A model generated the notes under the pieces. It searched no databases and was not told the DNA's origin. It was given only the letters and a program-made list of their open reading frames with translations. Source: an uncultured Eubacteriales bacterium (GTDB lineage Bacteria; Bacillota; Clostridia; Lachnospirales; Lachnospiraceae). Taken from it: a stretch of 64,000 nt of DNA. Shown here piece by piece: positions 1-64,000 of this stretch. The DNA is taken from NCBI GenBank assembly GCA_949292785.1, contig CASFBK010000006.1:220250-284249 (forward strand), in the 5' to 3' direction. Each line of letters starts with the position of its first letter. The stretch's first letter is position 1. The position numbers were made by a program, and so were the translations under genes.

Positions 1-468
1 AAGAATAAGCATGGAGCGCCGTACGTAGGTATTTTTGTGATTAGTGGAGCGATGATGATTATTAATATTCTTGGACTATCCACAGCAAAACAGATATCTT
101 TCGTAATTTTAGTGGGATGCGTGTATTATATGTTTTCCTATATCATATCAAATGTGAATGTACTTGTTTTCCGAAAGAGATTTCCAAAGGTACCCAGAAA
201 TTTTAAAACTCCATGTGGAATTCTCATACCAATCATTGGTATTTTAGGTAACATTTTTATGATTATAAAAATTGATGGAAATCCTACAACAAGAATAAAT
301 ATTTACATTGTTTGTGGTGTTGTATTCATTGTACTAAGTGTATATGCATTCTTATGGATTCGAAACGTTATGAAGAAAAAATTATTTCAGCCCTTCGAAA
401 TAAAAGAAGTGATGGCTATGGAGCATGATTTATATTTAATTGCGCATAAAAAGAAAAATAAAAGATAA
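1..468 (+). CDS. APC-family amino acid permease, 3' part (5' truncated by window)
   Basis: Frame is open from base 1 (KNKHGAPYVGIF...); several hydrophobic TM segments and the 'PRNFKTP' loop typical of APC C-termini. Confidence 0.75.
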   Translation, partial: KNKHGAPYVGIFVISGAMMIINILGLSTAKQISFVILVGCVYYMFSYIISNVNVLVFRKRFPKVPRNFKTPCGILIPIIGILGNIFMIIKIDGNPTTRINIYIVCGVVFIVLSVYAFLWIRNVMKKKLFQPFEIKEVMAMEHDLYLIAHKKKNKR

Positions 469-539
469 GCAGATGAAAGAAAAAGAAGTATAAAAGTACT
501 TTAAAATTGTAAAGAAGTATGCTACAATAGGATAATAAA

Positions 540-583
540 AAAGATCTTAAAAGAAACGAAGGCGTTTCTTTTGAGGTCTTTTT
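540..583 (+). terminator. Long hairpin plus T-run between permease and urease operon
   Basis: AAAGATCTTAAAAGAAACG-aagg-CGTTTCTTTTGAGGTCTTT (19-bp stem with G-U pairs) followed by T's. Confidence 0.7.
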
Positions 584-637
584 ATGCTTTTTATAACAAC
601 ATGACGAATAGATTTTCTGCAGTAAGGAGGATTAAAA

Positions 638-1330
638 ATGCATTTAACACCAAGAGAAACAGACAAGCTGATGCTGCATCTTGCAGGGATAGTGGCAAAG
701 GAGCGAAAAGAACGGGGATTAAAACTGAATTATCCCGAAGCGATTGCCTACATCAGTTCCGAGCTTTTAGAGCTGGCAAGGGACGGTCACAGTGTAACAG
801 AGCTTATGAGTATGGGAACTCAGATGCTTACCGCAGATGACGTGATGGACGGCGTTCCTGAGATGATACATGAAATACAGTTGGAGGCAACCTTTCCGGA
901 TGGAACAAAATTGGTAACCGTACATAATCCTATTATCGGAAATGGAGCAGTAAAGCCTGGCGAAGTCATACCGGAAGAAGGAGAGATTGAACTGAACGCA
1001 GGAAAGGATACGGCACAGATACAGGTTATCAATACCGCAGACCGTCCAATCCAGGTAGGTTCTCACTATCATTTTTTTGAAGTCAATAAGGCGCTGAAGT
1101 TTCAGCGAGAACGTGCCTATGGTATGCGTCTGGATATTCCCGCAGGAACCGCAGTGCGTTTTGAGCCGGGAGAGACCAAGCGTGTTAATCTGGTAGAAAT
1201 TGGAGGAAACAGAGTCGGACATGGATTGAATGGTCTGGTAGAAGGAAATATGGATGATGCCAATGTGAGAAAAGCAGCCCTTGAAGCTGCAAAAGAAAAA
1301 GGATTTCAGGGGGTAGAAGACGATGTATAA
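638..1330 (+). CDS. ureAB: Urease gamma-beta fused subunit
   Basis: MHLTPRE...LNYPEA...[17 protein letters not shown] (gamma) fused to [19 protein letters not shown]...AVRFEPGE (beta); RBS AAGGAGG. Confidence 0.97.
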
Positions 1331-3035
1331 AATGAACAGAGCAAAATATGCAGATATGTATGGAGCAACAACCGGAGACAGGATTCGTCTGGCAGATACC
1401 TCTTTGCTCATTGAAGTAGAAAAGGATTATGCCGTTTATGGGGAAGAAGCAAAGTTCGGTGGTGGAAAGTCTCTGCGTGACGGTATGGGACAGTCCTGTA
1501 AGGTAAGAGATGAGGAATGTCCGGATACCGTAATTACCAGTGCAGTCATCGTGGACTACTGGGGCATTGTAAAGGCAGATATCGGAATTAAAGACGGTAA
1601 GATTTGTGGTATCGGAAAGGCAGGAAATCCCGACATGATGGATGGGGTGGACCCAGACCTGATTATCGGCGCCGGAACAGAAGTAATTGCGGGAGAAAAT
1701 CTGATTGTAACCGCAGGCGGATTAGACACGCATATTCATTTTATCAGTCCTATGCAGGTAGAGACGGCACTGTATAGTGGTGTTACTACGATGATAGGAG
1801 GGGGAACCGGTCCGGCGGACGGAACCAATGCGACTACCTGTACGCCGGGACGTTTTAATATTGAAAAAATGTTAGAGGCATCGGAAGAACTTCCCATGAA
1901 CTTCGGATATCTGGGAAAAGGAAATTCCGCAGATTTGGATACTCTTGCAGAACAGATAGAGGCAGGAGCCTGCGGATTGAAGCTCCATGAGGACTGGGGT
2001 TCTACTCCTGCGGCTATCGACCATTGCTTAACCGTTTGTGACAAATATGATGTGCAGGCGGCAATTCATACCGATACTTTAAACGAAGCCGGATTTGTGG
2101 AAGATACGATTAATGCGTTTAAAGGAAGAACCATTCATACCTATCATACGGAGGGCGCGGGCGGCGGTCATGCACCGGATATTATCCGTGCAGCAGCATT
2201 CCCGAATGTACTTCCGTCATCTACCAATCCGACCATGCCTTTTACAAAAAACACACTGGATGAACATCTGGACATGCTGATGGTATGTCACCATCTGGAT
2301 AAAAAAGTTCCGGAAGATATTGCATTCGCAGATTCCAGAATCCGCCCGGAAACTATTGCAGCAGAAGACGTACTGCATGATATGGGAATCTTTTCTATGA
2401 TGAGTTCCGATTCCCAGGCAATGGGACGAGTTGGAGAGGTTATTACAAGAACCTGGCAGACTGCGGATAAAATGAAAAAGCAGCGCGGATCATTGCCGGA
2501 AGACAGCCAGCGCAACGATAATTTCCGGGTAAAGAGATATATTGCAAAATACACCATTAATCCGGCAATTACCCATGGAGTATCAAAGTATGTAGGTTCT
2601 GTAGAGGTAGGGAAGATAGCAGACTTAGTGCTTTGGAATCCGGCGATGTTTGGGGTAAAGCCCGAAATGATTATAAAAGGCGGCTTTATTGTTGCTTCTA
2701 AGATGGGAGATGCCAATGCATCCATTCCAACCCCACAGCCTGTGGTTTATACGAACATGTTCGGAGCTTACGGACTTGCACGCAAGACATCCTGCATTAC
2801 GTTTGTTTCCAAGGCGGCATATGAAGCGGGGATTAAGGAGAAATTGTCCTTACAGCGGCAGGTGCTTCCGGTGGAAAACTGCAGAAATATCGGAAAGAAA
2901 GATATGAAGAATAATGATGTAATTGCAGAGATAGAAGTAAATCCCGAAAACTACGAAGTACGGGTAGATGGCAAGAAGATAGAGTGTGAAGCCGCAGAAG
3001 AACTTCCACTGACTCAGAAATATTATTTGTTTTAA
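1323..3035 (+). CDS. ureC: Urease alpha (catalytic) subunit
   Basis: [39 protein letters not shown] nickel active-site motifs. Confidence 0.99.
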
Positions 3036-3065
3036 GAAAATAAAGCAGAAAGGGCAGAGAAGAAA

Positions 3066-3563
3066 ATGGTAGTAGAAAAAGTACATGGAAACATAAACGA
3101 CTATGACCTTAAGGACAGACAGGTGGATAAAGTATGGCTGGAATGGTATGAACTGGAGAAAAAATTGTTGAAAAAGACAACGGATTCCGGCGAAGAAGTG
3201 GGAATTCGTGTGGAACATCATTTGCATGAGGGAGATATCCTTTATGCAGATGATGCCAGGGTGCTTGTAGTAGAACTTCTGCCCTGTGAGCTTACCGTAG
3301 TCAGAGTACATACGATGCAGGAAATGGGACGGCTCTGCTTTGAATTGGGGAACCGCCATCTTTCCCTTGCGATTGAGGAACATCAGGTGGCGATACCTTA
3401 TGATGAACCTACGTTTCTATATCTGGAAAAGCTGGGCTTTCAACCGGAGAAAAAAGAAGATAAGTTTCAGCATGTTACGGTGTGTCATGCTCATGGTCAC
3501 AGTCATGAACATGAGCATAGTCATGGACATGAGCATAATCACACCCATTCACATGATATGTAG
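3066..3563 (+). CDS. ureE: Urease accessory nickel chaperone with His-rich tail
   Basis: CFELGNRH motif; C-terminal HAHGHSHEHEHSHGHEHNHTHSH. Confidence 0.95.
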   Translation: MVVEKVHGNINDYDLKDRQVDKVWLEWYELEKKLLKKTTDSGEEVGIRVEHHLHEGDILYADDARVLVVELLPCELTVVRVHTMQEMGRLCFELGNRHLSLAIEEHQVAIPYDEPTFLYLEKLGFQPEKKEDKFQHVTVCHAHGHSHEHEHSHGHEHNHTHSHDM

Positions 3564-3578
3564 AAAAAGAGGAAATCT

Positions 3579-4265
3579 ATGAGAGAACAGAAGAATCTTT
3601 TAAGGATGATGCAGTCAGTGGATGCCTTTTTCCCGATAGGGGCATTTACGTTATCGAATGGACTTGAGGACTATGTCGTAAGAGAACGAATCACCAGCAC
3701 GCAGGAGTTGAGGGAATATCTGGAGGGATTCTTACAGATATTTCCCTATAACGATTTGGGTATCGCAGCTTTGGCATATCAATATGGAGGTGAACCGGAG
3801 CAGCTTTTGCAGTTAGATGCTTTCGCTAATGCTATGAAAAGTTCCAGGGAAGTAAGAAACGGAAGTATTAAAATGTGCAGCCGCTATCTGAAGGCACGGG
3901 AAGCCATGGAAGACTGCAATGGAACTCTGAAATGGTATATGGAAAAAATAAAGGAAAGAAAAGCAGTGGGGTTTCATTCCATTGCAGTAGGAATATATGG
4001 AGCCGAGTTAGGAATCGAGCAGGAGAACCTGCTGTCCATGTATGGCTATAGCGTGATATCTGCCATCGTAAATAACGGCGTAAAGCTGGTTCCTTTAAGT
4101 CAGATGGAGGGGCAGCGGGTGCTGTTTCAAAGTATGGAAAAGTTAGAAAAAGCCGTGCAGCAGGCAAGTAAGATAAAACCGGAGGAGCTTGGTGTGTCCG
4201 GTTGTGCCTCAGAGATACATTGTATGAATCATGAGCATTTATATTCCAGACAATATATGTCATAA
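3579..4265 (+). CDS. ureF: Urease accessory protein UreF
   Basis: DAFFPIGAFTLSNGLE, VKLVPLSQMEGQ, HEHLYSRQYMS. Confidence 0.95.
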   Translation: MREQKNLLRMMQSVDAFFPIGAFTLSNGLEDYVVRERITSTQELREYLEGFLQIFPYNDLGIAALAYQYGGEPEQLLQLDAFANAMKSSREVRNGSIKMCSRYLKAREAMEDCNGTLKWYMEKIKERKAVGFHSIAVGIYGAELGIEQENLLSMYGYSVISAIVNNGVKLVPLSQMEGQRVLFQSMEKLEKAVQQASKIKPEELGVSGCASEIHCMNHEHLYSRQYMS

Positions 4266-4281
4266 ACGAGGAGGATGAAGT

Positions 4282-4890
4282 ATGTCGTATGTAAAAATAG
4301 GTGTGGGCGGACCGGTAGGTTCCGGCAAGACCGCATTAATTGAACGCTTGACGAGAAAAATGGCAAAGGAATATTCCATCTGTGTCATTACCAACGATAT
4401 TTATACCAAGGAAGATGCAGAATTTTTGATAAAAAACTCTGCACTCCCGGCAGAGCGCATTATGGGAGTGGAGACAGGAGGGTGTCCCCACACGGCAATT
4501 CGGGAGGATTGCAGTATGAATTTAGAAGCAGTGGAAGAGATGGCGGACAAATTTCCGGATGTGGAAATTATGTTTATCGAAAGCGGCGGGGATAATCTTT
4601 CTGCAACTTTCAGTCCGGACCTTGCAGATGCGACTATTTACGTCATTGATGTGGCACAAGGGGAAAAAATACCAAGAAAAGGTGGTCCCGGAGTGACACG
4701 TTCGGATCTTTTAGTTATTAACAAAACAGACTTAGCGCCAATGGTAGGGGCAAGCCTTGCGGTCATGGAGAAAGATTCTGATAGAATGCGGAAAGGCAAG
4801 GATTTTCTTTTCACAAACCTAATGCAGGGAGATAGTGTGGATGCAGTGATTGAGTGGATTAAAAAGAATGTACTTTTTGAAGGAATATAG
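4282..4890 (+). CDS. ureG: Urease accessory GTPase UreG
   Basis: [10 protein letters not shown]-loop, ETGGCPH, ESGGDNL, NKTDLA. Confidence 0.98.
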
Positions 4891-4907
4891 TAAAAGAGAG
4901 ACAGCCT

Positions 4908-5666
4908 ATGGAAACCAAATTAAAGCTTCAGATTGAAAATCGCAGTGGAAAAACTGCGGTAACATACAGTAACTTTACCAGTCCCCTGAAAATAGGGACG
5001 CCAAATATACAGGAAGAACGTATGCAGCTGGTATTGATGATGGCGTCAGCGGGAATATTGAAGGGCGACAGTTTTCAATATGAGATAACCTGTGAAAGTG
5101 ATACAAAGACCCTGATGACAGAGCAGTCTTATACAAAAATCTTTGATACCGGAGAGCAGGGGGCAGAGAAACGGATAGAAATCCGATTGAAAGGAAATGC
5201 CTCTCTGTTCTATCGTCCAAGCGCAGTAATCCCCTTTGCAGGCAGCAGTTTTGACAGCTATACTACGGTAAGACTGAGCAGAGAAAGTGAATTCCTGTGT
5301 TCGGATATTTTGGCAGCCGGCAGAGTCGGAATGGGAGAAACGTTTGCATTTTCCCATTACCGGAATCGAATCTGTGTCATGGTGGAAGAGCGCCCTGTCT
5401 GGTTGGAACACTGCCATTTGCAGCCACAGCAGATGGATTTGACTGGTATGGTTTTCATGGATGGATACACCCATCAGGGAACGCTTTACTATTATGGAAA
5501 AGAAGAAAAACAAAAGAAGCTTTTGTCATATAAAACTGCAGCTCCCGTTATGTTAGCAAAAACCTCCGCAGCAGCAGGCGTCTGCATCAGGGTATTGGCT
5601 AACACCGCACAGGATATCGAAGAGGAATTTGCCCGATTGGAAGAAGAGGTGGGCTATGAAGCTTAA
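4908..5666 (+). CDS. ureD: Urease accessory protein UreD
   Basis: ASAGILKGD, EQSYTKIF, LAAGRVGMGETF; follows ureG. Confidence 0.92.
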   Translation: METKLKLQIENRSGKTAVTYSNFTSPLKIGTPNIQEERMQLVLMMASAGILKGDSFQYEITCESDTKTLMTEQSYTKIFDTGEQGAEKRIEIRLKGNASLFYRPSAVIPFAGSSFDSYTTVRLSRESEFLCSDILAAGRVGMGETFAFSHYRNRICVMVEERPVWLEHCHLQPQQMDLTGMVFMDGYTHQGTLYYYGKEEKQKKLLSYKTAAPVMLAKTSAAAGVCIRVLANTAQDIEEEFARLEEEVGYEA

Positions 5667-8178
5667 GCTACGAAGCAGCAGAGGGATATGGTTCCTGTCC
5701 ATATTAACATTTGCAGGAGTAGCAGGACTTATGCTGTTCAGTACATATTATATGAACCGGGCGGTTCAGGCGGAGGAAGACGCTCAGAACAGAAGAATGG
5801 AATACCGTCAGTTGGGAGAAGATTTAGCAGACACCTCTGATTATTTGACAGCAGAGGTTCGTTACTATGCGATTACAGGCGAGATAGAACACCTTTACAA
5901 TTACTGGGAGGAAATCTTTGAGACCAGAGAGCGGGAGCGGGTCATTGCAGCCTTTGAAAAAGAAGATTCTCCGGAAAATGAAAAGGTGTTGCTGGAACAG
6001 GCAAAGCAGTTTTCGGACCTTCTGGTGGAGACAGAGACGTATTCCATGAAACTGGTGCTGGTATCGGAGCAAAAGACAGCGCAGGATTATTCCTATGACA
6101 GCAGGCTTATGGAATACGTCTCCTATGTGCTTGCCTACGAGCAGTCTGACCAAATGGAAGAAATGACAGCCGAAGAGATGAAAAAGAAAGCCATCGAGCT
6201 TCTCTATGATGAAAATTATGAAGAATATAAGAGAAAGATTATGGCACCCATAGAAGAATTCACGCAGTTAATGAATGACAGAATGGACCGGGAAGTGGAA
6301 AAGAGGAAGGAAGAGACCCGGATTGCCACCATAATCCAGATTATTCTGGCGGCGGTAGAGCTTATAGCAATCGGATTTCTTCTGTATCTGATGAAGCAGA
6401 TGGGAAGATTTGTGGCTGCAAAGAATGAGGCGGAATTGGCAAACGAGGCGAAGAGCACCTTTCTGGCGCAGATGAGCCATGAGCTTCGCACACCCCTGAA
6501 TGCAGTAAATGGGTATACATATCTGTTAGAACAGACCTCGTTGAATCAGAAACAGCGGAAATATATTCAGGGAATTCGCGGTTCATCGGAGGGCCTGTTG
6601 GAGCTGATTAATCAGATTCTGGATTTTTCCAGAATAGAATCCGGCCGTATCGAACTGGAAAGTACAGTCTTTCAGATAAGGGCGTTGCTGCAGGAAGTAA
6701 AGGCGGTATTCATGGAGCAGGCAGAGCGGAAAGGTCTTTTTTATAAAGTTGAAATAGAGGAGAATGTGCCGGACTGCATAGAGGGAGATTCTCTCCGTCT
6801 TCGCCAGGTTCTCATAAATCTGATTGGAAACGCCTTTAAGTTTACGGAAGAGGGAGGGGTTACCGTTTCGGTCAGACTTCTGGAAAAGAAACCGGAGGCC
6901 TGTCTGCTTGAGTTTTCTGTTGCGGATACCGGAATCGGAGTGGAAGCAGAAGCACAGGAGAAAATCTTTCAGCCCTTTACCCAGAGTGATGCTTCTGTAA
7001 CGAGAAAATATGGAGGTACCGGACTGGGATTATCGATTTCAAGAGAAATCATTGCAATGTCAGGAGACGGGACACATCAGCTGGAACTGGAAAGTGAGCC
7101 GGGAAAAGGCTCTGTCTTTCGCTTTGAGATGGATTTCCCATGTCCGGCAGAAGAAAAAGAAGAAGGCAGAGAGGAAGAACGCGGAAAGGAAGAAAATGGC
7201 AGAGAAGCGGCTAAGACGAAAAATGTTAAATCCTGTTTTAATTATTTGCCAAAAATAAAAGTATTAGTGACAGATGACAGTGAGATTAATATCCGAGTAC
7301 AAAGTGAAATTCTGTCTCTGTGTCATCTTACGGTACTGTCTGCGGAAAGCGGAATACAGGCGTTGGAGCTCTTAAAACAGCAAAAGGATATTGATTTGAT
7401 TTTTATGGATATCCGTATGCCCCATATGGATGGTTACGAAACAGCGGGAAAAATCCGTGAACTGGAAGGGTATCAGGAAACGCCTATCATTGCCCTGACG
7501 GCAGATGCGGTTCCACAGGTGCAGGAAAAAATAAAAGAAGCGGGTATGAATGATATGCTGTTAAAGCCGGTGAGCCAGGAAAAACTCTTTGACCTGCTGC
7601 AAACATATCTGCCGGAGGAAGTGAAGCTCCCGAAAATATTTGATAGGAATACCTGCTTAAGGCAGCTAAATGGGAATCAATTTGCATTGCAGCATATTGT
7701 TGAGCGTTTTTTGGAACTGCATCGGGAGGACGACAAACGTCTGGAAGCCTATCTTGAAAAAGAAGATTACAGGAAGGCGGAGGAGCTGATTCACCAGCTT
7801 AAGGGAATCAGTGGAAATCTGGAATGCAGGGAGCTTTATGAGTGCTGCAGAGCCTTTCAGCAGGAACTGAGGGAAGGAAAAGCAGACCGGCTGGAGGAGT
7901 TCATGATTTTATGGAACCAAACGATAGAAGCCCTGAAAGAATATCGGCAACAGCAGGTTCAGCGGGAAAGCCGGACCGTGCCTTTGGATAGAAAGGACTT
8001 ATATGAGAGAATTCTGGAGCTGAGCAGTAACCATGATACGGAGGCGGTTCACATACTAGAAGAACATATAGAGGAGATGGGAGAGGATATGACGGAAGAA
8101 AATTACAGGAAGCTGAAGCAGGCAATGCTGCATTATGATTTTAAGACCATAAGGGAGATGATTGGATGTATAAAGTAA
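5656..8178 (+). CDS. Membrane hybrid sensor histidine kinase (TM-sensor-TM-HisKA-HATPase-REC-Hpt)
   Basis: Two TM helices; H-box MSHELRTPLN; N box NLIGNAFKF; G boxes DTGIG and GGTGLGL; REC FMDIRMP; Hpt IHQLKGISGNL; ATG at 5656 overlaps ureD end. Confidence 0.92.
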   Translation: MKLKLRSSRGIWFLSILTFAGVAGLMLFSTYYMNRAVQAEEDAQNRRMEYRQLGEDLADTSDYLTAEVRYYAITGEIEHLYNYWEEIFETRERERVIAAFEKEDSPENEKVLLEQAKQFSDLLVETETYSMKLVLVSEQKTAQDYSYDSRLMEYVSYVLAYEQSDQMEEMTAEEMKKKAIELLYDENYEEYKRKIMAPIEEFTQLMNDRMDREVEKRKEETRIATIIQIILAAVELIAIGFLLYLMKQMGRFVAAKNEAELANEAKSTFLAQMSHELRTPLNAVNGYTYLLEQTSLNQKQRKYIQGIRGSSEGLLELINQILDFSRIESGRIELESTVFQIRALLQEVKAVFMEQAERKGLFYKVEIEENVPDCIEGDSLRLRQVLINLIGNAFKFTEEGGVTVSVRLLEKKPEACLLEFSVADTGIGVEAEAQEKIFQPFTQSDASVTRKYGGTGLGLSISREIIAMSGDGTHQLELESEPGKGSVFRFEMDFPCPAEEKEEGREEERGKEENGREAAKTKNVKSCFNYLPKIKVLVTDDSEINIRVQSEILSLCHLTVLSAESGIQALELLKQQKDIDLIFMDIRMPHMDGYETAGKIRELEGYQETPIIALTADAVPQVQEKIKEAGMNDMLLKPVSQEKLFDLLQTYLPEEVKLPKIFDRNTCLRQLNGNQFALQHIVERFLELHREDDKRLEAYLEKEDYRKAEELIHQLKGISGNLECRELYECCRAFQQELREGKADRLEEFMILWNQTIEALKEYRQQQVQRESRTVPLDRKDLYERILELSSNHDTEAVHILEEHIEEMGEDMTEENYRKLKQAMLHYDFKTIREMIGCIK

Positions 8179-8924
8179 TGCTGGTAGAGGATGATGAGGT
8201 AATACGCTATGTGTATTCCAGGATGAAGTCCTGGGGGAAGTATGGATTCTATATTCAGACAGAGGCGGGAAACGGAATAAAAGCCTTAGAAGAACTGAAA
8301 AAGAATCCGGTGGATGTGGTCTTTACGGATATTCGTATGCCTCTGATGAACGGAATTGAGCTGATGAAGCAGGCAATCCCTGTGTATCCGGATATTCCCT
8401 TTGTTCTTATCAGCTCCTATAATGAATTTGAATACGCAAGAGAGGGACTGCGCTTAGGAGCAGTGGATTATATTGTAAAGCCTATGCAGGAGGAAGAGCT
8501 GGACCGAGTATTGCAGCGGTTGAAGGAGCAGCTGTCCACTCGTGAAAAAAACGCAGCGCCTGATGTACTTGCCGGTATTTTCAAAGATGAGGACTTAAGG
8601 AGCGATGCTTTGGTAGGAAAAGTAGTGCAGTATCTGGAAGAGCATATGGAGAGAAATCTTACCATAGAAGAAGTGGCGGAGGCTTTGGGAATGAACAAGG
8701 ACTATCTTGGCAGACAGTTGAAGGGAAAGACACAGATGTCCTTTCGAAATCTCTATAACCAGATTAAAATGGAATATGCAAAGCCCCTGATAAAAAGCGG
8801 GCAGTACAAAATTTATGAAATCAGTGAAATGCTGGGTTATACGTCTCCGGATTACTTTTCCGGTCTCTTTAAAAATATTGTGAAAATGACGCCTGTGGAA
8901 TACAAAAAAATGGATGAGGTCTGA
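8166..8924 (+). CDS. Response regulator, REC plus AraC HTH (YesN-like)
   Basis: VMLVEDD, FTDIRMP, YIVKP; C-terminal EISEMLGYTSPDYFSGLFK. Confidence 0.92.
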   Translation: MYKVMLVEDDEVIRYVYSRMKSWGKYGFYIQTEAGNGIKALEELKKNPVDVVFTDIRMPLMNGIELMKQAIPVYPDIPFVLISSYNEFEYAREGLRLGAVDYIVKPMQEEELDRVLQRLKEQLSTREKNAAPDVLAGIFKDEDLRSDALVGKVVQYLEEHMERNLTIEEVAEALGMNKDYLGRQLKGKTQMSFRNLYNQIKMEYAKPLIKSGQYKIYEISEMLGYTSPDYFSGLFKNIVKMTPVEYKKMDEV

Positions 8925-9010
8925 TTTTTGGTGGAAAAAGTCTGTTTTTTGAGGTGTTTTTTGGAAAAAATTTATGATAAATTCTATTACAACATAAGAA
9001 CGAGGAACAA

Positions 9011-9055
9011 GACAAAGAGGTCATTATCTAAATACAGATAGTGGGCTCTTTTTTT
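9011..9055 (+). terminator. Intrinsic terminator in the urtA leader
   Basis: Stem 9014-9029/9036-9051 followed by a T-run, 60 nt upstream of the urtA start. Confidence 0.6.
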
Positions 9056-9113
9056 CTGTTCATCGCTTCTGTGTAGTAACTGAAAAATGGCACAGGAAAA
9101 GTGAGGTAGGATT

Positions 9114-10343
9114 ATGAAAAAGAATTTATCTATGAAAATCAAGGCAGCATTAGTAACGGCAGCAATGCTTGTATCCGTAACCGGATGCGGCAGCTCCGGG
9201 GAGAAAGACGGTACCGTAAAGGTAGGTCTGCTCCATTCCATGACAGGTTCTATGGCAATATCAGAGAAAGCAGTATTAGATGCAGAAAAGCTTGCAATAG
9301 ATGAAATCAATGAAGCCGGTGGTGTGCTGGGCTGCAAGATTGAATATCAGGAGGAGGATGGCGCATCCGACCCATCCACTTTTGCAACAAAGGCAGAAAA
9401 ACTGGTAGACCAGGACGGGATTTCCACTGTATTCGGCTGCTGGACTTCATCCTCAAGAAAGGCGGTAAAGTCTATTTTTGAAGATTATGATGCATTGCTG
9501 TTCTATCCGGTACAGTATGAAGGAATGGAATCCTCCAGCAATATTATATACACAGGAGCAGCCCCTAATCAGCAGATTGTTCCGGCAATTGAATATCTGA
9601 TTGACCAGGGATATCAGAAGTTTTTCCTGATAGGGTCTGATTACGTGTTCCCACGTACTGCCAATATGATTATTACCGCTCAGGTAGAGGCAGCAGGACT
9701 TGAAGTTGTAGGAGAGGAATATGCAGACATGGACCAGACGGATTTTGCTGCAATCATCTCCAAGATTGAAGAAGCGCAGCCGGATGTTATCATCAATACC
9801 TTAAATGGAACAAGTAACGTATCCTTTTTCAAACAGATGTCTGAAAAGAATTATACCAGCGAGAATTATATGACAATGTCCTTCTCCATTGCGGAAGAGG
9901 AAGTGGCTACCATCGGTTCCGATATTTTAAAAGGACATATGGTTTCCTGGAACTATTACCAGACCACAGACACAGAGAAAAATAAGGAATTTGTGAAAGC
10001 CTATAAAGAAGCGTACGGAGAGGACCGTGTTACCTCCGACCCTGTAGAAGCGGCATATGATGCGGTATATCTGTGGAAAGCAGCATGTGAGAAAGCAGGA
10101 AGCTTTGAAGTAGATGACATCCTTGCGGCAATCGAAGAGGGAGGCATCAGCTATGATGCACCGGAAGGAACCGTGACTATAGACGGAGCTAACCATCATC
10201 TGGCAAAGCCGGTCCGCATTGGTCAGGTGGGAGATGACGGACTGATTTACGAAATATACGCAACGGATGGTCCGGTGGAGCCGGATCCATATCTGGAAAC
10301 ATATGACTGGGCAGTAGAGGCAGGTATTAAGCCATTGGAGTAA
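9114..10343 (+). CDS. urtA: Urea ABC transporter substrate-binding lipoprotein
   Basis: Lipobox VTGC; VGLLHSMTGSMAISE, VFGCWTSSSRK, YPVQYEG, GSDYVFPR. Confidence 0.95.
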   Translation: MKKNLSMKIKAALVTAAMLVSVTGCGSSGEKDGTVKVGLLHSMTGSMAISEKAVLDAEKLAIDEINEAGGVLGCKIEYQEEDGASDPSTFATKAEKLVDQDGISTVFGCWTSSSRKAVKSIFEDYDALLFYPVQYEGMESSSNIIYTGAAPNQQIVPAIEYLIDQGYQKFFLIGSDYVFPRTANMIITAQVEAAGLEVVGEEYADMDQTDFAAIISKIEEAQPDVIINTLNGTSNVSFFKQMSEKNYTSENYMTMSFSIAEEEVATIGSDILKGHMVSWNYYQTTDTEKNKEFVKAYKEAYGEDRVTSDPVEAAYDAVYLWKAACEKAGSFEVDDILAAIEEGGISYDAPEGTVTIDGANHHLAKPVRIGQVGDDGLIYEIYATDGPVEPDPYLETYDWAVEAGIKPLE

Positions 10344-10356
10344 TGGAGGTGCGAAT

Positions 10357-11262
10357 GTGGCAGATATTGTAAATACGTTATTTAATGGATTAAGTCTTGG
10401 TTCCATCTATCTGTTGGTTGCTTTGGGATTATCCATTACATTCGGTCTGATGGGCGTCATTAACATGGCACACGGAGAGTTCATTATGATAGGCGCATAT
10501 ATGACGTATGTCATGCAGCAGATTTTTGTCTCCATATTTGGAAAAAGCGGAAGTCTGTACTACATTGTGGCAATCCCATTTGCGTTCCTTGTGACGTTTC
10601 TTCTGGGCTGTATTTTGGAAAAAACACTGATTACAAGACTGTATGGAAGAAAGGTAGACAGTCTGCTTGCAACATGGGGCATAAGCCTCATCTTGCAGCA
10701 GGCGGCAAGAAGTATCTTTGGCTCTCAGGGAGTCAACGTAACAGCGCCGGATTTTTTGAAAAACGGAATAAAGCTTGGACCGTGTACCTTTGCATATAAC
10801 CGGATTTTCATTATTATAATGGTAATTATCTGTCTGGCGGCAGTCTGGCTGTTGATGAATAAAACTCCTTTTGGAGCACAGATGAGAGCCACCATGCAGA
10901 ACCGTTCCATGGCGCAGTGTATGGGAATCAATTCAAAAAGAGTGGACTGCATTACCTTTGCACTGGGCTCCGGACTGGCAGGTGTGGCAGGCTGTTCCAT
11001 CGCCTTGCTGGGCTCTGTAGATTCCACTGTTGGACAAAATTATATTGTGTATTCTTTTATGACAGTAGTGCTTGGCGGCGTCGGAAACTTACTTGGAACC
11101 GTAATTGGAGCAATGATTATCGGATTTTCCAGTATTATTGTAGAAGCATATCAGAGTGCGTCTATTGCAAGGGCGATTGTTCTTCTTATTATCATAGTGT
11201 TCCTGCAGTTTAAGCCGAAGGGGCTGTTCGTAATCCGCAGCCGAAGTCTGGATGAAGAATAG
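10357..11262 (+). CDS. urtB: Urea ABC transporter permease
   Basis: GLSITFGLMGVINMAHGEFIMIGAY. Confidence 0.92.
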   Translation: MADIVNTLFNGLSLGSIYLLVALGLSITFGLMGVINMAHGEFIMIGAYMTYVMQQIFVSIFGKSGSLYYIVAIPFAFLVTFLLGCILEKTLITRLYGRKVDSLLATWGISLILQQAARSIFGSQGVNVTAPDFLKNGIKLGPCTFAYNRIFIIIMVIICLAAVWLLMNKTPFGAQMRATMQNRSMAQCMGINSKRVDCITFALGSGLAGVAGCSIALLGSVDSTVGQNYIVYSFMTVVLGGVGNLLGTVIGAMIIGFSSIIVEAYQSASIARAIVLLIIIVFLQFKPKGLFVIRSRSLDEE

Positions 11263-11270
11263 GAGGTAGG

Positions 11271-12353
11271 ATGATGAAGCTGAAAGAAAAGTTAAAGGGA
11301 AGAGGAAAACACATCTGTTTCCTTGTAATTGTGGTAATTTTAGCATTCTGCCCGTTTCTGGCATCCTCCACATCCATGGTGCAGTTTTTCGGGAAATGTA
11401 TCTGTTATGCCATCGTGGCAATCGCGTTGGACTTAATCTGGGGATATACCGGAATGTTGAGTCTGGGACACGGAATTTACTTTGGTCTCGGGGGATATGC
11501 CATGGCAATGTATTTAAGGCTGCGGGATAATGGCGGAAGCCTGACGGACTTTATGCAGACCGGAGGCTTAAAGGAACTGCCTTTCTTCTGGAAACCTTTC
11601 CTGCATATGCCTCTGGCGTTGATTCTGGTAATGCTGGTGCCGGGCGTGCTGGCGGCAGTGCTTGGATTTTTCGTTTTTCACAGCCGGATTAAGGGCGTGT
11701 ATTTTTCCATTATTACACAGGCGCTGACCTGGGCGGCTTACTCTTTGTTTATTGCAAATTCCAAATACACAGGAGGCAATAACGGAATTACAGACTTTAC
11801 CTCTGTATTCGGAAGCACCAGAGGAACTGCCAACCGGGGAAATCTGATGGCGATGTTCTTTACAGCCCTGCTGGTACTGGTTCTGATATATATTCTGGCA
11901 TCCTTTCTGGTAAAAAGTAAGTTCGGAAAGCTTCTGATAGCTATTCGTGACGGTGAGAACCGGACTTATTTTTCCGGATATTGTGTCAATAATTATAAGA
12001 ATTTTATCTATACCCTGTCAGCGGTGCTGACTGCCATTGGGGGAGCCTTGTTTGTGAATTTCAATGGAAGTATTACACCGTCCCAGATGACGATTTCTTA
12101 TTCCATTACCATGGTAATCTGGGTTGCAGTGGGCGGAAGAGGTACGATTATCGGAGCGGTAATCGGCGCATTTTTCATCAATATGTGCGAATATAACTTA
12201 AGCTCGGGAGCCCTTGCAGATATCTGGCAGTATATTATCGGGGCAATCTTTTGTATCACGATTCTTTTCTTCAAGGGAGGGATTGTAGGCATTGTAACAG
12301 AACAGATTCCCGCATGGATACGTCGTTTCGGCAGGAAAAAGGAGGTAGTCTAA
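11271..12353 (+). CDS. urtC: Urea ABC transporter permease
   Basis: DLIWGYTGMLSLGHG, IKGVYFSIITQAL, WVAVGGRGT. Confidence 0.92.
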   Translation: MMKLKEKLKGRGKHICFLVIVVILAFCPFLASSTSMVQFFGKCICYAIVAIALDLIWGYTGMLSLGHGIYFGLGGYAMAMYLRLRDNGGSLTDFMQTGGLKELPFFWKPFLHMPLALILVMLVPGVLAAVLGFFVFHSRIKGVYFSIITQALTWAAYSLFIANSKYTGGNNGITDFTSVFGSTRGTANRGNLMAMFFTALLVLVLIYILASFLVKSKFGKLLIAIRDGENRTYFSGYCVNNYKNFIYTLSAVLTAIGGALFVNFNGSITPSQMTISYSITMVIWVAVGGRGTIIGAVIGAFFINMCEYNLSSGALADIWQYIIGAIFCITILFFKGGIVGIVTEQIPAWIRRFGRKKEVV

Positions 12354-13139
12354 ATGGCAGAAAAAAAGGAAAATGTATTAGAAATCAAGCATATATCTGT
12401 CATTTTTGACGGATTCAAGGCACTGACGGAGGTCGACATTAATGTAAAGCGACACACCATTCATTTTTTCATCGGACCAAACGGCGCGGGAAAGACAACG
12501 CTTTTAGATATTATCTGTGCAAAGACAAAGCCCACGCTGGGAACCGTACATTTCTATCCGGAGAACAGAAATAAAATCCGTCTCACCGGAATGAAGGAGT
12601 ATAAAATTGCCAATGAAGGCATCGGCAGAAAGTTTCAGGTGCCCTCTGTGTTCGTGGAGCTGACCGTAAAGGAAAATATGATATTATCCCTGAAGGGACA
12701 TAAGGGCGTGTGGGAAAGTATTTTCTATAAGCTGTCCCGGGAAGAGGAAGAGCATATAATGGAAGTGCTGAAAAAGGTAGGACTGGAAGAAAGAACGGAT
12801 ATTCTGGCAGGTTCCCTGGCACATGGAGAGAAGCAGTGGCTGGAAATAGCCATGCAGCTTGTGCAGAAGCCGGAAATCATTATGCTGGATGAGCCGGCGG
12901 CGGGAATGGGAAAACCGGAGACCTTCCGCACCGGAGAGCTGTTAAAGGAAATAAAAAAGGAATGTACCATCATCGTGGTAGAACATGATATGGACTTTGT
13001 AAAACAGATTGCAGACACCGTAACCGTGCTTCACGAAGGAAAAGTGCTGATGGAGGGAAATGTTACCGAAGCTCTGGCGGATAAGACGGTGCAGGCAGTT
13101 TATCTGGGAAGAGGAGGGGAACGAAATGCTGACAATTAA
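12354..13139 (+). CDS. urtD: Urea ABC transporter ATPase
   Basis: GPNGAGKT, LAHGEKQWLEI, LDEPAAG. Confidence 0.93.
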   Translation: MAEKKENVLEIKHISVIFDGFKALTEVDINVKRHTIHFFIGPNGAGKTTLLDIICAKTKPTLGTVHFYPENRNKIRLTGMKEYKIANEGIGRKFQVPSVFVELTVKENMILSLKGHKGVWESIFYKLSREEEEHIMEVLKKVGLEERTDILAGSLAHGEKQWLEIAMQLVQKPEIIMLDEPAAGMGKPETFRTGELLKEIKKECTIIVVEHDMDFVKQIADTVTVLHEGKVLMEGNVTEALADKTVQAVYLGRGGERNADN

Positions 13140-13815
13140 GAACATGAGCGCTTGTTACGGAGAAAGCAGCGTGATTCGTAATCTGAACCTGGAGGTACCG
13201 GATGGAAAGATTGTCTGCCTGATTGGCAGAAATGGCGTAGGAAAAAGCACTACCTTAAAGAGTATCATGGGACTGGTAAAGACGCCGGAGGGCGTCATTG
13301 AACTGGCGGGAAAGGACATGATGAAGCTGCCTGCCTATGACAGGGCAAGGCTTGGAATCGGTTATGTACCTCAGGGAAGAGATATTTTTCCCCAGATGAC
13401 GGTGCAGGAGAATCTGGAGCTGGGACGAAAGGCAAAGGGAGGCGGAGAGGTTCCGGAGTATATCTATGAGCTGTTTCCCATTCTTCCCACGTTTTCTAAG
13501 CGAAAGGGCGGCGACCTCTCCGGCGGACAGCAGCAGCAGCTTGCCATCGCCCGGGCGCTGGTGACAAAGCCGAAGATTCTGATTCTGGATGAACCTACGG
13601 AAGGAATCCAGCCCTCCATTATTCAGGATATCGGAAGAGCAATCCGAAGAGTCAACAGAGAACTGGGGATTACCGTGCTGATTGTAGAACAATATCTGGA
13701 CTTTGTATTGGATATTTCCGATGATATCTATATAATGGAAAAAGGAAGTATCGTTATGCAGGGTGAGACGAAGAGCTTGTCCAGGGATGAAGTACAGAAA
13801 ATGATGACAGAGTAA
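13126..13815 (+). CDS. urtE: Urea ABC transporter ATPase
   Basis: GRNGVGKS, LSGGQQQQLAI, LDEPTEGIQP; ATG at 13126 after GAGGAGG. Confidence 0.93.
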   Translation: MLTIKNMSACYGESSVIRNLNLEVPDGKIVCLIGRNGVGKSTTLKSIMGLVKTPEGVIELAGKDMMKLPAYDRARLGIGYVPQGRDIFPQMTVQENLELGRKAKGGGEVPEYIYELFPILPTFSKRKGGDLSGGQQQQLAIARALVTKPKILILDEPTEGIQPSIIQDIGRAIRRVNRELGITVLIVEQYLDFVLDISDDIYIMEKGSIVMQGETKSLSRDEVQKMMTE

Positions 13816-13826
13816 GAGGTGAGTGT

Positions 13827-14909
13827 ATGGCAGAAACCGTTTCTAATTCCATCTTGGTGGTAGATGACAGTCCCGAACAGATTCGCTTTGTCAGCGAACT
13901 GCTAAAGCCCGAAGGGTGCAGGATTTATGCAGCTCTTAGCTGTGAGGATGCTTTTGAACTATTAGAGAAGCATATACCGAATCTGATTTTACTGGATATT
14001 GTTATGCCGGGGATGGATGGTTTTACTTTTTGCAGACAAATCAAGCAGAATGAGCGTTTGAAGGATATACCGGTGATTTTTGCAACCGCATATCATGACG
14101 AAGCGTATCTGACCAGAGGCTTCGAGGCGGGAGGCTGCGACTATGTAGTGAAACCGTTTATCAAGGAAGAGCTGATGGAGCGGGTAAAGGTTCGGATACG
14201 TTTATCCCAAAAACGGATAGAACTGCAAAAAGCATATGCAGAAATGGATACCTTCTGTTATACATTATCTCATGATATCCGGGCTCCCCTATATGTAATC
14301 AAGCAGCTGTCAGAACTATTATCCGGAGAAATCAAAGAAGGAAATTATGATGAAGTAGAAAAAATATGCGGTATGATAGAAGAAAAAGCATCCCGCACAG
14401 CAACCATGACAGATGGATTACATAAATTTTCAAAAGCCCTGTATGCAGACATAAATTATGAAAAGATAAATATGGACAGGATGTTTTCAGAAGTGTATCA
14501 GGAACTGGTTATGCTGCAGGAAGAACGGAAAATTGTGTATGAGCAGGAAAAATTACCGGATATTTATGGAGATACCGTCTTGCTTCGTGTGGTTGTAATG
14601 AATGTGCTCAGCAATGCACTGAAATTTACTGCAAAAAAGCAGGAAAGCAGAATACATGTATATGCGCAAAACAGGGAAGGGAATATTGCTTATTGTGTTC
14701 AGGACAACGGAATTGGATTTGAGGAGAAATATGTATCAGAGTTGTTTGGCGTATTCCATCGGCTCCATGGGGAGGAATTCAGTGGAGACGGCATTGGACT
14801 TGCAACAGTAAAGAGAATTGTGGACAGACATAACGGGGAAGTGGAAATGTATTCCAGACCCCAGGAGGGCGCATGTATCAAAATTGTTTTGCCTGTGATA
14901 AAAAAATAG
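13827..14909 (+). CDS. Cytoplasmic REC-HisKA-HATPase hybrid signalling protein
   Basis: ILVVDD, LLDIVMP, H-box LSHDIRAPL, SNALKF, DNGIG, GDGIGL; no TM segment. Confidence 0.9.
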   Translation: MAETVSNSILVVDDSPEQIRFVSELLKPEGCRIYAALSCEDAFELLEKHIPNLILLDIVMPGMDGFTFCRQIKQNERLKDIPVIFATAYHDEAYLTRGFEAGGCDYVVKPFIKEELMERVKVRIRLSQKRIELQKAYAEMDTFCYTLSHDIRAPLYVIKQLSELLSGEIKEGNYDEVEKICGMIEEKASRTATMTDGLHKFSKALYADINYEKINMDRMFSEVYQELVMLQEERKIVYEQEKLPDIYGDTVLLRVVVMNVLSNALKFTAKKQESRIHVYAQNREGNIAYCVQDNGIGFEEKYVSELFGVFHRLHGEEFSGDGIGLATVKRIVDRHNGEVEMYSRPQEGACIKIVLPVIKK

Positions 14910-14930
14910 ATAAGAAAAGAGGCGAAGTGA

Positions 14931-15560
14931 ATGGATAATTATATAATTACAATAGCAAGAGGCTTTGGAAGCGGCGGAAAAGAAATCGGAAGCAGGCTTG
15001 CAAAGCGGCTGAATATACCATGCTATGAGTCACAGATTTTGAAAATGGCATCCGATGAAAGCGGACTCAACGAGGCATTATTTCAGCGGGCAGACGAAAA
15101 ACTGGATGCTTACAGTACCATTAAGAACTATTTGAAAAAAATTCCCTTTAACGAGCTGGCGGAACCCTCTGACAGAGAATTTACCTCAAATGAAAATTTA
15201 TTTAATATTCAAAGCCAGATTATACGCCATCTGGCACGCTGTGAATCCTGTGTTATTATCGGAAAATGTGCGGACTATGTGCTGAAAGATTTTCCAAATG
15301 TCATCAGTGTCTATATCGAAGCTCCCCGCGCAGCCTGCGTGGAATCCATTGTAGGAAAGCTTGGCATAACGGAAGCAGAAGCCCATAAGATGATTGAGAA
15401 AACCGACAAATACAGGGCAGACTATTATCACTATTATACAGGAGGCGGTTACTGGACCAATCCGGTCAATTACGATATGACATTGAACAGCGCAAGAGTA
15501 GGAAGAGAACGGTGCGTAGATGTGATTGAACAATATATGAACATAAAATGGAAGTGTTAA
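14931..15560 (+). CDS. Cytidylate kinase-like family protein
   Basis: ITIARGFGSGG, VIIGKCADYVL, YDMTLNS. Confidence 0.85.
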   Translation: MDNYIITIARGFGSGGKEIGSRLAKRLNIPCYESQILKMASDESGLNEALFQRADEKLDAYSTIKNYLKKIPFNELAEPSDREFTSNENLFNIQSQIIRHLARCESCVIIGKCADYVLKDFPNVISVYIEAPRAACVESIVGKLGITEAEAHKMIEKTDKYRADYYHYYTGGGYWTNPVNYDMTLNSARVGRERCVDVIEQYMNIKWKC

Positions 15561-15569
15561 ACGCAATGT

Positions 15570-15608
15570 AGGCATTCAGGGACTGATGATTTTAGTCTTT
15601 GGATGCCT
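15570..15608 (+). terminator. Hairpin terminator after the cytidylate-kinase-like gene
   Basis: AGGCATTCAGGGACT...AGTCTTTGGATGCCT inverted repeat. Confidence 0.6.
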
Positions 15609-15723
15609 GTTTGTCAATATAAAATCTGCCGTTTGGCGAAGCGGGTGGAAGCCAAAATGCAGTGGAATATTCTATGAAACCGGAAATAATATAGTAAAAA
15701 GATAATGTAAGAAAAGGACGGTT

Positions 15724-16116
15724 ATGAACAGTCCTAAATTTGAAAATCTTTTAAACCTTGCCTTAGATGCCACCGAACGGGAACGCGAAAAGTCAGTGCA
15801 ATTAGGCGTAGGATACGAGGCGGCAGATAATACATGGGAGATAATTGTAAAATATTCCGGTGATATAAAGCGCTTAGAACAGCAGGACCCCAGAATCCAG
15901 GTTACGGAGCTGATGAATGAATATGCGATTCTACGGGTACCGGAGGATGCCATGGGTCTGGTTGCGGCAGCATCGGAGGTAGAGTTTGTAGAAAAGCCCA
16001 AGCGAATGTTTTTTGCAGTAAGTCAGGGAAAGAGTGTCTCCTGTATCAATGCTGTGCAAAGTGGGAGATATGGGCTTACCGGAAAAGGCGTCATTGTAGC
16101 AATTTTGGATTCCGGG
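15724..16116 (+). pseudogene. 5' fragment of an S8 subtilase (Csp-like), interrupted by the ICE
   Basis: Prodomain-like ENLLNLALDA...WEIIVKYSGD...EFVEKPKR, then LTGKGVIVAILDSG (catalytic Asp); continuity breaks right after DSG and a stop follows at 16143. Confidence 0.8.
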
Positions 16117-16431
16117 GAACGTGTTATTATAATGTCAAGTTAGTAAGAACCCAACAAAATCAAGGGTTCCCGCTGATTTAGTCCTACGAAAAAAAGCCAA
16201 ATCAAAGGTTATTTTGAGTTAGGATGGGCTCATTTTATAATTCAGAAAACACAACTTGCAGTTATTTAACACGCTGTATATTTGACTATGGCAATAGGCA
16301 TTTTATGCCTGAAAATTGAATATTGTGATTTAGATAGGACTAAATTAGCTCTCGTGCGGACAAGTTCCGCATTGCTAAAGCTGACTTGGTCCTATTTTTT
16401 TCGCCCGGAAAAGGAGGACGCAAAAAAAGTA

Positions 16432-16818
16432 ATGACAAAGCGAGAGTTAATTCAGTTCTTAGACAAACTGGTGGAGTTAGCCAGCGAAGAAAACAAGACA
16501 AAAGCAATATTGATAAAAGAAAAAATGATAAGTGACTTTGAGAAAAGTTATGAGTATGAAAAGGAGGTTGAGACAGAGATTTCCGATCTGCCGCCCTGTT
16601 ATATAGCAGCCATGCCGGATGCCATGCAGGAAGAAATTAAGCAGAAAGTAATAACAGCACTTACCGAGCATGGAGAGTGTACTCCTGAAAATGTTGACAG
16701 AGCGATGTGTTCTAAAATCTACGATCTGGAAGAATTGATAGATATTCGGGAGTATGTCAGGCAACTGGAAGAAGAACAGCAAAAGAAAACAGAGCAGAAA
16801 CGGAGGGGCGGCAGATGA
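16432..16818 (+). CDS. Hypothetical protein, first ICE gene
   Basis: Open ORF; AAGGAGG upstream of ATG 16432; C-terminal KQRRGGR-type basic tail common in ICE proteins. Confidence 0.6.
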   Translation: MTKRELIQFLDKLVELASEENKTKAILIKEKMISDFEKSYEYEKEVETEISDLPPCYIAAMPDAMQEEIKQKVITALTEHGECTPENVDRAMCSKIYDLEELIDIREYVRQLEEEQQKKTEQKRRGGR

Positions 16819-16958
16819 TAGGAATCGTGATATTGACAGTATTTATATGGATTATGTTTTTCTCCCTTGCAAAAGCAGCAGGAATGGCAGACAGGAGACT
16901 TGAGGAAATACAGAGGCTTACCGCCGAGAGAGAGGCGGGTGCTGCGGATGGGAATTAA
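16815..16958 (+). CDS. 47-aa small membrane protein (below ORF-track cutoff)
   Basis: MIGIVILTVFIWIMFFSLAKAAG...; GGAGGGG RBS; ATGA overlap with the upstream stop. Confidence 0.55.
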   Translation: MIGIVILTVFIWIMFFSLAKAAGMADRRLEEIQRLTAEREAGAADGN

Positions 16959-17247
16959 CATCAGGGTAAAAAAATCCCCGAAGCCGCTTGATGTGATTAC
17001 AGCAAAAATGAAGCTGGAAAGAGATTTGAAAAGCTGTATGCACTGCCGGTTCTTTTATGGCAATAACAGTCAATGTATTGCAAGCCAGTGTGTCAGGGAG
17101 GAAAGGAAAGCGGAAGTTTCAGAGCAGGATATGGAGAGTGAGTGTTTTGACTGTCCGTATCGTCAGTCAGAAAAGTATTGTTTCCCATGTATGAAAAAGA
17201 TATTGGGAAAGCATGGAAAACCAGAGACAGGAGGAAACGCAGAATGA
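16948..17247 (+). CDS. Cys-rich hypothetical protein (possible Zn-binding)
   Basis: CMHC...C, CFDC, CFPC; translationally coupled to the parM-like gene. Confidence 0.6.
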   Translation: MGINIRVKKSPKPLDVITAKMKLERDLKSCMHCRFFYGNNSQCIASQCVREERKAEVSEQDMESECFDCPYRQSEKYCFPCMKKILGKHGKPETGGNAE

Positions 17248-18176
17248 ATAAACATATCGAAGTAATCGGTGTGGATCATGGCTGGTCCGGTATAAAAACG
17301 GTCAGTCAGGTATTTACTACCGGAGTAAAGGAAATTACAACGGAACCTGCATTTTTCAACAACGTGGTGGAATATAATGGTTCTTATTACAAGGTAGGCG
17401 GGAAACGTCTGGAGGTAAGGGATTTAAAGGTGGAAAATGACAACTTCTATCTTCTTACACTGGCAGCGGCAGCAAAAGAGCTGAACAGACGGGGAATGAG
17501 AAATGCAGATATTCTTTTATCCGTTGGACTGCCCCTTACTCGTTTTGGAGCAGAAAAGCAGGATTTTATCGAATACCTGTCAAGAAATAAGGAAGTTACC
17601 TTCCGTTTTGACAAGGAGCAGTACCGTATAAATCTTGCAAGGGTATCGGTGTTCCCGCAATGCTATGCGGCGGTTGCCGACAGGATGAAAAACCTGCCCA
17701 AAAGGGTAGTGGTGGTTGACATTGGAAGCTGGACCATCGACATTATGCCCATTGAAGACTCCGCACCAAACGAAGCGGAATGTATCACACTCAGGGAAGG
17801 TCTGATTAAGTGCATGGGTACAATCAATGATGAATGTATCCGCCAGCATGGCAGGGAAATCAGCGAGGAGGATATACAGGAGGTCATGAGGACCGGAAAA
17901 GCCGGAAAGCTGCCGCAGAAGTACATGGCTATCGTGGAGGAATGTCTTAAGGGTTATGCAGAAAAGGTCTACAACATCCTGCTGGAGCATGGATATAACC
18001 TTGATATTACAGAGATTGTTTTTGTGGGAGGCGGGGCAACGGTCATGAAGCTCTTTGGCAGCCATGAAGGAAGCAATATCCAGTACATTGAGGATGTAAA
18101 GGCAAATGCAAAAGGCTATGAATTTCTCGGAAGGCTTTATCTTTCCACACATAAAAGGGAATTTGGATTGGGGTGA
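17244..18176 (+). CDS. ParM/StbA-family actin-like ATPase
   Basis: IGVDHGWSGIK, VVVDIGSWTID, VFVGGGA, ANAKGY. Confidence 0.88.
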   Translation: MNKHIEVIGVDHGWSGIKTVSQVFTTGVKEITTEPAFFNNVVEYNGSYYKVGGKRLEVRDLKVENDNFYLLTLAAAAKELNRRGMRNADILLSVGLPLTRFGAEKQDFIEYLSRNKEVTFRFDKEQYRINLARVSVFPQCYAAVADRMKNLPKRVVVVDIGSWTIDIMPIEDSAPNEAECITLREGLIKCMGTINDECIRQHGREISEEDIQEVMRTGKAGKLPQKYMAIVEECLKGYAEKVYNILLEHGYNLDITEIVFVGGGATVMKLFGSHEGSNIQYIEDVKANAKGYEFLGRLYLSTHKREFGLG

Positions 18177-18181
18177 GGTAA

Positions 18182-18598
18182 ATGGGCAAAGGGAACATTG
18201 TGTATCACAATTTAAGGATGAACCTTGACAACGAGCAGCACAGAAGGGTACATTTAGTTCTGTCGGACTTAAATACGGATGTCCATAAATCTGTCAACCA
18301 GTTCCTGATTGATGCGGCAGACAGCTATATCAGCAGACTTGCGGGCAGCGAGCTGACAAACAAAGAACAGCAGTCAGGCGAATGCCCCTACATCACAAAG
18401 GAAGATATGGAGCAGTTACGCAGGGAAATGAAAGATGAACTGCAAAAGGAAATGATTGTCCTATTAGGTTCTGCACTTACGGGAAACAAGGGAGTAACGG
18501 TGCAGGAAGTCAGGGCAGAACACAGGAAACAAAGAGGGACAGAGGAAGATACCGATGCCGACGAAACAACACTGGGGCTTGCCTCGTCATGGGGTTAG
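18182..18598 (+). CDS. Hypothetical protein, possible partition adaptor
   Basis: Directly follows the ParM-like gene; N-terminal NLRMNLDNEQHRRV...SVNQFLIDA. Confidence 0.55.
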   Translation: MGKGNIVYHNLRMNLDNEQHRRVHLVLSDLNTDVHKSVNQFLIDAADSYISRLAGSELTNKEQQSGECPYITKEDMEQLRREMKDELQKEMIVLLGSALTGNKGVTVQEVRAEHRKQRGTEEDTDADETTLGLASSWG

Positions 18599-18616
18599 CA
18601 GAAAGGAGGAAAAGAT

Positions 18617-18796
18617 ATGGCAGGAATGGTTTTAAGAAAAACAGGTATGGTGTTACTTGCCATACTGAAAGGTCTGCTCCATGCAGTACTCATGATACTG
18701 AAGCTGTTATGCACAGGACTGAAATTGTTCCTGCTGCTGTTCGCCCTTGCGGCAAGGCTGGTATTGTCTTTCATCGGGGTATCAGCAGGGGATTAG
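18617..18796 (+). CDS. 59-aa hydrophobic small protein
   Basis: GAAAGGAGG RBS; MAGMVLRKTGMVLLAILKGLLHAVLMILKLLCTGLKLFLLLFALAARLVLSFIGVSAGD. Confidence 0.6.
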   Translation: MAGMVLRKTGMVLLAILKGLLHAVLMILKLLCTGLKLFLLLFALAARLVLSFIGVSAGD

Positions 18797-19067
18797 GAGG
18801 TTAAGAGTATGTGGAGATACCGTTTTTTACAGAGTTACAGGCATGATGCCAGGGCAAGAAGAATAATGGCGTATTACTACCGATTAATGCTAAAATAGAG
18901 GAGGATTGCATGAACAGAATACGGGACAGTCCTGATGCGTGATAAGAAAAATCACAGGATCAAAGAACCGTTCCGTAAACTGTCACACAGATAAATACAG
19001 TACCCATAAGGGTAGGCAGTTTATGGAACAGAAGCCTGTCCTTATGGGAGAGAGGACAGGTGGGCAT

Positions 19068-19811
19068 ATGGAGAAAATAAAAATAGTTTTCCTTTTATCC
19101 GTAATCATCCTGCTTGGGGCAGGATGCGGAAAGAAAGAAGCACAGGTAACAGAGGAGCAGAGTGTGGAGACGGAAACGCAGGAATCAGTAACCGATAATG
19201 AGGGCAATTCCGCAAAGAGCGAAGCGGAGGAAGCTGTGACAGAGAAGCCGGAGCAAACGGAAGAACCGAAGGAAAGCGCCGGGGCAGAGGACAGCAAGCC
19301 GGAGGAAAGCGGTTCCGGAGAGAAAACGGTCACAGAATCCAAAGCCGGACAGGAAACGCCGCAGGAGAGTGAAAAGCAGACGGAAACCCCACAGCCACAG
19401 ACTCCGCAGCCGCAGACACCGGAACCGGAGCAGCCGGCACAGGCAGAGCCGGTATCATACAGTCCGGAGAGGGTGGTGCAGCTTGCAACGGAAAAGACCA
19501 GGGCATACGGAAAGATATACATTCCGGATGACCTGAACCAGATGCTTGCAGAAGGGACACTGACACAGGAGGAATACAATGCGTGTTATCCCACAGACGG
19601 GGCGGGTTATCTGGAGTTCTATGTGGCAACGGACTTAAACGAGGCAAGGGATGTCAGCGGCACAGTCAAATTTAACAGCGAGGAGGACATTGCGGAAAAC
19701 ATTGCAGGAATGTACAAAGCCCTTTCACAGCAGTATTTTTATATCGAATATCATGGAACAGTGATGTATGGCGATAAAGAGTGTTATGTATTCTACTGTT
19801 ACCGGGCATAA
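19068..19811 (+). CDS. Lipoprotein with acidic/Pro-rich linker and conserved-looking C-terminal domain
   Basis: Signal and lipobox MEKIKIVFLLSVIILLGAGC. Confidence 0.75.
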   Translation: MEKIKIVFLLSVIILLGAGCGKKEAQVTEEQSVETETQESVTDNEGNSAKSEAEEAVTEKPEQTEEPKESAGAEDSKPEESGSGEKTVTESKAGQETPQESEKQTETPQPQTPQPQTPEPEQPAQAEPVSYSPERVVQLATEKTRAYGKIYIPDDLNQMLAEGTLTQEEYNACYPTDGAGYLEFYVATDLNEARDVSGTVKFNSEEDIAENIAGMYKALSQQYFYIEYHGTVMYGDKECYVFYCYRA

Positions 19812-19834
19812 AAGGAAACAGAAGCAAGAAAAAG

Positions 19835-19860
19835 GCAGGCTGATTGCAGCCTGCTTTTTT
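19835..19860 (+). terminator. Intrinsic terminator before the adhesin gene
   Basis: GCAGGCTG-attg-CAGCCTGC-TTTTTT. Confidence 0.75.
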
Positions 19861-19888
19861 CTTGCAAAAAAATAGTCAGGAGGACATT

Positions 19889-22800
19889 ATGAAACAGAAG
19901 TTGAAAAGATGGATGGCAGGCTTGCTTGCTGTCTTAAACGTTTTTACTTCCCTGTTTACCAACGGAACAACCGCATTTGCGGCAAGCTCCAGCGCAAACA
20001 TTTCTTTCTGGTATGCTTCCACAAAGGATTCCGGGGAGGTCAGCGAGTTAAAGGCAGGCTATCAGCATGGAAAGGTACTGTATGCCATGATTGACGGGCA
20101 TTCTGCCTATTGTATGAATTTTGGTCTGGCTGCCAAAGGCGGACAGCTTATGAACAGTTATGAAAATCCGAGTACAAGTCTGAGCGACACGCAGGCTTTA
20201 TATCTAAGGTACTGCCTGTATTATGGATTTTCTTCCACAAGCACATCCGCACCGTCCAACGACCAGTGCGACCAGTACATTGCAACACAGGCAATGGTAT
20301 GGATTATTGAGAAGGGAATTTATGGGACATCCGGTGCGGATTCGGCAGCGAAAAAGCTGTGTGATACAGCACCGAACCCAGCTTCCTCTTATCAGTATTA
20401 CACAACCTTAAAAAGTAACATGGATGCAGGAATCAGCGCTGTAATTCCCAGCTTTGCCGCTTCCAGAATAAGCAAGGCATCCACCTATGAGCTGAAATGG
20501 AATGAGGAAAACCAGAGATTTGAGACAACGCTGACAGACAGCAACGGGGTGTTATCACAATTTGACCTGTCTTTAAGCGGTTATAAAACAAACAGAAACG
20601 GAAACAAGCTTACCATTTATTCCTCAGAGGTCAATACCAATGCCACAACAGGCACGTTTACTTCCAACAGCGGTAAGGTGGAAGTGACCGGAAGCTGTGT
20701 GTTCTGGCTGACAGGAGATGCCGGGGATCAGGAATTTGTTTCCGAAGTGCCGCATGGCGATCCGCTTACTGCCTATATTAAGGTAAAGACGGAAAACATC
20801 GGTTACGGAGAGCTTTATAAAAAAGATGAAGCAAGCGGGGTAAAACTGTCCGGTGCAGTTTACGGTATCTATTCCGACAGCTCCTGCACAAACCTTGTCC
20901 AGAAGATTACCACAGACAGCAACGGATATGCAAAGTCCGGGGCTTTGGTTGCCGGAACCTACTACATGAAGGAAATCAAGGCACCAAATAAGTATGTCAT
21001 CAGCAATAAGGTCCATACGCTTCTGGTACAGGCAGGAAGAACCACGACAGTAACAGCCACCGACAAGGAGCAGCTTGGAGCCATGACCATTTATAAAGAG
21101 GGAGAAGTGCTGACCGGATGGAATGGAAGCAGCTTCACTTACGAAAAAAGAAAGCTGCCGGGAGCAACCTTTAAAGTAACAGCCGGGGCAGATATTTACA
21201 AGGCTGACGGTACGCTGGTTTACCACAAAGGCGATTTAGTTGCGGAAAACCTTGTGACAGGAAGTGACGGTAAGGTTTTACTGTCTAATCTGCATTTAGG
21301 CACTTATCTGGTTACAGAGACAGCAAGTATTGACGGATATACCATCAATACCACACCGCAGACGGTAAATATCGAGTATAAGGATCAGAATGTGGAAGTG
21401 CAGTATGAAGCGACCAGCATTTACAACAACAGACAAAAGGCGTCTGTCAGCGTGACAAAGAAGGATGCAGATACGGAGAACCCGCTGGATGGCGGCAGGT
21501 ACACCCTGTATGCCGGAAATGACATCAGAAATTACGACGGAAGCATTATTGTGACAAAGGGTACAGCCTTGCAGACCGTTACCACAGGAGAGGACGGAAA
21601 TGCAGCCTTTACGGTAGATTTGCCTGTTGCCAACAGTTATTATGTTTCCGAGACACAGGCTCCGTATGGTTATATCAGAAATGCAGAGGATGTTTATACC
21701 TTCCATTTCAATTACCTTGCAGAAACAATGGAAAGCACCTCTTTTACCCATACCTTTGTAAACGACCATACCACAGCAAAGATTCATCTTTACAAGGTCG
21801 ATAAAGAAACCGGAAAAGCTGTTCCACAGGGGGATGCAAGCCTGACAGGGGCAGTATACGGTGTATATGCAAGAGAGGACATTGTACACCCGGACGGGGC
21901 AACCGGCGTACTCTTTCATGCAGGCGACCTTGTTGCCACCATTACAACCGATGAAAACGCAGAAGCAGAAATAAACAATCTCTATCTTGGAAGGTATTAC
22001 CTGAAGGAGATTCAGGCACCGGAGGGGTATCTCTTAGATGAGGAAGAACATGATGTGAACTGCGATTATGAGGGCGATCTGGTGCCGGAAGTGGCAAGAA
22101 GCACAAAGTCAGAGGAGCAGGTATACAAACAGCCATTCCAGCTTATCAAGGTATCAGACAACGGAGACGATACGGAAGCACCGACACTTGCCGGGGCAGG
22201 CTTTACTGCCTATCTGAAATCCTCCCTGACCGTAAAGGAAGATGGAAGCTATGATTTTGATAACGCACAGGCGGTTGTCATCGGCAGCAATGGAGAGACA
22301 ACACTCCTTACGGACAGCAAGGGGCATCTGGTCACACAGCCCATACCTTACGGAACCTATGTGGTAATTGAAACAGTGGTGCCGCACAATATGAAGGCGG
22401 TGAAGCCTTTTGAGGTATCCATAACAGAGAACCACCCGGCAGAGCCGCAGGTATGGAGAGTATTCATAGACAGGGAGTTTACCGCAAAGCTCCGCATTGT
22501 GAAGAAAGACAGCAAAACCGGGCAGACCGTACTTGTGCCAAATGCAGAGTTTAAGATTTTCAACATGGATACAAAAGAATATGTAATCCAGTATACCACC
22601 TATCCGACCAAAGTAAAGCATACCTCTTTCTTTACCGATGAGGATGGCGACCTGATTCTGCCGGAAACCTTAAAGCTGGGCAATTACCGCATTGAGGAAG
22701 TGGCAGCGCCAGAAGGCTATGTGGTAAATGAAAACCATGTTACCTTTGCAGTGGATACAGATACTCCTTATCAGACCGATCCCGACACCTATGAGGCAAT

Positions 22801-25246
22801 CATTACCGCAGACTATGTGGATGAGCCTGCGGTGGGAGAGCTGACAGTGGAGAAGAAAGGGGAAGTCCTGGATGCCTATAAGGGCGGTCTGTTTGCGGAC
22901 AGTGAGGAAAAGGAATTTGTCTACAAGGAAGGCAGCCTTGCCGGGGCAGAGTTTGCAGTTTACGCAGCCGAGGATATTTATACCAACGATTACCAGAAAA
23001 ACGAGAATGGAGAGCGTACAAAGTATTACAGCAGCGGAGAGCTGGTGGCAACCCTTGTGACAGGGGAAGATGGAAAAGCAGTCCTTACAGACCTTCCTCT
23101 TGGAACCTATCAGGTAGTGGAAACAAAAGCACCTTACGGATTTGTCTTAAACAGCAAGGAGCAGACCGTAACCTTTGCCTATGTGGATGACAAGACGTCT
23201 GTAATTTATGAAAGCATAACCTTTGAAAATGACAGACAAAAAGCTGACTTATCCATTGTAAAGAGCGATAAGGAGACAGGAAAAGCCATTGCCGGGGCAG
23301 AGTTTGGGTTGTATGCAGCCAGCGACATTGAAAACGCAGATGGCAAGGTAATCGTGGAAAAAGATACCCTGCTTGAAACAGCGGTTTCCGATGAGTACGG
23401 AGCTGTCAAGTTTGGAAAGGATTATCCGCTTGGAACTTACTATGCACAGGAATTAAAGGCTCCGGCTGGTTATGTGTCATCGGAGGAAATCGTGGAATTT
23501 GTTGCAGGCTATCAGGGACAGGAGGCTGAGACCATCAAGCTGGAGTCTGAATTTGTCAATACGCCGACTACGGTGGAAATCACAAAGACAGACATCACAA
23601 GCGGGGCAGAGCTGTCCGGGGCAACCCTTTCTGTGATTGATGCAGAAGGAAATGTGGTTGAGACATGGACCTCCGTTGCAGGTAAGGCACACATCATTAA
23701 AAGACTCCATGTGGGAGAGGTTTATACCCTTCGTGAAGAATTTGCACCATACGGATATTTGCAGGCAGAGGAAATCCAGTTTACCGTTGCAGATACGGAA
23801 GAATCCCAGAGCGTTGTGATGAAGGACGAAGTACCGACGGGAACCATTATGATCAACAAGGACGGTGAATTTTTATCCGACATTACGCTGGTAAAAGGAC
23901 ACTGGTATGATTTTGTGTTCGATTATTTCAAAAAGTCCCTTGCAGGCGTTACCTTTGAGGTTTACGCAGCAGAGGACATTGTAAGCCCGGACGGACTGGA
24001 TACCGTTTACTATGAGAAGGATACCCTTGTTGCGGAAATTGTAACGAATGACAAGGGAATTGCAAGCATTGAGAATCTTCCATTAGGCAGATACTATCTT
24101 GCGGAAACAAAGACCTTAGAGGGATTTGTACTGGATCAGGAGCCGATTGAGGCAGATTTATCCTATGTGGATCAGTACACAAAGGTTGTCTATGCGGGCA
24201 TGGCAGTTACCAACGAAAGACAGAGGGTACAGGTCACTGTAATCAAGACAGATGCCGATACAAAGGAAGGACTGGAGGGAGCATTGTTCGGTCTTTATGC
24301 GGCAGAGGACATCGTAAATGCAGACGGTAAGGTGGTAGTGGCAAAAGATACCCTTGTGGAAAAGGCTGTTACCGGAAAAGACGGTCAGTGTGTATTTACA
24401 GGCAATCTTCCTCTCGGACAGTATTATGTGAAGGAAATCGAGGCACCAAAGGGATATGTGCTGAATGAGGAAATCTTCAGGCTGGATGCTTCCTATCAGA
24501 GAGAAGATGTGAAAGTCATCGAACTGAGTGCAGAGTTTGAGAATTACCCGACCAGACTGGAAATTTCCAAAACAGACATTACCGGAGAGCAGGAATTAAA
24601 GGGTGCCGAACTTTCCATTATCGACAAAGACGGAAACGTGGTGGAAACATGGGTATCTGACGGAAAGCCTCATTATATTGAGCGTATTCCCTCAGGAGAA
24701 TATATCCTTCGTGAAGAAACAGCGCCTTATGGCTATAAGATTGCAAACGAAGTGAAGTTTACAGTGGAGGACACGAAAGAGCTTCAGAAGGTTGCCATGA
24801 AAGACGAGCTGGTAAAGGGTAAAATCGTTATCCAGAAAACCGATGAAGATACAGGAAAAGGCATTGCAGGTGTAGAGTTTGAAATCAGGGACAAGGACGG
24901 TAAAGTGATTGAAACCCTTGTAACAGACAAGAACGGTTATGCAGAGTCGAAGGAACTGGATATTGCAGTGTTTAAGGATGGCAATTTTGTGGAGGATATA
25001 AAATACTATGTTGTGGAAACCAAAGCAGCAGAGGGTTATATCCTTGACAGCACACCGCATGAGGTAGTATTGCAGTATGATGACGAAGCTCCGGAGATTG
25101 TGGTATACACACTGGAATTAACCAACAAGCCGACAGAGCCGAAGCTGCCACAGACAGGGGATAACATGAACCTGTGGCTGTTTGCAGGAGTTGGACTGGC
25201 TGCTGTTGTGACAGGGGTATTTGTTTTTAAGCGTAAAAAGAAATAG
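19889..25246 (+). CDS. Large sortase-anchored adhesin: thioester-like domain plus SpaA/Cna-B repeats
   Basis: Signal peptide; AYCMN and ATQAMVW (Cys-Gln thioester signature); repeated YYxKExKAPxGY Cna-B units; LPQTG, TM segment and KRKKK tail. Confidence 0.9.
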   Translation: MKQKLKRWMAGLLAVLNVFTSLFTNGTTAFAASSSANISFWYASTKDSGEVSELKAGYQHGKVLYAMIDGHSAYCMNFGLAAKGGQLMNSYENPSTSLSDTQALYLRYCLYYGFSSTSTSAPSNDQCDQYIATQAMVWIIEKGIYGTSGADSAAKKLCDTAPNPASSYQYYTTLKSNMDAGISAVIPSFAASRISKASTYELKWNEENQRFETTLTDSNGVLSQFDLSLSGYKTNRNGNKLTIYSSEVNTNATTGTFTSNSGKVEVTGSCVFWLTGDAGDQEFVSEVPHGDPLTAYIKVKTENIGYGELYKKDEASGVKLSGAVYGIYSDSSCTNLVQKITTDSNGYAKSGALVAGTYYMKEIKAPNKYVISNKVHTLLVQAGRTTTVTATDKEQLGAMTIYKEGEVLTGWNGSSFTYEKRKLPGATFKVTAGADIYKADGTLVYHKGDLVAENLVTGSDGKVLLSNLHLGTYLVTETASIDGYTINTTPQTVNIEYKDQNVEVQYEATSIYNNRQKASVSVTKKDADTENPLDGGRYTLYAGNDIRNYDGSIIVTKGTALQTVTTGEDGNAAFTVDLPVANSYYVSETQAPYGYIRNAEDVYTFHFNYLAETMESTSFTHTFVNDHTTAKIHLYKVDKETGKAVPQGDASLTGAVYGVYAREDIVHPDGATGVLFHAGDLVATITTDENAEAEINNLYLGRYYLKEIQAPEGYLLDEEEHDVNCDYEGDLVPEVARSTKSEEQVYKQPFQLIKVSDNGDDTEAPTLAGAGFTAYLKSSLTVKEDGSYDFDNAQAVVIGSNGETTLLTDSKGHLVTQPIPYGTYVVIETVVPHNMKAVKPFEVSITENHPAEPQVWRVFIDREFTAKLRIVKKDSKTGQTVLVPNAEFKIFNMDTKEYVIQYTTYPTKVKHTSFFTDEDGDLILPETLKLGNYRIEEVAAPEGYVVNENHVTFAVDTDTPYQTDPDTYEAIITADYVDEPAVGELTVEKKGEVLDAYKGGLFADSEEKEFVYKEGSLAGAEFAVYAAEDIYTNDYQKNENGERTKYYSSGELVATLVTGEDGKAVLTDLPLGTYQVVETKAPYGFVLNSKEQTVTFAYVDDKTSVIYESITFENDRQKADLSIVKSDKETGKAIAGAEFGLYAASDIENADGKVIVEKDTLLETAVSDEYGAVKFGKDYPLGTYYAQELKAPAGYVSSEEIVEFVAGYQGQEAETIKLESEFVNTPTTVEITKTDITSGAELSGATLSVIDAEGNVVETWTSVAGKAHIIKRLHVGEVYTLREEFAPYGYLQAEEIQFTVADTEESQSVVMKDEVPTGTIMINKDGEFLSDITLVKGHWYDFVFDYFKKSLAGVTFEVYAAEDIVSPDGLDTVYYEKDTLVAEIVTNDKGIASIENLPLGRYYLAETKTLEGFVLDQEPIEADLSYVDQYTKVVYAGMAVTNERQRVQVTVIKTDADTKEGLEGALFGLYAAEDIVNADGKVVVAKDTLVEKAVTGKDGQCVFTGNLPLGQYYVKEIEAPKGYVLNEEIFRLDASYQREDVKVIELSAEFENYPTRLEISKTDITGEQELKGAELSIIDKDGNVVETWVSDGKPHYIERIPSGEYILREETAPYGYKIANEVKFTVEDTKELQKVAMKDELVKGKIVIQKTDEDTGKGIAGVEFEIRDKDGKVIETLVTDKNGYAESKELDIAVFKDGNFVEDIKYYVVETKAAEGYILDSTPHEVVLQYDDEAPEIVVYTLELTNKPTEPKLPQTGDNMNLWLFAGVGLAAVVTGVFVFKRKKK

Positions 25247-25327
25247 ATAGAATAATACTTTGTAAAATGATAGAATAGCAGTAGGATGTATTATACTTAC
25301 TGCTATTCGGAAAGGAGAGGTTATTGT

Positions 25328-27271
25328 ATGTATAGCAATGAAATTGAAAGCGTTATAACAGAGTATTTGAGAAATCCTAAAGCAGAGTATGCTGTTATGA
25401 TAGATGGAGATTGGGGTTCAGGTAAAACATATTTTCTTACACATTCTTTGATTAAAATAATGGAAACTATTGATAATGGAAAGGAAAAAAGAAGAAAATA
25501 TGCGTATGTTTCCTTATATGGGGCGAAATCTATTGACGATGTATCAAAAGAAATAGTATTTCAATGTTTTGGAAAGAAGCATAAGAAAAAAGTTGAGACA
25601 GCGGACACAGTTATGGAAACGGCAAGCAATATTTTGACAGCTTCATTAGGAGTAGTAAATATAGATCTATCTAAAATAAAAGATACCTTGGCGAAAATTG
25701 ATATAAATAATTGGATAATATGCTTTGATGATTTGGAGAGATGTTGCTTACCCATAAATGAAATACTGGGATATATGAATCGTTTGGTTGAACATAATGG
25801 ATGTAAGGTAATTGTACTGGCTAATGAAAAGGAAATCGGAAAGGTTACTTTAAATCAGAGATTAGAAAATAAATATCAGGTAGTATTATCTGGAAGAAAG
25901 TTGCTATTGAATAAGGGAGATAATTCTACAAAAAATGAAGAAAACGAAGGAATAGATATTGAAAGTTTGCAGAAGAGAACAAAAATGCTATTCAACGAAG
26001 ATATATTATATAAATCAATACGAGAAAAGGTAATTGGTTTGACAATCAAATATGAACCGCAAATGGATGTTGTATATGATTCACTCATATCAGATTATAG
26101 TAATGGTGGAGAATTTAAAAAGTATTTGCAAAAAAACAAGGAAAAAGTATTAAAATATTTTGCTGAAGAAGAATGTTGTAATTTGAGAACACTTATTTGT
26201 GTGTTAGGAAGCATACAGAAGGTTTATGATGAGATGACTTCCAATAAGTATGATACAGTAAAATATTTCGATAAAATTATGGAGGTGTTTTTAAAATACA
26301 TTGTTCTGTTTACGATATATTTTAAAAATGGTGGGAAGGTGAGTGATTTGAAGTTGACAACTGAAATAGGGTATGTTCAGTTGGGGCAAGATATTTTTAG
26401 CCATACACGAGGATTCAAATGTTTAGAAAAATTCTGCACAACACTGAGTTTTTCAGAAGAAGAATTTGCAAGAGTAGTATCTGCGTTACGTCAAGAGTAT
26501 GAGGAAGAAGAAAGAAGAATAGAGAAATCTAAAGAGGGGTTAGCGCAAGCTTATGGAGAGTTAGCATATTGGTGGGAAAAGGAAGATGATGATGTTGCTA
26601 GATTGATAATCCAAATTAGAAAAGAAGTTGAACAGGATAAATACCCGTTTAATAGTTATCAAGGAATTATCGGACAATTGATGGTTTTGGAATATTGGGG
26701 CTATAATATCGGAGATATGGATGCTTTAATTGATGTTATGAATCAGAATATTGAAAGAACGGATGAAATTGTAGATATAGAAAGGTTTAGCTTTTCATTT
26801 GAAAGTAATCTATCATTACAAAATAGATATGATGAATATATTAATAAACTTAAGTTGAAAGCAGGTAATAAGAATCAAGTTATAAAGGCAAGTGAAGTAA
26901 CACAACATATGGTTTCGGAGAATTGGGCAGAAGAATTGCTTGATTATTGCGATAAGCACTTCAATGAGTTTTTGTCAAGGTATGGTTTTATTGATTTATT
27001 AGATATTGAAATGCTTTTAGAAAAGATACAGTCTGCTTCGACCAAAGAATTGTACTTGATTAAGAAGATGTTTAAAACAGTTTATAGAGCATCCAATATA
27101 AATGAATTTTTCATAAATGATAAAGAGAAAATACAAAAATTTTATGAAGCATTAAAGCAAATCAGTTTTCAAGGGATAAATAAGCCGATGGCAAAAAAAT
27201 CCTTGGAAGATTATTTGGCTGATATATTAGGACGTTTAGAAAAAGAGGATAATGTTTTTATTATTGAATAG
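25328..27271 (+). CDS. KAP-family P-loop NTPase (AT-rich cargo)
   Basis: Walker A GDWGSGKT; Walker B IICFDDLERC; VIVLANE; visibly lower GC than flanks. Confidence 0.8.
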   Translation: MYSNEIESVITEYLRNPKAEYAVMIDGDWGSGKTYFLTHSLIKIMETIDNGKEKRRKYAYVSLYGAKSIDDVSKEIVFQCFGKKHKKKVETADTVMETASNILTASLGVVNIDLSKIKDTLAKIDINNWIICFDDLERCCLPINEILGYMNRLVEHNGCKVIVLANEKEIGKVTLNQRLENKYQVVLSGRKLLLNKGDNSTKNEENEGIDIESLQKRTKMLFNEDILYKSIREKVIGLTIKYEPQMDVVYDSLISDYSNGGEFKKYLQKNKEKVLKYFAEEECCNLRTLICVLGSIQKVYDEMTSNKYDTVKYFDKIMEVFLKYIVLFTIYFKNGGKVSDLKLTTEIGYVQLGQDIFSHTRGFKCLEKFCTTLSFSEEEFARVVSALRQEYEEEERRIEKSKEGLAQAYGELAYWWEKEDDDVARLIIQIRKEVEQDKYPFNSYQGIIGQLMVLEYWGYNIGDMDALIDVMNQNIERTDEIVDIERFSFSFESNLSLQNRYDEYINKLKLKAGNKNQVIKASEVTQHMVSENWAEELLDYCDKHFNEFLSRYGFIDLLDIEMLLEKIQSASTKELYLIKKMFKTVYRASNINEFFINDKEKIQKFYEALKQISFQGINKPMAKKSLEDYLADILGRLEKEDNVFIIE

Positions 27272-27280
27272 CTATTACAT

Positions 27281-27306
27281 AAGCTGAGGAGAAATCCCCA
27301 GCTTTT
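27281..27306 (+). terminator. Terminator after the KAP gene
   Basis: AAGCTGAGGA-gaaa-TCCCCAGCTTTT. Confidence 0.6.
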
Positions 27307-27474
27307 CTATTACCCGAAACAGGGTGGAAAGGAGTAGGTGTTATGAGAATCATGCAGCGTGGTATACCACCTGATTTTAGTATAAGCTAATAGTCGTGAA
27401 AGCAAAAAAACATTTAGATACTATCTAGTAAATTTTTGAAAAAAATTTACAGACAAATAATATAGTACAAATTT

Positions 27475-27502
27475 AAGCCGAGGAAAGAATCTCGGCTTTT
27501 TT
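27475..27502 (+). terminator. Hairpin plus T-run immediately before the DUF5688 RBS
   Basis: AAGCCGAG...CTCGGCTT-TTTT. Confidence 0.65.
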
Positions 27503-27530
27503 CGTGCAAGAAGGAGGAACTTTTTATTAT

Positions 27531-28526
27531 ATGATGAACTACGAAATATTCAAGGAAGTGGTTGTGGAAAAATTGAAGGATTATCTGCCGGAGAAGTATC
27601 AGGAGATGAGACTGGAGGTTTGTACAGTAGAAAAGGTAAACCGTATGCTTGATGGAATTTCCCTGTTTGAACCAGACAAAACGACTGGAGTTTCACCAAC
27701 CATTTATATCAATGATCTGTATGAGCAGTATCAGTCGTGTGGGGACTTACAAAAGGTATTGGAGTCCACCGCTGAAACAATAGAACATTTCATGAAGAAA
27801 ATGCCGCAGATACCGTCCCTGAAATCAGTGGAGATAAAGGAAAATATTGTGTTCCAGCTTATAAACACAGAGCAGAACAGGGAAATGCTGTCCCATATGC
27901 CCCACCGGGAATTTCAGGATTTGTCCATTGTGTACCGTCTGATTGTAAAGATGGATGATGAGGGGATGCAGAACATCCCGATAAAAAATGAAGTGGCGGA
28001 AATGATTGGCTTAAATGAAGAACAGTTATTCCGTTGTGCGGTAGAAAATACAAAAAGACTTCTGCCGCCCTGCACAAAAACAATGAATGATGTCATAAAG
28101 GAATTGTTTATAAAGGACGGTATGCCGGCAGAGATGGCAGAGATAATGATTGGGGAAATGCCGGAAGATAGAGCGATGTATGTGATTACCAATGACAGGG
28201 GAGTCAACGGTGCAGCTTCCATGCTGTACGAGGATCAGCTCCATACACTTTCACAGCAGCTTGAAGATGACCTTTATATTATCCCATCATCCATCCATGA
28301 GGTTATCGCCATACCTGTAAAAGATGGCAATCCGGATGAACTGGCACAGATGGTATCGGAAGTCAACATGACACAGGTGGAGCTTGGAGACAGGCTTTCC
28401 AACCAGGTGTACCACTATGACAAGGATTTAAGAAAACTCACGCTTGCCACAGACACACCAAACAAGAGACTGGACGGGATTGTTTCGGAGCCGCCGATGA
28501 TTTATGAGGCAAAACAGTCCAGATAG
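27531..28526 (+). CDS. DUF5688-family ICE protein
   Basis: MMNYEIFKEVV, SPTIYINDLY, YIIPSSIHEVI, LSNQVYHYD. Confidence 0.75.
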   Translation: MMNYEIFKEVVVEKLKDYLPEKYQEMRLEVCTVEKVNRMLDGISLFEPDKTTGVSPTIYINDLYEQYQSCGDLQKVLESTAETIEHFMKKMPQIPSLKSVEIKENIVFQLINTEQNREMLSHMPHREFQDLSIVYRLIVKMDDEGMQNIPIKNEVAEMIGLNEEQLFRCAVENTKRLLPPCTKTMNDVIKELFIKDGMPAEMAEIMIGEMPEDRAMYVITNDRGVNGAASMLYEDQLHTLSQQLEDDLYIIPSSIHEVIAIPVKDGNPDELAQMVSEVNMTQVELGDRLSNQVYHYDKDLRKLTLATDTPNKRLDGIVSEPPMIYEAKQSR

Positions 28527-28534
28527 GAGCGTTT

Positions 28535-28669
28535 ATGGAAGAAAAGGAAAAAGAGATCAGCATGGAGGAGCTTGCCGGACTGATACAGGCGAAAGAGGGG
28601 GAGTTTATCATTCATATAGAACCGGGAGAGGAGGAAACGCATGGAGAAACAGAAGGCGTTTCAGCTTGA
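28535..28669 (+). CDS. 44-aa acidic small protein
   Basis: AGGAG RBS; MEEKEKEISMEELAGLIQAKEGEFIIHIE...; overlaps the radC start. Confidence 0.5.
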   Translation: MEEKEKEISMEELAGLIQAKEGEFIIHIEPGEEETHGETEGVSA

Positions 28670-29183
28670 TGTGGTTTCCGTAAGGATTGTAAAGGATGCG
28701 CCCCTGTTTTCAGACAGAAAAATCCAAAACCCGAAAGATGCTGTTTCCTTACTGGGGGAAATGCTGTGCGAAATGGACCGGGAAGTGGTATGCGTAATTA
28801 ACTTAAAAACAGACGGTACTCCCATTAACTGTAACATTGCAAGCATGGGAACAATCAGCCAGGCAATCGCAGAGCCGAGGGAGCTGTTTAAAAGCGCCAT
28901 TCTTTCCAATGCTGCACAGATGATTTTAGTACACAATCATCCCAGCGGTACGCTGGAACCTTCAAAGGACGATACCATAATGACAGACCGGATTTTAAAG
29001 CTGTCAGGATTTTTGGGAATCCCTCTCATCGACCATGTGATTGTAGGCGGGGATAACAGCAGATATTTCAGTTTCCGGGAAAAGGAAATGCTTATTATGC
29101 CCAAAATCACTCTGACACAGGACTATCATTATCTTGATTTTGGGCAAAAGACAATGGCGGCAGAAAAGGGAAGGGGCAGATAG
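28641..29183 (+). CDS. radC: RadC/JAB domain protein
   Basis: JAMM motif LVHNHPSGTLEPSKDD; IPLIDHVIV. Confidence 0.85.
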   Translation: MEKQKAFQLDVVSVRIVKDAPLFSDRKIQNPKDAVSLLGEMLCEMDREVVCVINLKTDGTPINCNIASMGTISQAIAEPRELFKSAILSNAAQMILVHNHPSGTLEPSKDDTIMTDRILKLSGFLGIPLIDHVIVGGDNSRYFSFREKEMLIMPKITLTQDYHYLDFGQKTMAAEKGRGR

Positions 29184-29187
29184 CGGC

Positions 29188-30156
29188 ATGGAGCAGAGAA
29201 ACAGTTTTACGAAAGAGGAGCTTGCCATAGCAAAGAGCGTGGATTTAACCGCTGTCTGCGGAAGTCTTGGCTATACCGTAAAACGGGTGGGGAATTACCA
29301 TACACTAAAAGAGATGGATTCCATACGCATTTATAACCGCAGGAGCTGGTTCCGGTGGTCAAGGCAATACGACAATGGCGAAAACGGAGGCTCGCAGATT
29401 GATTTCCTGCGTGTTTTTGCAGGCATGGAGGTAAAGGAGGCGGTGTTCTGGCTGCTGGATTTTGCAGGCTATCAGAGGAGGGCAGACTGGAATCCAAGTC
29501 CGGTCATCGTGGAAAAAAAGGAAGTGGTAAGAAAGCCTTTTATTCTTCCCCCGCCTGCCCCGGATAACCGCCTGTTGTATCAGTACCTTACGCAGGAGAG
29601 AAAGCTGTCAAAAGAGGTAGTGGATTATTTCGTAAAAACAGGACTCATCTATGAGGAGTGCCGGCACCACAACATTGTATTTAAGGGGAATGACAGGAAT
29701 GGTGTTACCCGGTTTGCAAGTATGCGTGGCGTGTTTGACCGGAACGGACATTGCTTTAAATGTGATGTGGAGGGAAACGACAAAAATTTCGGATTCCATG
29801 TGTGGTATGAAGAAAGCACAGAACTTGCGGTATTTGAAGGGGCGATTGATCTGTTGAGTTATGCAGACATTTACAATGATTTCCACAGTAACAAGCTGGC
29901 TCTTGGGATGGTATCGGATGCTCCTCTTGTGACATTTTTACAGGAACACCCGCAGATTCAGGGCATAAAATTCTGTCTGGATAATGACGGACCGGGCAGA
30001 AAAGCGGCAGAGCAGCTCATGGAAAAGTATTACGGAATGGGTTATGAGGTAGACGACTGTCCCCCGCCCAAAAACTACAAGGATTACAACCAGTGGTTAC
30101 AGGAAGCAAGGAAAGAAAATTTGCAGATGGAAAGCCGGAAGGCAGTGGTGCGGTAG
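29188..30156 (+). CDS. DUF3991 plus TOPRIM (primase-like) protein
   Basis: GGSQIDF, YLTQERKL, VFEGAIDLLSY, CLDNDGPG. Confidence 0.82.
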   Translation: MEQRNSFTKEELAIAKSVDLTAVCGSLGYTVKRVGNYHTLKEMDSIRIYNRRSWFRWSRQYDNGENGGSQIDFLRVFAGMEVKEAVFWLLDFAGYQRRADWNPSPVIVEKKEVVRKPFILPPPAPDNRLLYQYLTQERKLSKEVVDYFVKTGLIYEECRHHNIVFKGNDRNGVTRFASMRGVFDRNGHCFKCDVEGNDKNFGFHVWYEESTELAVFEGAIDLLSYADIYNDFHSNKLALGMVSDAPLVTFLQEHPQIQGIKFCLDNDGPGRKAAEQLMEKYYGMGYEVDDCPPPKNYKDYNQWLQEARKENLQMESRKAVVR

Positions 30157-30159
30157 GAG

Positions 30160-30335
30160 CAACTGAAAAAGTCAACGCAATCAGAGAAATTCAACTGAAA
30201 AAGCAGACTTAAAGTGGAAAAAGCAACTGAAAAAATGAGTTGAAATTTTTTCCGGGCAGTTTGCAGGCAGGGCAGGAAAAGAAAAGCGGACTGAAAAAGT
30301 CAACTGAAAAACGGAAAGTCAACGGAAAAAGTAAA
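30160..30335 (+). repeat. Iteron-like direct repeats of CAACTGAAAAA
   Basis: Exact copies at 30160, 30192, 30224 (32-bp period) and 30301; variants near 30289 and 30320. Confidence 0.8.
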
Positions 30336-30345
30336 CTTATTTCCA

Positions 30346-30470
30346 TATATTCAACTCAAAATATGAGTTGAATATGTATAAAAAGCGGGGTTTTAGGGGC
30401 AGCCCCTAACCAAGGGCATGAGACGTCTCTCATGCGTATCTGGCAAATTCCCATCGGGAATTTGGGCAGG
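30346..30470. other. Putative oriT region: cluster of inverted repeats upstream of mobC/relaxase
   Basis: ATATTCAACTCA/TGAGTTGAATAT, TTAGGGGC-A-GCCCCTAA, GCATGAGA/TCTCATGC, CAAATTCCC/GGGAATTTG. Confidence 0.6.
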
Positions 30471-30509
30471 GCGGGAATGTGGGAAAAATCAGGGGACAGT
30501 TAAAAGGAG

Positions 30510-31379
30510 GTGGTGGCAGTGGTTGTCATAGATGCAAACAAAGAAGATATGGAGGAAGTGGAAATCAAGGGGCATATGGCACTTTTTACGGAGCTTCGTG
30601 TGGATAAAAGCACACTTCCGGATGGCGTGAACTGCTATGAGCTGCGGCATGGGGATGATGACAGTTACCCGGCAGAACTGGAGGAGAATGTCAGGGTAAA
30701 CTACTTTGGAGCAGTACTTATGACAGATAAGATGGAACTGGATAAAGAAGGCAGGGTGGCATTATCCTTTGATGATTTCGGATTTTCCGGTGAGGAGCTT
30801 TCCATGACGGAATATCTGGCAAATTATGGAGAAGAACCGGATGATTTATCTGTTGTGGCGAATCTGGTCAGCTTTGCCGAAAACGATTTAAACTTTCCGA
30901 TAACCGAACAAGAGGCAGATAAACTCTTAGGTTATTTGGAAGGGCATGAATTTCTGCTGGGGAAAAAAGAAGGAAAGCTGTTTCAGGGAGATTTGGGTTA
31001 TGAATATGGAAAAGTACGGTGGAGAGAAGTTTCCATAGATTATGTAGTCAATCGTGTTGCAGAATGGAACTATGAATTTCTTGAGTCTGCAAAATCAGAA
31101 ATGGAATATGCTGATTCTTCAGCTTATGCAGAAATGAAAGAATATTATGATACCTTATGTGGGGATGAAAAAATTCTGGATGAACTGTTTGACCGCACAA
31201 TATATGGGAAAGAACTAAATAATTTGGCAGAAAAAATAGCATTGGATTTTATTCAGAATATGCAGTTACCGGAAGGGATTGACGTAGCAATTCAGCGTAT
31301 GACGGAAGAAATTGCAGCCGGGAAAGACCTTTTACCGGAGGTTTCCCCGGAATTAAAGCAGAGTGGAAAGGCAAGGTGA
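30510..31379 (+). CDS. Hypothetical protein with N-terminal LPD28-like domain
   Basis: ALFTELRVDKSTLPDGVNCYELRHGDDD...VNYFG resembles large-polyvalent-protein domain 28. Confidence 0.6.
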   Translation: MVAVVVIDANKEDMEEVEIKGHMALFTELRVDKSTLPDGVNCYELRHGDDDSYPAELEENVRVNYFGAVLMTDKMELDKEGRVALSFDDFGFSGEELSMTEYLANYGEEPDDLSVVANLVSFAENDLNFPITEQEADKLLGYLEGHEFLLGKKEGKLFQGDLGYEYGKVRWREVSIDYVVNRVAEWNYEFLESAKSEMEYADSSAYAEMKEYYDTLCGDEKILDELFDRTIYGKELNNLAEKIALDFIQNMQLPEGIDVAIQRMTEEIAAGKDLLPEVSPELKQSGKAR

Positions 31380-31384
31380 TCTAA

Positions 31385-31717
31385 ATGGCAGACAGTATTC
31401 ACTGTGTAAAAAAAACGCTGCGGCTCATGCCAAAGGAAGCACAGCAGCTTTCGGAAAAAGCAAAGGAAGCGGGGATGTGCGAAGCGGATTACCTGCGGCT
31501 TCTAATCACACAAAAGCCGAATGATTACCCTGAAATCCGTATTCTTCTGCGTGAGTTAATCAATGAGGTAAATGCCATAGGGAACAATATCAACCAGATT
31601 ACGAGAAACCACAACTCAAAGCTGTACCGGAGTGAGGACAGGGAGCTTTTAACCGCTTATATGAAAAAACTGAACCTGTTAGTAAAGGAGGCGGTGGAAC
31701 AGATTGGCAATCAGTAA
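31385..31717 (+). CDS. mobC: Relaxosome accessory protein MobC
   Basis: RHH-like LRLMPKE...EADYLR; INAIGNNINQI motif; overlaps the relaxase start. Confidence 0.88.
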   Translation: MADSIHCVKKTLRLMPKEAQQLSEKAKEAGMCEADYLRLLITQKPNDYPEIRILLRELINEVNAIGNNINQITRNHNSKLYRSEDRELLTAYMKKLNLLVKEAVEQIGNQ

Positions 31718-33176
31718 AATACTCTATATTGGTGACTGCGGCTCCGGTTATGCAGGCAAACATTTAAAGCAGGCTTTGGACTATATCATGGAGGAACACA
31801 AAACCGGACGGGGGAAGTGGGTGGGTTCCTTAAACTGCCAGAAAGACAATGCCTATGAACAGATGCGGCAGACAAAGGTGCAGTTTGGCAAAACAGACCA
31901 GAGGCAGGGGTATCATATGATTATTTCCTTTGTGGAAGGGGAGGTGGAAGCACAGACCGCTTTTGAAATCATCGGAAGGTTTGCGAAGGAATATTTAGGG
32001 CAGGATTATGAAGCACTGTATTCGGTTCATGACAATACCGAACATGTGCATGGGCATATCCTGTTTAACAGTGTGAGCTTCCGTACCGGGAAAAAATACC
32101 GTTATGAAAAAGGGGACTGGGCAAAGAAGATACAACCCATTACCAACCGTCTGTGTGAGGAGTATGGTCTGTCTACCATTGAAATTTCTGAGGACCGGGC
32201 AAGACCTTCCGAGAATTACAGGGAATGGAATGATTTTCGTGACGGGAAATATGTCTGGTCGGATATGATAAAGCGGGATATAGATGCCTGCATTTTACAG
32301 GCGGCAACCTATGAATCCTTTTTATCCATGCTGTCTGAAATGGGGTATGTGATAAAAAATGCCCGCAGGGAAGAAGGAAAGCACCTTGCCATTAAGCCGA
32401 TGGGCATGACAAGGTTTAGGCGGTGCAAAAGTCTGGGAGAGGATTACACAGAGGAACGCATCCGGGAAAGGATACAGACAGAGAACCTTTCCGCCTACCG
32501 GAGCATGGTAAAGGAACAGGAGCCAAAGATTGTCCGATGCAGGGTAAAACGCTATAAAAGGGCAAAGCTCTCAGGAATACAGAAAAAATATTTTGCAAGG
32601 CTTTACCGTCTGGGACTTTTGAAAAAACGTCCATACAGTCAGGCATGGAAATATCGTGATGAAATACGCAAAATGCAGAAGCTACAGGAGGATTATCTTT
32701 TCCTTGTCAGGCATGACATAAAAACAGCGGCGGGTGTGGCGGTCATTGCGGAAAGCATGACGGATAAAAAGAAGGAAACTTCAAGGGAAAAGAGCCGCAT
32801 TTATAAGGAGCGTGCCAAAATGAAAACGCTTTTTGATACCGCCGCAGAGCTTACAGGGCTGCGTGAAATGGAGCATTGTTACCAGCGGGGCGAAGGGTTG
32901 TTTGAAAAAGAGCATGAAAGATATGTGGAACTGACAAAGCGGCTGAACAAAGAGGGATATTCTGTGGAGCAACTGGAAGATTTTAAGCTGCACTATAAAA
33001 ATGAGATTGTAAGGATCAGGGAGCAGGAAAAGGCAGTAGCAAAAGAAAAGCGGATTGCGGAACGGATTCTGTCAGAGCTTAGAAAGCCGGATACCGGAGT
33101 GGAGATGGAAAAAAAGCAGGAATACGGAAAAGAAGAAAACAGAAAAGTGGAACAGAGCAGACAGCCGGTAAAGTAA
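31704..33176 (+). CDS. MOBP-type relaxase
   Basis: ALDYI; GYHMIISF; HDNTEHVHGHILFNSV (HUH/3H). Confidence 0.92.
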   Translation: MAISKILYIGDCGSGYAGKHLKQALDYIMEEHKTGRGKWVGSLNCQKDNAYEQMRQTKVQFGKTDQRQGYHMIISFVEGEVEAQTAFEIIGRFAKEYLGQDYEALYSVHDNTEHVHGHILFNSVSFRTGKKYRYEKGDWAKKIQPITNRLCEEYGLSTIEISEDRARPSENYREWNDFRDGKYVWSDMIKRDIDACILQAATYESFLSMLSEMGYVIKNARREEGKHLAIKPMGMTRFRRCKSLGEDYTEERIRERIQTENLSAYRSMVKEQEPKIVRCRVKRYKRAKLSGIQKKYFARLYRLGLLKKRPYSQAWKYRDEIRKMQKLQEDYLFLVRHDIKTAAGVAVIAESMTDKKKETSREKSRIYKERAKMKTLFDTAAELTGLREMEHCYQRGEGLFEKEHERYVELTKRLNKEGYSVEQLEDFKLHYKNEIVRIREQEKAVAKEKRIAERILSELRKPDTGVEMEKKQEYGKEENRKVEQSRQPVK

Positions 33177-33190
33177 GGCTGTTTTTTTTT
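33161..33190 (+). terminator. Terminator after the relaxase
   Basis: ACAGCC...GGCTGT followed by a T-run. Confidence 0.6.
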
Positions 33191-33232
33191 GTACGGATTT
33201 TTGGCATATCAGATTGCCGGAAGGAGGAACAG

Positions 33233-34384
33233 ATGCAGGAGAGAGAAAAAATGAGCAGCATTGATTTAAAAGCCTATATGAACAACCTGCGGAAAAATCC
33301 AAAGTTTACGGAGGAAATGCTGAAACTTGTGGAAGCAGATCTGCAATACGGACTTACCATTGCGGAGACGGAAATGTATACCGCAAAGAGGCTTGATTAT
33401 GCACAGATGAAGGTATATTCCGCCTGTCTTAGAAACGGATACCCGGAAAATGTCAGGGAATGTATCACAAAGGAAGGACTGACCGGGGAGCAGATGGCGG
33501 TTGCCCTTGAGTTTTATGAAAAGGGTGTACCCATCGAGACAGTGGAGGAGATAACAGGGAACAGCGGGCAGACTGCATTTGCCATGAAAAAGCTGTTTCA
33601 GAATGTTATTGCAAAGCTTCAGGAAGCCGGGAAAGCGGCACAGGCACAGGAAGGCTATGCAAAGGAACTGTTAGAGCAGATAAAATCCGTTGTGGAAAAA
33701 ATTGAATTTCAGGAGAAACGCTATGATGCCTTAAATGAAAAGCTCAAAGAGATACAGACTGCCGGACAGGATGCAAAGGTGCAGAGTAATCTCCTGGCAC
33801 AGCTTTCGGAAAAGGACGGGATGCTGGAAAAGCAGCAGAATGAGTTAAATGAGGCAAGAGTGACGATTGCAAGGTTAAGGAATGAGATGGATGGAATAAA
33901 GAAGGAGAGAGATAACTTGGAAAAACGCATGGAAGAAATGGAAAAGAGCAAAGCAGCACAGGAAATCCGTACAGCACAAGGAAAACCGGTGACAGAAAAA
34001 AAGAAAGAGAGTCTGCCGGAGGAAAAACAGGAAAGAGCTGACTATCCGGCGCTGCCAAATGCTTCTTATCATCTGGCGGTGATGGAAGGGAACGGAAAGG
34101 TGGTATCCTTTGTCCCGGTGGAACGCATGGAGCGTAAAAAGGAGAGCCATACGGTTTCGGCACTTTTTTCCAGATTTGCCTTTAGAAAAAAGCTGGATAT
34201 TGTAAAGCTGGTTGCGGAAAAAGACCTTGAACCGAAACAGCTCATGCAGGTCAGAAGTGCCATAGAAAAAGGTTTGTCGGAGGAGCAGCTTTTAGTGCTG
34301 ATCAATAAGCAGATACCCGCAGAACAGATGGAAGAAATCATTAACATTGCTGTGTACGAGAACAGACAGAAGCAGGAGGGATAG
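33233..34384 (+). CDS. Coiled-coil ICE hypothetical protein
   Basis: GGAGG RBS; 383-aa ORF with long heptad region. Confidence 0.7.
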   Translation: MQEREKMSSIDLKAYMNNLRKNPKFTEEMLKLVEADLQYGLTIAETEMYTAKRLDYAQMKVYSACLRNGYPENVRECITKEGLTGEQMAVALEFYEKGVPIETVEEITGNSGQTAFAMKKLFQNVIAKLQEAGKAAQAQEGYAKELLEQIKSVVEKIEFQEKRYDALNEKLKEIQTAGQDAKVQSNLLAQLSEKDGMLEKQQNELNEARVTIARLRNEMDGIKKERDNLEKRMEEMEKSKAAQEIRTAQGKPVTEKKKESLPEEKQERADYPALPNASYHLAVMEGNGKVVSFVPVERMERKKESHTVSALFSRFAFRKKLDIVKLVAEKDLEPKQLMQVRSAIEKGLSEEQLLVLINKQIPAEQMEEIINIAVYENRQKQEG

Positions 34385-34387
34385 CCG

Positions 34388-34789
34388 ATGGGGTTGGTTG
34401 CAATAGCAGAAACAGCCGAGCTGATAGGCAGTAAGCAGGCGGCACTGTCTGTAACAGACAAGGAGTTTGTACTCCAGTTTGCCTTTTCCACAGGAGATAA
34501 GGAACTTACGAATAAGTTAATTGACGAGCTGATAGAGGAGGATGCGGATAAGTGGGCTGTGTTACAGAAATACAGTGTGCTGATGGAACCTCAGCCGGAC
34601 TGGATCAGAAAAATTGAAAATCTGCTGGTGGCATTGGAAATGTACCGTATGCAGGAGGAAAAGGCAATACAGAGTTTGTCAGAGCTTCTTGCAGCCTTTG
34701 GTGTTGATCTGACGGTGGATGAGCTGAAGGAGATGCCGGCGGATAAGGTCAGGGAGCAGCTTGGGAAAAAAGAAGCATTGATAAGATGA
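34388..34789 (+). CDS. Hypothetical ICE protein
   Basis: GGAGGG RBS; fits the operon. Confidence 0.65.
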   Translation: MGLVAIAETAELIGSKQAALSVTDKEFVLQFAFSTGDKELTNKLIDELIEEDADKWAVLQKYSVLMEPQPDWIRKIENLLVALEMYRMQEEKAIQSLSELLAAFGVDLTVDELKEMPADKVREQLGKKEALIR

Positions 34790-34802
34790 AAGGGGGATAC
34801 GA

Positions 34803-35924
34803 ATGTCAGAGGAAATACAGCAGGCGGTGCAGATTATCCGGGTAGGATATGACGGGATTGAAATCGCCATGAAGATTGGAAGCGGCACAATCGAGCAGAT
34901 GAAAAAGACAATCGACTTTCTGATTGCCATTCTTGACCATGAAAAAACAATGGGCAGGACGGATATGCGGAAGCTCTTAATGAAGGGCGGGGATTTGCAG
35001 GTGCTTCAGTTTGCCACAGAGGATATGAAGCAGGTGGAGAAAATGGCAAAGAAATATGGTTTACTGTATTCAGTGCTGCCGGACATTAACAAAAAGGATG
35101 GTATGAGCGAGATTATCTTCCATACGGAAGCGGTGCCGAGAGTAAACATGATGATACAGAAGCTAAAGTCAGGCAGGATTGCCACCTTTGATGATTACCT
35201 GAAAAACGGTGATGAAAAGGAAATGGAAAAGGTCATGTCGTTTCTGAAAAAACAAAAGCAGGGAAACGATAGCCTCCACACAGCGGAAGCGGAAAGAGCC
35301 GGGGAAGCCTTAGAGGGGCTTATGGAAAAGGTCGGGTTGTATGCAATGGAGAAGCAGTCCGTCAGTGTGGAGGATATAAAGGAAAATTTCCATATCGAAA
35401 AGGAGCAGGCAAAACAGGTAGTGGGGCAGCTTGAAAAAATCGGTGTGCTGTCCGGGGAGGATAACGGTCTGCACAAGGTCATAATGGATAAGGATGCCTT
35501 TCTTAACCGTATCAGAAGCTATAAGGAACTGGCACAGCGTATGCAGACCATCGCCGCAGCCCAGGATAAGAACCTTGTGGATATTACCATTACAAAGAAG
35601 CTGATTATGGAGGAAAACGACCATGCGGTAAAAACCAGAATACCGGGTATGTGGGGAGAAAACGCAAGGTATCTGTGGATTAACAAGGATCATGCAATGG
35701 ATATACACGATGGAAAGACTATCCTTACTTTCCTTGACAGTGATAAGGACTATAAGCTGTATTCTGCGGATAACAGGGTGGTCGGCACCATGAAGGGGAA
35801 GGATTTGTACGAAGGACATTATGACAGTGTTGCGGCAGAGGTTAGAAGGCGGTACAAAGAGGCAGAGAAGAAAGCGGCTGCCATGAACAGGGCAAAGAAA
35901 GCTCCCGTACCGAAAAAGAGGTAG
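34803..35924 (+). CDS. pcfB: PcfB/DUF3801-family protein
   Basis: GYDGIEIAMKIG, AKKYGLLYSVL, EIIFH; lies before virD4. Confidence 0.7.
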   Translation: MSEEIQQAVQIIRVGYDGIEIAMKIGSGTIEQMKKTIDFLIAILDHEKTMGRTDMRKLLMKGGDLQVLQFATEDMKQVEKMAKKYGLLYSVLPDINKKDGMSEIIFHTEAVPRVNMMIQKLKSGRIATFDDYLKNGDEKEMEKVMSFLKKQKQGNDSLHTAEAERAGEALEGLMEKVGLYAMEKQSVSVEDIKENFHIEKEQAKQVVGQLEKIGVLSGEDNGLHKVIMDKDAFLNRIRSYKELAQRMQTIAAAQDKNLVDITITKKLIMEENDHAVKTRIPGMWGENARYLWINKDHAMDIHDGKTILTFLDSDKDYKLYSADNRVVGTMKGKDLYEGHYDSVAAEVRRRYKEAEKKAAAMNRAKKAPVPKKR

Positions 35925-35930
35925 CTGCCT

Positions 35931-38138
35931 ATGGTCCCTAAGAAGAAAAAATTATCCCTGTGGTTTGTGGTGATTGGAGCCATCCTTTCCGGCTATGCGG
36001 GGTATCTGTTAAACGGGGCATGGGAGCCGGGAGGGGATGTCAATTCCTTTCTGGAGTCCTTTAACCGGGTGTGTGCGGCGCCCTTTGGAAATTATTATAA
36101 TGAGAGAACAGTAAAAGCGATAGTCATTGCCTTAATGGTATATATGACCGCTTTACTTATGTATGCCACAAGCCAGAGAAATTTCCTGCCGGGCAAGGAG
36201 TTTGGTACAGCAAGGTTTGAATCCCCGCAGTTTGCCAATAAAATCCTTATGGACAAGGATGAGAATTTCAACCGGATATTAAGCCAGAACGTGAAAATGT
36301 CGCTGGATTTCAGGCGGTTAAAGCTGAATGGCAATATTTTAATCTGCGGCGGTTCGGGAGCCGGAAAGACCTTTTATGAGGTAAAGCCAAATTTAATGCA
36401 GATGCCCCATAACTGCTCTTTTATCTGTACCGATCCAAAGGGGGAAATACTCAGAAGCTGCGGACAGATGTTAAAGGACAACGGGTACAATGTCAAGGTC
36501 ATCAACCTGCTGGAGATGGAAAAGTCGGACTGCTACAATCCCTTTTCCTATCTGCGGGAGGAAACTGACATTGTAAAGCTGATAACCAACCTGATTTCCA
36601 ACACCACGCCAAAGGGGGCAACCCCTTCCGATCCCTTTTGGGAAAAGGCGGAAGGCTTGTTCTTACAGGCAATCTTTTACTATGTGTGGCTGGAGGAACC
36701 GCCTGCCAGAAGAAATTTTGAAACCGTCTTACAGCTTTTAGGGGAGGCAGAGGTGACGGAGCAGAACAACCCCTCCAGGCTGGACGTCCGCATGAAATTT
36801 TTGGAGGAAACTTCCCCGCTTGGTTCGGCACACCCGGCTGTCAAGCAGTACAACAAGTGTATGCGTGGTGCAGGTGATACGGTCCGTTCCATTATCATAT
36901 CGGCAAACTCAAGGCTTGCCTTTCTGGAGAATAAGCAGGTACTCCGTATGCTGTCAAAGGATGATTTAAACCTTGCAGAGCTTGGCATTGGGGTAAACGG
37001 GGACGGGGAGACAAAGACAGCGCTGTTCTGTGTCATACCGGACAGCGACAAATCCTACAACTTTATCATCGGTATGCTCTACACACAGATTTTTCAGGAG
37101 CTTTATTATCAGGCGGACTTTAACTGCGGCGGCAGGCTGCCAATCCATGTGACCTTTATGTTGGATGAGTTTGCAAACGTCGCACTGCCGGATGATTACT
37201 GTTCCCTGCTTTCCACCATGCGAAGCAGGGAGATTTCCAGTATAATCATTATCCAGAATTTCGCACAGTTAAAGGCTCTGTTTAAGGATACCTGGGAAAC
37301 CATACCCGGCAACTGCGATACCTTTATCTATCTTGGCGGCAACGAGCAGTCAACGCATAAGTATGTTTCCGAACTGCTGGGCAAAGGCACCATTGATAAA
37401 AAATCAAGCGGGGAAACGAAAGGCAGACAGGGAAGCTCAAGCCGCAATTATGATGTGCTGGGCAGGGAACTGTTTACACCGGATGAGGTAAGAAAGCTGG
37501 ACAATAAGAAGTGCCTTATCTTTATTCGTGGTTTTGATCCGATTATGGACAATAAATATGTTCCGTTCCGGCATCCGGCATTTTCCCAGACCGCAGACGG
37601 AAAAGGAAAGCCATATGTTCATGCTCCTTCCGGTCAGAAAGGGAAAACCGACGAGCCATACCGGATACTGTCACCCAAAGCATTAGCCTATTATGAGGGG
37701 TTGAAGGAAAAGGGGGAAAATGTGTATATTGATACCCTTTCCTATGAGGAGTTTGGTGTGCTGACAGAGCTGGATATGAGAAAGCGGTTTTTAAGCCTTG
37801 ATGAAAAAGAACAGAGGGAAAAGCTGCACCGGGAGGAAGAAAATGAATTGCAGTATGCACCGGAGGCAGACGAAGCAGGCGGGGAGCAGGACGCCAAACC
37901 TTCCGGCTCCGTATCAGGCGGCGGCAGACAAAAGCGGCAGCTTGTGGGCGAAGATACCATTATGAACCGTATGGCACAGTGGCAGTATTCCAAAGAGCAG
38001 AAAGAGGAGCTTCATAAGATGATGGCTCTTGGCATGACAAAGGCAGAAATACTTGCCATCTTCTACCCGGAAACAGATGTGGCGAAAATGCGGGAAATCA
38101 GGCGGACTTACCGGACAATTAAAAACAGGAAAGGTTAA
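35931..38138 (+). CDS. virD4: Type IV coupling protein VirD4/TraG
   Basis: GGSGAGKT, TDPKGE, MLDEFAN, IIQNFAQL, PDEVRKLD. Confidence 0.95.
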   Translation: MVPKKKKLSLWFVVIGAILSGYAGYLLNGAWEPGGDVNSFLESFNRVCAAPFGNYYNERTVKAIVIALMVYMTALLMYATSQRNFLPGKEFGTARFESPQFANKILMDKDENFNRILSQNVKMSLDFRRLKLNGNILICGGSGAGKTFYEVKPNLMQMPHNCSFICTDPKGEILRSCGQMLKDNGYNVKVINLLEMEKSDCYNPFSYLREETDIVKLITNLISNTTPKGATPSDPFWEKAEGLFLQAIFYYVWLEEPPARRNFETVLQLLGEAEVTEQNNPSRLDVRMKFLEETSPLGSAHPAVKQYNKCMRGAGDTVRSIIISANSRLAFLENKQVLRMLSKDDLNLAELGIGVNGDGETKTALFCVIPDSDKSYNFIIGMLYTQIFQELYYQADFNCGGRLPIHVTFMLDEFANVALPDDYCSLLSTMRSREISSIIIIQNFAQLKALFKDTWETIPGNCDTFIYLGGNEQSTHKYVSELLGKGTIDKKSSGETKGRQGSSSRNYDVLGRELFTPDEVRKLDNKKCLIFIRGFDPIMDNKYVPFRHPAFSQTADGKGKPYVHAPSGQKGKTDEPYRILSPKALAYYEGLKEKGENVYIDTLSYEEFGVLTELDMRKRFLSLDEKEQREKLHREEENELQYAPEADEAGGEQDAKPSGSVSGGGRQKRQLVGEDTIMNRMAQWQYSKEQKEELHKMMALGMTKAEILAIFYPETDVAKMREIRRTYRTIKNRKG

Positions 38139-38142
38139 AGGT

Positions 38143-38168
38143 TCAGGCTGTATGCAGTCTGATTTTTT
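38143..38168 (+). terminator. Terminator after virD4
   Basis: TCAGGCTG-tatg-CAGTCTGA-TTTTTT. Confidence 0.65.
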
Positions 38169-38378
38169 ATGCCCAAAAGGAGGTGGTTAAGGCACAAACG
38201 CACCGGGGAAAGCCCGGTTTTCCTTCATAACGGGTATATCCCGATTTCATAGATAGCAGATAACAGGCAGTAAGGAATGTTTACCATTCCATTCGGAGAG
38301 TAAGCCGGATTGGAGTGGATACATTCCTTTCCGCTTTTTCTCCGTCTTTTGCCAGAAAAGAAAAGGAGAGAAAAATTT

Positions 38379-38738
38379 ATGCGTAAAAATGAAATTTCAG
38401 CAGTAAACGGAAACAAGGTCAGAGGTCTTGGCAGGGGAAAAAGAATCCTTTCCTGCGTGTGCGGTGCGGCATATATGGCACTGAATGCGATGCCGATGAC
38501 GGTCATGGCAGCATCGGCAGGAACCAGCGCCATCACACAGCCCCTTGATAACTTAAAAACCCTTGTGATTGCCATTATCGGTGCAGTAGGTGTGATTATC
38601 CTTGCAAAAAATGTCATGGAGTTTGCCCAGGCGTACCAGCAGCAGGACTCCTCCACCATGAACTCTGCCTTAAAGGGAATTGTAGCCGGAATCATGATGG
38701 CAGGTATCTCTACGGTCTTAACCTTTCTCGGTTTCTAA
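38379..38738 (+). CDS. VirB2-like pilin / T4SS membrane subunit
   Basis: Signal-like N-terminus (MPMTVMA^AS) and two hydrophobic helices; position between virD4 and the virB6-like gene. Confidence 0.65.
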   Translation: MRKNEISAVNGNKVRGLGRGKRILSCVCGAAYMALNAMPMTVMAASAGTSAITQPLDNLKTLVIAIIGAVGVIILAKNVMEFAQAYQQQDSSTMNSALKGIVAGIMMAGISTVLTFLGF

Positions 38739-38815
38739 GAGAAATGACAGGAAAAAACGAGGGGACAGCAGGAAACATGTTGTCCTCTTAACCGAAGGAA
38801 AGAGGTGAAGATCAG

Positions 38816-39658
38816 GTGGATATTTTTAAACTGGGGGATAAGATACTTGCCCTTCTGGAGATGGTATTCGGTTTCTGGAATAACCAGGTCAGTCTGGTAT
38901 TTTCCATGCTTGGGCAGTCCCCTGTGAATTTCAAGGGCGGAGGTCCCTGGCAGGTTGTGGAGCGCATTGAACCGATTTTTGTCGGTGTGGGTTCTTCCCT
39001 TGTGGTGCTGTTCTTTGTAATCGGCTTCTGTTCGGAGAGTGTGGACGTCCGGGAGGAAATGCGTTTTGAGGTAATCCTGCGTATGCTGATAAGGCTTGGA
39101 CTTGCGGAATGGCTGGTGGCAAACAATGTGACGATTATGAAAGCGTTTTTCAATACCATAGGAAATCTGGTGAACGCTTTATCTGCGGGGCAGTATACCA
39201 CGCTTACCATTGACAGCGCGCAGGCTGATGTAATCAAAGGGCTTGGTTTTGGGGAAAGCCTGATTATGCTGATACTGGCTGCCCTTCTTAGTGTCATTGT
39301 CATAATCTGCGGCTTCTTTATGATTTATACGGTCTATTTCCGTTTCCTGAAGCTGATGGTTATTGTGCCTATCGGTTCCATTGCCTTTTCCACGATGGCG
39401 GGCAACCGGAATGTGGCTCATACGGCAAGCACCTATGCAAAATATTTTCTGTCGGTGGTGTTCGAGGCGGTGACAATGGCTCTTGCCATTATTATCTGTA
39501 ATGCCTTTATCAGTGCGGGACTTCCGTCTTTTACCGGAAATTATGCAGACTGGGCGAAAACCCTTATTTATCTGTGTGAAATGACATTTACCATTGCACT
39601 GACGGTAGGAAGCGTGAAAGGCGCACAGTCACTGACCAGCAAGGCACTTGGATTATAG
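38816..39658 (+). CDS. VirB6-like multi-pass T4SS membrane protein
   Basis: Several TM helices; VYFRFLKLMVIVPIGSIAFS; VKGAQSL. Confidence 0.75.
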   Translation: MDIFKLGDKILALLEMVFGFWNNQVSLVFSMLGQSPVNFKGGGPWQVVERIEPIFVGVGSSLVVLFFVIGFCSESVDVREEMRFEVILRMLIRLGLAEWLVANNVTIMKAFFNTIGNLVNALSAGQYTTLTIDSAQADVIKGLGFGESLIMLILAALLSVIVIICGFFMIYTVYFRFLKLMVIVPIGSIAFSTMAGNRNVAHTASTYAKYFLSVVFEAVTMALAIIICNAFISAGLPSFTGNYADWAKTLIYLCEMTFTIALTVGSVKGAQSLTSKALGL

Positions 39659-39667
39659 GAGGGAAAT

Positions 39668-40753
39668 ATGGAAATCAGACCATTAACAGAAGCAGAACGG
39701 AAATACACCTATACACAGAGTATGCAGATACAGGGGCAGACCGGGTGTATCGGACATTTAAGAGGAGATTTTGACCGGAATGGGAACGGTTTTTTCACTT
39801 CATGGAATGACCATAGAAAAGAATATAAGACGGATGCGTTCAAGACAGAACTGGATAAGGTCATCAATGCCCTTCGTTCAGAGGAATACGGACTTTTGCA
39901 GAACCGTTCCGGTATGCGGAAATATGCAGGAGAGTATCCGGAAAGCGCCTTTGAAGGAAATTACTGTACGGAGTATGGATTTCGTGCAGACTCAGGCAGC
40001 CATTCATTTTTGATACGGTGCAATCCCACCCCGGGAGATTATAACTTTTACTGCTATTGCTATGTGACGGAGTGGTTCAATCAGCATCTTCGTAACGCCG
40101 AAAAGGGTATCCGTTTCATTGACAGCAGATATAACGAGCTTTTCAGGATAGCGGACGGGGAGAAGATTGTAATCACAGACCTGTCAGGCAGAAAAGAGGA
40201 ACGGATTTGCAGGTACATTGATGAGTACCACACAGAAATCGGAAATCATCTGTACCATATCTGCCAGTTTGCAGAGATTATGGAGCGAAACGGTGCAGTA
40301 TATGAACCGGCAGAGCGTGAGGAGCCGACAAAGGAAAAAGCAGTGCCGGAGGCTGGTGGCAGCTTGCTGACCTACCATTCGGAGTATGGCGGGGATTCCG
40401 CTGTCTGTCTGGATATTCAGCAGTATGCAGACAACGGAAGGATTGCGGTTCAGCTTATCACAGAGGAGGAAGGGTATCCGGAGTCATTTGGCAGCCTTAC
40501 GGTCAATATTGATGCCCCGGCACCGGCTTACTGTGGTTATCTGGATACAAATAACCTTGCCAATGCAGAAAAGTTTGTAACGGAGAACGGACTTGGAGAA
40601 TTTACGGGACTGACGGGAAGAAGCGGTTTTTGTGAATATCCCCTTTATCTGTTTGATGTTGACAGGCTCAGAGAGCTTTGCCCCAAACAGATGGCAGCCT
40701 ATGAGCATAACATCGGCTGGGATGCAAAAAAGACGGACGGAAAAAAGAGATAG
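39668..40753 (+). CDS. Two-domain hypothetical protein with DUF4313-like C-terminus
   Basis: C-terminal LTVNI...YLDTNN...GLGEFTG...SGFCEYPLYLFD. Confidence 0.6.
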   Translation: MEIRPLTEAERKYTYTQSMQIQGQTGCIGHLRGDFDRNGNGFFTSWNDHRKEYKTDAFKTELDKVINALRSEEYGLLQNRSGMRKYAGEYPESAFEGNYCTEYGFRADSGSHSFLIRCNPTPGDYNFYCYCYVTEWFNQHLRNAEKGIRFIDSRYNELFRIADGEKIVITDLSGRKEERICRYIDEYHTEIGNHLYHICQFAEIMERNGAVYEPAEREEPTKEKAVPEAGGSLLTYHSEYGGDSAVCLDIQQYADNGRIAVQLITEEEGYPESFGSLTVNIDAPAPAYCGYLDTNNLANAEKFVTENGLGEFTGLTGRSGFCEYPLYLFDVDRLRELCPKQMAAYEHNIGWDAKKTDGKKR

Positions 40754-40765
40754 GAGGGAATCACA

Positions 40766-41269
40766 TTGGTCATTGAAATCAACAAGGATATTGACCGCTA
40801 TAAGGAATCGGTGGTCATGGGGCTTACCGCAAAACAGCTTATCTTTTCAGCGGCTTCGGTAATAGCCGGTGGAAGCATCGTGCTTTTACTGTACCGCTTT
40901 ATCGGCTTAACGCCCAGCGTATATGTGGCAATCCCGGTGGTGGCGCCGATAGCACTTGGCGGCTTTTATTCCTTTAACGGTATGAGCTTTTATGAGGTCA
41001 TGGGAAGAAAAATCCGTATGCTCTTTGCAAACCGCCCGCTGACCTATGTTTCCACAGAAGGGGAGGCAGTCATTAAGGAGTGTCAGGCAGAGGAAGCGGC
41101 AAAGAACATGGCACAGAGAAAGAAAAAGGGAAAGAAGGTTCCCGAAACAAAGAAAAATCAGGAGGAATTTGAAATGATGAAAAAGAAAACAAAGAAAATG
41201 GTAATTGGTATCCTTGCAGCGCTGGTCGCTGCCATTATCGGTGCAGTGGTCTATAAGGCAAAGCACTAA
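40766..41269 (+). CDS. prgI: PrgI-family (VirB3-like) protein
   Basis: IEINKDIDRYKESVVMGLTAKQLI; two TM segments. Confidence 0.85.
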   Translation: MVIEINKDIDRYKESVVMGLTAKQLIFSAASVIAGGSIVLLLYRFIGLTPSVYVAIPVVAPIALGGFYSFNGMSFYEVMGRKIRMLFANRPLTYVSTEGEAVIKECQAEEAAKNMAQRKKKGKKVPETKKNQEEFEMMKKKTKKMVIGILAALVAAIIGAVVYKAKH

Positions 41270-41400
41270 GGACAACGGATAGCAGGTAAGAAGATACCGA
41301 CCTTTTGACGGTTGGCAATTCCGGTAGCAGGAGACAGTCTGCCATGCAGACAGTTTTGTTTAGCAGCCGGGATTGTCCGGCTGCGGAAAGAGAGGTCAAA

Positions 41401-44400
41401 TTGGGTTTATTTACAGATGGCTTTAAGGAACTGAAAAAAGCCAGCGAACCATTATATAAAACACCAAAATCCATACAGGAAACCATTGAGATTTTAAAGG
41501 TGGCAGAAAATGGTATCTTTGAAGTGGCAAAGAACCGCTTTTCAAAATGTTACCGTTTTCAGGACATTAACTATACCACCACGAATGAGGTGGAGCAGAT
41601 TGACATTTTTGAAAGGTACTGCAAGTTTTTAAATTCCCTGGATGTGTCCTTTAAGATTACCATTAACAACAAGAACAAGGACATGGAGCAGGTCAGGGAT
41701 TATGTGTTTTTGCAGGAGAAAGGGGACGGGTTTAACGGATTCCGCAAAATCTACAATGACATCATGGAAAAGAAAATCCATGAGGGCAGACAGGGGATTG
41801 AGCAGGAGCGTTATCTAACGATAACCATTGAACGGAAGAATTTTGAGGAGGCAAAGGCACAGTTTGCAACCATTGAGGCATCGGTACACAAAGCCTTTGG
41901 TGAGCTTGGGGCAGAGATTGTTCCCTTATCCGGCAATGAGAGAATCAAGGTTTTGTATGATTACTACCATATGGGAGAGGAAGGCAGTTTTGATTTTGAC
42001 ATCAAAGAAGCAATGAAAACCGGGGCAGACTTCCGCAATGATCTGGCAGGGGGCATGATACAGTTTTACCCGGACTATTATAAGGACGAGAAGAAGTATT
42101 GCAGGGCATTGTTCATCAAAAAGTACCCTTCCAGCCTTTCGGACCGTTTCCTGAATGAAATCACTTCCCTCCCGGTACACTCCATTACCAGCATTGATGT
42201 GGTTCCCATTCCAAAGGACATGACAACCAAAATCCTCCAGAAGAAATATCTCGGTATTGAATCGGACATTATCAAGCAGCAGAGGGTAAGAAACAAGAAC
42301 AATGATTTTTCCTCGGAAATCTCTTATAACAAGAGGATTGAGAAAAAAGAGATTGAGGAAATCATGGACGATGTGAGGGAGAATGACCAGTGTCTTTACT
42401 ATGTGGCAGTGACGATTATCCTCATGGCAGATACAAAAGAAGAATTAGACAGCATGATGGAAACGGTGGAAACCATCGGGAAGCGGAACTCCGTTACCAT
42501 TGAGGAACATTATCTGAAGCAGAGAGAGGCATTGAACACAGCGCTCCCTATTGGCGTCAGACAGGTGGAAACCATGCGTACCATGCTGACACAGAGCCTT
42601 GCTGTTTTAATGCCTTTTAACGTGCAGGAATTAAATGACGGTTCGGGGTGCTATTACGGTATCAATCAGGTGTCAAAAAACATCAACATCGGAAACCGTA
42701 AAAAGCTCATCAACGGAAACGGGTTCGTGTTCGGTGTTCCCGGCTCCGGCAAGTCCTTTTTCTGCAAAATGGAAATGGGCAATGTGTTTCTTGGCACAGA
42801 TGATGAGATTATCGTCATCGATCCCATGAATGGTGCGACACGTTGGCAACTGAAAAGGTTGTCCACTTATGCGTCGCTTTTATATAAAAACAATTAGCAT
42901 AAGGAGAACTAAATATGCGAAAAGTCAAATGAGAGGGTAACGCCTTGAAGGGCTTCCTTAATACTCCGACTGGCATGGAATAGGTAAATATGAAGTGTCA
43001 GAAGCTCGGTGAAGTCGGCAGAAGCATACCGAAACATTAAGTTGTCGAAAGGTTCCCAGAGGTGGGAGTTGTATGTGATATGCCGGAGGTCTATAAAATA
43101 CCTATGGTTAGAATGGAATAGAAGCTGATGAGTACAGCTAAAAACTGACGAATCCTCGAATGTACAGGTCTATATCGGGATGTGGTCGAAAGGTCATGTG
43201 ACACAATTAGTGTCGTTACTTGTGGATGAGTAAAAATCGTTCATATGAAAGTCCATACAATGTTACAGGCATTGGTAAAGTAACAGGCTTATAGAGGAAA
43301 CCTAAGGGTATATGTAAAGATAGCATATTTGGAACGTGGAAAGCTGGCAGCATGGAGATTTTACCATCTGTGAAGTGTTTACAGGGAAAAACTATGTGAG
43401 ATTAGCATAGTTATAACCTGTATTTATGTCAGTGAGAGTGGTGGCACAGTACCGATGAAACTATGATAATAAGTGGTGGAGGGATAGCCACTAGTCGTGT
43501 GCTAGAGCAAGCAGAGAGTTCAGCATGGGTTCGTGTAAGACTAAGAGATGTATTACTCTGAAAGGAGGGTACAGACCATGTTGAAGAAAGACAAGCTGAG
43601 ATATAACGAATATTTTGATATGCAGAGCATATTTGATGAGTTGTATCAACAAAGCAGAAACAACAATAATTTTTACAAGTTAATGGAGGTAATAGGTTCA
43701 AAGCAGAATATCAGATTAGCATACAGGAATCTGAAAGGTAATACTGGTAGTAAAACCAAAGGTACTGACGGAAAGACAATAGAGGATATTTCCAAACTCA
43801 ATGATGAAATGCTGATAAAGGAAGTGAGAGCCAGATTAGAGGACTATAAGCCATTACCAGTGCGTAGAGTATATATTCCAAAGCCTGGCAGTGATAAAAA
43901 GAGACCTCTTGGCATACCGACCATATGGGACAGACTGATTCAACAATGCATTTTGCAGGTGCTAGAACCCATATGCGAGCCGAAATTTCATAATCATTCC
44001 TATGGATTCAGACCAAACAGAAGTACCCACCATGCAGTCAGCAGAATGGTAAGCCTTATCAATTTAGGCAGACATTATTATTGCGTTGATATTGATATTA
44101 AAGGATTTTTCGATAATGTCAATCATGGGAAACTGATGAAACAAATCTGGAATCTTGGAATCAGGGATAAAAGGCTGTTGTGTATTATAAGCAAACTTTT
44201 AAAGTGTGAAATCGAGGGCGAGGGAATACCGACAAAAGGAACTCCGCAAGGGGGAATACTTTCTCCGTTACTATCTAATATTGTGTTAAATGAACTTGAC
44301 TGGTGGATAAGTGACCAATGGGAAACTTATATGCCACGAAAGGGAAATAACAAAGGTTTTGCAAGCTATGCCAGACAGTACACAAATCTGAAAGACGGAT

Positions 44401-46441
44401 ATATTGTGCGTTACGCAGATGACTTTAAAATAATGTGCAGAACATATCCAGAAGCACAGAGATATTACCACGCTGTAGTAGATTTCCTAAAGAACAGGCT
44501 GGGATTGGAAATCAGTCCTGAGAAGTCTAAGGTAACAAATTTGAAAAAGAATTCATCAAATTTTCTTGGATTCAAAATCAAAGCAGTGCCACAGGGAAAA
44601 TCGAAGTATGGTTATGTTGCAAAAACAGACATGTGTGAAAAAGCCTTGAAGAAATCAAAAGCTAATTTGAGACAGAAGATTCTTGAAATACAGAATCATA
44701 CAAATGCAGAGGAAGTAAAGAAGTATAACAGTGCAGTCATTGGAATACAGAATTACTATCGGATAGCAACGAATGTTTATAACAATCTCACAGAGGTTGA
44801 TTATGCTTTATTACGAACCCGTATCAACAGGTTAAGGAAGAAAGCAAAAATAGTCAGATTTTGTGAAACTCCAAGCGATTTCAAAAAGAAAACAACAGGA
44901 ATCAGAGACTGTAAAAAGATTTACAGAATTATGGATATTCATATGTTGCCTATTACAGGAGTGCATCATAAATCTCCCATGAATTTTTCGCAGGAGACAT
45001 GCAATTATACCGAAAAGGGCAGAAAGAAAATTCATAATAATCAGAGAGCAGTGGAAAGCAGTAAATTGAAAGCATTTCAGATGGTTCTAAATGATGAAGA
45101 TACTATTGAATTTAGAAATAATATGGTTTCAAAATTCGTGGCACAGTATGGGAAATGTTACATTACTGGAAATGAATTAGAGCCAGAAAATGCAGTCGGT
45201 ATCAGAATAAAACCAAAAGAAAGAAATGGTACTGACGATTATAGCAATATAGTTATTGTTAGCAAAGCTGCCATTCCACTTATTGAAGATATAAATGCTG
45301 ATTACTGTAGTAACCTTTCGGAAAAGCAGAAAGTGAAGCTGAATCGACTAAGACGAGCTAGAAAACTTAAACCTGTCAAAGGAACTTGTAAACTTGCTTG
45401 AACACGAGGGAACGCCGTATGCGGTGAAAGTCGCACGTACGGTGTGAGTCGGGGGAAAAGCTGGAGATAATTTCAAAGGCTTACCTATCGACATAGTATT
45501 TTGACATTGCCGCAACCTATGAGGGAACGGTGGTAAATATGTCAACTTATACGGACAACTATGTGAACCCGCTGGATATGGATGTCTGGAGTCTTGACTT
45601 AAATGACAGCAGGGGCATGATTCGTGAAAAGGGAGAATTTATGCTCGGTCTTTGTGAGCAGTGTATGGGAGAGAGCCTTAATTCAAGGCAGAAGTCCATT
45701 ATTGACCGCTGTGTGAGAAAGCTGTATATTGACATTGCAAGAAGCAGGGAGAAGTTTGTTCCGGTCATGTCTGATTTTTATGAGATTTTAATGAACCAGC
45801 CGGAGGAGGAGGCAAAGGACATTGCCCTTTCCTTAGAGCTTTTCGTCAACGGTTCCTTAAATATCTTCAACCACCAGACCAACGTGGATGTGGATAACCG
45901 TTTTACGGTCTATGGGATTCGTGACTTAGGTACGGAGCTTAGTCCGATTACCATGCTTGTTATGATGGAGAGCATACAGAACCGCATTATTGCAAACGGA
46001 AAGCGGGGCGTGGCAACATGGCTGTATATTGATGAGTTCCATGTGCTGCTTAATTCGGAATACTCCGCAAAGTATTTACAACAGCTTTGGAAGAAAGTCC
46101 GTAAGCAGGGCGGTCTTTGCACAGGCATCACCCAGAATGTGGTGGATCTTTTGCAGAATTACACTGCAACCACCATGCTTGCCAACTCTGAGTTTGTGGC
46201 ACTGTTAAAGCAGGCAAATACGGACAGCTCAAAAATGGCAGAAGTCATCGGCGTATCGGAGGCACAGCTTCGGTTTGTGACAAATACCGCAAGCGGCATG
46301 GGACTGATGAAATGCGGCAATGTGATTATTCCTTTTGACAATCAGATTGAAAAGGGAACAGCTTTGTATAATCTGTACAATACGAATCTGCACGAGAAAA
46401 TTGCCTTAGAAAAAAGTAAAAATGCAGTTGACAATGGATAA
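41401..46441 (+). CDS. virB4: VirB4-like conjugative ATPase split by a group II intron (exons 41401-42832 and 45495-46441; 792 aa spliced)
   Basis: Walker A GVPGSGKS; joined exons read IDPMN-E-YFDIAATYEGTVVNMS; Walker B LYIDEFH in exon 2; TTG start after AGAGAGG. Confidence 0.92.
42833..45494 (+). mobile_element. Group II intron (probably bacterial class B) in virB4
   Basis: 5' GTGCG; domain V GAACGCCGTATGCGGTGAAAGTCGCACGTACGGTGT (~45410-45445); 3' ...TTACCTATCGACAT; removal restores the frame. Confidence 0.95.
43578..45401 (+). CDS. ltrA: Intron-encoded reverse transcriptase/maturase
   Basis: [36 protein letters not shown], degenerate HNH; AAAGGAGG RBS. Confidence 0.96.
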   Translation: MLKKDKLRYNEYFDMQSIFDELYQQSRNNNNFYKLMEVIGSKQNIRLAYRNLKGNTGSKTKGTDGKTIEDISKLNDEMLIKEVRARLEDYKPLPVRRVYIPKPGSDKKRPLGIPTIWDRLIQQCILQVLEPICEPKFHNHSYGFRPNRSTHHAVSRMVSLINLGRHYYCVDIDIKGFFDNVNHGKLMKQIWNLGIRDKRLLCIISKLLKCEIEGEGIPTKGTPQGGILSPLLSNIVLNELDWWISDQWETYMPRKGNNKGFASYARQYTNLKDGYIVRYADDFKIMCRTYPEAQRYYHAVVDFLKNRLGLEISPEKSKVTNLKKNSSNFLGFKIKAVPQGKSKYGYVAKTDMCEKALKKSKANLRQKILEIQNHTNAEEVKKYNSAVIGIQNYYRIATNVYNNLTEVDYALLRTRINRLRKKAKIVRFCETPSDFKKKTTGIRDCKKIYRIMDIHMLPITGVHHKSPMNFSQETCNYTEKGRKKIHNNQRAVESSKLKAFQMVLNDEDTIEFRNNMVSKFVAQYGKCYITGNELEPENAVGIRIKPKERNGTDDYSNIVIVSKAAIPLIEDINADYCSNLSEKQKVKLNRLRRARKLKPVKGTCKLA

Positions 46442-46456
46442 TTCTCATGTTAGATT
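46428..46456 (+). promoter_or_regulatory. Sigma-A/70 promoter at the 3' end of virB4
   Basis: TTGACA (46428-33), 17-bp spacer, TG-n-TAGATT (46448-56). Confidence 0.8.
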
Positions 46457-46460
46457 ATAG

Positions 46461-46640
46461 GTAATGAAAAGCTTGAGTGCTTTTGCGGCGACAGAGAGGA
46501 GCTACCCGTCCCGACTTTGCGGGCAATAGAAATACAAAGAAGCTCTCTGCCTATGGAGTAACATAGGACCTGCTCCCAGAATTGCAATTCAAATGAAAGA
46601 AAAAATTAGCCTGGGCTTAATTGCTCAGGCATTTTTCTTC
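46461..46640 (+). ncRNA. Putative structured small RNA ending in an intrinsic terminator
   Basis: No ORF; hairpins 46467-84, 46492-46549 (with inner 46505-23) and 46550-67; terminator GCCTGGGC/GCTCAGGC plus T-run. Confidence 0.55.
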
Positions 46641-46676
46641 TATGAATGAAATAAGGAACCGGAGAGGAATTGACGG

Positions 46677-47531
46677 ATGGCAAATCAAAAGTTGTTGGAA
46701 GTCTTTTTGAATACAAAAAGGATATTATGTGCGAGTGATTATTACATCCATATACCCAAAAAGATTATCCATGTGACAAATTCAGAAAATATGATACCAC
46801 ATTTAATGGGAATGCAATATGTAGGCAGACCGGATATGTTCACAGGAGACAGGGGAGTGTATATGATAAAGAAAGGGCGGTTAAAGTATCATTCACTCGA
46901 AAAATTGGTAGGGAAGTATTATCGTGGTAAGAGCAAGCAGGATTCTATACTTGCTATGGTAAATGGAAAAATAGATAACCTGTATCGTATTGAAGATATG
47001 CTTTCAACTTATTCGGAGTTATATTTATATGATGTCGCTGCAAATCCTGAATCAGAGTTAAAGACAGATTATCTGTTAGTTCATCAGCTAGACGACAGAG
47101 TATTGCAATTAGGTATGATAAAGGTAGATAAGAAAAAGATACAGGAGTATCATTGTAATTCTTTTATGGTAGATTATAAGGAAAATGATGATTATGATTT
47201 GCATTACCGAAATCTGACACAGCGCTATGAAATAAGCAGGATTGTTCGTGAGGATAAACAGACAAAACGCTCTCAGGTTATTTATCAGAGTAATAGCGCA
47301 AAAGAGAGGGAAATGGCAGGCATTGAAAAAATGCTTACAAATGCCGAAATAGCAGCAAATGTTGGTATTATGAAAGCTATTTTCCGTCTAAATGAAAGAT
47401 TTGGCGTGTATCATACAATGGAAATGCTGTCAAATTCTGTGCAGCTTTTGGAAAAATGCAAGGATAAGAGAGATGAAGCATTGGTAAAAGATTTTCTCAT
47501 GCAATGGGAGAAAATTACAGATGGCATATAA
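46677..47531 (+). CDS. PBECR4-like (BECR-fold) putative endoribonuclease (AT-rich cargo)
   Basis: N-terminal 'IHVTNSENMIPHLMGMQYV' resembles the F/IxHLxG signature of PBECR4; GGAGAGG RBS. Confidence 0.55.
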   Translation: MANQKLLEVFLNTKRILCASDYYIHIPKKIIHVTNSENMIPHLMGMQYVGRPDMFTGDRGVYMIKKGRLKYHSLEKLVGKYYRGKSKQDSILAMVNGKIDNLYRIEDMLSTYSELYLYDVAANPESELKTDYLLVHQLDDRVLQLGMIKVDKKKIQEYHCNSFMVDYKENDDYDLHYRNLTQRYEISRIVREDKQTKRSQVIYQSNSAKEREMAGIEKMLTNAEIAANVGIMKAIFRLNERFGVYHTMEMLSNSVQLLEKCKDKRDEALVKDFLMQWEKITDGI

Positions 47532-47754
47532 GCAGGAATTGTGGGAAGAGGCAAAGAAAAAATGTCATTTAGGAGAGGAAGAAATCCGTATGGCAAAAGA
47601 AATGGGGCTAAACCTTAAAAGCCTGATAAAGAATATTCCAAGCAAAAAGGAAATGTGGAAAGCTCCTGTAAAGGACCGGATTCATGAGATGTATGAGAAA
47701 AGAATGAAAAAATCAAAGCAGAAAGAAAAATGGAAAGAACAGAATAATCAGTAA
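47521..47754 (+). CDS. 77-aa basic hypothetical protein
   Basis: LWEEAKKKC...MAKEMGLN.KSLIKNIP; overlaps the nuclease gene end. Confidence 0.7.
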   Translation: MAYKQELWEEAKKKCHLGEEEIRMAKEMGLNLKSLIKNIPSKKEMWKAPVKDRIHEMYEKRMKKSKQKEKWKEQNNQ

Positions 47755-47760
47755 AGTCAC

Positions 47761-47797
47761 AGCATCTAAGCTAGACAGGTTTAGGTGCTATTTTTTT
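47761..47797 (+). terminator. Terminator after the nuclease cassette
   Basis: AGCATCTAAG...TTTAGGTGCT followed by T7. Confidence 0.65.
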
Positions 47798-47823
47798 GCT
47801 CTTTTGAAAGGCAGGTGAGAGCA

Positions 47824-49827
47824 TTGAACATTAAAAAGGTGGATGACAAGCCGATGGTCATTCATACAAAGGAAAAAGCGAAGCTTCATGTGAAAGCTGC
47901 CCCGGAAACCAAAATCAAGGGCAGGAACGTTCTTGTTGTGGAGAGGAAGCCGGACAATGTAAAAGCCGCAAAAGCAGAAAAAAGAAATCCGGCGGATCAA
48001 AGGGCGGCGGCATTGAAAATAAAGTCTGCCAGAAAGGAGGCAGGGGGAAAAGTAACCGCTGTAAGCAGAGGCGGCTCTGTGGCAGACAGGAGAAAGTCGG
48101 TAAAAGAGGAAACAGAAAAGTCCCTACAAAGGGAAAACAGTGCCTATGCCAAAAGGAAGCAGTCCCTTCCCCAGCAGAAAGCAAAGCAGGACAGGGAAAA
48201 AGCCATCGGCAGGAAAACAGAAACCACAGGTCTTGCCCTCTCGGTTGGTGCAAAAACCGCATTAGACCAGATGGAGGGTGGGAATGAAGTTTATGACTCT
48301 TATATGGCAGCCAGAAATTTGTCCCGTCCGGTAGAAAGTGCGGCAGAAGCAGGAAGAAGGCTGTACCGTACACAGGCAGCCAAAGCAAAGGAACAGCGGA
48401 TTAAGAAGATACAGGCAGGAAAGAAAATCGGCAAAAAGACGGTAAAGGACACCTCTGCAAAGGCTGCAAAGGAAACTTCCAAAGCAGCGGCAAAGAAAGC
48501 GGCAAAAGAGACTGCAAAAGGAGCAGCCAAAACAGCGGCGGCAGCGGCAGGCACAGCAGCCGGAACAGCCGGGACAGGTCCGGGCGGTATTTTAATCGGG
48601 GCGGCAGCCGGGGAAGCGGCTGGCATTGCCATAGACAGAAAAGATGTGAAAAATTCCACCAGAAACCGTATGATACAGCTCTTTGTAGCAAAAATGTGGC
48701 AGGAGGAAAGTCAGGACAGCGTGGCAAAAGCCTTAAAGGATGTTGCCCTGATGCGGTTTTCCATGCTGGCAAAATATATTGTCCGGTATGTGGGAATGTT
48801 TCTGCTGATTCTCTTTGCACTGGCTGCACTGGTGGCACTGCCGATTATTGCGGTCATTGCCATTATTTACAATTCCCCCTTCGCCATCTTTTTCCCGTCC
48901 ATTTCGTCAGGGGAAACCACGCAGGATGTATTGTCGGCGTATGTGGCAGAGTTTAACCGGGAGGTCAATGGGGAGCTTGCGGACCATTCCGGGTATGATA
49001 CCAGCGAAAAAATCTATGCGGATTTTGAGGGAGCCGGCACACCGGACAATTACTGCGACATACTTGCGGTGTATATGGTGAAATACGGAAACGGGGATAC
49101 TGCAACGGATATGACGGATAAGGCAAAGCAGAACCTGAAATCGGTCTTTGACGATATGTGCAGCTATTCCATCAGCCACAGAACCGATACGGAGACGGAC
49201 AATGAGGGTAATACCACAACCACGACGGTAAAAGAGGTCAATATCACATTAAAGAGATGGCAGGACATGATTTCTGTCTACGGATTTAATGCAGAAGAAC
49301 AGGAAATGCTTGCGGAGCTGATGAAACCGGAATATCTCGCCATGTTAGGCTATACGGGCGGAGGCGGCGATCCCGGAGAAGCATTAAGTCCGGAGCAGTA
49401 TCAGGCGATTGTGGATGCCATTTCCGATGCCAACGGGAAAAAAGTGGTGGAGTTTGCCCTGTCAAAAGTAGGCTATCCGTACAGCCAGAAGTACCGGGAC
49501 AGCGGGGATTATTTTGATTGCAGCTCCCTTGCCTATTACGCATGGAAAAATGCAGGGGTAAACATCATGTACGAGGGAGCGAATACAGCCGCAGCCGAGG
49601 GGAAATTCTGCTACGACAATAACTGGCTCGTCAATTACGACGAAATGCAGCCGGGAGACTTAATCTTTTATAGTTACAGCAATAACGGAAGGTTTTTCAA
49701 TATTACCCATGTGGCAATTTATGTGGGCAATGGCATGGTGGTGGAAGCCGCCAATGAAAGGATTGGTGTTGTGTACCGTCCTGTGCAGAGTAAGTCCTCC
49801 ATTGTCTTTATCGGCAGACCGAGATAG
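47824..49827 (+). CDS. VirB1-like cell-wall hydrolase, C-terminal NlpC/P60 (C40)
   Basis: Lys/Ala-rich N-terminus; TM segment; GYPYSQ...FDCSSL...QPGDLIFY...HVAIYVG. Confidence 0.9.
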   Translation: MNIKKVDDKPMVIHTKEKAKLHVKAAPETKIKGRNVLVVERKPDNVKAAKAEKRNPADQRAAALKIKSARKEAGGKVTAVSRGGSVADRRKSVKEETEKSLQRENSAYAKRKQSLPQQKAKQDREKAIGRKTETTGLALSVGAKTALDQMEGGNEVYDSYMAARNLSRPVESAAEAGRRLYRTQAAKAKEQRIKKIQAGKKIGKKTVKDTSAKAAKETSKAAAKKAAKETAKGAAKTAAAAAGTAAGTAGTGPGGILIGAAAGEAAGIAIDRKDVKNSTRNRMIQLFVAKMWQEESQDSVAKALKDVALMRFSMLAKYIVRYVGMFLLILFALAALVALPIIAVIAIIYNSPFAIFFPSISSGETTQDVLSAYVAEFNREVNGELADHSGYDTSEKIYADFEGAGTPDNYCDILAVYMVKYGNGDTATDMTDKAKQNLKSVFDDMCSYSISHRTDTETDNEGNTTTTTVKEVNITLKRWQDMISVYGFNAEEQEMLAELMKPEYLAMLGYTGGGGDPGEALSPEQYQAIVDAISDANGKKVVEFALSKVGYPYSQKYRDSGDYFDCSSLAYYAWKNAGVNIMYEGANTAAAEGKFCYDNNWLVNYDEMQPGDLIFYSYSNNGRFFNITHVAIYVGNGMVVEAANERIGVVYRPVQSKSSIVFIGRPR

Positions 49828-49837
49828 GAGGCGGTTT

Positions 49838-50440
49838 ATGGCAAAGAAAGAGAAAACGGATTATGAGGCAGAGCTGATAAAAGAGTATGAGCGTTGGGAA
49901 TATTTAAGGGAGTACGGAGGCAGCGATCCCTTTTATGATGACGCTGTGAACATGAACCTGACACGAAACCATATCATATCCGCAAAAGGAAAACTGGAAG
50001 AACTGTATGGCGGGGACAAAAACCTTTACCCGGATATTTACTTTCGGGAGCTTCCACCTGTCACAGAGGACGGATATATGGCAAGGGCAGGAGAAATCAG
50101 GGACAGGGCGGCAGAGGCACTGGAGAGGTATCTTTCCGATGCAAACTTTCAATACCTTTTATACAACAGGGACCTGCTTGATAAAAAAGAGGCAGCAAAA
50201 ATCAGCATTGACAACGTGCTTGGTTACGCCAGCAGTCTTGCGGCTGCCTTAAAGGAAGATGACCTTGTTGTCATGCGCCGGCACGCAAGGGGACCGGAAA
50301 GGTATCTGGAGGCTTTTGCAGGCTGTGCCGAAAAGGTAAAACAGATATTGTTAAAAAAGAGAATAGAGCAGCCGGAAACCATTGAAAACGGACAAATGAC
50401 TCTGTTTCAGATAGGACTTGATATAGGGCAGTGCCGATAG
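49838..50440 (+). CDS. Hypothetical ICE protein
   Basis: GGAGG RBS; GGSDPFYDDAVNMNLTRNHI. Confidence 0.7.
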   Translation: MAKKEKTDYEAELIKEYERWEYLREYGGSDPFYDDAVNMNLTRNHIISAKGKLEELYGGDKNLYPDIYFRELPPVTEDGYMARAGEIRDRAAEALERYLSDANFQYLLYNRDLLDKKEAAKISIDNVLGYASSLAAALKEDDLVVMRRHARGPERYLEAFAGCAEKVKQILLKKRIEQPETIENGQMTLFQIGLDIGQCR

Positions 50441-50469
50441 GTGCTGCCCATTTTTGAGAGGTGTGGAAA

Positions 50470-51381
50470 ATGAAGATCACAGAGATTGTTCTTGTTACAG
50501 AGAACTGGAAGGGGACAGAAAAAAATGCCCTTATGACAGCGGAGGATTATTTCAGGTATTTAGACCTTGATACCTTTGACAGCAGAAAGGATGTGGCGGA
50601 TGCCATTCTGGAACTTGGACGGACTTTGGGGGAGGAAGAAGCATGGAGTGAATATTACTTTGCAGCAAACAGAACGGTGTTTGCAAGGCTCTGTATGGAT
50701 GAGAAACAGCTTGAACAATTCCTCAGAGGTTTTTACAACAGCAGGGATCAGGAGGTTCTGTTTGATAAGGGGATGTGTTCCGGGGAATGTCTGGATAAGC
50801 TCTCCGAGTTTTGCATGGATACAAAGGGAATGGTAAGGATAGGCGGCTTTTCCTATGAAAAGCAGGAGGCGGTATTTGAACAGGGACAGATACTCCGTAA
50901 CCTGAACGGAAGTGATTATCGTGTGCTGGAAAAGCTGTCAGAAAAAAATCTGCTGCTGATGGATACGAAAACGGGAAATTTTGTGGTGGCTCTGGGAACG
51001 GAGCAGTTTGTAAGGCATCCACGAGGAACAGAAGCAACAAAGGAAAACAGCCTGACAGGGATTGAGTGGGGACATGGTCTGTATTATGGCAGCACACCCT
51101 CAGCCATTGATTTCCGCCATATCAGACAGGAGTATGGGACAGAACGAAAGATAGAGGACATCCATCAGTACCGGGAAATGCTGCAGGACAGATTCCGTCT
51201 GTATTCCCGGATGGAAAAAGACGGGCTGATTAGTGACAGGTTAAGAGAAGAAATAATGTATGCCAGCTATAAGGAGTTTGGAACAAATGATTCAGAATAT
51301 TTCAGAAAAGGCTTGAACGAAGGTCTTTATGATAAAGGTTTTAAAGAAATGAAAGAGATAGCAAAGAGAAAATCCAGATAA
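50470..51381 (+). CDS. Hypothetical ICE protein
   Basis: GAGAGGTG RBS; ~300-aa ORF in the operon. Confidence 0.7.
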   Translation: MKITEIVLVTENWKGTEKNALMTAEDYFRYLDLDTFDSRKDVADAILELGRTLGEEEAWSEYYFAANRTVFARLCMDEKQLEQFLRGFYNSRDQEVLFDKGMCSGECLDKLSEFCMDTKGMVRIGGFSYEKQEAVFEQGQILRNLNGSDYRVLEKLSEKNLLLMDTKTGNFVVALGTEQFVRHPRGTEATKENSLTGIEWGHGLYYGSTPSAIDFRHIRQEYGTERKIEDIHQYREMLQDRFRLYSRMEKDGLISDRLREEIMYASYKEFGTNDSEYFRKGLNEGLYDKGFKEMKEIAKRKSR

Positions 51382-51394
51382 GGCAGGGAGGAAT

Positions 51395-51775
51395 TTGACA
51401 GTGGAAAAACAAATCACAGCAAAGGAAATCAGAAAAGACATGGAATACCTTGTAAAGCTGCTGCACAAGGAATGGGAGCGAAGCGGCAGGACAAGAGCTG
51501 TTGTCACAGTGAGGTTTGAGGATGTGGCAGAAGTGGAAAGTCGGATGGCAAAAGTAATTTCAGAAAAGCAGAAGCAGCTTGAAAATGGGGAAATGACCTT
51601 CAAGGAGAGCATGGAACTTTCCAGAAGCAACTTTATACTTCTCCGCCTCGTCAAAAAGATAAAAAAAGTAGAGGAAAAGGCGGAAAAGAAAGGTCTGGGA
51701 TATGAGTTTGACGTAGAGCTTGACAGGGAGGAATATAAACTCTTTGGGGATATAGTAGGAATACAGGAGGGGTAA
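51395..51775 (+). CDS. Hypothetical ICE protein
   Basis: GGGAGGA RBS, TTG start. Confidence 0.65.
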   Translation: MTVEKQITAKEIRKDMEYLVKLLHKEWERSGRTRAVVTVRFEDVAEVESRMAKVISEKQKQLENGEMTFKESMELSRSNFILLRLVKKIKKVEEKAEKKGLGYEFDVELDREEYKLFGDIVGIQEG

Positions 51776-51779
51776 GTGA

Positions 51780-52343
51780 TTGGGGAAAAAATACAAGGTT
51801 ATTTACGCCGATCCGCCCTGGCATTACCGGGTTTATTCCAAAAAAGGGGAAGGAAGAAGTGCGGAAAACCATTATCATACCATGAACATTGAAGATATAC
51901 GGTCATTACCGGTAGAAGCAATTGCCGATGATGACTGTATTCTTTTTTTGTGGGTAACATTCCCCTGCCTGCTGGAAGGAATCTCCGTTATGAAAAGCTG
52001 GGGTTTTACCTACAAAACCTGCGGTTTTAACTGGGTAAAAAGGAATAAGAAATCAGACAGCTTTTTTATGGGACTTGGCTTCTGGACACGCTCTAATTCG
52101 GAAATCTGCCTGCTTGGGACAAAGGGCAGACCGAAGCGGGTATCAAAGGCGGTTGCACAGGTGTGTGATGCAAGAATCATGGAACACAGCAAAAAGCCAG
52201 ATGAAATCCGGGAGAGGATTGTGGAGCTGTGCGGGGATGTCCCCCGGATTGAGCTGTTTGCAAGGCAGCGGTATGAGGGCTGGGACTGTCTCGGTGATGC
52301 CATAGACGGAAAAGATATAAGGGAAGCAATTTTGGAGGTGTAA
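51780..52343 (+). CDS. MT-A70-family N6-adenine methyltransferase
   Basis: VIYADPPW, LFLWVT, WGFTYKT, HSKKP, IELFAR. Confidence 0.9.
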   Translation: MGKKYKVIYADPPWHYRVYSKKGEGRSAENHYHTMNIEDIRSLPVEAIADDDCILFLWVTFPCLLEGISVMKSWGFTYKTCGFNWVKRNKKSDSFFMGLGFWTRSNSEICLLGTKGRPKRVSKAVAQVCDARIMEHSKKPDEIRERIVELCGDVPRIELFARQRYEGWDCLGDAIDGKDIREAILEV

Positions 52344-52347
52344 GATT

Positions 52348-52596
52348 ATGACGTTTGATGATATTAAAGGAAACAAGGTCAGGGAAGAAATATTCCCACA
52401 GGTGTTAGAGGAAGCGTGCAGACAGTGGTGTGGTTTTATAGAAGAAGCACCGGAAAGAAAAAGCGGGGAGGGATTTGCAGATTTTTTCTATGAGATTTTT
52501 GAAAGCAGGGAGCTGGAGTATGCGGGCAGGCTGTTTGAACAGCAGGGAATGGCAGGTCATGCTATTTCGGACGACAGGGGGAACCAAAAACGATAG
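52348..52596 (+). CDS. Hypothetical ICE protein
   Basis: GGAGG RBS; 82 aa. Confidence 0.6.
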   Translation: MTFDDIKGNKVREEIFPQVLEEACRQWCGFIEEAPERKSGEGFADFFYEIFESRELEYAGRLFEQQGMAGHAISDDRGNQKR

Positions 52597-52608
52597 GAGG
52601 TACAGCAG

Positions 52609-55600
52609 ATGGGAGTGGATAACCTGGTAAGCCGGCTTTACGATGCCGGCATGAAGCAGGTGGTGTCGGATGAAGCAAACTGGAAAAGCGTCTGCCGCCT
52701 GACTGGAAGGCTGTACCGTTATGAGTTTGACAACATTCTTATGGTATATATGCAGCGACCAAACGCAACGCTGGTGGCAGACTATGACACATGGAAGGAT
52801 GCAAGAGTTGGCAGATATGTAAAGCGTGGCAGTAGAGGAATCGCAATCTTTCCGTCCAGAGCCTTAAAACCTCACATGAGGTATGTGTTCGACATCAGTG
52901 ATACAGGCGGCAGAAGCAGCCGCCTTACATGGGAGCTTGATGAGAAAACAAGGAAAGCCTATGCCGCATATTTAGGCAGGGAAAATGAGGAAGGAAAAGA
53001 ATCTGCGGAAACTTTCTTAAAAGACTTTACAGAACATCGAATCGGAGTCATAATGGACTCAGAGTTCGGGGACAGAATAACCGAGCTTGCCCATTTAGCA
53101 GGAACGAAACGAAGATTGGTAGATGATAAAACGCAAGAGATTACGGCAGGGGAAGCGTTAAAAAGAAGTGTGGTGTATGCGGTATTCACACGATGCGGCT
53201 TTGACCTTTCCCCTGAAAAACAAGACTTTTCTTTCATTACCGCCTTTCAGTCGGAAGAAGAAGTCTACCGTTTAGGATCACTTGTAAGCGATATATCCTG
53301 TGAAGTTTTAAAAAGCATTGCAAAAGAATTAACGCAGATGGAAAGGAGTATTGCTTATGACAGAGCTGTTACAGTACAAAGAGGCGGAGGACGGGATGCT
53401 GTATCCCGACCTGACGCTGCCGGAGGAGAAAGTGACCATGACGAGCCTCGGCAGGTTCGCAGTGAGGGCGATGGAATACCTGAAGGAGAACCACAGGCAG
53501 AGGTATCAGACCTTAGTGAGATTCGGGAAGTTAGCGGAGAAGATGCAGGAAGTGGAGGAAGAAGCCTACCGGATGATGGAGGTGCTGGAGCAGGATTACC
53601 TGAAAAAGAACCCGCCGAAGAATCCGCAGTCCACGATGGAGATGTGGCAGTTAAGGGAGCAGGCGAGGATGCAGGCAGAGGAAATCGTGATGACGGAAAT
53701 CGTGCTGAAATTCCACTAGAGGAAGATAAACAGCGGCAGGAACAGTTAAATAGTGAAATCAGCCGGGAGCTTGAGGAACTTGAGTCTCTTGGCAGAACGG
53801 AAACAGGAAGCTACGAACAGGCTTCCTTTTCTTTTGCCCAAAATGGGGATATAAAGATACCGGAAAAATTTCGTTACCAGAAGCCGAAAACGGAGCTGAC
53901 CGTTCCCCATGATTATATCCGGCAGGTACTGTTAAAAGGCAGCGGATTTTCCCAGGGCAAACGCAGGATATATGGAATCTTTGATACGGTGTCCGATCCG
54001 GAGGAGCGTATCAAACGGATAAAGAAGGAATACGGACAGGGCGGTGCAGGCTGGCCCGTTGACGGGTACGGACTGCATGGTTATGACACGATTCATGGGA
54101 AAGGGATACGGTTTCAGTGGCGTGATGAGGAAGGCGAAAAGGAAGGGTATTTAAGCTGGAAGTCAGTGGAGCAGGAATTAAGCGCCCTGATACTGACAGG
54201 GGAATACTACCAGCCGCCAAAAGCATTTGATGCAGATGTGGTGTCAGCGGCTTTGTGGCAGGAGCCATTGGATGAGTTTTTCAATAAAGGCTTCTGGCAG
54301 AAGCTTCCCAACATTGCCCTAAAGGAAGTGCTTGGTAAGGACTATCCGGAAAGCAGCAAAATACAGTTTGTGGAGAGAGTATTCCAGAAAGGTATGTTTT
54401 CCTTTAGCACAGGCAGTCATTTCAGGAATGAATTTGATGACTGCGAAGTGGAGCGGCACGATTGGGGCATTTCCGTAGAGTTTTATGATGAGAAGAAAAC
54501 AAAGTGGAGAACCGAGCTTGGCTGGAGGGAATGTACTGCCTATCTGGAGAGCATGGTTGCCGACGGGGTATACGAAACGTCAGAGGAATTTGATAAATTC
54601 CTTGAAGTGGCAGAGAGCGAAAGCAGGGTAAGCGGCATAACAAGTTTCAGAGACGATACCTTAAATTTCCTGACCGATACAGCAGAGGAACACCAGCAGC
54701 ATCGTGTTGAATTAGTGGAGCGTATCTTAAAGACCGTAGGCAGGGAAGATATTGAGGTTGCCTGGAATGACACTTACGATGTACTTCTTGCAGGGGACGG
54801 AGAGCATTTATGGCATGGGAAAGCTGCCTATGACTATATCATGGAAAACTGTCTGGAACTTGATTCGTTTCATCGTGATAAGCGTATCTATTTTGCAGAC
54901 ATGGCACAGTTTCAGCATGATGCGGCTGCAAGCATTGACTTAACCAAAGAGAAATTCATCCGCAGGAAAACCTTTGTGACGGTGGATAAGTCCGGGGAAG
55001 AAATAAAGCAGCAGGAAGAAAAGCTGTGGCAGGAGGCTTTAAAGCAATACTTCAATGAGGAAATTCAATATATCTCCGTAAAGACTCTGCTGTATGACAT
55101 CTTTACCACCAACCTTGATTTCAACAGCAAAGCAGAGTTTCTTGCCTCTGTTTATGGCGAGGAAAGGGCAGATATTGTCATGACTGATAAGGCAGACGGA
55201 CCTTACGGGGAAAGCCTTATCACAAGGGATCAGGAAGGCGTGACGGTATCCTACCAAAAGCCGGACGGAACAAGGGGAGAGCGTAAAGCGGATTACCGAT
55301 ATTGTGCCTCCTTAATTCTTCACATGATTGAGGAGAATGATTATCTCTCGGAGGAAGTGTTTGAACGGTTTCGGATAAGCCCGCAGTCCTTTCAGGCGAG
55401 CCCTGCTTTTATGGAGATTTACCATGAGTACAAAGAACGTATGCGGATGGAGCCGGGCTTTGCAGCGATTGAGCCGGAAGAATCCGAACAGATAGAGTCG
55501 AAGGAAATGCAGACCGAGCCGGAGGAAGCACAGGCAGAGCAGACGGAAAGTATCGAAAAGGTGGAGGGAGAAATCCTAGACAAGAATGGCAATGTGATAA

Positions 55601-58600
55601 AGCCTGTTTCCACAGCAGCCTTTCCGCAAGCCTTAGAGCAGGTGGAGGCAATGGAGGAGGATTTGCGGGAGGCGCTGGAGATTTACCTTCAGGGATGTTC
55701 CGCAATCAGACCGTTCCAGCCTTTTTTGCAGATGGCAGCAAAAAGTGATCTGCCAAAGGCAGACAAGCTCTACTTCCTCAACCGTATCGTCAATCATTAC
55801 AAAGGCGGGGAAACCTGCGAGGCATACCATAATAATGCCTACGGACTGGTTGCATATATCTGCAATTCAGATACCTTTATGGTGGATTATAAGAACCGTC
55901 AGGGAGAGAGAAACAGGGTATCCGTAACCTATGAGCAGATATACAGTGTCATGGAGTACATTATCCGGGCTGGAAGGTTTACGGACAATGTCCGCATGGA
56001 AAAATATGAGAAGGAGTTTGCCCAAACGCCATATGAGAAGAAGAGTCCCCTTGAAAAGCAGTTTTCTGACAAGCTGCAAATTCGGAATGCCAGAAAGGAA
56101 AGGGAAAACTTCCGTTTTGAAACAACAGAGCTGCCAAAAGCAGGACCAAAAACAAGGTATCAGTGGAATGTGGAAGCAATCCGTCTGATGAAGCAGGTCG
56201 AATTTGAAAACCGTACCGCCACGCCGGAGGAGCAGAAGATACTTGCAAGGTATGTGGGGTGGGGCGGCATTCCGCAGGCGTTTGATGAAAGAAATGATAG
56301 CTGGAAGAAAGAATATGAAGAATTAAAGAGCCTTTTATCACATTCCGAATATGCCCAGGCAAGGGAATCGGTCAACACAGCTTTTTACACGCCGCCGGAA
56401 ATCATTGAAGCGGTATATCAGGGACTTTCCCGGCTGGGATTTCAACAGGGGACAGTCCTTGAGCCTGCCGCCGGCGTCGGTCATTTCTTTGGAGCCATGC
56501 CGGAGGATATGCGTGGGAGCAAACTCTACGGTGTGGAAAAGGACGATATTTCGGGAAGGATTGCAAGGCTTCTGTATCCAAAGGCACAGATTAAGGTTGG
56601 AGGGTTTGAGGAAACACAGTTCCCGGATAACTTTTTTGATGTGGCGGTAGGAAATGTCCCTTTTGGGGACTTCAAGCTGTACGATCCGAAGTATGCAAAG
56701 CACAACTTCCGTATTCACGATTATTTCTTTGCGAAAGCACTGGATAAGGTCAGACCGGGCGGCATTGTGGCATTTATCACAAGCAAGGGGACAATGGATA
56801 AAGCAAACTCATCCGTCCGTAAATATCTGGCAGAGCGTGCCGAGTTAATCGGTGCGGTCAGGCTTCCAAATACTGCTTTCCGGGACAGTGCGGGTACAGA
56901 CGTCACCAGCGACATTCTCTTTTTACAAAAGCGGGAGCAGAAAACCGTTGCAGAGCCGGACTGGGTACATTTAGGACAGACTGAGGATGGCATTGCAGTC
57001 AATTCCTACTTCGTGGAACACCCGGAGATGATGCTTGGAACAATGGAATATGATTCCAGGATGTTCGGCAATGAAAGCAGATATACAAGCTGTATCAACC
57101 ATGACGAGAACTTTGATTTACCGTCAGCTCTTTCACAGGCAATATCCCGTCTGGAGGGACAGATTACGGACGTCATGGAGCTTACGGATTCGGAGAAGGC
57201 GGTGCAGGATATGATAGACGCCGATCCGGATGTGAAGAATTACACCTACACCTTTGTGGACGGAAAGCTCTACTACCGGGAAAACTCCAGAATGTACCGG
57301 AAGGAGGTGTCAGCGGTTATGGAGGAGCGAATCCGGCTGATGGATGAAATCCGTACCGTCACAAGGCAGCTTATTTTTATACAGACGGAAGGGTGCAGCG
57401 ATGGGGAATTAAAATTCCAGCAGGACCTTTTAAATGAAAAGTACGATGCCTATGTGAGAAAATTCGGTCCGATTACGGGAAGGGGAAGCCGGCAGGCATT
57501 TCAGGACGATGCGGACTATCCGCTTTTATGCTCCTTAGAGGTTGTGGATGAGGACGGAAATGTCAAAAAAGCGGATATGTTCCATAAACAGACCATCCGA
57601 GCCAAAAACCAGGTAGACCGGGTGGAAACCGCAACGGAGGCGTTGAATGTATCGGTCAGTGAGTTTGGTACGGTAAACATCCCCTTTATGTTAAGCATCT
57701 ATGAACCGGACTTGAAAAAGACAATGGAGCAGCTACCGGAGGGAAGCACACTGTCAGCGGATGCCGAGGTGGAGCTGAAAAGAGAAGTGCTGATAGAGGA
57801 GCTGGCGGGACTGATTTATCTTGATCCCACAGAGTACAATGAAAACAACATCAATGCCGGGTGGAAAACCGCAGACGAATATTTATCCGGCAATGTCCGG
57901 GATAAGCTGCACATTGCCAAAGCCTATGCGGAGGAAAACGGGGAACTGTTTGCCGCCAACGTGCAGGCGCTTATGCAGGTGCAGCCGAAGGATCTGGACG
58001 CATCGGAAATCGAGGTGCGGATTGGAACCACATGGATTGAACCGGAGGATTATGAGCTGTTTCTCTATGAGCTGCTTGGCACACCGAATCGTGCAAGGGC
58101 AGTCAGAAGCTCCTATTACAGCTCCGGCATTCAGGTTAAGTATAATGCCTATGGTCAGAACTGGTTTATTGAGAACAAATCCCTTGACAAACGCTCCGTT
58201 GCAGCGACAAAGACCTATGGTACAGACAGGATAGATGCCTATTCCATTATGGAGGAAAGCTTAAACCTGTGTACCGTAACGGTCCGGGACCGGATTGATG
58301 ACGGGGACGGAAAATTCCATTATGAAGTCAATAAAAAGGAAACCATGCTGGCAAGGGAAAAGCAGAACCAGATCAAAGAGGCGTTCAAGGCTTGGATATT
58401 CAAGGATCAGGAACGCAGGCAGAAGTATGTGGATTATTATAACAATACCTTCAACTGCATCCGCCTTAGAAGCTATGACGGTTCTTTCCTTACCTTCCCC
58501 GGCATGAACCCGGAAATACAGCTCAGGGAACATCAGAAAAATGCGGTTGCCCGTATCCTGCTTGGGGGAAACACCCTGCTTGCCCATGTGGTGGGGGCGG

Positions 58601-61600
58601 GAAAGACCTATACCATGATGGCAGCCTGCATGGAGCAGAAACGGTTAGGGCTTGCCAACAAAAATGTCATTGTTGTGCCAAAATCCTTAATCGGACAGAC
58701 CGCCGGGGAGTTTTTAAGGCTGTACCCTTCCGCCAATATCCTTGTGGCGACGGAACGGGATTTTGAAAAAAGCAGGAGAAAGCAGTTTATCTCAAGGATT
58801 GCCACCGGGGACTATGACTGTATCATCATGTCCCATTCACAATTCGAGAAAATCCCCATTTCCAGAGAGCGTAAAGAACGGATGTTAAATGAGCAGATAC
58901 AGGAAATCTCCTATGCCATAGAGGAAATCAAGGAGCAGAACGGGGAACGGTGGACGGTAAAGCAGATGGAAAGCCAGAAAAAGAAGCTGGAGGAACAGTT
59001 AAAGGCATTGTCTGACGAATCCAGAAAAGATGACCTGATCTGTTTTGAGGAGCTTGGCATTGATTCCATCATGGTAGACGAAGCACATCATTTTAAGAAC
59101 CGTACGAAACGTTGTTTCATAAGGTAGGACTGACAATCTTACCGAAACAGACCAACAGAAATCACTTAGCAATAAGAATGAACTGTTGAACTTAAATCTC
59201 AAATTCAAGGGGGAAGTACCCTTGCCACACAGAATCAACACCGATAATGGTAAGTCAAAACCGTAGGTGGTGTGCGAGATAATACTTCACTATGCGAGGT
59301 GGCTGTATCCACCCACGTATAAAGTGTGAAGAAGTCGTAACTTGATGTCCTAAGTCCTACGGGATACGGAATATATAGTGCGGTCTTCCGAAAACTATGG
59401 TTACACGTAGAAAAAGCTATGCAGCATCGTAAGAGTTGACGGCGTCTGAAAGGACGAAAGATTAGGAAAGAATGTATTGCTGGTTTTTCAATACATTCCT
59501 GTGCGGCTGAAATATCGTGCAGAACACACAGTAACTATGATTCAAAGTGTGTTTGTTCCTACGGTGTAAGGTAGCAACCTAAGGTTTTCAAGTAGTTAAA
59601 TCTACAAAAGGATAGAGATTTAGGAACGTTTGAGAGCCTGTATTGGAGCTATACAGGGTGAAGAAGATACAGGAAGTCAGCAGTCCCATAGTAGTCTGAG
59701 ATTGGGAAAGCCAGTCACACAGGCTGAAATGCCTATGGCGAAGGGGACTAGTCAGACTAATTTACAAATTTCATAAAACAAGAAAAGAATAACTCCCTGA
59801 AATATGGGTGACGAACTGCGAGGTGATAGCCTTGTGCATTTGAACGTCAGATTTTCAACAGAAGCGGAATTAAAGCAGACATTAGATTTCCTTTATGAGA
59901 AATCAAAAGAGGGAATCGCTTTTACAGGTCTTGTTGAAGCAATGGTAAATGAAGTTACCATTGTTACCGCAATTCATAACATTAAGTCGAACAAAGGCAG
60001 TAAAACGGCTGGAGTAGACCAGATGAAAATGGACAAATATCTGCAAATGCCAAGAGATGAACTAATTGCACTGATAAGAGATAATTTCAGTAATTACAGA
60101 CCAAAACCAGCAAGACGGGTATATATCCCCAAAAAGAATGGAAAACAACGCCCACTGGGTATTCCAACAGTTTTGGACAGAATCATACAGGAATGCATGA
60201 GAATTGTCATTGAGCCTATATGCGAAGCAAGATTTTATCCGCACAGTTACGGATTTCGTCCGTACAGGGCACAAAAACACGCAATCAGAGACATTATAAA
60301 TGTCATTAATGCTTCTACCTACTCACAAGACCAGCCTGTATGGGCAATCGAGGGGGATATAAAAGGCTGTTTTGACAATATCGACCACAGAATCCTGTTG
60401 CAGAAAATATGGCGTATTGGAATCCATGACAAAAGGGTAATTAAGATAATACAGCAGATGTTAAAGGCTGGGTATATAGAAAGTGGTGTCATGAACGACA
60501 CGAAACTCGGTACAATGCAGGGCGGAATTTTGTCGCCATTGCTGTCAAATGTGTATCTAAATGATTTTGACTGGTTTGTAGGAAGAATGTATATGGAACC
60601 CCACAGGCAATGTAAACACAAGTGTAATGATACACGACGGTTGAAATGGTCGGGAGTAACTCCAAAATACAATTTCCGTTTTGCTGATGATTGGGTAATC
60701 CTCACATCAACGGAACAGGAAGCATACAGATTAAAACGTGTGCTGACAAAATATTTTAGAAATAAAATGAAGCTGGAATTATCACAGGAAAAGACGTTTG
60801 TAACAGACCTTAGAACAGAGGGAATCCATTTCCTCGGTTTTGTGGTCAAAGCAGAGAAAAAGAGGAAAACCCCCAACCCAAGAACTTGGACGGAAAATCT
60901 GGTAGGGAAACCTTTACCAGACATGGAGCGATTGAAAGATAAAATACAAAAGATTGCTGATGAAGTCCGAGTAATTGGAGAAATCACAGAAAGGAGCGTA
61001 CAGGCGGCACAAATACAGCGTGTAAATTCCATGATAGTGGGATTGGCACAGTATTTACAACCCTCAATATGTTCTCATGCGTTCCATGCCATAGACAGAA
61101 GAATCAACAATACAGCATTGGCGGTATGGAAAAAGAGATTTCCAAAGCATTACAACAAATATCAGATACCATTGGAAAAACTTTGTAATCTACCGCACAG
61201 GCATGAGGGATATAAAAGTAAAACATTTGCTGTTCCGATTGAGGGAGAATGGTTTGGAATTACTTATGCATTTATCACGCATAGTAAATATGAAAGCAAG
61301 CCATTTGACCAACGCATGACACCTTACACAGAGGAGGGCAGACGGATTTATAGCTATTACCGTAGCAAAAGTAAGCCTCTCCCCTGTGACAGACCGTCAG
61401 TTAATACCACAAGAGATATACAGCTTTCGGTCTATGCAAAGACAGTATTTAATTTTGAATACTTCATGAATAGGGAATATGCGTACAACAGGGATAAAGG
61501 CAAGTGCAAATGCTGTAAGAAACCACTATTTTTAGAAAACAAAAAGTATTGTTATCACATCAAAGGGGAACTTCCGTTAGAAAGAGTAAACAAAGTGCAA

Positions 61601-63835
61601 AATCTCATATGGCTGTGCAATGATTGTTATCGAATGGTCAACAACGGTCCGATACCGCCAAACATAGACGAAAAAGTATTAAAGAAGATTCAGAAGTATA
61701 AACAAAAGTGAAATTTGTAAGCACAATATGTACCGTGAGGGCATGGAGTGTTGAACCCCGATGGAGGGTAGTAAGTTAGTTTGATGGAACGCCGGGTGCG
61801 ATGAAAGTTGCATGCCCGGTGTGGAGCGGGGGAAAAGGTAGAGATAACTTCAAAGCCTTACCTATCGCTATTTGCCATATTTTCCAAAATGAACAATGTA
61901 TCCGGCATTTCCAGCTCCGGTTCAAAGAAGGCTACGGATATGCAGTTAAAATGCCAGTACCTTACGGAGATAAACGAGGGCAGGGGCATTGTGTTTGCGA
62001 CGGGTACTCCCGTCAGCAATACCATGTGTGAGCTGTATGTCATGCAGCTTTACCTTCAGAAAGAAGCCTTAGAGCGAATGGGTATCCATTACTTTGACTC
62101 CTGGGCGGCAAATTTCGGGGAAGTGACTACCGCCTTAGAGCTTACGGTGGAGGGAAGCGGGTTCCGTTTCAAAAGCCGCTTTAACAAATTTACCAACCTG
62201 CCGGAGCTGATGACTACCTTTAGAGAGGTAGCCGATGTGCAGACAGCGGATATGTTAAAACTCCCTGTGCCGGGACTTCGCACCGGAAACTATATCATCG
62301 TGGACAGCGAGCCGGACTGGTATATTAAGCAGGTTATGGAAAGCTTTGTGGAAAGGGCAGAGCGTATACGGGGCGGGGGAGTTGATCCGTCAGTGGATAA
62401 CTTCTTAAAAATCACAAATGAGGCAAGACTGCTTGGAACCGATGCAAGGTTACTGGAACCGGATGCACCAAACAATCCCGAAAGCAAACTGAATAAAGTA
62501 GTCGAAAATGTGGCAGCCGAATATTTCCAGAGCAATGCAGACGGAAAAATCGGCTGCCAGCTTGTTTTTTCGGACATCGGCACACCAAAGGCTGCATGGA
62601 GTGAGGATTGGGAGGAACTTTTTAAACGGGGCGAACGCACCTTTGATGTATATAACTATATCAAAACCGAGCTGGTAAGAAAGGGGATTCCGGCAGAGGA
62701 GATTGTCTTTGTGCATGATGCAAAGACAGACGCACAAAGAGAGACTCTCTTTAAGGAAATGCGTACCGGAAAGAAAAAAATCATGATCGGCTCCACCGAC
62801 CAGTGCGGAACCGGCGTCAATGTGCAGAGACATCTGGTAGCCATGCACCACATCGACTGCCCCTGGAAGCCTTCCTGCATTGAGCAGAGGGAAGGGCGAG
62901 GTATCCGACAGGGGAATGAGAATGATGAGATTGCGGTTTACCGTTATGTGACAAAAGGTACATTTGATGCCTATTCCTGGAGTCTGGTGGAAAATAAGCA
63001 GCGTTTCATCAGTCAGGTTATGACAAGCAAGGCGGTGTCCCGTACCTGCGAGGATATAGACGAGGCAACCCTTTCCTATGCGGAAATCAAGGCGGTTGCC
63101 ACCGGAAATCCGCTGATCAAGGAAAAAATGCAGCTCGAAAATGACGTACAGAAATTGAAGCTCTTAAAGAGTACCTATGACAGCCAGCGTTACAGTCTGG
63201 AGGATAACATTGTTGTCCGTTTCCCGAAACTGATCAAAGCGGCAGAGGAAAAGGCGGAATGTGTCAGGGAGGATATAAAGACCGCAGAGGCAGGGCTTCT
63301 TGCAGAACCGGATTTTGCAGTCAAAGTGGGCGGAGCAACTTACCGGGAACGTGTGGACGGTGGTACAGCCATGTTAGAAGCAGTCAGCAGGTGCAAAAAT
63401 GGCGAGACAACACATCTTGGGGAGTTTAAAGGCTTTGAGCTTCTGGTGGAAAAGAACTTCATCGGTACGCATTATCTGGTGCTTCGTGGAAAGACGGACC
63501 ATAAAACGGAGCTTTCCACAAGTCCCGTAGGCAGCATGGTAAAGCTGGAAAACCTGCTTGGCGGCATGGCGGAGGAGCTGGATTTCCTGACAAAGAAAAG
63601 GGAGCAGTACCAGCGTGACTTAGAGCAGTCAAAAGCGGAGTATGAAAAACCGTTCTTACAGGAAAATGAGCTGTCAGAAAAGACAGCAAGGCTCAACGAG
63701 CTGAATGTACAGCTTGACCTGGAGAATGGCAGGACAGAGGATATAGACCTTGCCGGGGAAAAGACAGAGGAACAAAACAGGGTGGCGGAAGAAAATCTGT
63801 ATCAGGCAGGACCACCCGGAAAAGAGGGAAGATGA
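52609..63835 (+). CDS. Giant polyvalent protein: ArdC-like N-domain, N6-MTase and SNF2/SF2 helicase (DarB-like), split by a group II intron (exons 52609-59101 and 61872-63835; 2818 aa spliced)
   Basis: [19 protein letters not shown] (ArdC-like); VLEPAAGVG and VGNVPF (MTase); AHVVGAGKT and DEAH; joined exons read HHFKN-L-AIFSKM; helicase-C [11 protein letters not shown]. Confidence 0.92.
53357..53719 (+). CDS. tnpV: TnpV-like protein nested in the +1 frame of the helicase gene
   Basis: GAAAGGAG RBS 8 nt before ATG; [10 protein letters not shown]...LGRF...YLKENH..RY..L...GKL...EE.A...MEMW....AR..AEEIV matches the TnpV pattern. Confidence 0.75.
59102..61871 (+). mobile_element. Second group II intron, in the helicase gene
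   Basis: 5' GTACG; domain V GAACGCCGGGTGCGATGAAAGTTGCATGCCCGGTGT (~61787-61822); 3' ...TTACCTATCGCTAT; removal restores the frame. Confidence 0.93.
59804..61711 (+). CDS. ltrA: Intron-encoded reverse transcriptase/maturase (start may be GTG 59834)
   Basis: [36 protein letters not shown], Zn/HNH-like C-terminus. Confidence 0.95.
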   Translation: MGDELRGDSLVHLNVRFSTEAELKQTLDFLYEKSKEGIAFTGLVEAMVNEVTIVTAIHNIKSNKGSKTAGVDQMKMDKYLQMPRDELIALIRDNFSNYRPKPARRVYIPKKNGKQRPLGIPTVLDRIIQECMRIVIEPICEARFYPHSYGFRPYRAQKHAIRDIINVINASTYSQDQPVWAIEGDIKGCFDNIDHRILLQKIWRIGIHDKRVIKIIQQMLKAGYIESGVMNDTKLGTMQGGILSPLLSNVYLNDFDWFVGRMYMEPHRQCKHKCNDTRRLKWSGVTPKYNFRFADDWVILTSTEQEAYRLKRVLTKYFRNKMKLELSQEKTFVTDLRTEGIHFLGFVVKAEKKRKTPNPRTWTENLVGKPLPDMERLKDKIQKIADEVRVIGEITERSVQAAQIQRVNSMIVGLAQYLQPSICSHAFHAIDRRINNTALAVWKKRFPKHYNKYQIPLEKLCNLPHRHEGYKSKTFAVPIEGEWFGITYAFITHSKYESKPFDQRMTPYTEEGRRIYSYYRSKSKPLPCDRPSVNTTRDIQLSVYAKTVFNFEYFMNREYAYNRDKGKCKCCKKPLFLENKKYCYHIKGELPLERVNKVQNLIWLCNDCYRMVNNGPIPPNIDEKVLKKIQKYKQK

Positions 63836-64000
63836 AAAGAAAAATAATGGCAGGCATACTGATTGCGCTGGGGCTGGCACTGATGTCAGTCCCTGTTTAT
63901 TTCCGGCTTACGGTGGAATGGAAAAGCAGGCAGATGGTGCAGGAAATCGAGCAGACGATAGAGCAGGAGAAGGAGCATGAAGAAAAGGAGAAGGACGGGC
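63832..64000 (+). CDS. N-terminally anchored protein, 3' truncated (possibly a sortase)
   Basis: ATGA overlap with the helicase stop; [24 protein letters not shown]...; frame open to window end; sortase call is from context only. Confidence 0.5.
   Translation, partial: MKRKIMAGILIALGLALMSVPVYFRLTVEWKSRQMVQEIEQTIEQEKEHEEKEKDG

Follow-up and report, generated by a model that had tools for sequence, protein, structure and literature searches.

Organization of the locus

The window, that is the whole 64,000-nucleotide stretch of DNA analysed here, represents a conjugative element of a gut bacterium, and a structured RNA and a PBECR4 gene are found as a pair within the T4SS operon of this element. 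Positions 46428–47531 hold, in sequence, a promoter, the non-coding structured RNA, an intrinsic terminator and a 284-aa PBECR4 ORF, and all features described below are on the plus strand. A preliminary description, made from the sequence alone, had seen here an AT-rich cassette inserted between virB4 and a cell-wall hydrolase gene, and both points stand: the cassette has 34–39% GC against 44–52% in the flanks, with a VirB4/TraG-type ATPase on one side and an NlpC/P60 hydrolase on the other. The PBECR4 ORF (46677–47531; Pfam PF18813) encodes the putative toxin of the locus; its stop is overlapped by 11 nt by a Lys/Glu-rich ORF of 77 aa (47521–47754), and a second intrinsic terminator (47761–47797; 12-bp stem then T-run in a terminator scan) ends the cassette just 5′ of the hydrolase gene.

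The near-perfect promoter that had been proposed was recovered as a sigma-70-type promoter (46428–46456; 10 of 12 matches plus the TG in a promoter scan), with a −35 TTGACA at 46428–46433, a 17-nt spacer and an extended −10 TGtTAGATT at 46448–46456, and it overlaps the stop codon (46439–46441) of the upstream VirB4-type ORF. Both hexamers are 97–100% conserved across 61 distinct loci and the spacer 31–79%. From the inferred start (~46463) to the end of the terminator the transcript would measure ~176 nt, and not the ~130 nt first suggested. The RNA region is also found in gut metatranscriptome assemblies, in low-depth contigs that lack transcript ends and could include DNA.

Between the RNA core and the terminator lies a linker (46579–46608) that is variable in the alignment of loci. 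It holds a perfect 12-nt palindrome, GAATTGCAATTC (46579–46590), which is kept in most type A loci (see below for RNA types) and missing in L016, L024 and L033, while hairpins are inserted into the linker in L005, L009, L013, L023 and L038. The proposed terminator of the RNA gene (46609–46640, from the terminator scan) was also recovered, with a stem at 46609–46630 of 8 bp (6 of them G-C) and a 6-nt loop, followed by a T-run. Its stem covaries among loci, with GCCUGGGC/GCUCAGGC in some and GCCUGAGC/GCUCAGGC in others, among further variants; a terminator occupies the same position in RNA types B, C and D, and in L065/L068 it has been replaced outright. A promoter scan of 46631–46676 found no promoter-like site, and transcription must read through the terminator to reach the PBECR4 ORF. 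The layout is thus type III-like, as first described, with promoter, RNA and terminator followed by a same-strand ORF that lacks an evident promoter; ToxIN and RCd22/AbiF share this promoter–RNA–terminator–toxin arrangement (PMC12373285, PMC8860590).

A conserved RNA with two candidate pseudoknots

The conserved non-coding RNA core comprises 116 nt (46463–46578) and is matched across this whole length by a covariance model hit of 144 bits. There is one core per locus, and the earlier statement that it is not a tandem repeat holds, as Tandem Repeats Finder returned no array in 46300–47900. It is also non-coding, as proposed: core lengths range from 114 to 118 nt, with differences that are not multiples of 3, and the stop of a 21-codon ORF within the region is not conserved.

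Comparative data support a fold of four hairpins (P1–P4) and two pseudoknots that join hairpin loops to 3′ segments. P1 (AAAAGC/GCUUUU, 46467–46472/46479–46484) and P4 (CCUAUG/CAUAGG, 46550–46555/46562–46567) had been recognized in the preliminary description; both are conserved, P4 with compensatory changes. Comparative pair counts further point to P2 (GCGG/CCGU, 46485–46488/46506–46509), P3 (CCCG/CGGG, 46510–46513/46520–46523) and two pseudoknots, PK1 (CUUUG:CAAAG), in which the P3 loop at 46515–46519 pairs with 46535–46539 across an A-rich junction (46524–46534), and PK2 (GGAGC:GCUCC), in which the P2 loop at 46498–46502 pairs with 46572–46576. Judged against these data, about half of the helices first proposed are wrong, as is the proposed pseudoknot. 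The AGCU/AGCU helix has UCGU, UCAU or UAGU as its 3′ strand in many loci, uncompensated; CAGAG/CUCUG occurs in this subtype only, with uncompensated mismatches and no counterpart in other subtypes; and CCCGU/GCGGG, drawn as one helix, is better split between P2 and P3. The GGAGU:GCUCC pseudoknot fails in that the P4 loop is free to vary (GGAAUUAU, GAAGU), the partner of GCUCC being the invariant GGAGC at 46498–46502. The single-sequence fold only modestly beats shuffled sequence (z −2.24, against −1.45 for the minus strand), so it is the comparison between loci that carries the argument for structure. Since the minimal helix architecture was found in 1–22% of shuffled sequences when each sequence was tested alone, the helices drawn by eye in types C and D carry some over-fitting risk.

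Over ~80 Lachnospiraceae loci the RNA is ~95–100% conserved, and core columns are 93–100% conserved except for the loops and a 4-nt patch at 46540–46543; conservation in these loci is only 16–79% for the promoter spacer, linker and 5′ UTR, and identity of the partner protein is 44–97%. Such alignments indicate that strong purifying selection is acting on the RNA. Where the RNA does change within type A, it does so on both sides of PK1 (UUUUG/CAAAA, CCUUG/CAAGG) and P4 (CCUGUG/CACAGG), and the three pairs changed on both sides were matched in 0 of 500 shuffles. The order of P2, PK2, P3, PK1 and P4 is kept across types A to D, which differ in sequence and of which types B, C and D each have an equivalent promoter upstream, and the type A covariance model recovers types B and C at E-values of 1e-5 to 1e-9. 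The same fold, built from other helix sequences, stands between promoter and terminator 5′ of distant solo PBECR4 genes, both long (~280 aa) and short (~185 aa), in defence islands and mobile elements. Searches of Rfam 15, which includes abiF, ToxI, riboswitches and ribozymes, gave no RNA match in the window at E≤10, nor any at E≤1 in the further loci that were scanned, namely those of types B and C and L098, L101 and L103–L106. We describe here a new, well-delimited family of structured RNAs, a probable double pseudoknot of 110–130 nt with four sequence subtypes, that is absent from Rfam.

Among type A loci the RNA barely changes while the N-terminal domain of the protein drops to ~50% identity, which is not what simple RNA–protein coevolution predicts. 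For the RNA to stay near-invariant, either the surface or active site that it binds must itself be conserved, or a third party must constrain it, and the contrast with a protein that diverges fast merits study in its own right.

The PBECR4 protein

The assignment to PBECR4 made in the preliminary description was borne out by a PF18813 match over residues 6–205 (56.9 bits against a gathering cutoff of 27, E 4.6e-15), and all close homologues are annotated with the same family; residues ~206–284 form a helical C-terminal domain. PBECR4 is the sole Pfam match, the protein is unrelated to ToxN, CptN and TenpN, in agreement with the claim that the toxin is not ToxN-like, and PADLOC and NCBIfam gave no match to it. 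Searched with an AlphaFold2 model (pLDDT 91.3), Foldseek returned two phage proteins from BFVD (E 7e-6) and PolyVal proteins (probability 0.95); among solved structures there was no significant match of the model to a PDB chain or BECR nuclease (best E 0.09), and a sequence profile found no match in the PDB.

The active site of PBECR domains is described as a His in an N-terminal helical region together with a C-terminal Ser/Thr (Iyer et al., 2017, PMC5512222). Here H42, in an ExxIPHLMGxQ motif, and S162, in a CNSF motif, are invariant, the motifs recur in distant relatives, and the two residues were matched by eye to the predicted catalytic positions. We regard the protein as a predicted metal-independent RNase. 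PBECR4 is a named RNase family of phages and conjugative elements that is known by prediction alone, and both the toxicity and the RNase activity of its members are predictions (PMC5512222).

Linkage of RNA and protein, and loss of intact PBECR4 genes

It had been reasoned that homologues lacking a conserved upstream RNA would count against a linked system. In all 27 loci that were ascertained through the protein and had enough upstream DNA (16 type A, 7 type B/C and 4 distinct type D), the RNA is present. The reverse does not hold: of the 64 type A loci that extend 1150 nt or more downstream, most of them found via the RNA pattern, 33 have an intact PBECR4 gene, ~20–24 a frameshifted or truncated one and 7 none. 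PBECR4 is broken or missing in about four in ten RNA-ascertained loci, and orphan RNA genes that keep both promoter and terminator occur in L043/L095, L059 and L065/L068. The protein gene decays while the RNA gene is kept, and this asymmetry, RNA without protein but never protein without RNA, is as expected of a toxin that needs its antidote.

The preliminary description had also allowed that the 77-aa protein might be the only neutralizer. Its ORF is found in a minority of loci only, is absent beside intact PBECR4 genes in, for example, L003, L004, L007, L021, L033 and L036, and has no Pfam, PHROG, NCBIfam or PADLOC match; as it is absent from many loci with intact PBECR4, it is not an obligatory neutralizer but a facultative neighbour. 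No protein partner is constant across loci. The RNA–PBECR4 pair itself is found inside conjugative elements or alone amid housekeeping or defence genes, and its neighbours elsewhere include type I R-M genes, Abi_2, DarT/Macro, recombinases and ArdC-N/LPD25 genes. The RNA and PBECR4 travel and behave as one mobile unit; no plasmid match was found, and no RNA copy in phage/viral collections.

A candidate RNA-antitoxin module and its alternatives

We put at about one half the probability that the RNA and PBECR4 form an undescribed type III-like RNA-antitoxin/RNase-toxin or abortive-infection module. Its toxicity, RNase activity, RNA–protein binding, inhibition (as opposed to activation) and biological role are only what we infer. 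In such a module, the near-consensus, constitutive promoter would yield an abundant RNA of ~176 nt, with its four hairpins and two pseudoknots, that ends at the terminator, and occasional read-through would allow transcription of PBECR4, leaving the RNA in excess over the protein. The RNA would bind PBECR4, as a predicted His/Ser metal-independent endoRNase, and hold the nuclease inactive; if RNA synthesis stopped or the RNA were degraded, perhaps because the element was lost, transcription was shut off or a phage attacked, free PBECR4 might cut cellular RNA and cause arrest or death. The result could be stabilization of the conjugative element, defence of the population, or both.

The same asymmetry between RNA and protein would be seen with the RNA as an obligatory cofactor, a subunit of structural, activating or targeting kind that PBECR4 needs to fold, act or find its target. 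We consider this doubtful. It would account for the absence of any PBECR4 gene without the RNA in the 27 loci, for a fold that is kept family-wide, even beside the 185-aa short forms, and for an RNA under much tighter constraint than the bulk of the protein, which fits a many-contact scaffold or recognition of a conserved target, and an excess of RNA over protein suits it equally well. However, the RNA has no variable stretch long enough to be a useful guide, as its one variable patch is of 4 nt, which track the protein only loosely and differ between L071 and L076. Orphan RNA genes that retain promoter and terminator would seem to serve no purpose once the protein is gone, and PBECR domains also function as parts of polyvalent phage proteins, a setting in which an RNA of this kind would not be expected (PMC5512222).

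Distinctly unlikely, in our view, is a purely cis-acting leader, either a riboswitch or an attenuator of read-through that senses protein or RNA, with no function in trans. In its favour, PBECR4 always follows the RNA on the same strand, behind a terminator and lacking a second promoter, the RNA is compact, pseudoknotted and highly conserved in the manner of an aptamer, and in L104 the Shine–Dalgarno sequence falls in the 3′ half of the terminator stem. Against this, inspection by eye and minimum-free-energy folding revealed no antiterminator pairing shared by the subtypes, the linker that precedes the terminator is constant in neither length nor sequence and takes up whole hairpins, the terminator can be swapped outright (L065/L068), no riboswitch in Rfam matches, and the orphan promoter–core–terminator copies have no gene to regulate. 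These orphan copies, together with the strong promoter and terminator that the RNA has of its own, would suit an independent regulatory sRNA of the mobile element that acts, through base-pairing or by titrating a protein, on host genes or on those for conjugation, with PBECR4 hitch-hiking, and the conserved palindrome and single-stranded A-rich segments are possible interaction sites. This seems very unlikely, as the pairing with PBECR4 spans four RNA subtypes and unrelated contexts, many of them non-conjugative, which is unexpected of a conjugation regulator, and neither the covariance model nor a pattern search found a second complementary site in the window. Finally, that the region acts only as DNA (an origin, a recombination or integration site or a single-strand promoter) might be suggested by its place in a conjugative element and the perfect palindrome directly after the core, but is most improbable given that conservation tracks RNA pairing, G-U pairs and one-strand compensatory changes included, that a conserved promoter and terminator bracket the core in fixed orientation to PBECR4 in every locus, and that the minus strand folds worse.

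It is also possible, although we think it unlikely, that the RNA is more than a simple inhibitor, namely an obligate, near-invariant subunit or substrate mimic, so that all solo PBECR4 proteins would be ribonucleoproteins and members of a new class of RNA-dependent BECR nuclease systems. The double-pseudoknot RNA would then either fill the active site in place of some cellular RNA that is conserved universally, or license and target the nuclease. This would explain a fixed RNA beside a diversifying protein.

Relation to known systems

The closest systems in logic are AbiF/RCd22 and AvcID, though their parts are unrelated to those described here. In AbiF(Cd)/RCd22 of Clostridioides difficile, as here, a structured non-repeat ncRNA lies directly 5′ of the toxin gene with a terminator between, on a mobile element in Clostridia, and RCd22 cuts toxin expression in cis and neutralizes the toxin in trans through direct binding (PMC12373285). 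The toxin there is an Abi_2/AbiD/F protein, whereas the putative toxin here is PBECR4, and our RNA matches neither the Rfam abiF motif nor any other family there and has, on the comparative data, four hairpins and two pseudoknots. AvcID likewise has a single-copy small RNA antitoxin adjoining a non-ToxN toxin, and is switched on by transcription shut-off (PMC10511110); its toxin deaminates dCTP/dCMP, whereas that proposed here is a predicted RNase, and the RNAs are unrelated. ToxIN, CptIN and TenpIN share the order of promoter, RNA, terminator and endoRNase (here predicted) and a pseudoknotted RNA, and theirs is in excess, borne by mobile elements and active in abortive infection or addiction (PMC8860590, PMC5772629). 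Their antitoxins are toxin-cut tandem repeats of ~34–36 nt, in contrast to the single 116-nt core here, and their toxins have a ToxN-type fold in place of a PBECR4 domain. The earlier suggestion of an undescribed system needs correction in one respect: a single-copy RNA with a non-ToxN toxin has type III-like precedents in AvcID and AbiF/RCd22 (PMC10511110, PMC12373285).

The protein belongs to the same PF18813 family as PBECR domains of phage and conjugative polyvalent proteins, and it has structural matches to PolyVal proteins. Solo PBECR versions in T4SS elements have already been noted, with a predicted His and Ser/Thr active site (Iyer, Burroughs, Anand, de Souza and Aravind, 2017, PMC5512222); there they are viewed as injected effectors against host or CRISPR RNAs, and no RNA gene or toxin–antitoxin-like organization is mentioned. 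If our main reading is correct, PBECR4 acquires a partner and a form of control open to testing, and it probably acts in element addiction or abortive defence; a toxin fold and an RNA fold, both new, would join the short list of RNA-neutralized toxins (ToxIN, CptIN, TenpIN, AvcID, AbiF). The conjugative elements that host the module are abundant in human and animal gut Lachnospiraceae, and its position in their transfer operon means that it may affect how stably they persist.

The PBECR4 cassette and its conjugative element

The cassette lies in a conjugative element between a VirB4/TraG-type ATPase gene and an NlpC/P60 hydrolase gene (47785-49827) and, as the preliminary description had it, is AT-rich, with a GC content of 34-39% vs 44-52% in its flanks. 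It opens with a promoter (TTGACA-17-TGtTAGATT, 46428-46456) and a non-coding stretch, followed by an intrinsic terminator (46609-46630 plus a T-run), a 284-aa ORF (46677-47531) matching Pfam PBECR4 (E 4.6e-15), a 77-aa ORF (47521-47754) that overlaps the PBECR4 ORF, and a second terminator (47761-47789). No tandem repeat was detected in the cassette, as had also been stated for its RNA. Elsewhere the element encodes a MobA/VirD2 relaxase (31704-33176), a coupling protein (35931-38138), an MT-A70 methylase and a giant methylase/helicase protein.

The ATPase ORF is in two pieces (41305-42897 and 45530-46441), interrupted by a group II intron (~42898-45494) with an RT/maturase ORF at 43548-45401 and Rfam matches to group-II-D1D4-5 (43000-43097, truncated by the start of the search range) and domain V/VI (45410-45494). 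Within 52609-63835, an RVT_1 reverse-transcriptase ORF (59804-61711) separates the 2172-aa methylase/helicase (52609-59127) from a Helicase_C ORF (61808-63835), and probably marks a second group II intron dividing one giant SNF2/methylase gene.

Conservation and novelty of the RNA

Relatives carrying RNA of the window's sequence subtype (type A) were collected by scanning species-representative genomes with a protein seed (16 Lachnospiraceae loci) and metagenomes with a DNA pattern (79 stretches, of which ~64 are true copies), together giving 80 oriented loci, in which 41 distinct RNA cores (114-118 nt) occur. Across 61 distinct type A regions the promoter hexamers (-35, -10) are conserved at 97-100% and the RNA core (46463-46590) at 93-100%, save for the P1 hairpin loop, a 4-nt patch (46540-46543), the P4 loop and a short junction beyond that loop; the terminator stem is conserved at 90-100%, varying by G-U, A-U and A-C. 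The promoter spacer, in contrast, is conserved at 31-79% and the 5'UTR at only 16-49%, and the PBECR4 proteins downstream in type A loci share 44-97% identity with that of the window, such that the RNA stands out, with its own flanks as control, as an island of purifying selection. The region is non-coding: core lengths vary by 1-2 nt between loci, and some loci have a sense codon (TAC or TAT) in place of the TAG stop of a plus-strand 21-codon ORF beginning at 46465, so that both this ORF and a minus-strand 45-aa ORF (46450-46587) are rejected.

The RNA family is new. In Rfam 15, where the preliminary description had looked to abiF, ToxI and others, the window RNA matches no family even at E<=10, and nothing was returned from DNA and protein searches of plasmid and phage collections, from scans of IMG/VR with the type A and type B patterns, or from PADLOC, NCBIfam and PHROGs. 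Nor was a link between PBECR4 and an RNA found in Rfam, defence-system models, solved structures or the literature searched.

Contigs containing the RNA region come from many gut metatranscriptomes of human, bovine, pig and rodent origin. These are assembled contigs at a depth of ~2-40, without read ends or strand, some of which stop near 46651, and they show the presence of the RNA region and nothing beyond. Contigs from two metatranscriptome runs (X2, X3) carry, over 46466-46643, a more divergent variant not seen among the fetched loci, with ~19-20 differences that are mostly transitions (for example 46496 G>A, 46499 G>A, 46505 C>T, 46507 C>T and 46510 C>T).

RNA fold within type A and across subtypes

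Folded as a single sequence, the window RNA is modestly better than its shuffles (z -2.2), and the case for structure therefore rests on comparison from locus to locus. Among 36 distinct type A cores, hairpins P1, P3 and P4 together with two pseudoknots, PK1 (CUUUG:CAAAG, the P3 loop at 46515-46519 with 46535-46539) and PK2 (GGAGC:GCUCC, 46498-46502 with 46572-46576), give 98.7% paired cells, and three pairs change on both sides, which was matched in 0 of 500 shuffles. RNAalifold independently picked GGAGC/GCUCC, P1, P3 and P4. Three pairings proposed earlier fall away: uncompensated variation within type A refutes the AGCU/AGCU helix as well as the GGAGU:GCUCC pseudoknot, and the CAGAGA/UCUCUG helix is type A-specific, is mismatched in loci L007, L014 and L065, lacks a counterpart in types B-D and would cross PK2. 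By eye, neither tRNA anticodon-loop mimicry nor sarcin-ricin-loop mimicry is supported: the CUUUG loop sequence is not fixed and changes together with the strand that it pairs with, and the GAGAGGA match lacks the structural context.

When all 1.84 billion representative proteins were scanned, 122 matches were returned, mostly fragments, along with a few distant full-length relatives, showing that this PBECR4 subfamily is small. In every distant relative fetched the ORF is immediately preceded by a sigma-70-type promoter, a non-coding RNA and a terminator. These RNAs fall into three further subtypes: type B, from Clostridium baratii and five metagenomic loci (proteins of ~280 aa); type C, a single instance (L099) in which P2 and P3 overlap, with a 324-aa protein and ~470 nt of AT-rich, direct-repeat-bearing DNA after the RNA; and type D (L109-L115), with short canonical PBECR4 proteins called at 179-242 aa. 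With a covariance model built from type A, types B and C are recovered at E 1e-5 to 1e-9, and in type D the right position is marked only weakly (8 bits).

All types share one order of elements, namely P1, P2, P3, an A-rich junction (AAAUAUACA-like), P4 and the PK2 3' strand, and in all of them the P2 loop forms PK2 with the 3' end while the P3 loop forms PK1 with a downstream strand. The helices themselves are built from different sequences. P2 is GCGG/CCGU in type A, GUGGUUG/CAACCAU in type B, AGUAC/GUACU in type C, and CGGUGCG/CGUGCCG, CGGUGUG/CACGCCG or UGGUGCG/CGUGCCA in type D; PK2 is GGAGC/GCUCC in types A and B, GGAAGC/GCUUCC in type C and GAAUAGC/GCUAUUC in type D. P3 is CCCG/CGGG, UCCG/CGGA and CUCC/GGAG in types A, B and C, and UCCC/GGGA or UCCU/AGGA in type D, while PK1 is CUUUG/CAAAG, UUUUG/CAAAA or CCUUG/CAAGG in type A, CUUG/CAAG in type B, CCU/AGG in type C, and UCCG/CGGA, UCUG/CAGA or UCCAG/CUGGA in type D. 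P4 occurs as ten different hairpins in 16 tabulated loci. These pairs come from manual segmentation checked against the loci, because MAFFT on mixed subtypes mis-registers P4, as well as P3 in L115. The minimal architecture appears in 1-22% of shuffles of a single sequence, and a fit to one sequence taken by itself is therefore weak; the case for the predicted fold draws its strength from the same order recurring in independent subtypes and from the compensatory changes within types. At the level of sequence comparison, the distant relatives settle the predicted fold.

Two of these loci have further features near the RNA. In L099, the DNA that separates the RNA terminator from the PBECR4-like ORF carries, at 2770-2840, several iteron-like direct repeats (TTTTCACTATAG/TTTTTACTATAG). 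In L115 (~780-1010), upstream of the PBECR4-associated RNA, there is a second promoter-like site (TTGACA...TATAAT) with a G+C-rich, repeat-bearing structured stretch including GTGTTGGCGGGCAACGGAAAAC and GTGTTGGCGGACAACCGAAAAA.

The PBECR4 protein

Membership of the PBECR4 family is established, with PF18813 annotated in all close homologues; the BECR fold and RNase activity are predicted. The preliminary description had expected both family and fold, and the former stands, while among PDB structures a match of any kind was returned neither by the sequence profile nor, at significance, by Foldseek with a confident AlphaFold2 model (pLDDT 91.3), whose N-terminal part (residues 1 to ~205) is alpha/beta and whose C-terminal domain is helical. 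Against BFVD, Foldseek matched the model to two phage proteins that are uncharacterised (E 7e-6), as well as to PolyVal proteins. PBECR domains are predicted RNases with a His plus Ser/Thr active site that occur embedded in polyvalent proteins and, in T4SS elements, as solo genes (Iyer et al. 2017, PMC5512222), a description that these model-based matches fit. H42 (ExxIPHLMGxQ) and S162 (CNSF) are invariant, and both motifs recur in distant members.

Type A protein clades are only ~50% identical in the N-terminal domain, whereas the adjoining ATPase of the same loci can be 90-98% identical, and in an alignment of homologues (A3) the C-terminal ~90 residues (the C-terminal third) look mosaic between clades; in L021 and L071, for example, these residues are nearly identical and the N-terminal domains only ~51% so. 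PBECR4 is thus either diversifying or undergoing recombination on a conserved backbone, with the RNA remaining constant. Automatic gene calls for two homologues start inside the RNA/terminator region (P0279, 301 aa, L103 482-566; P0270, 242 aa, L115 1201-1340). Their true starts likely lie further downstream, and database proteins of the family can therefore bear spurious N-terminal extensions.

A possible RNA-antitoxin module

The minimal conserved unit is the promoter, RNA, terminator and PBECR4. It lies within T4SS operons in the window, L004, L022, L029, L037, L047 and L088, and alone amid housekeeping genes in L003, L006, L007, L036 and others; types B-D neighbour type I restriction-modification, Abi_2, DarT/Macro, recombinase and ArdC-N/LPD25 polyvalent genes. 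The 77-aa ORF is found in a minority of loci only, and is rejected as the antitoxin since many loci with intact PBECR4 lack it.

Co-occurrence of the RNA and PBECR4 is asymmetric. A conserved RNA upstream of PBECR4 homologues, anticipated in the preliminary description, is present in 27 of 27 loci found through the protein that have enough upstream sequence. Where at least 1150 nt of downstream sequence is available (64 type A loci, redundant copies included), PBECR4 is intact in 33, frameshifted, internally deleted or truncated in ~20-24 (four being possibly shorter intact variants) and missing altogether in seven. RNA genes without PBECR4 (L043/L095, L059, L065/L068) retain the promoter, core and a terminator, with a compensated PK1 change even in L065/L068; helix-breaking changes occur in a few decayed loci (L014, L016, L059).

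In the best-supported reading, to which we give a probability of roughly one half, the locus would be a type III-like RNA-antitoxin/RNase-toxin module, in which terminator read-through would set PBECR4 expression. This layout, with its read-through, resembles ToxIN, and the closest systems in the use of a single structured RNA are AbiF/RCd22 (PMC12373285) and AvcID (PMC10511110). With neither repeats nor a ToxN-type toxin it is not a member of the classical type III families, though it may work like them; if a toxin-antitoxin pair, it adds a new variety of type III-like system. Within type A the RNA is nearly invariant despite ~50% divergence of the protein domain that it would bind. That constancy, like the co-occurrence, would suit an RNA that is an obligate cofactor or scaffold of PBECR4, a reading we consider unlikely. 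A purely cis-acting leader (riboswitch) seems a little less likely again, given the variable linker, the swapped terminators, the existence of orphan RNA genes and the lack of any conserved antiterminator among the compared loci, while an independent small RNA is improbable and a DNA-level site very much so.

Variation around the type A core

A perfect 12-nt palindrome, GAATTGCAATTC, lies immediately 3' of the core (46579-46590); it is 89-100% conserved in most type A loci, missing or replaced in L005, L016, L024 and L033, and may serve for RNA dimerisation or as a DNA operator. In several unrelated loci (L009, L013, L023, L038, L069, L070, L081, L086) the same ~35-nt hairpin (CTTATTGAACATTAGTAGTTCAATAAG-like) occurs between core and palindrome, in the linker after GCUCCCA, and L005 has a different hairpin within the palindrome. 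The sole hypervariable patch of the RNA (46540-46543) reads AAGC, GUCG, UCAU or UUAG, and its variants, with those of the P4 loop (46556-46561), follow the protein clades except in one case: the patches of L071 and L076 differ although their proteins are almost identical, which suggests, from the sequences, recombination between the RNA and protein parts. Lastly, in L050, L057 and L090 a fragment of the RNA core (GCTACCCG...AAGAAGCT) is joined directly to mid-PBECR4 coding sequence, in what looks like the remnant of a deletion.
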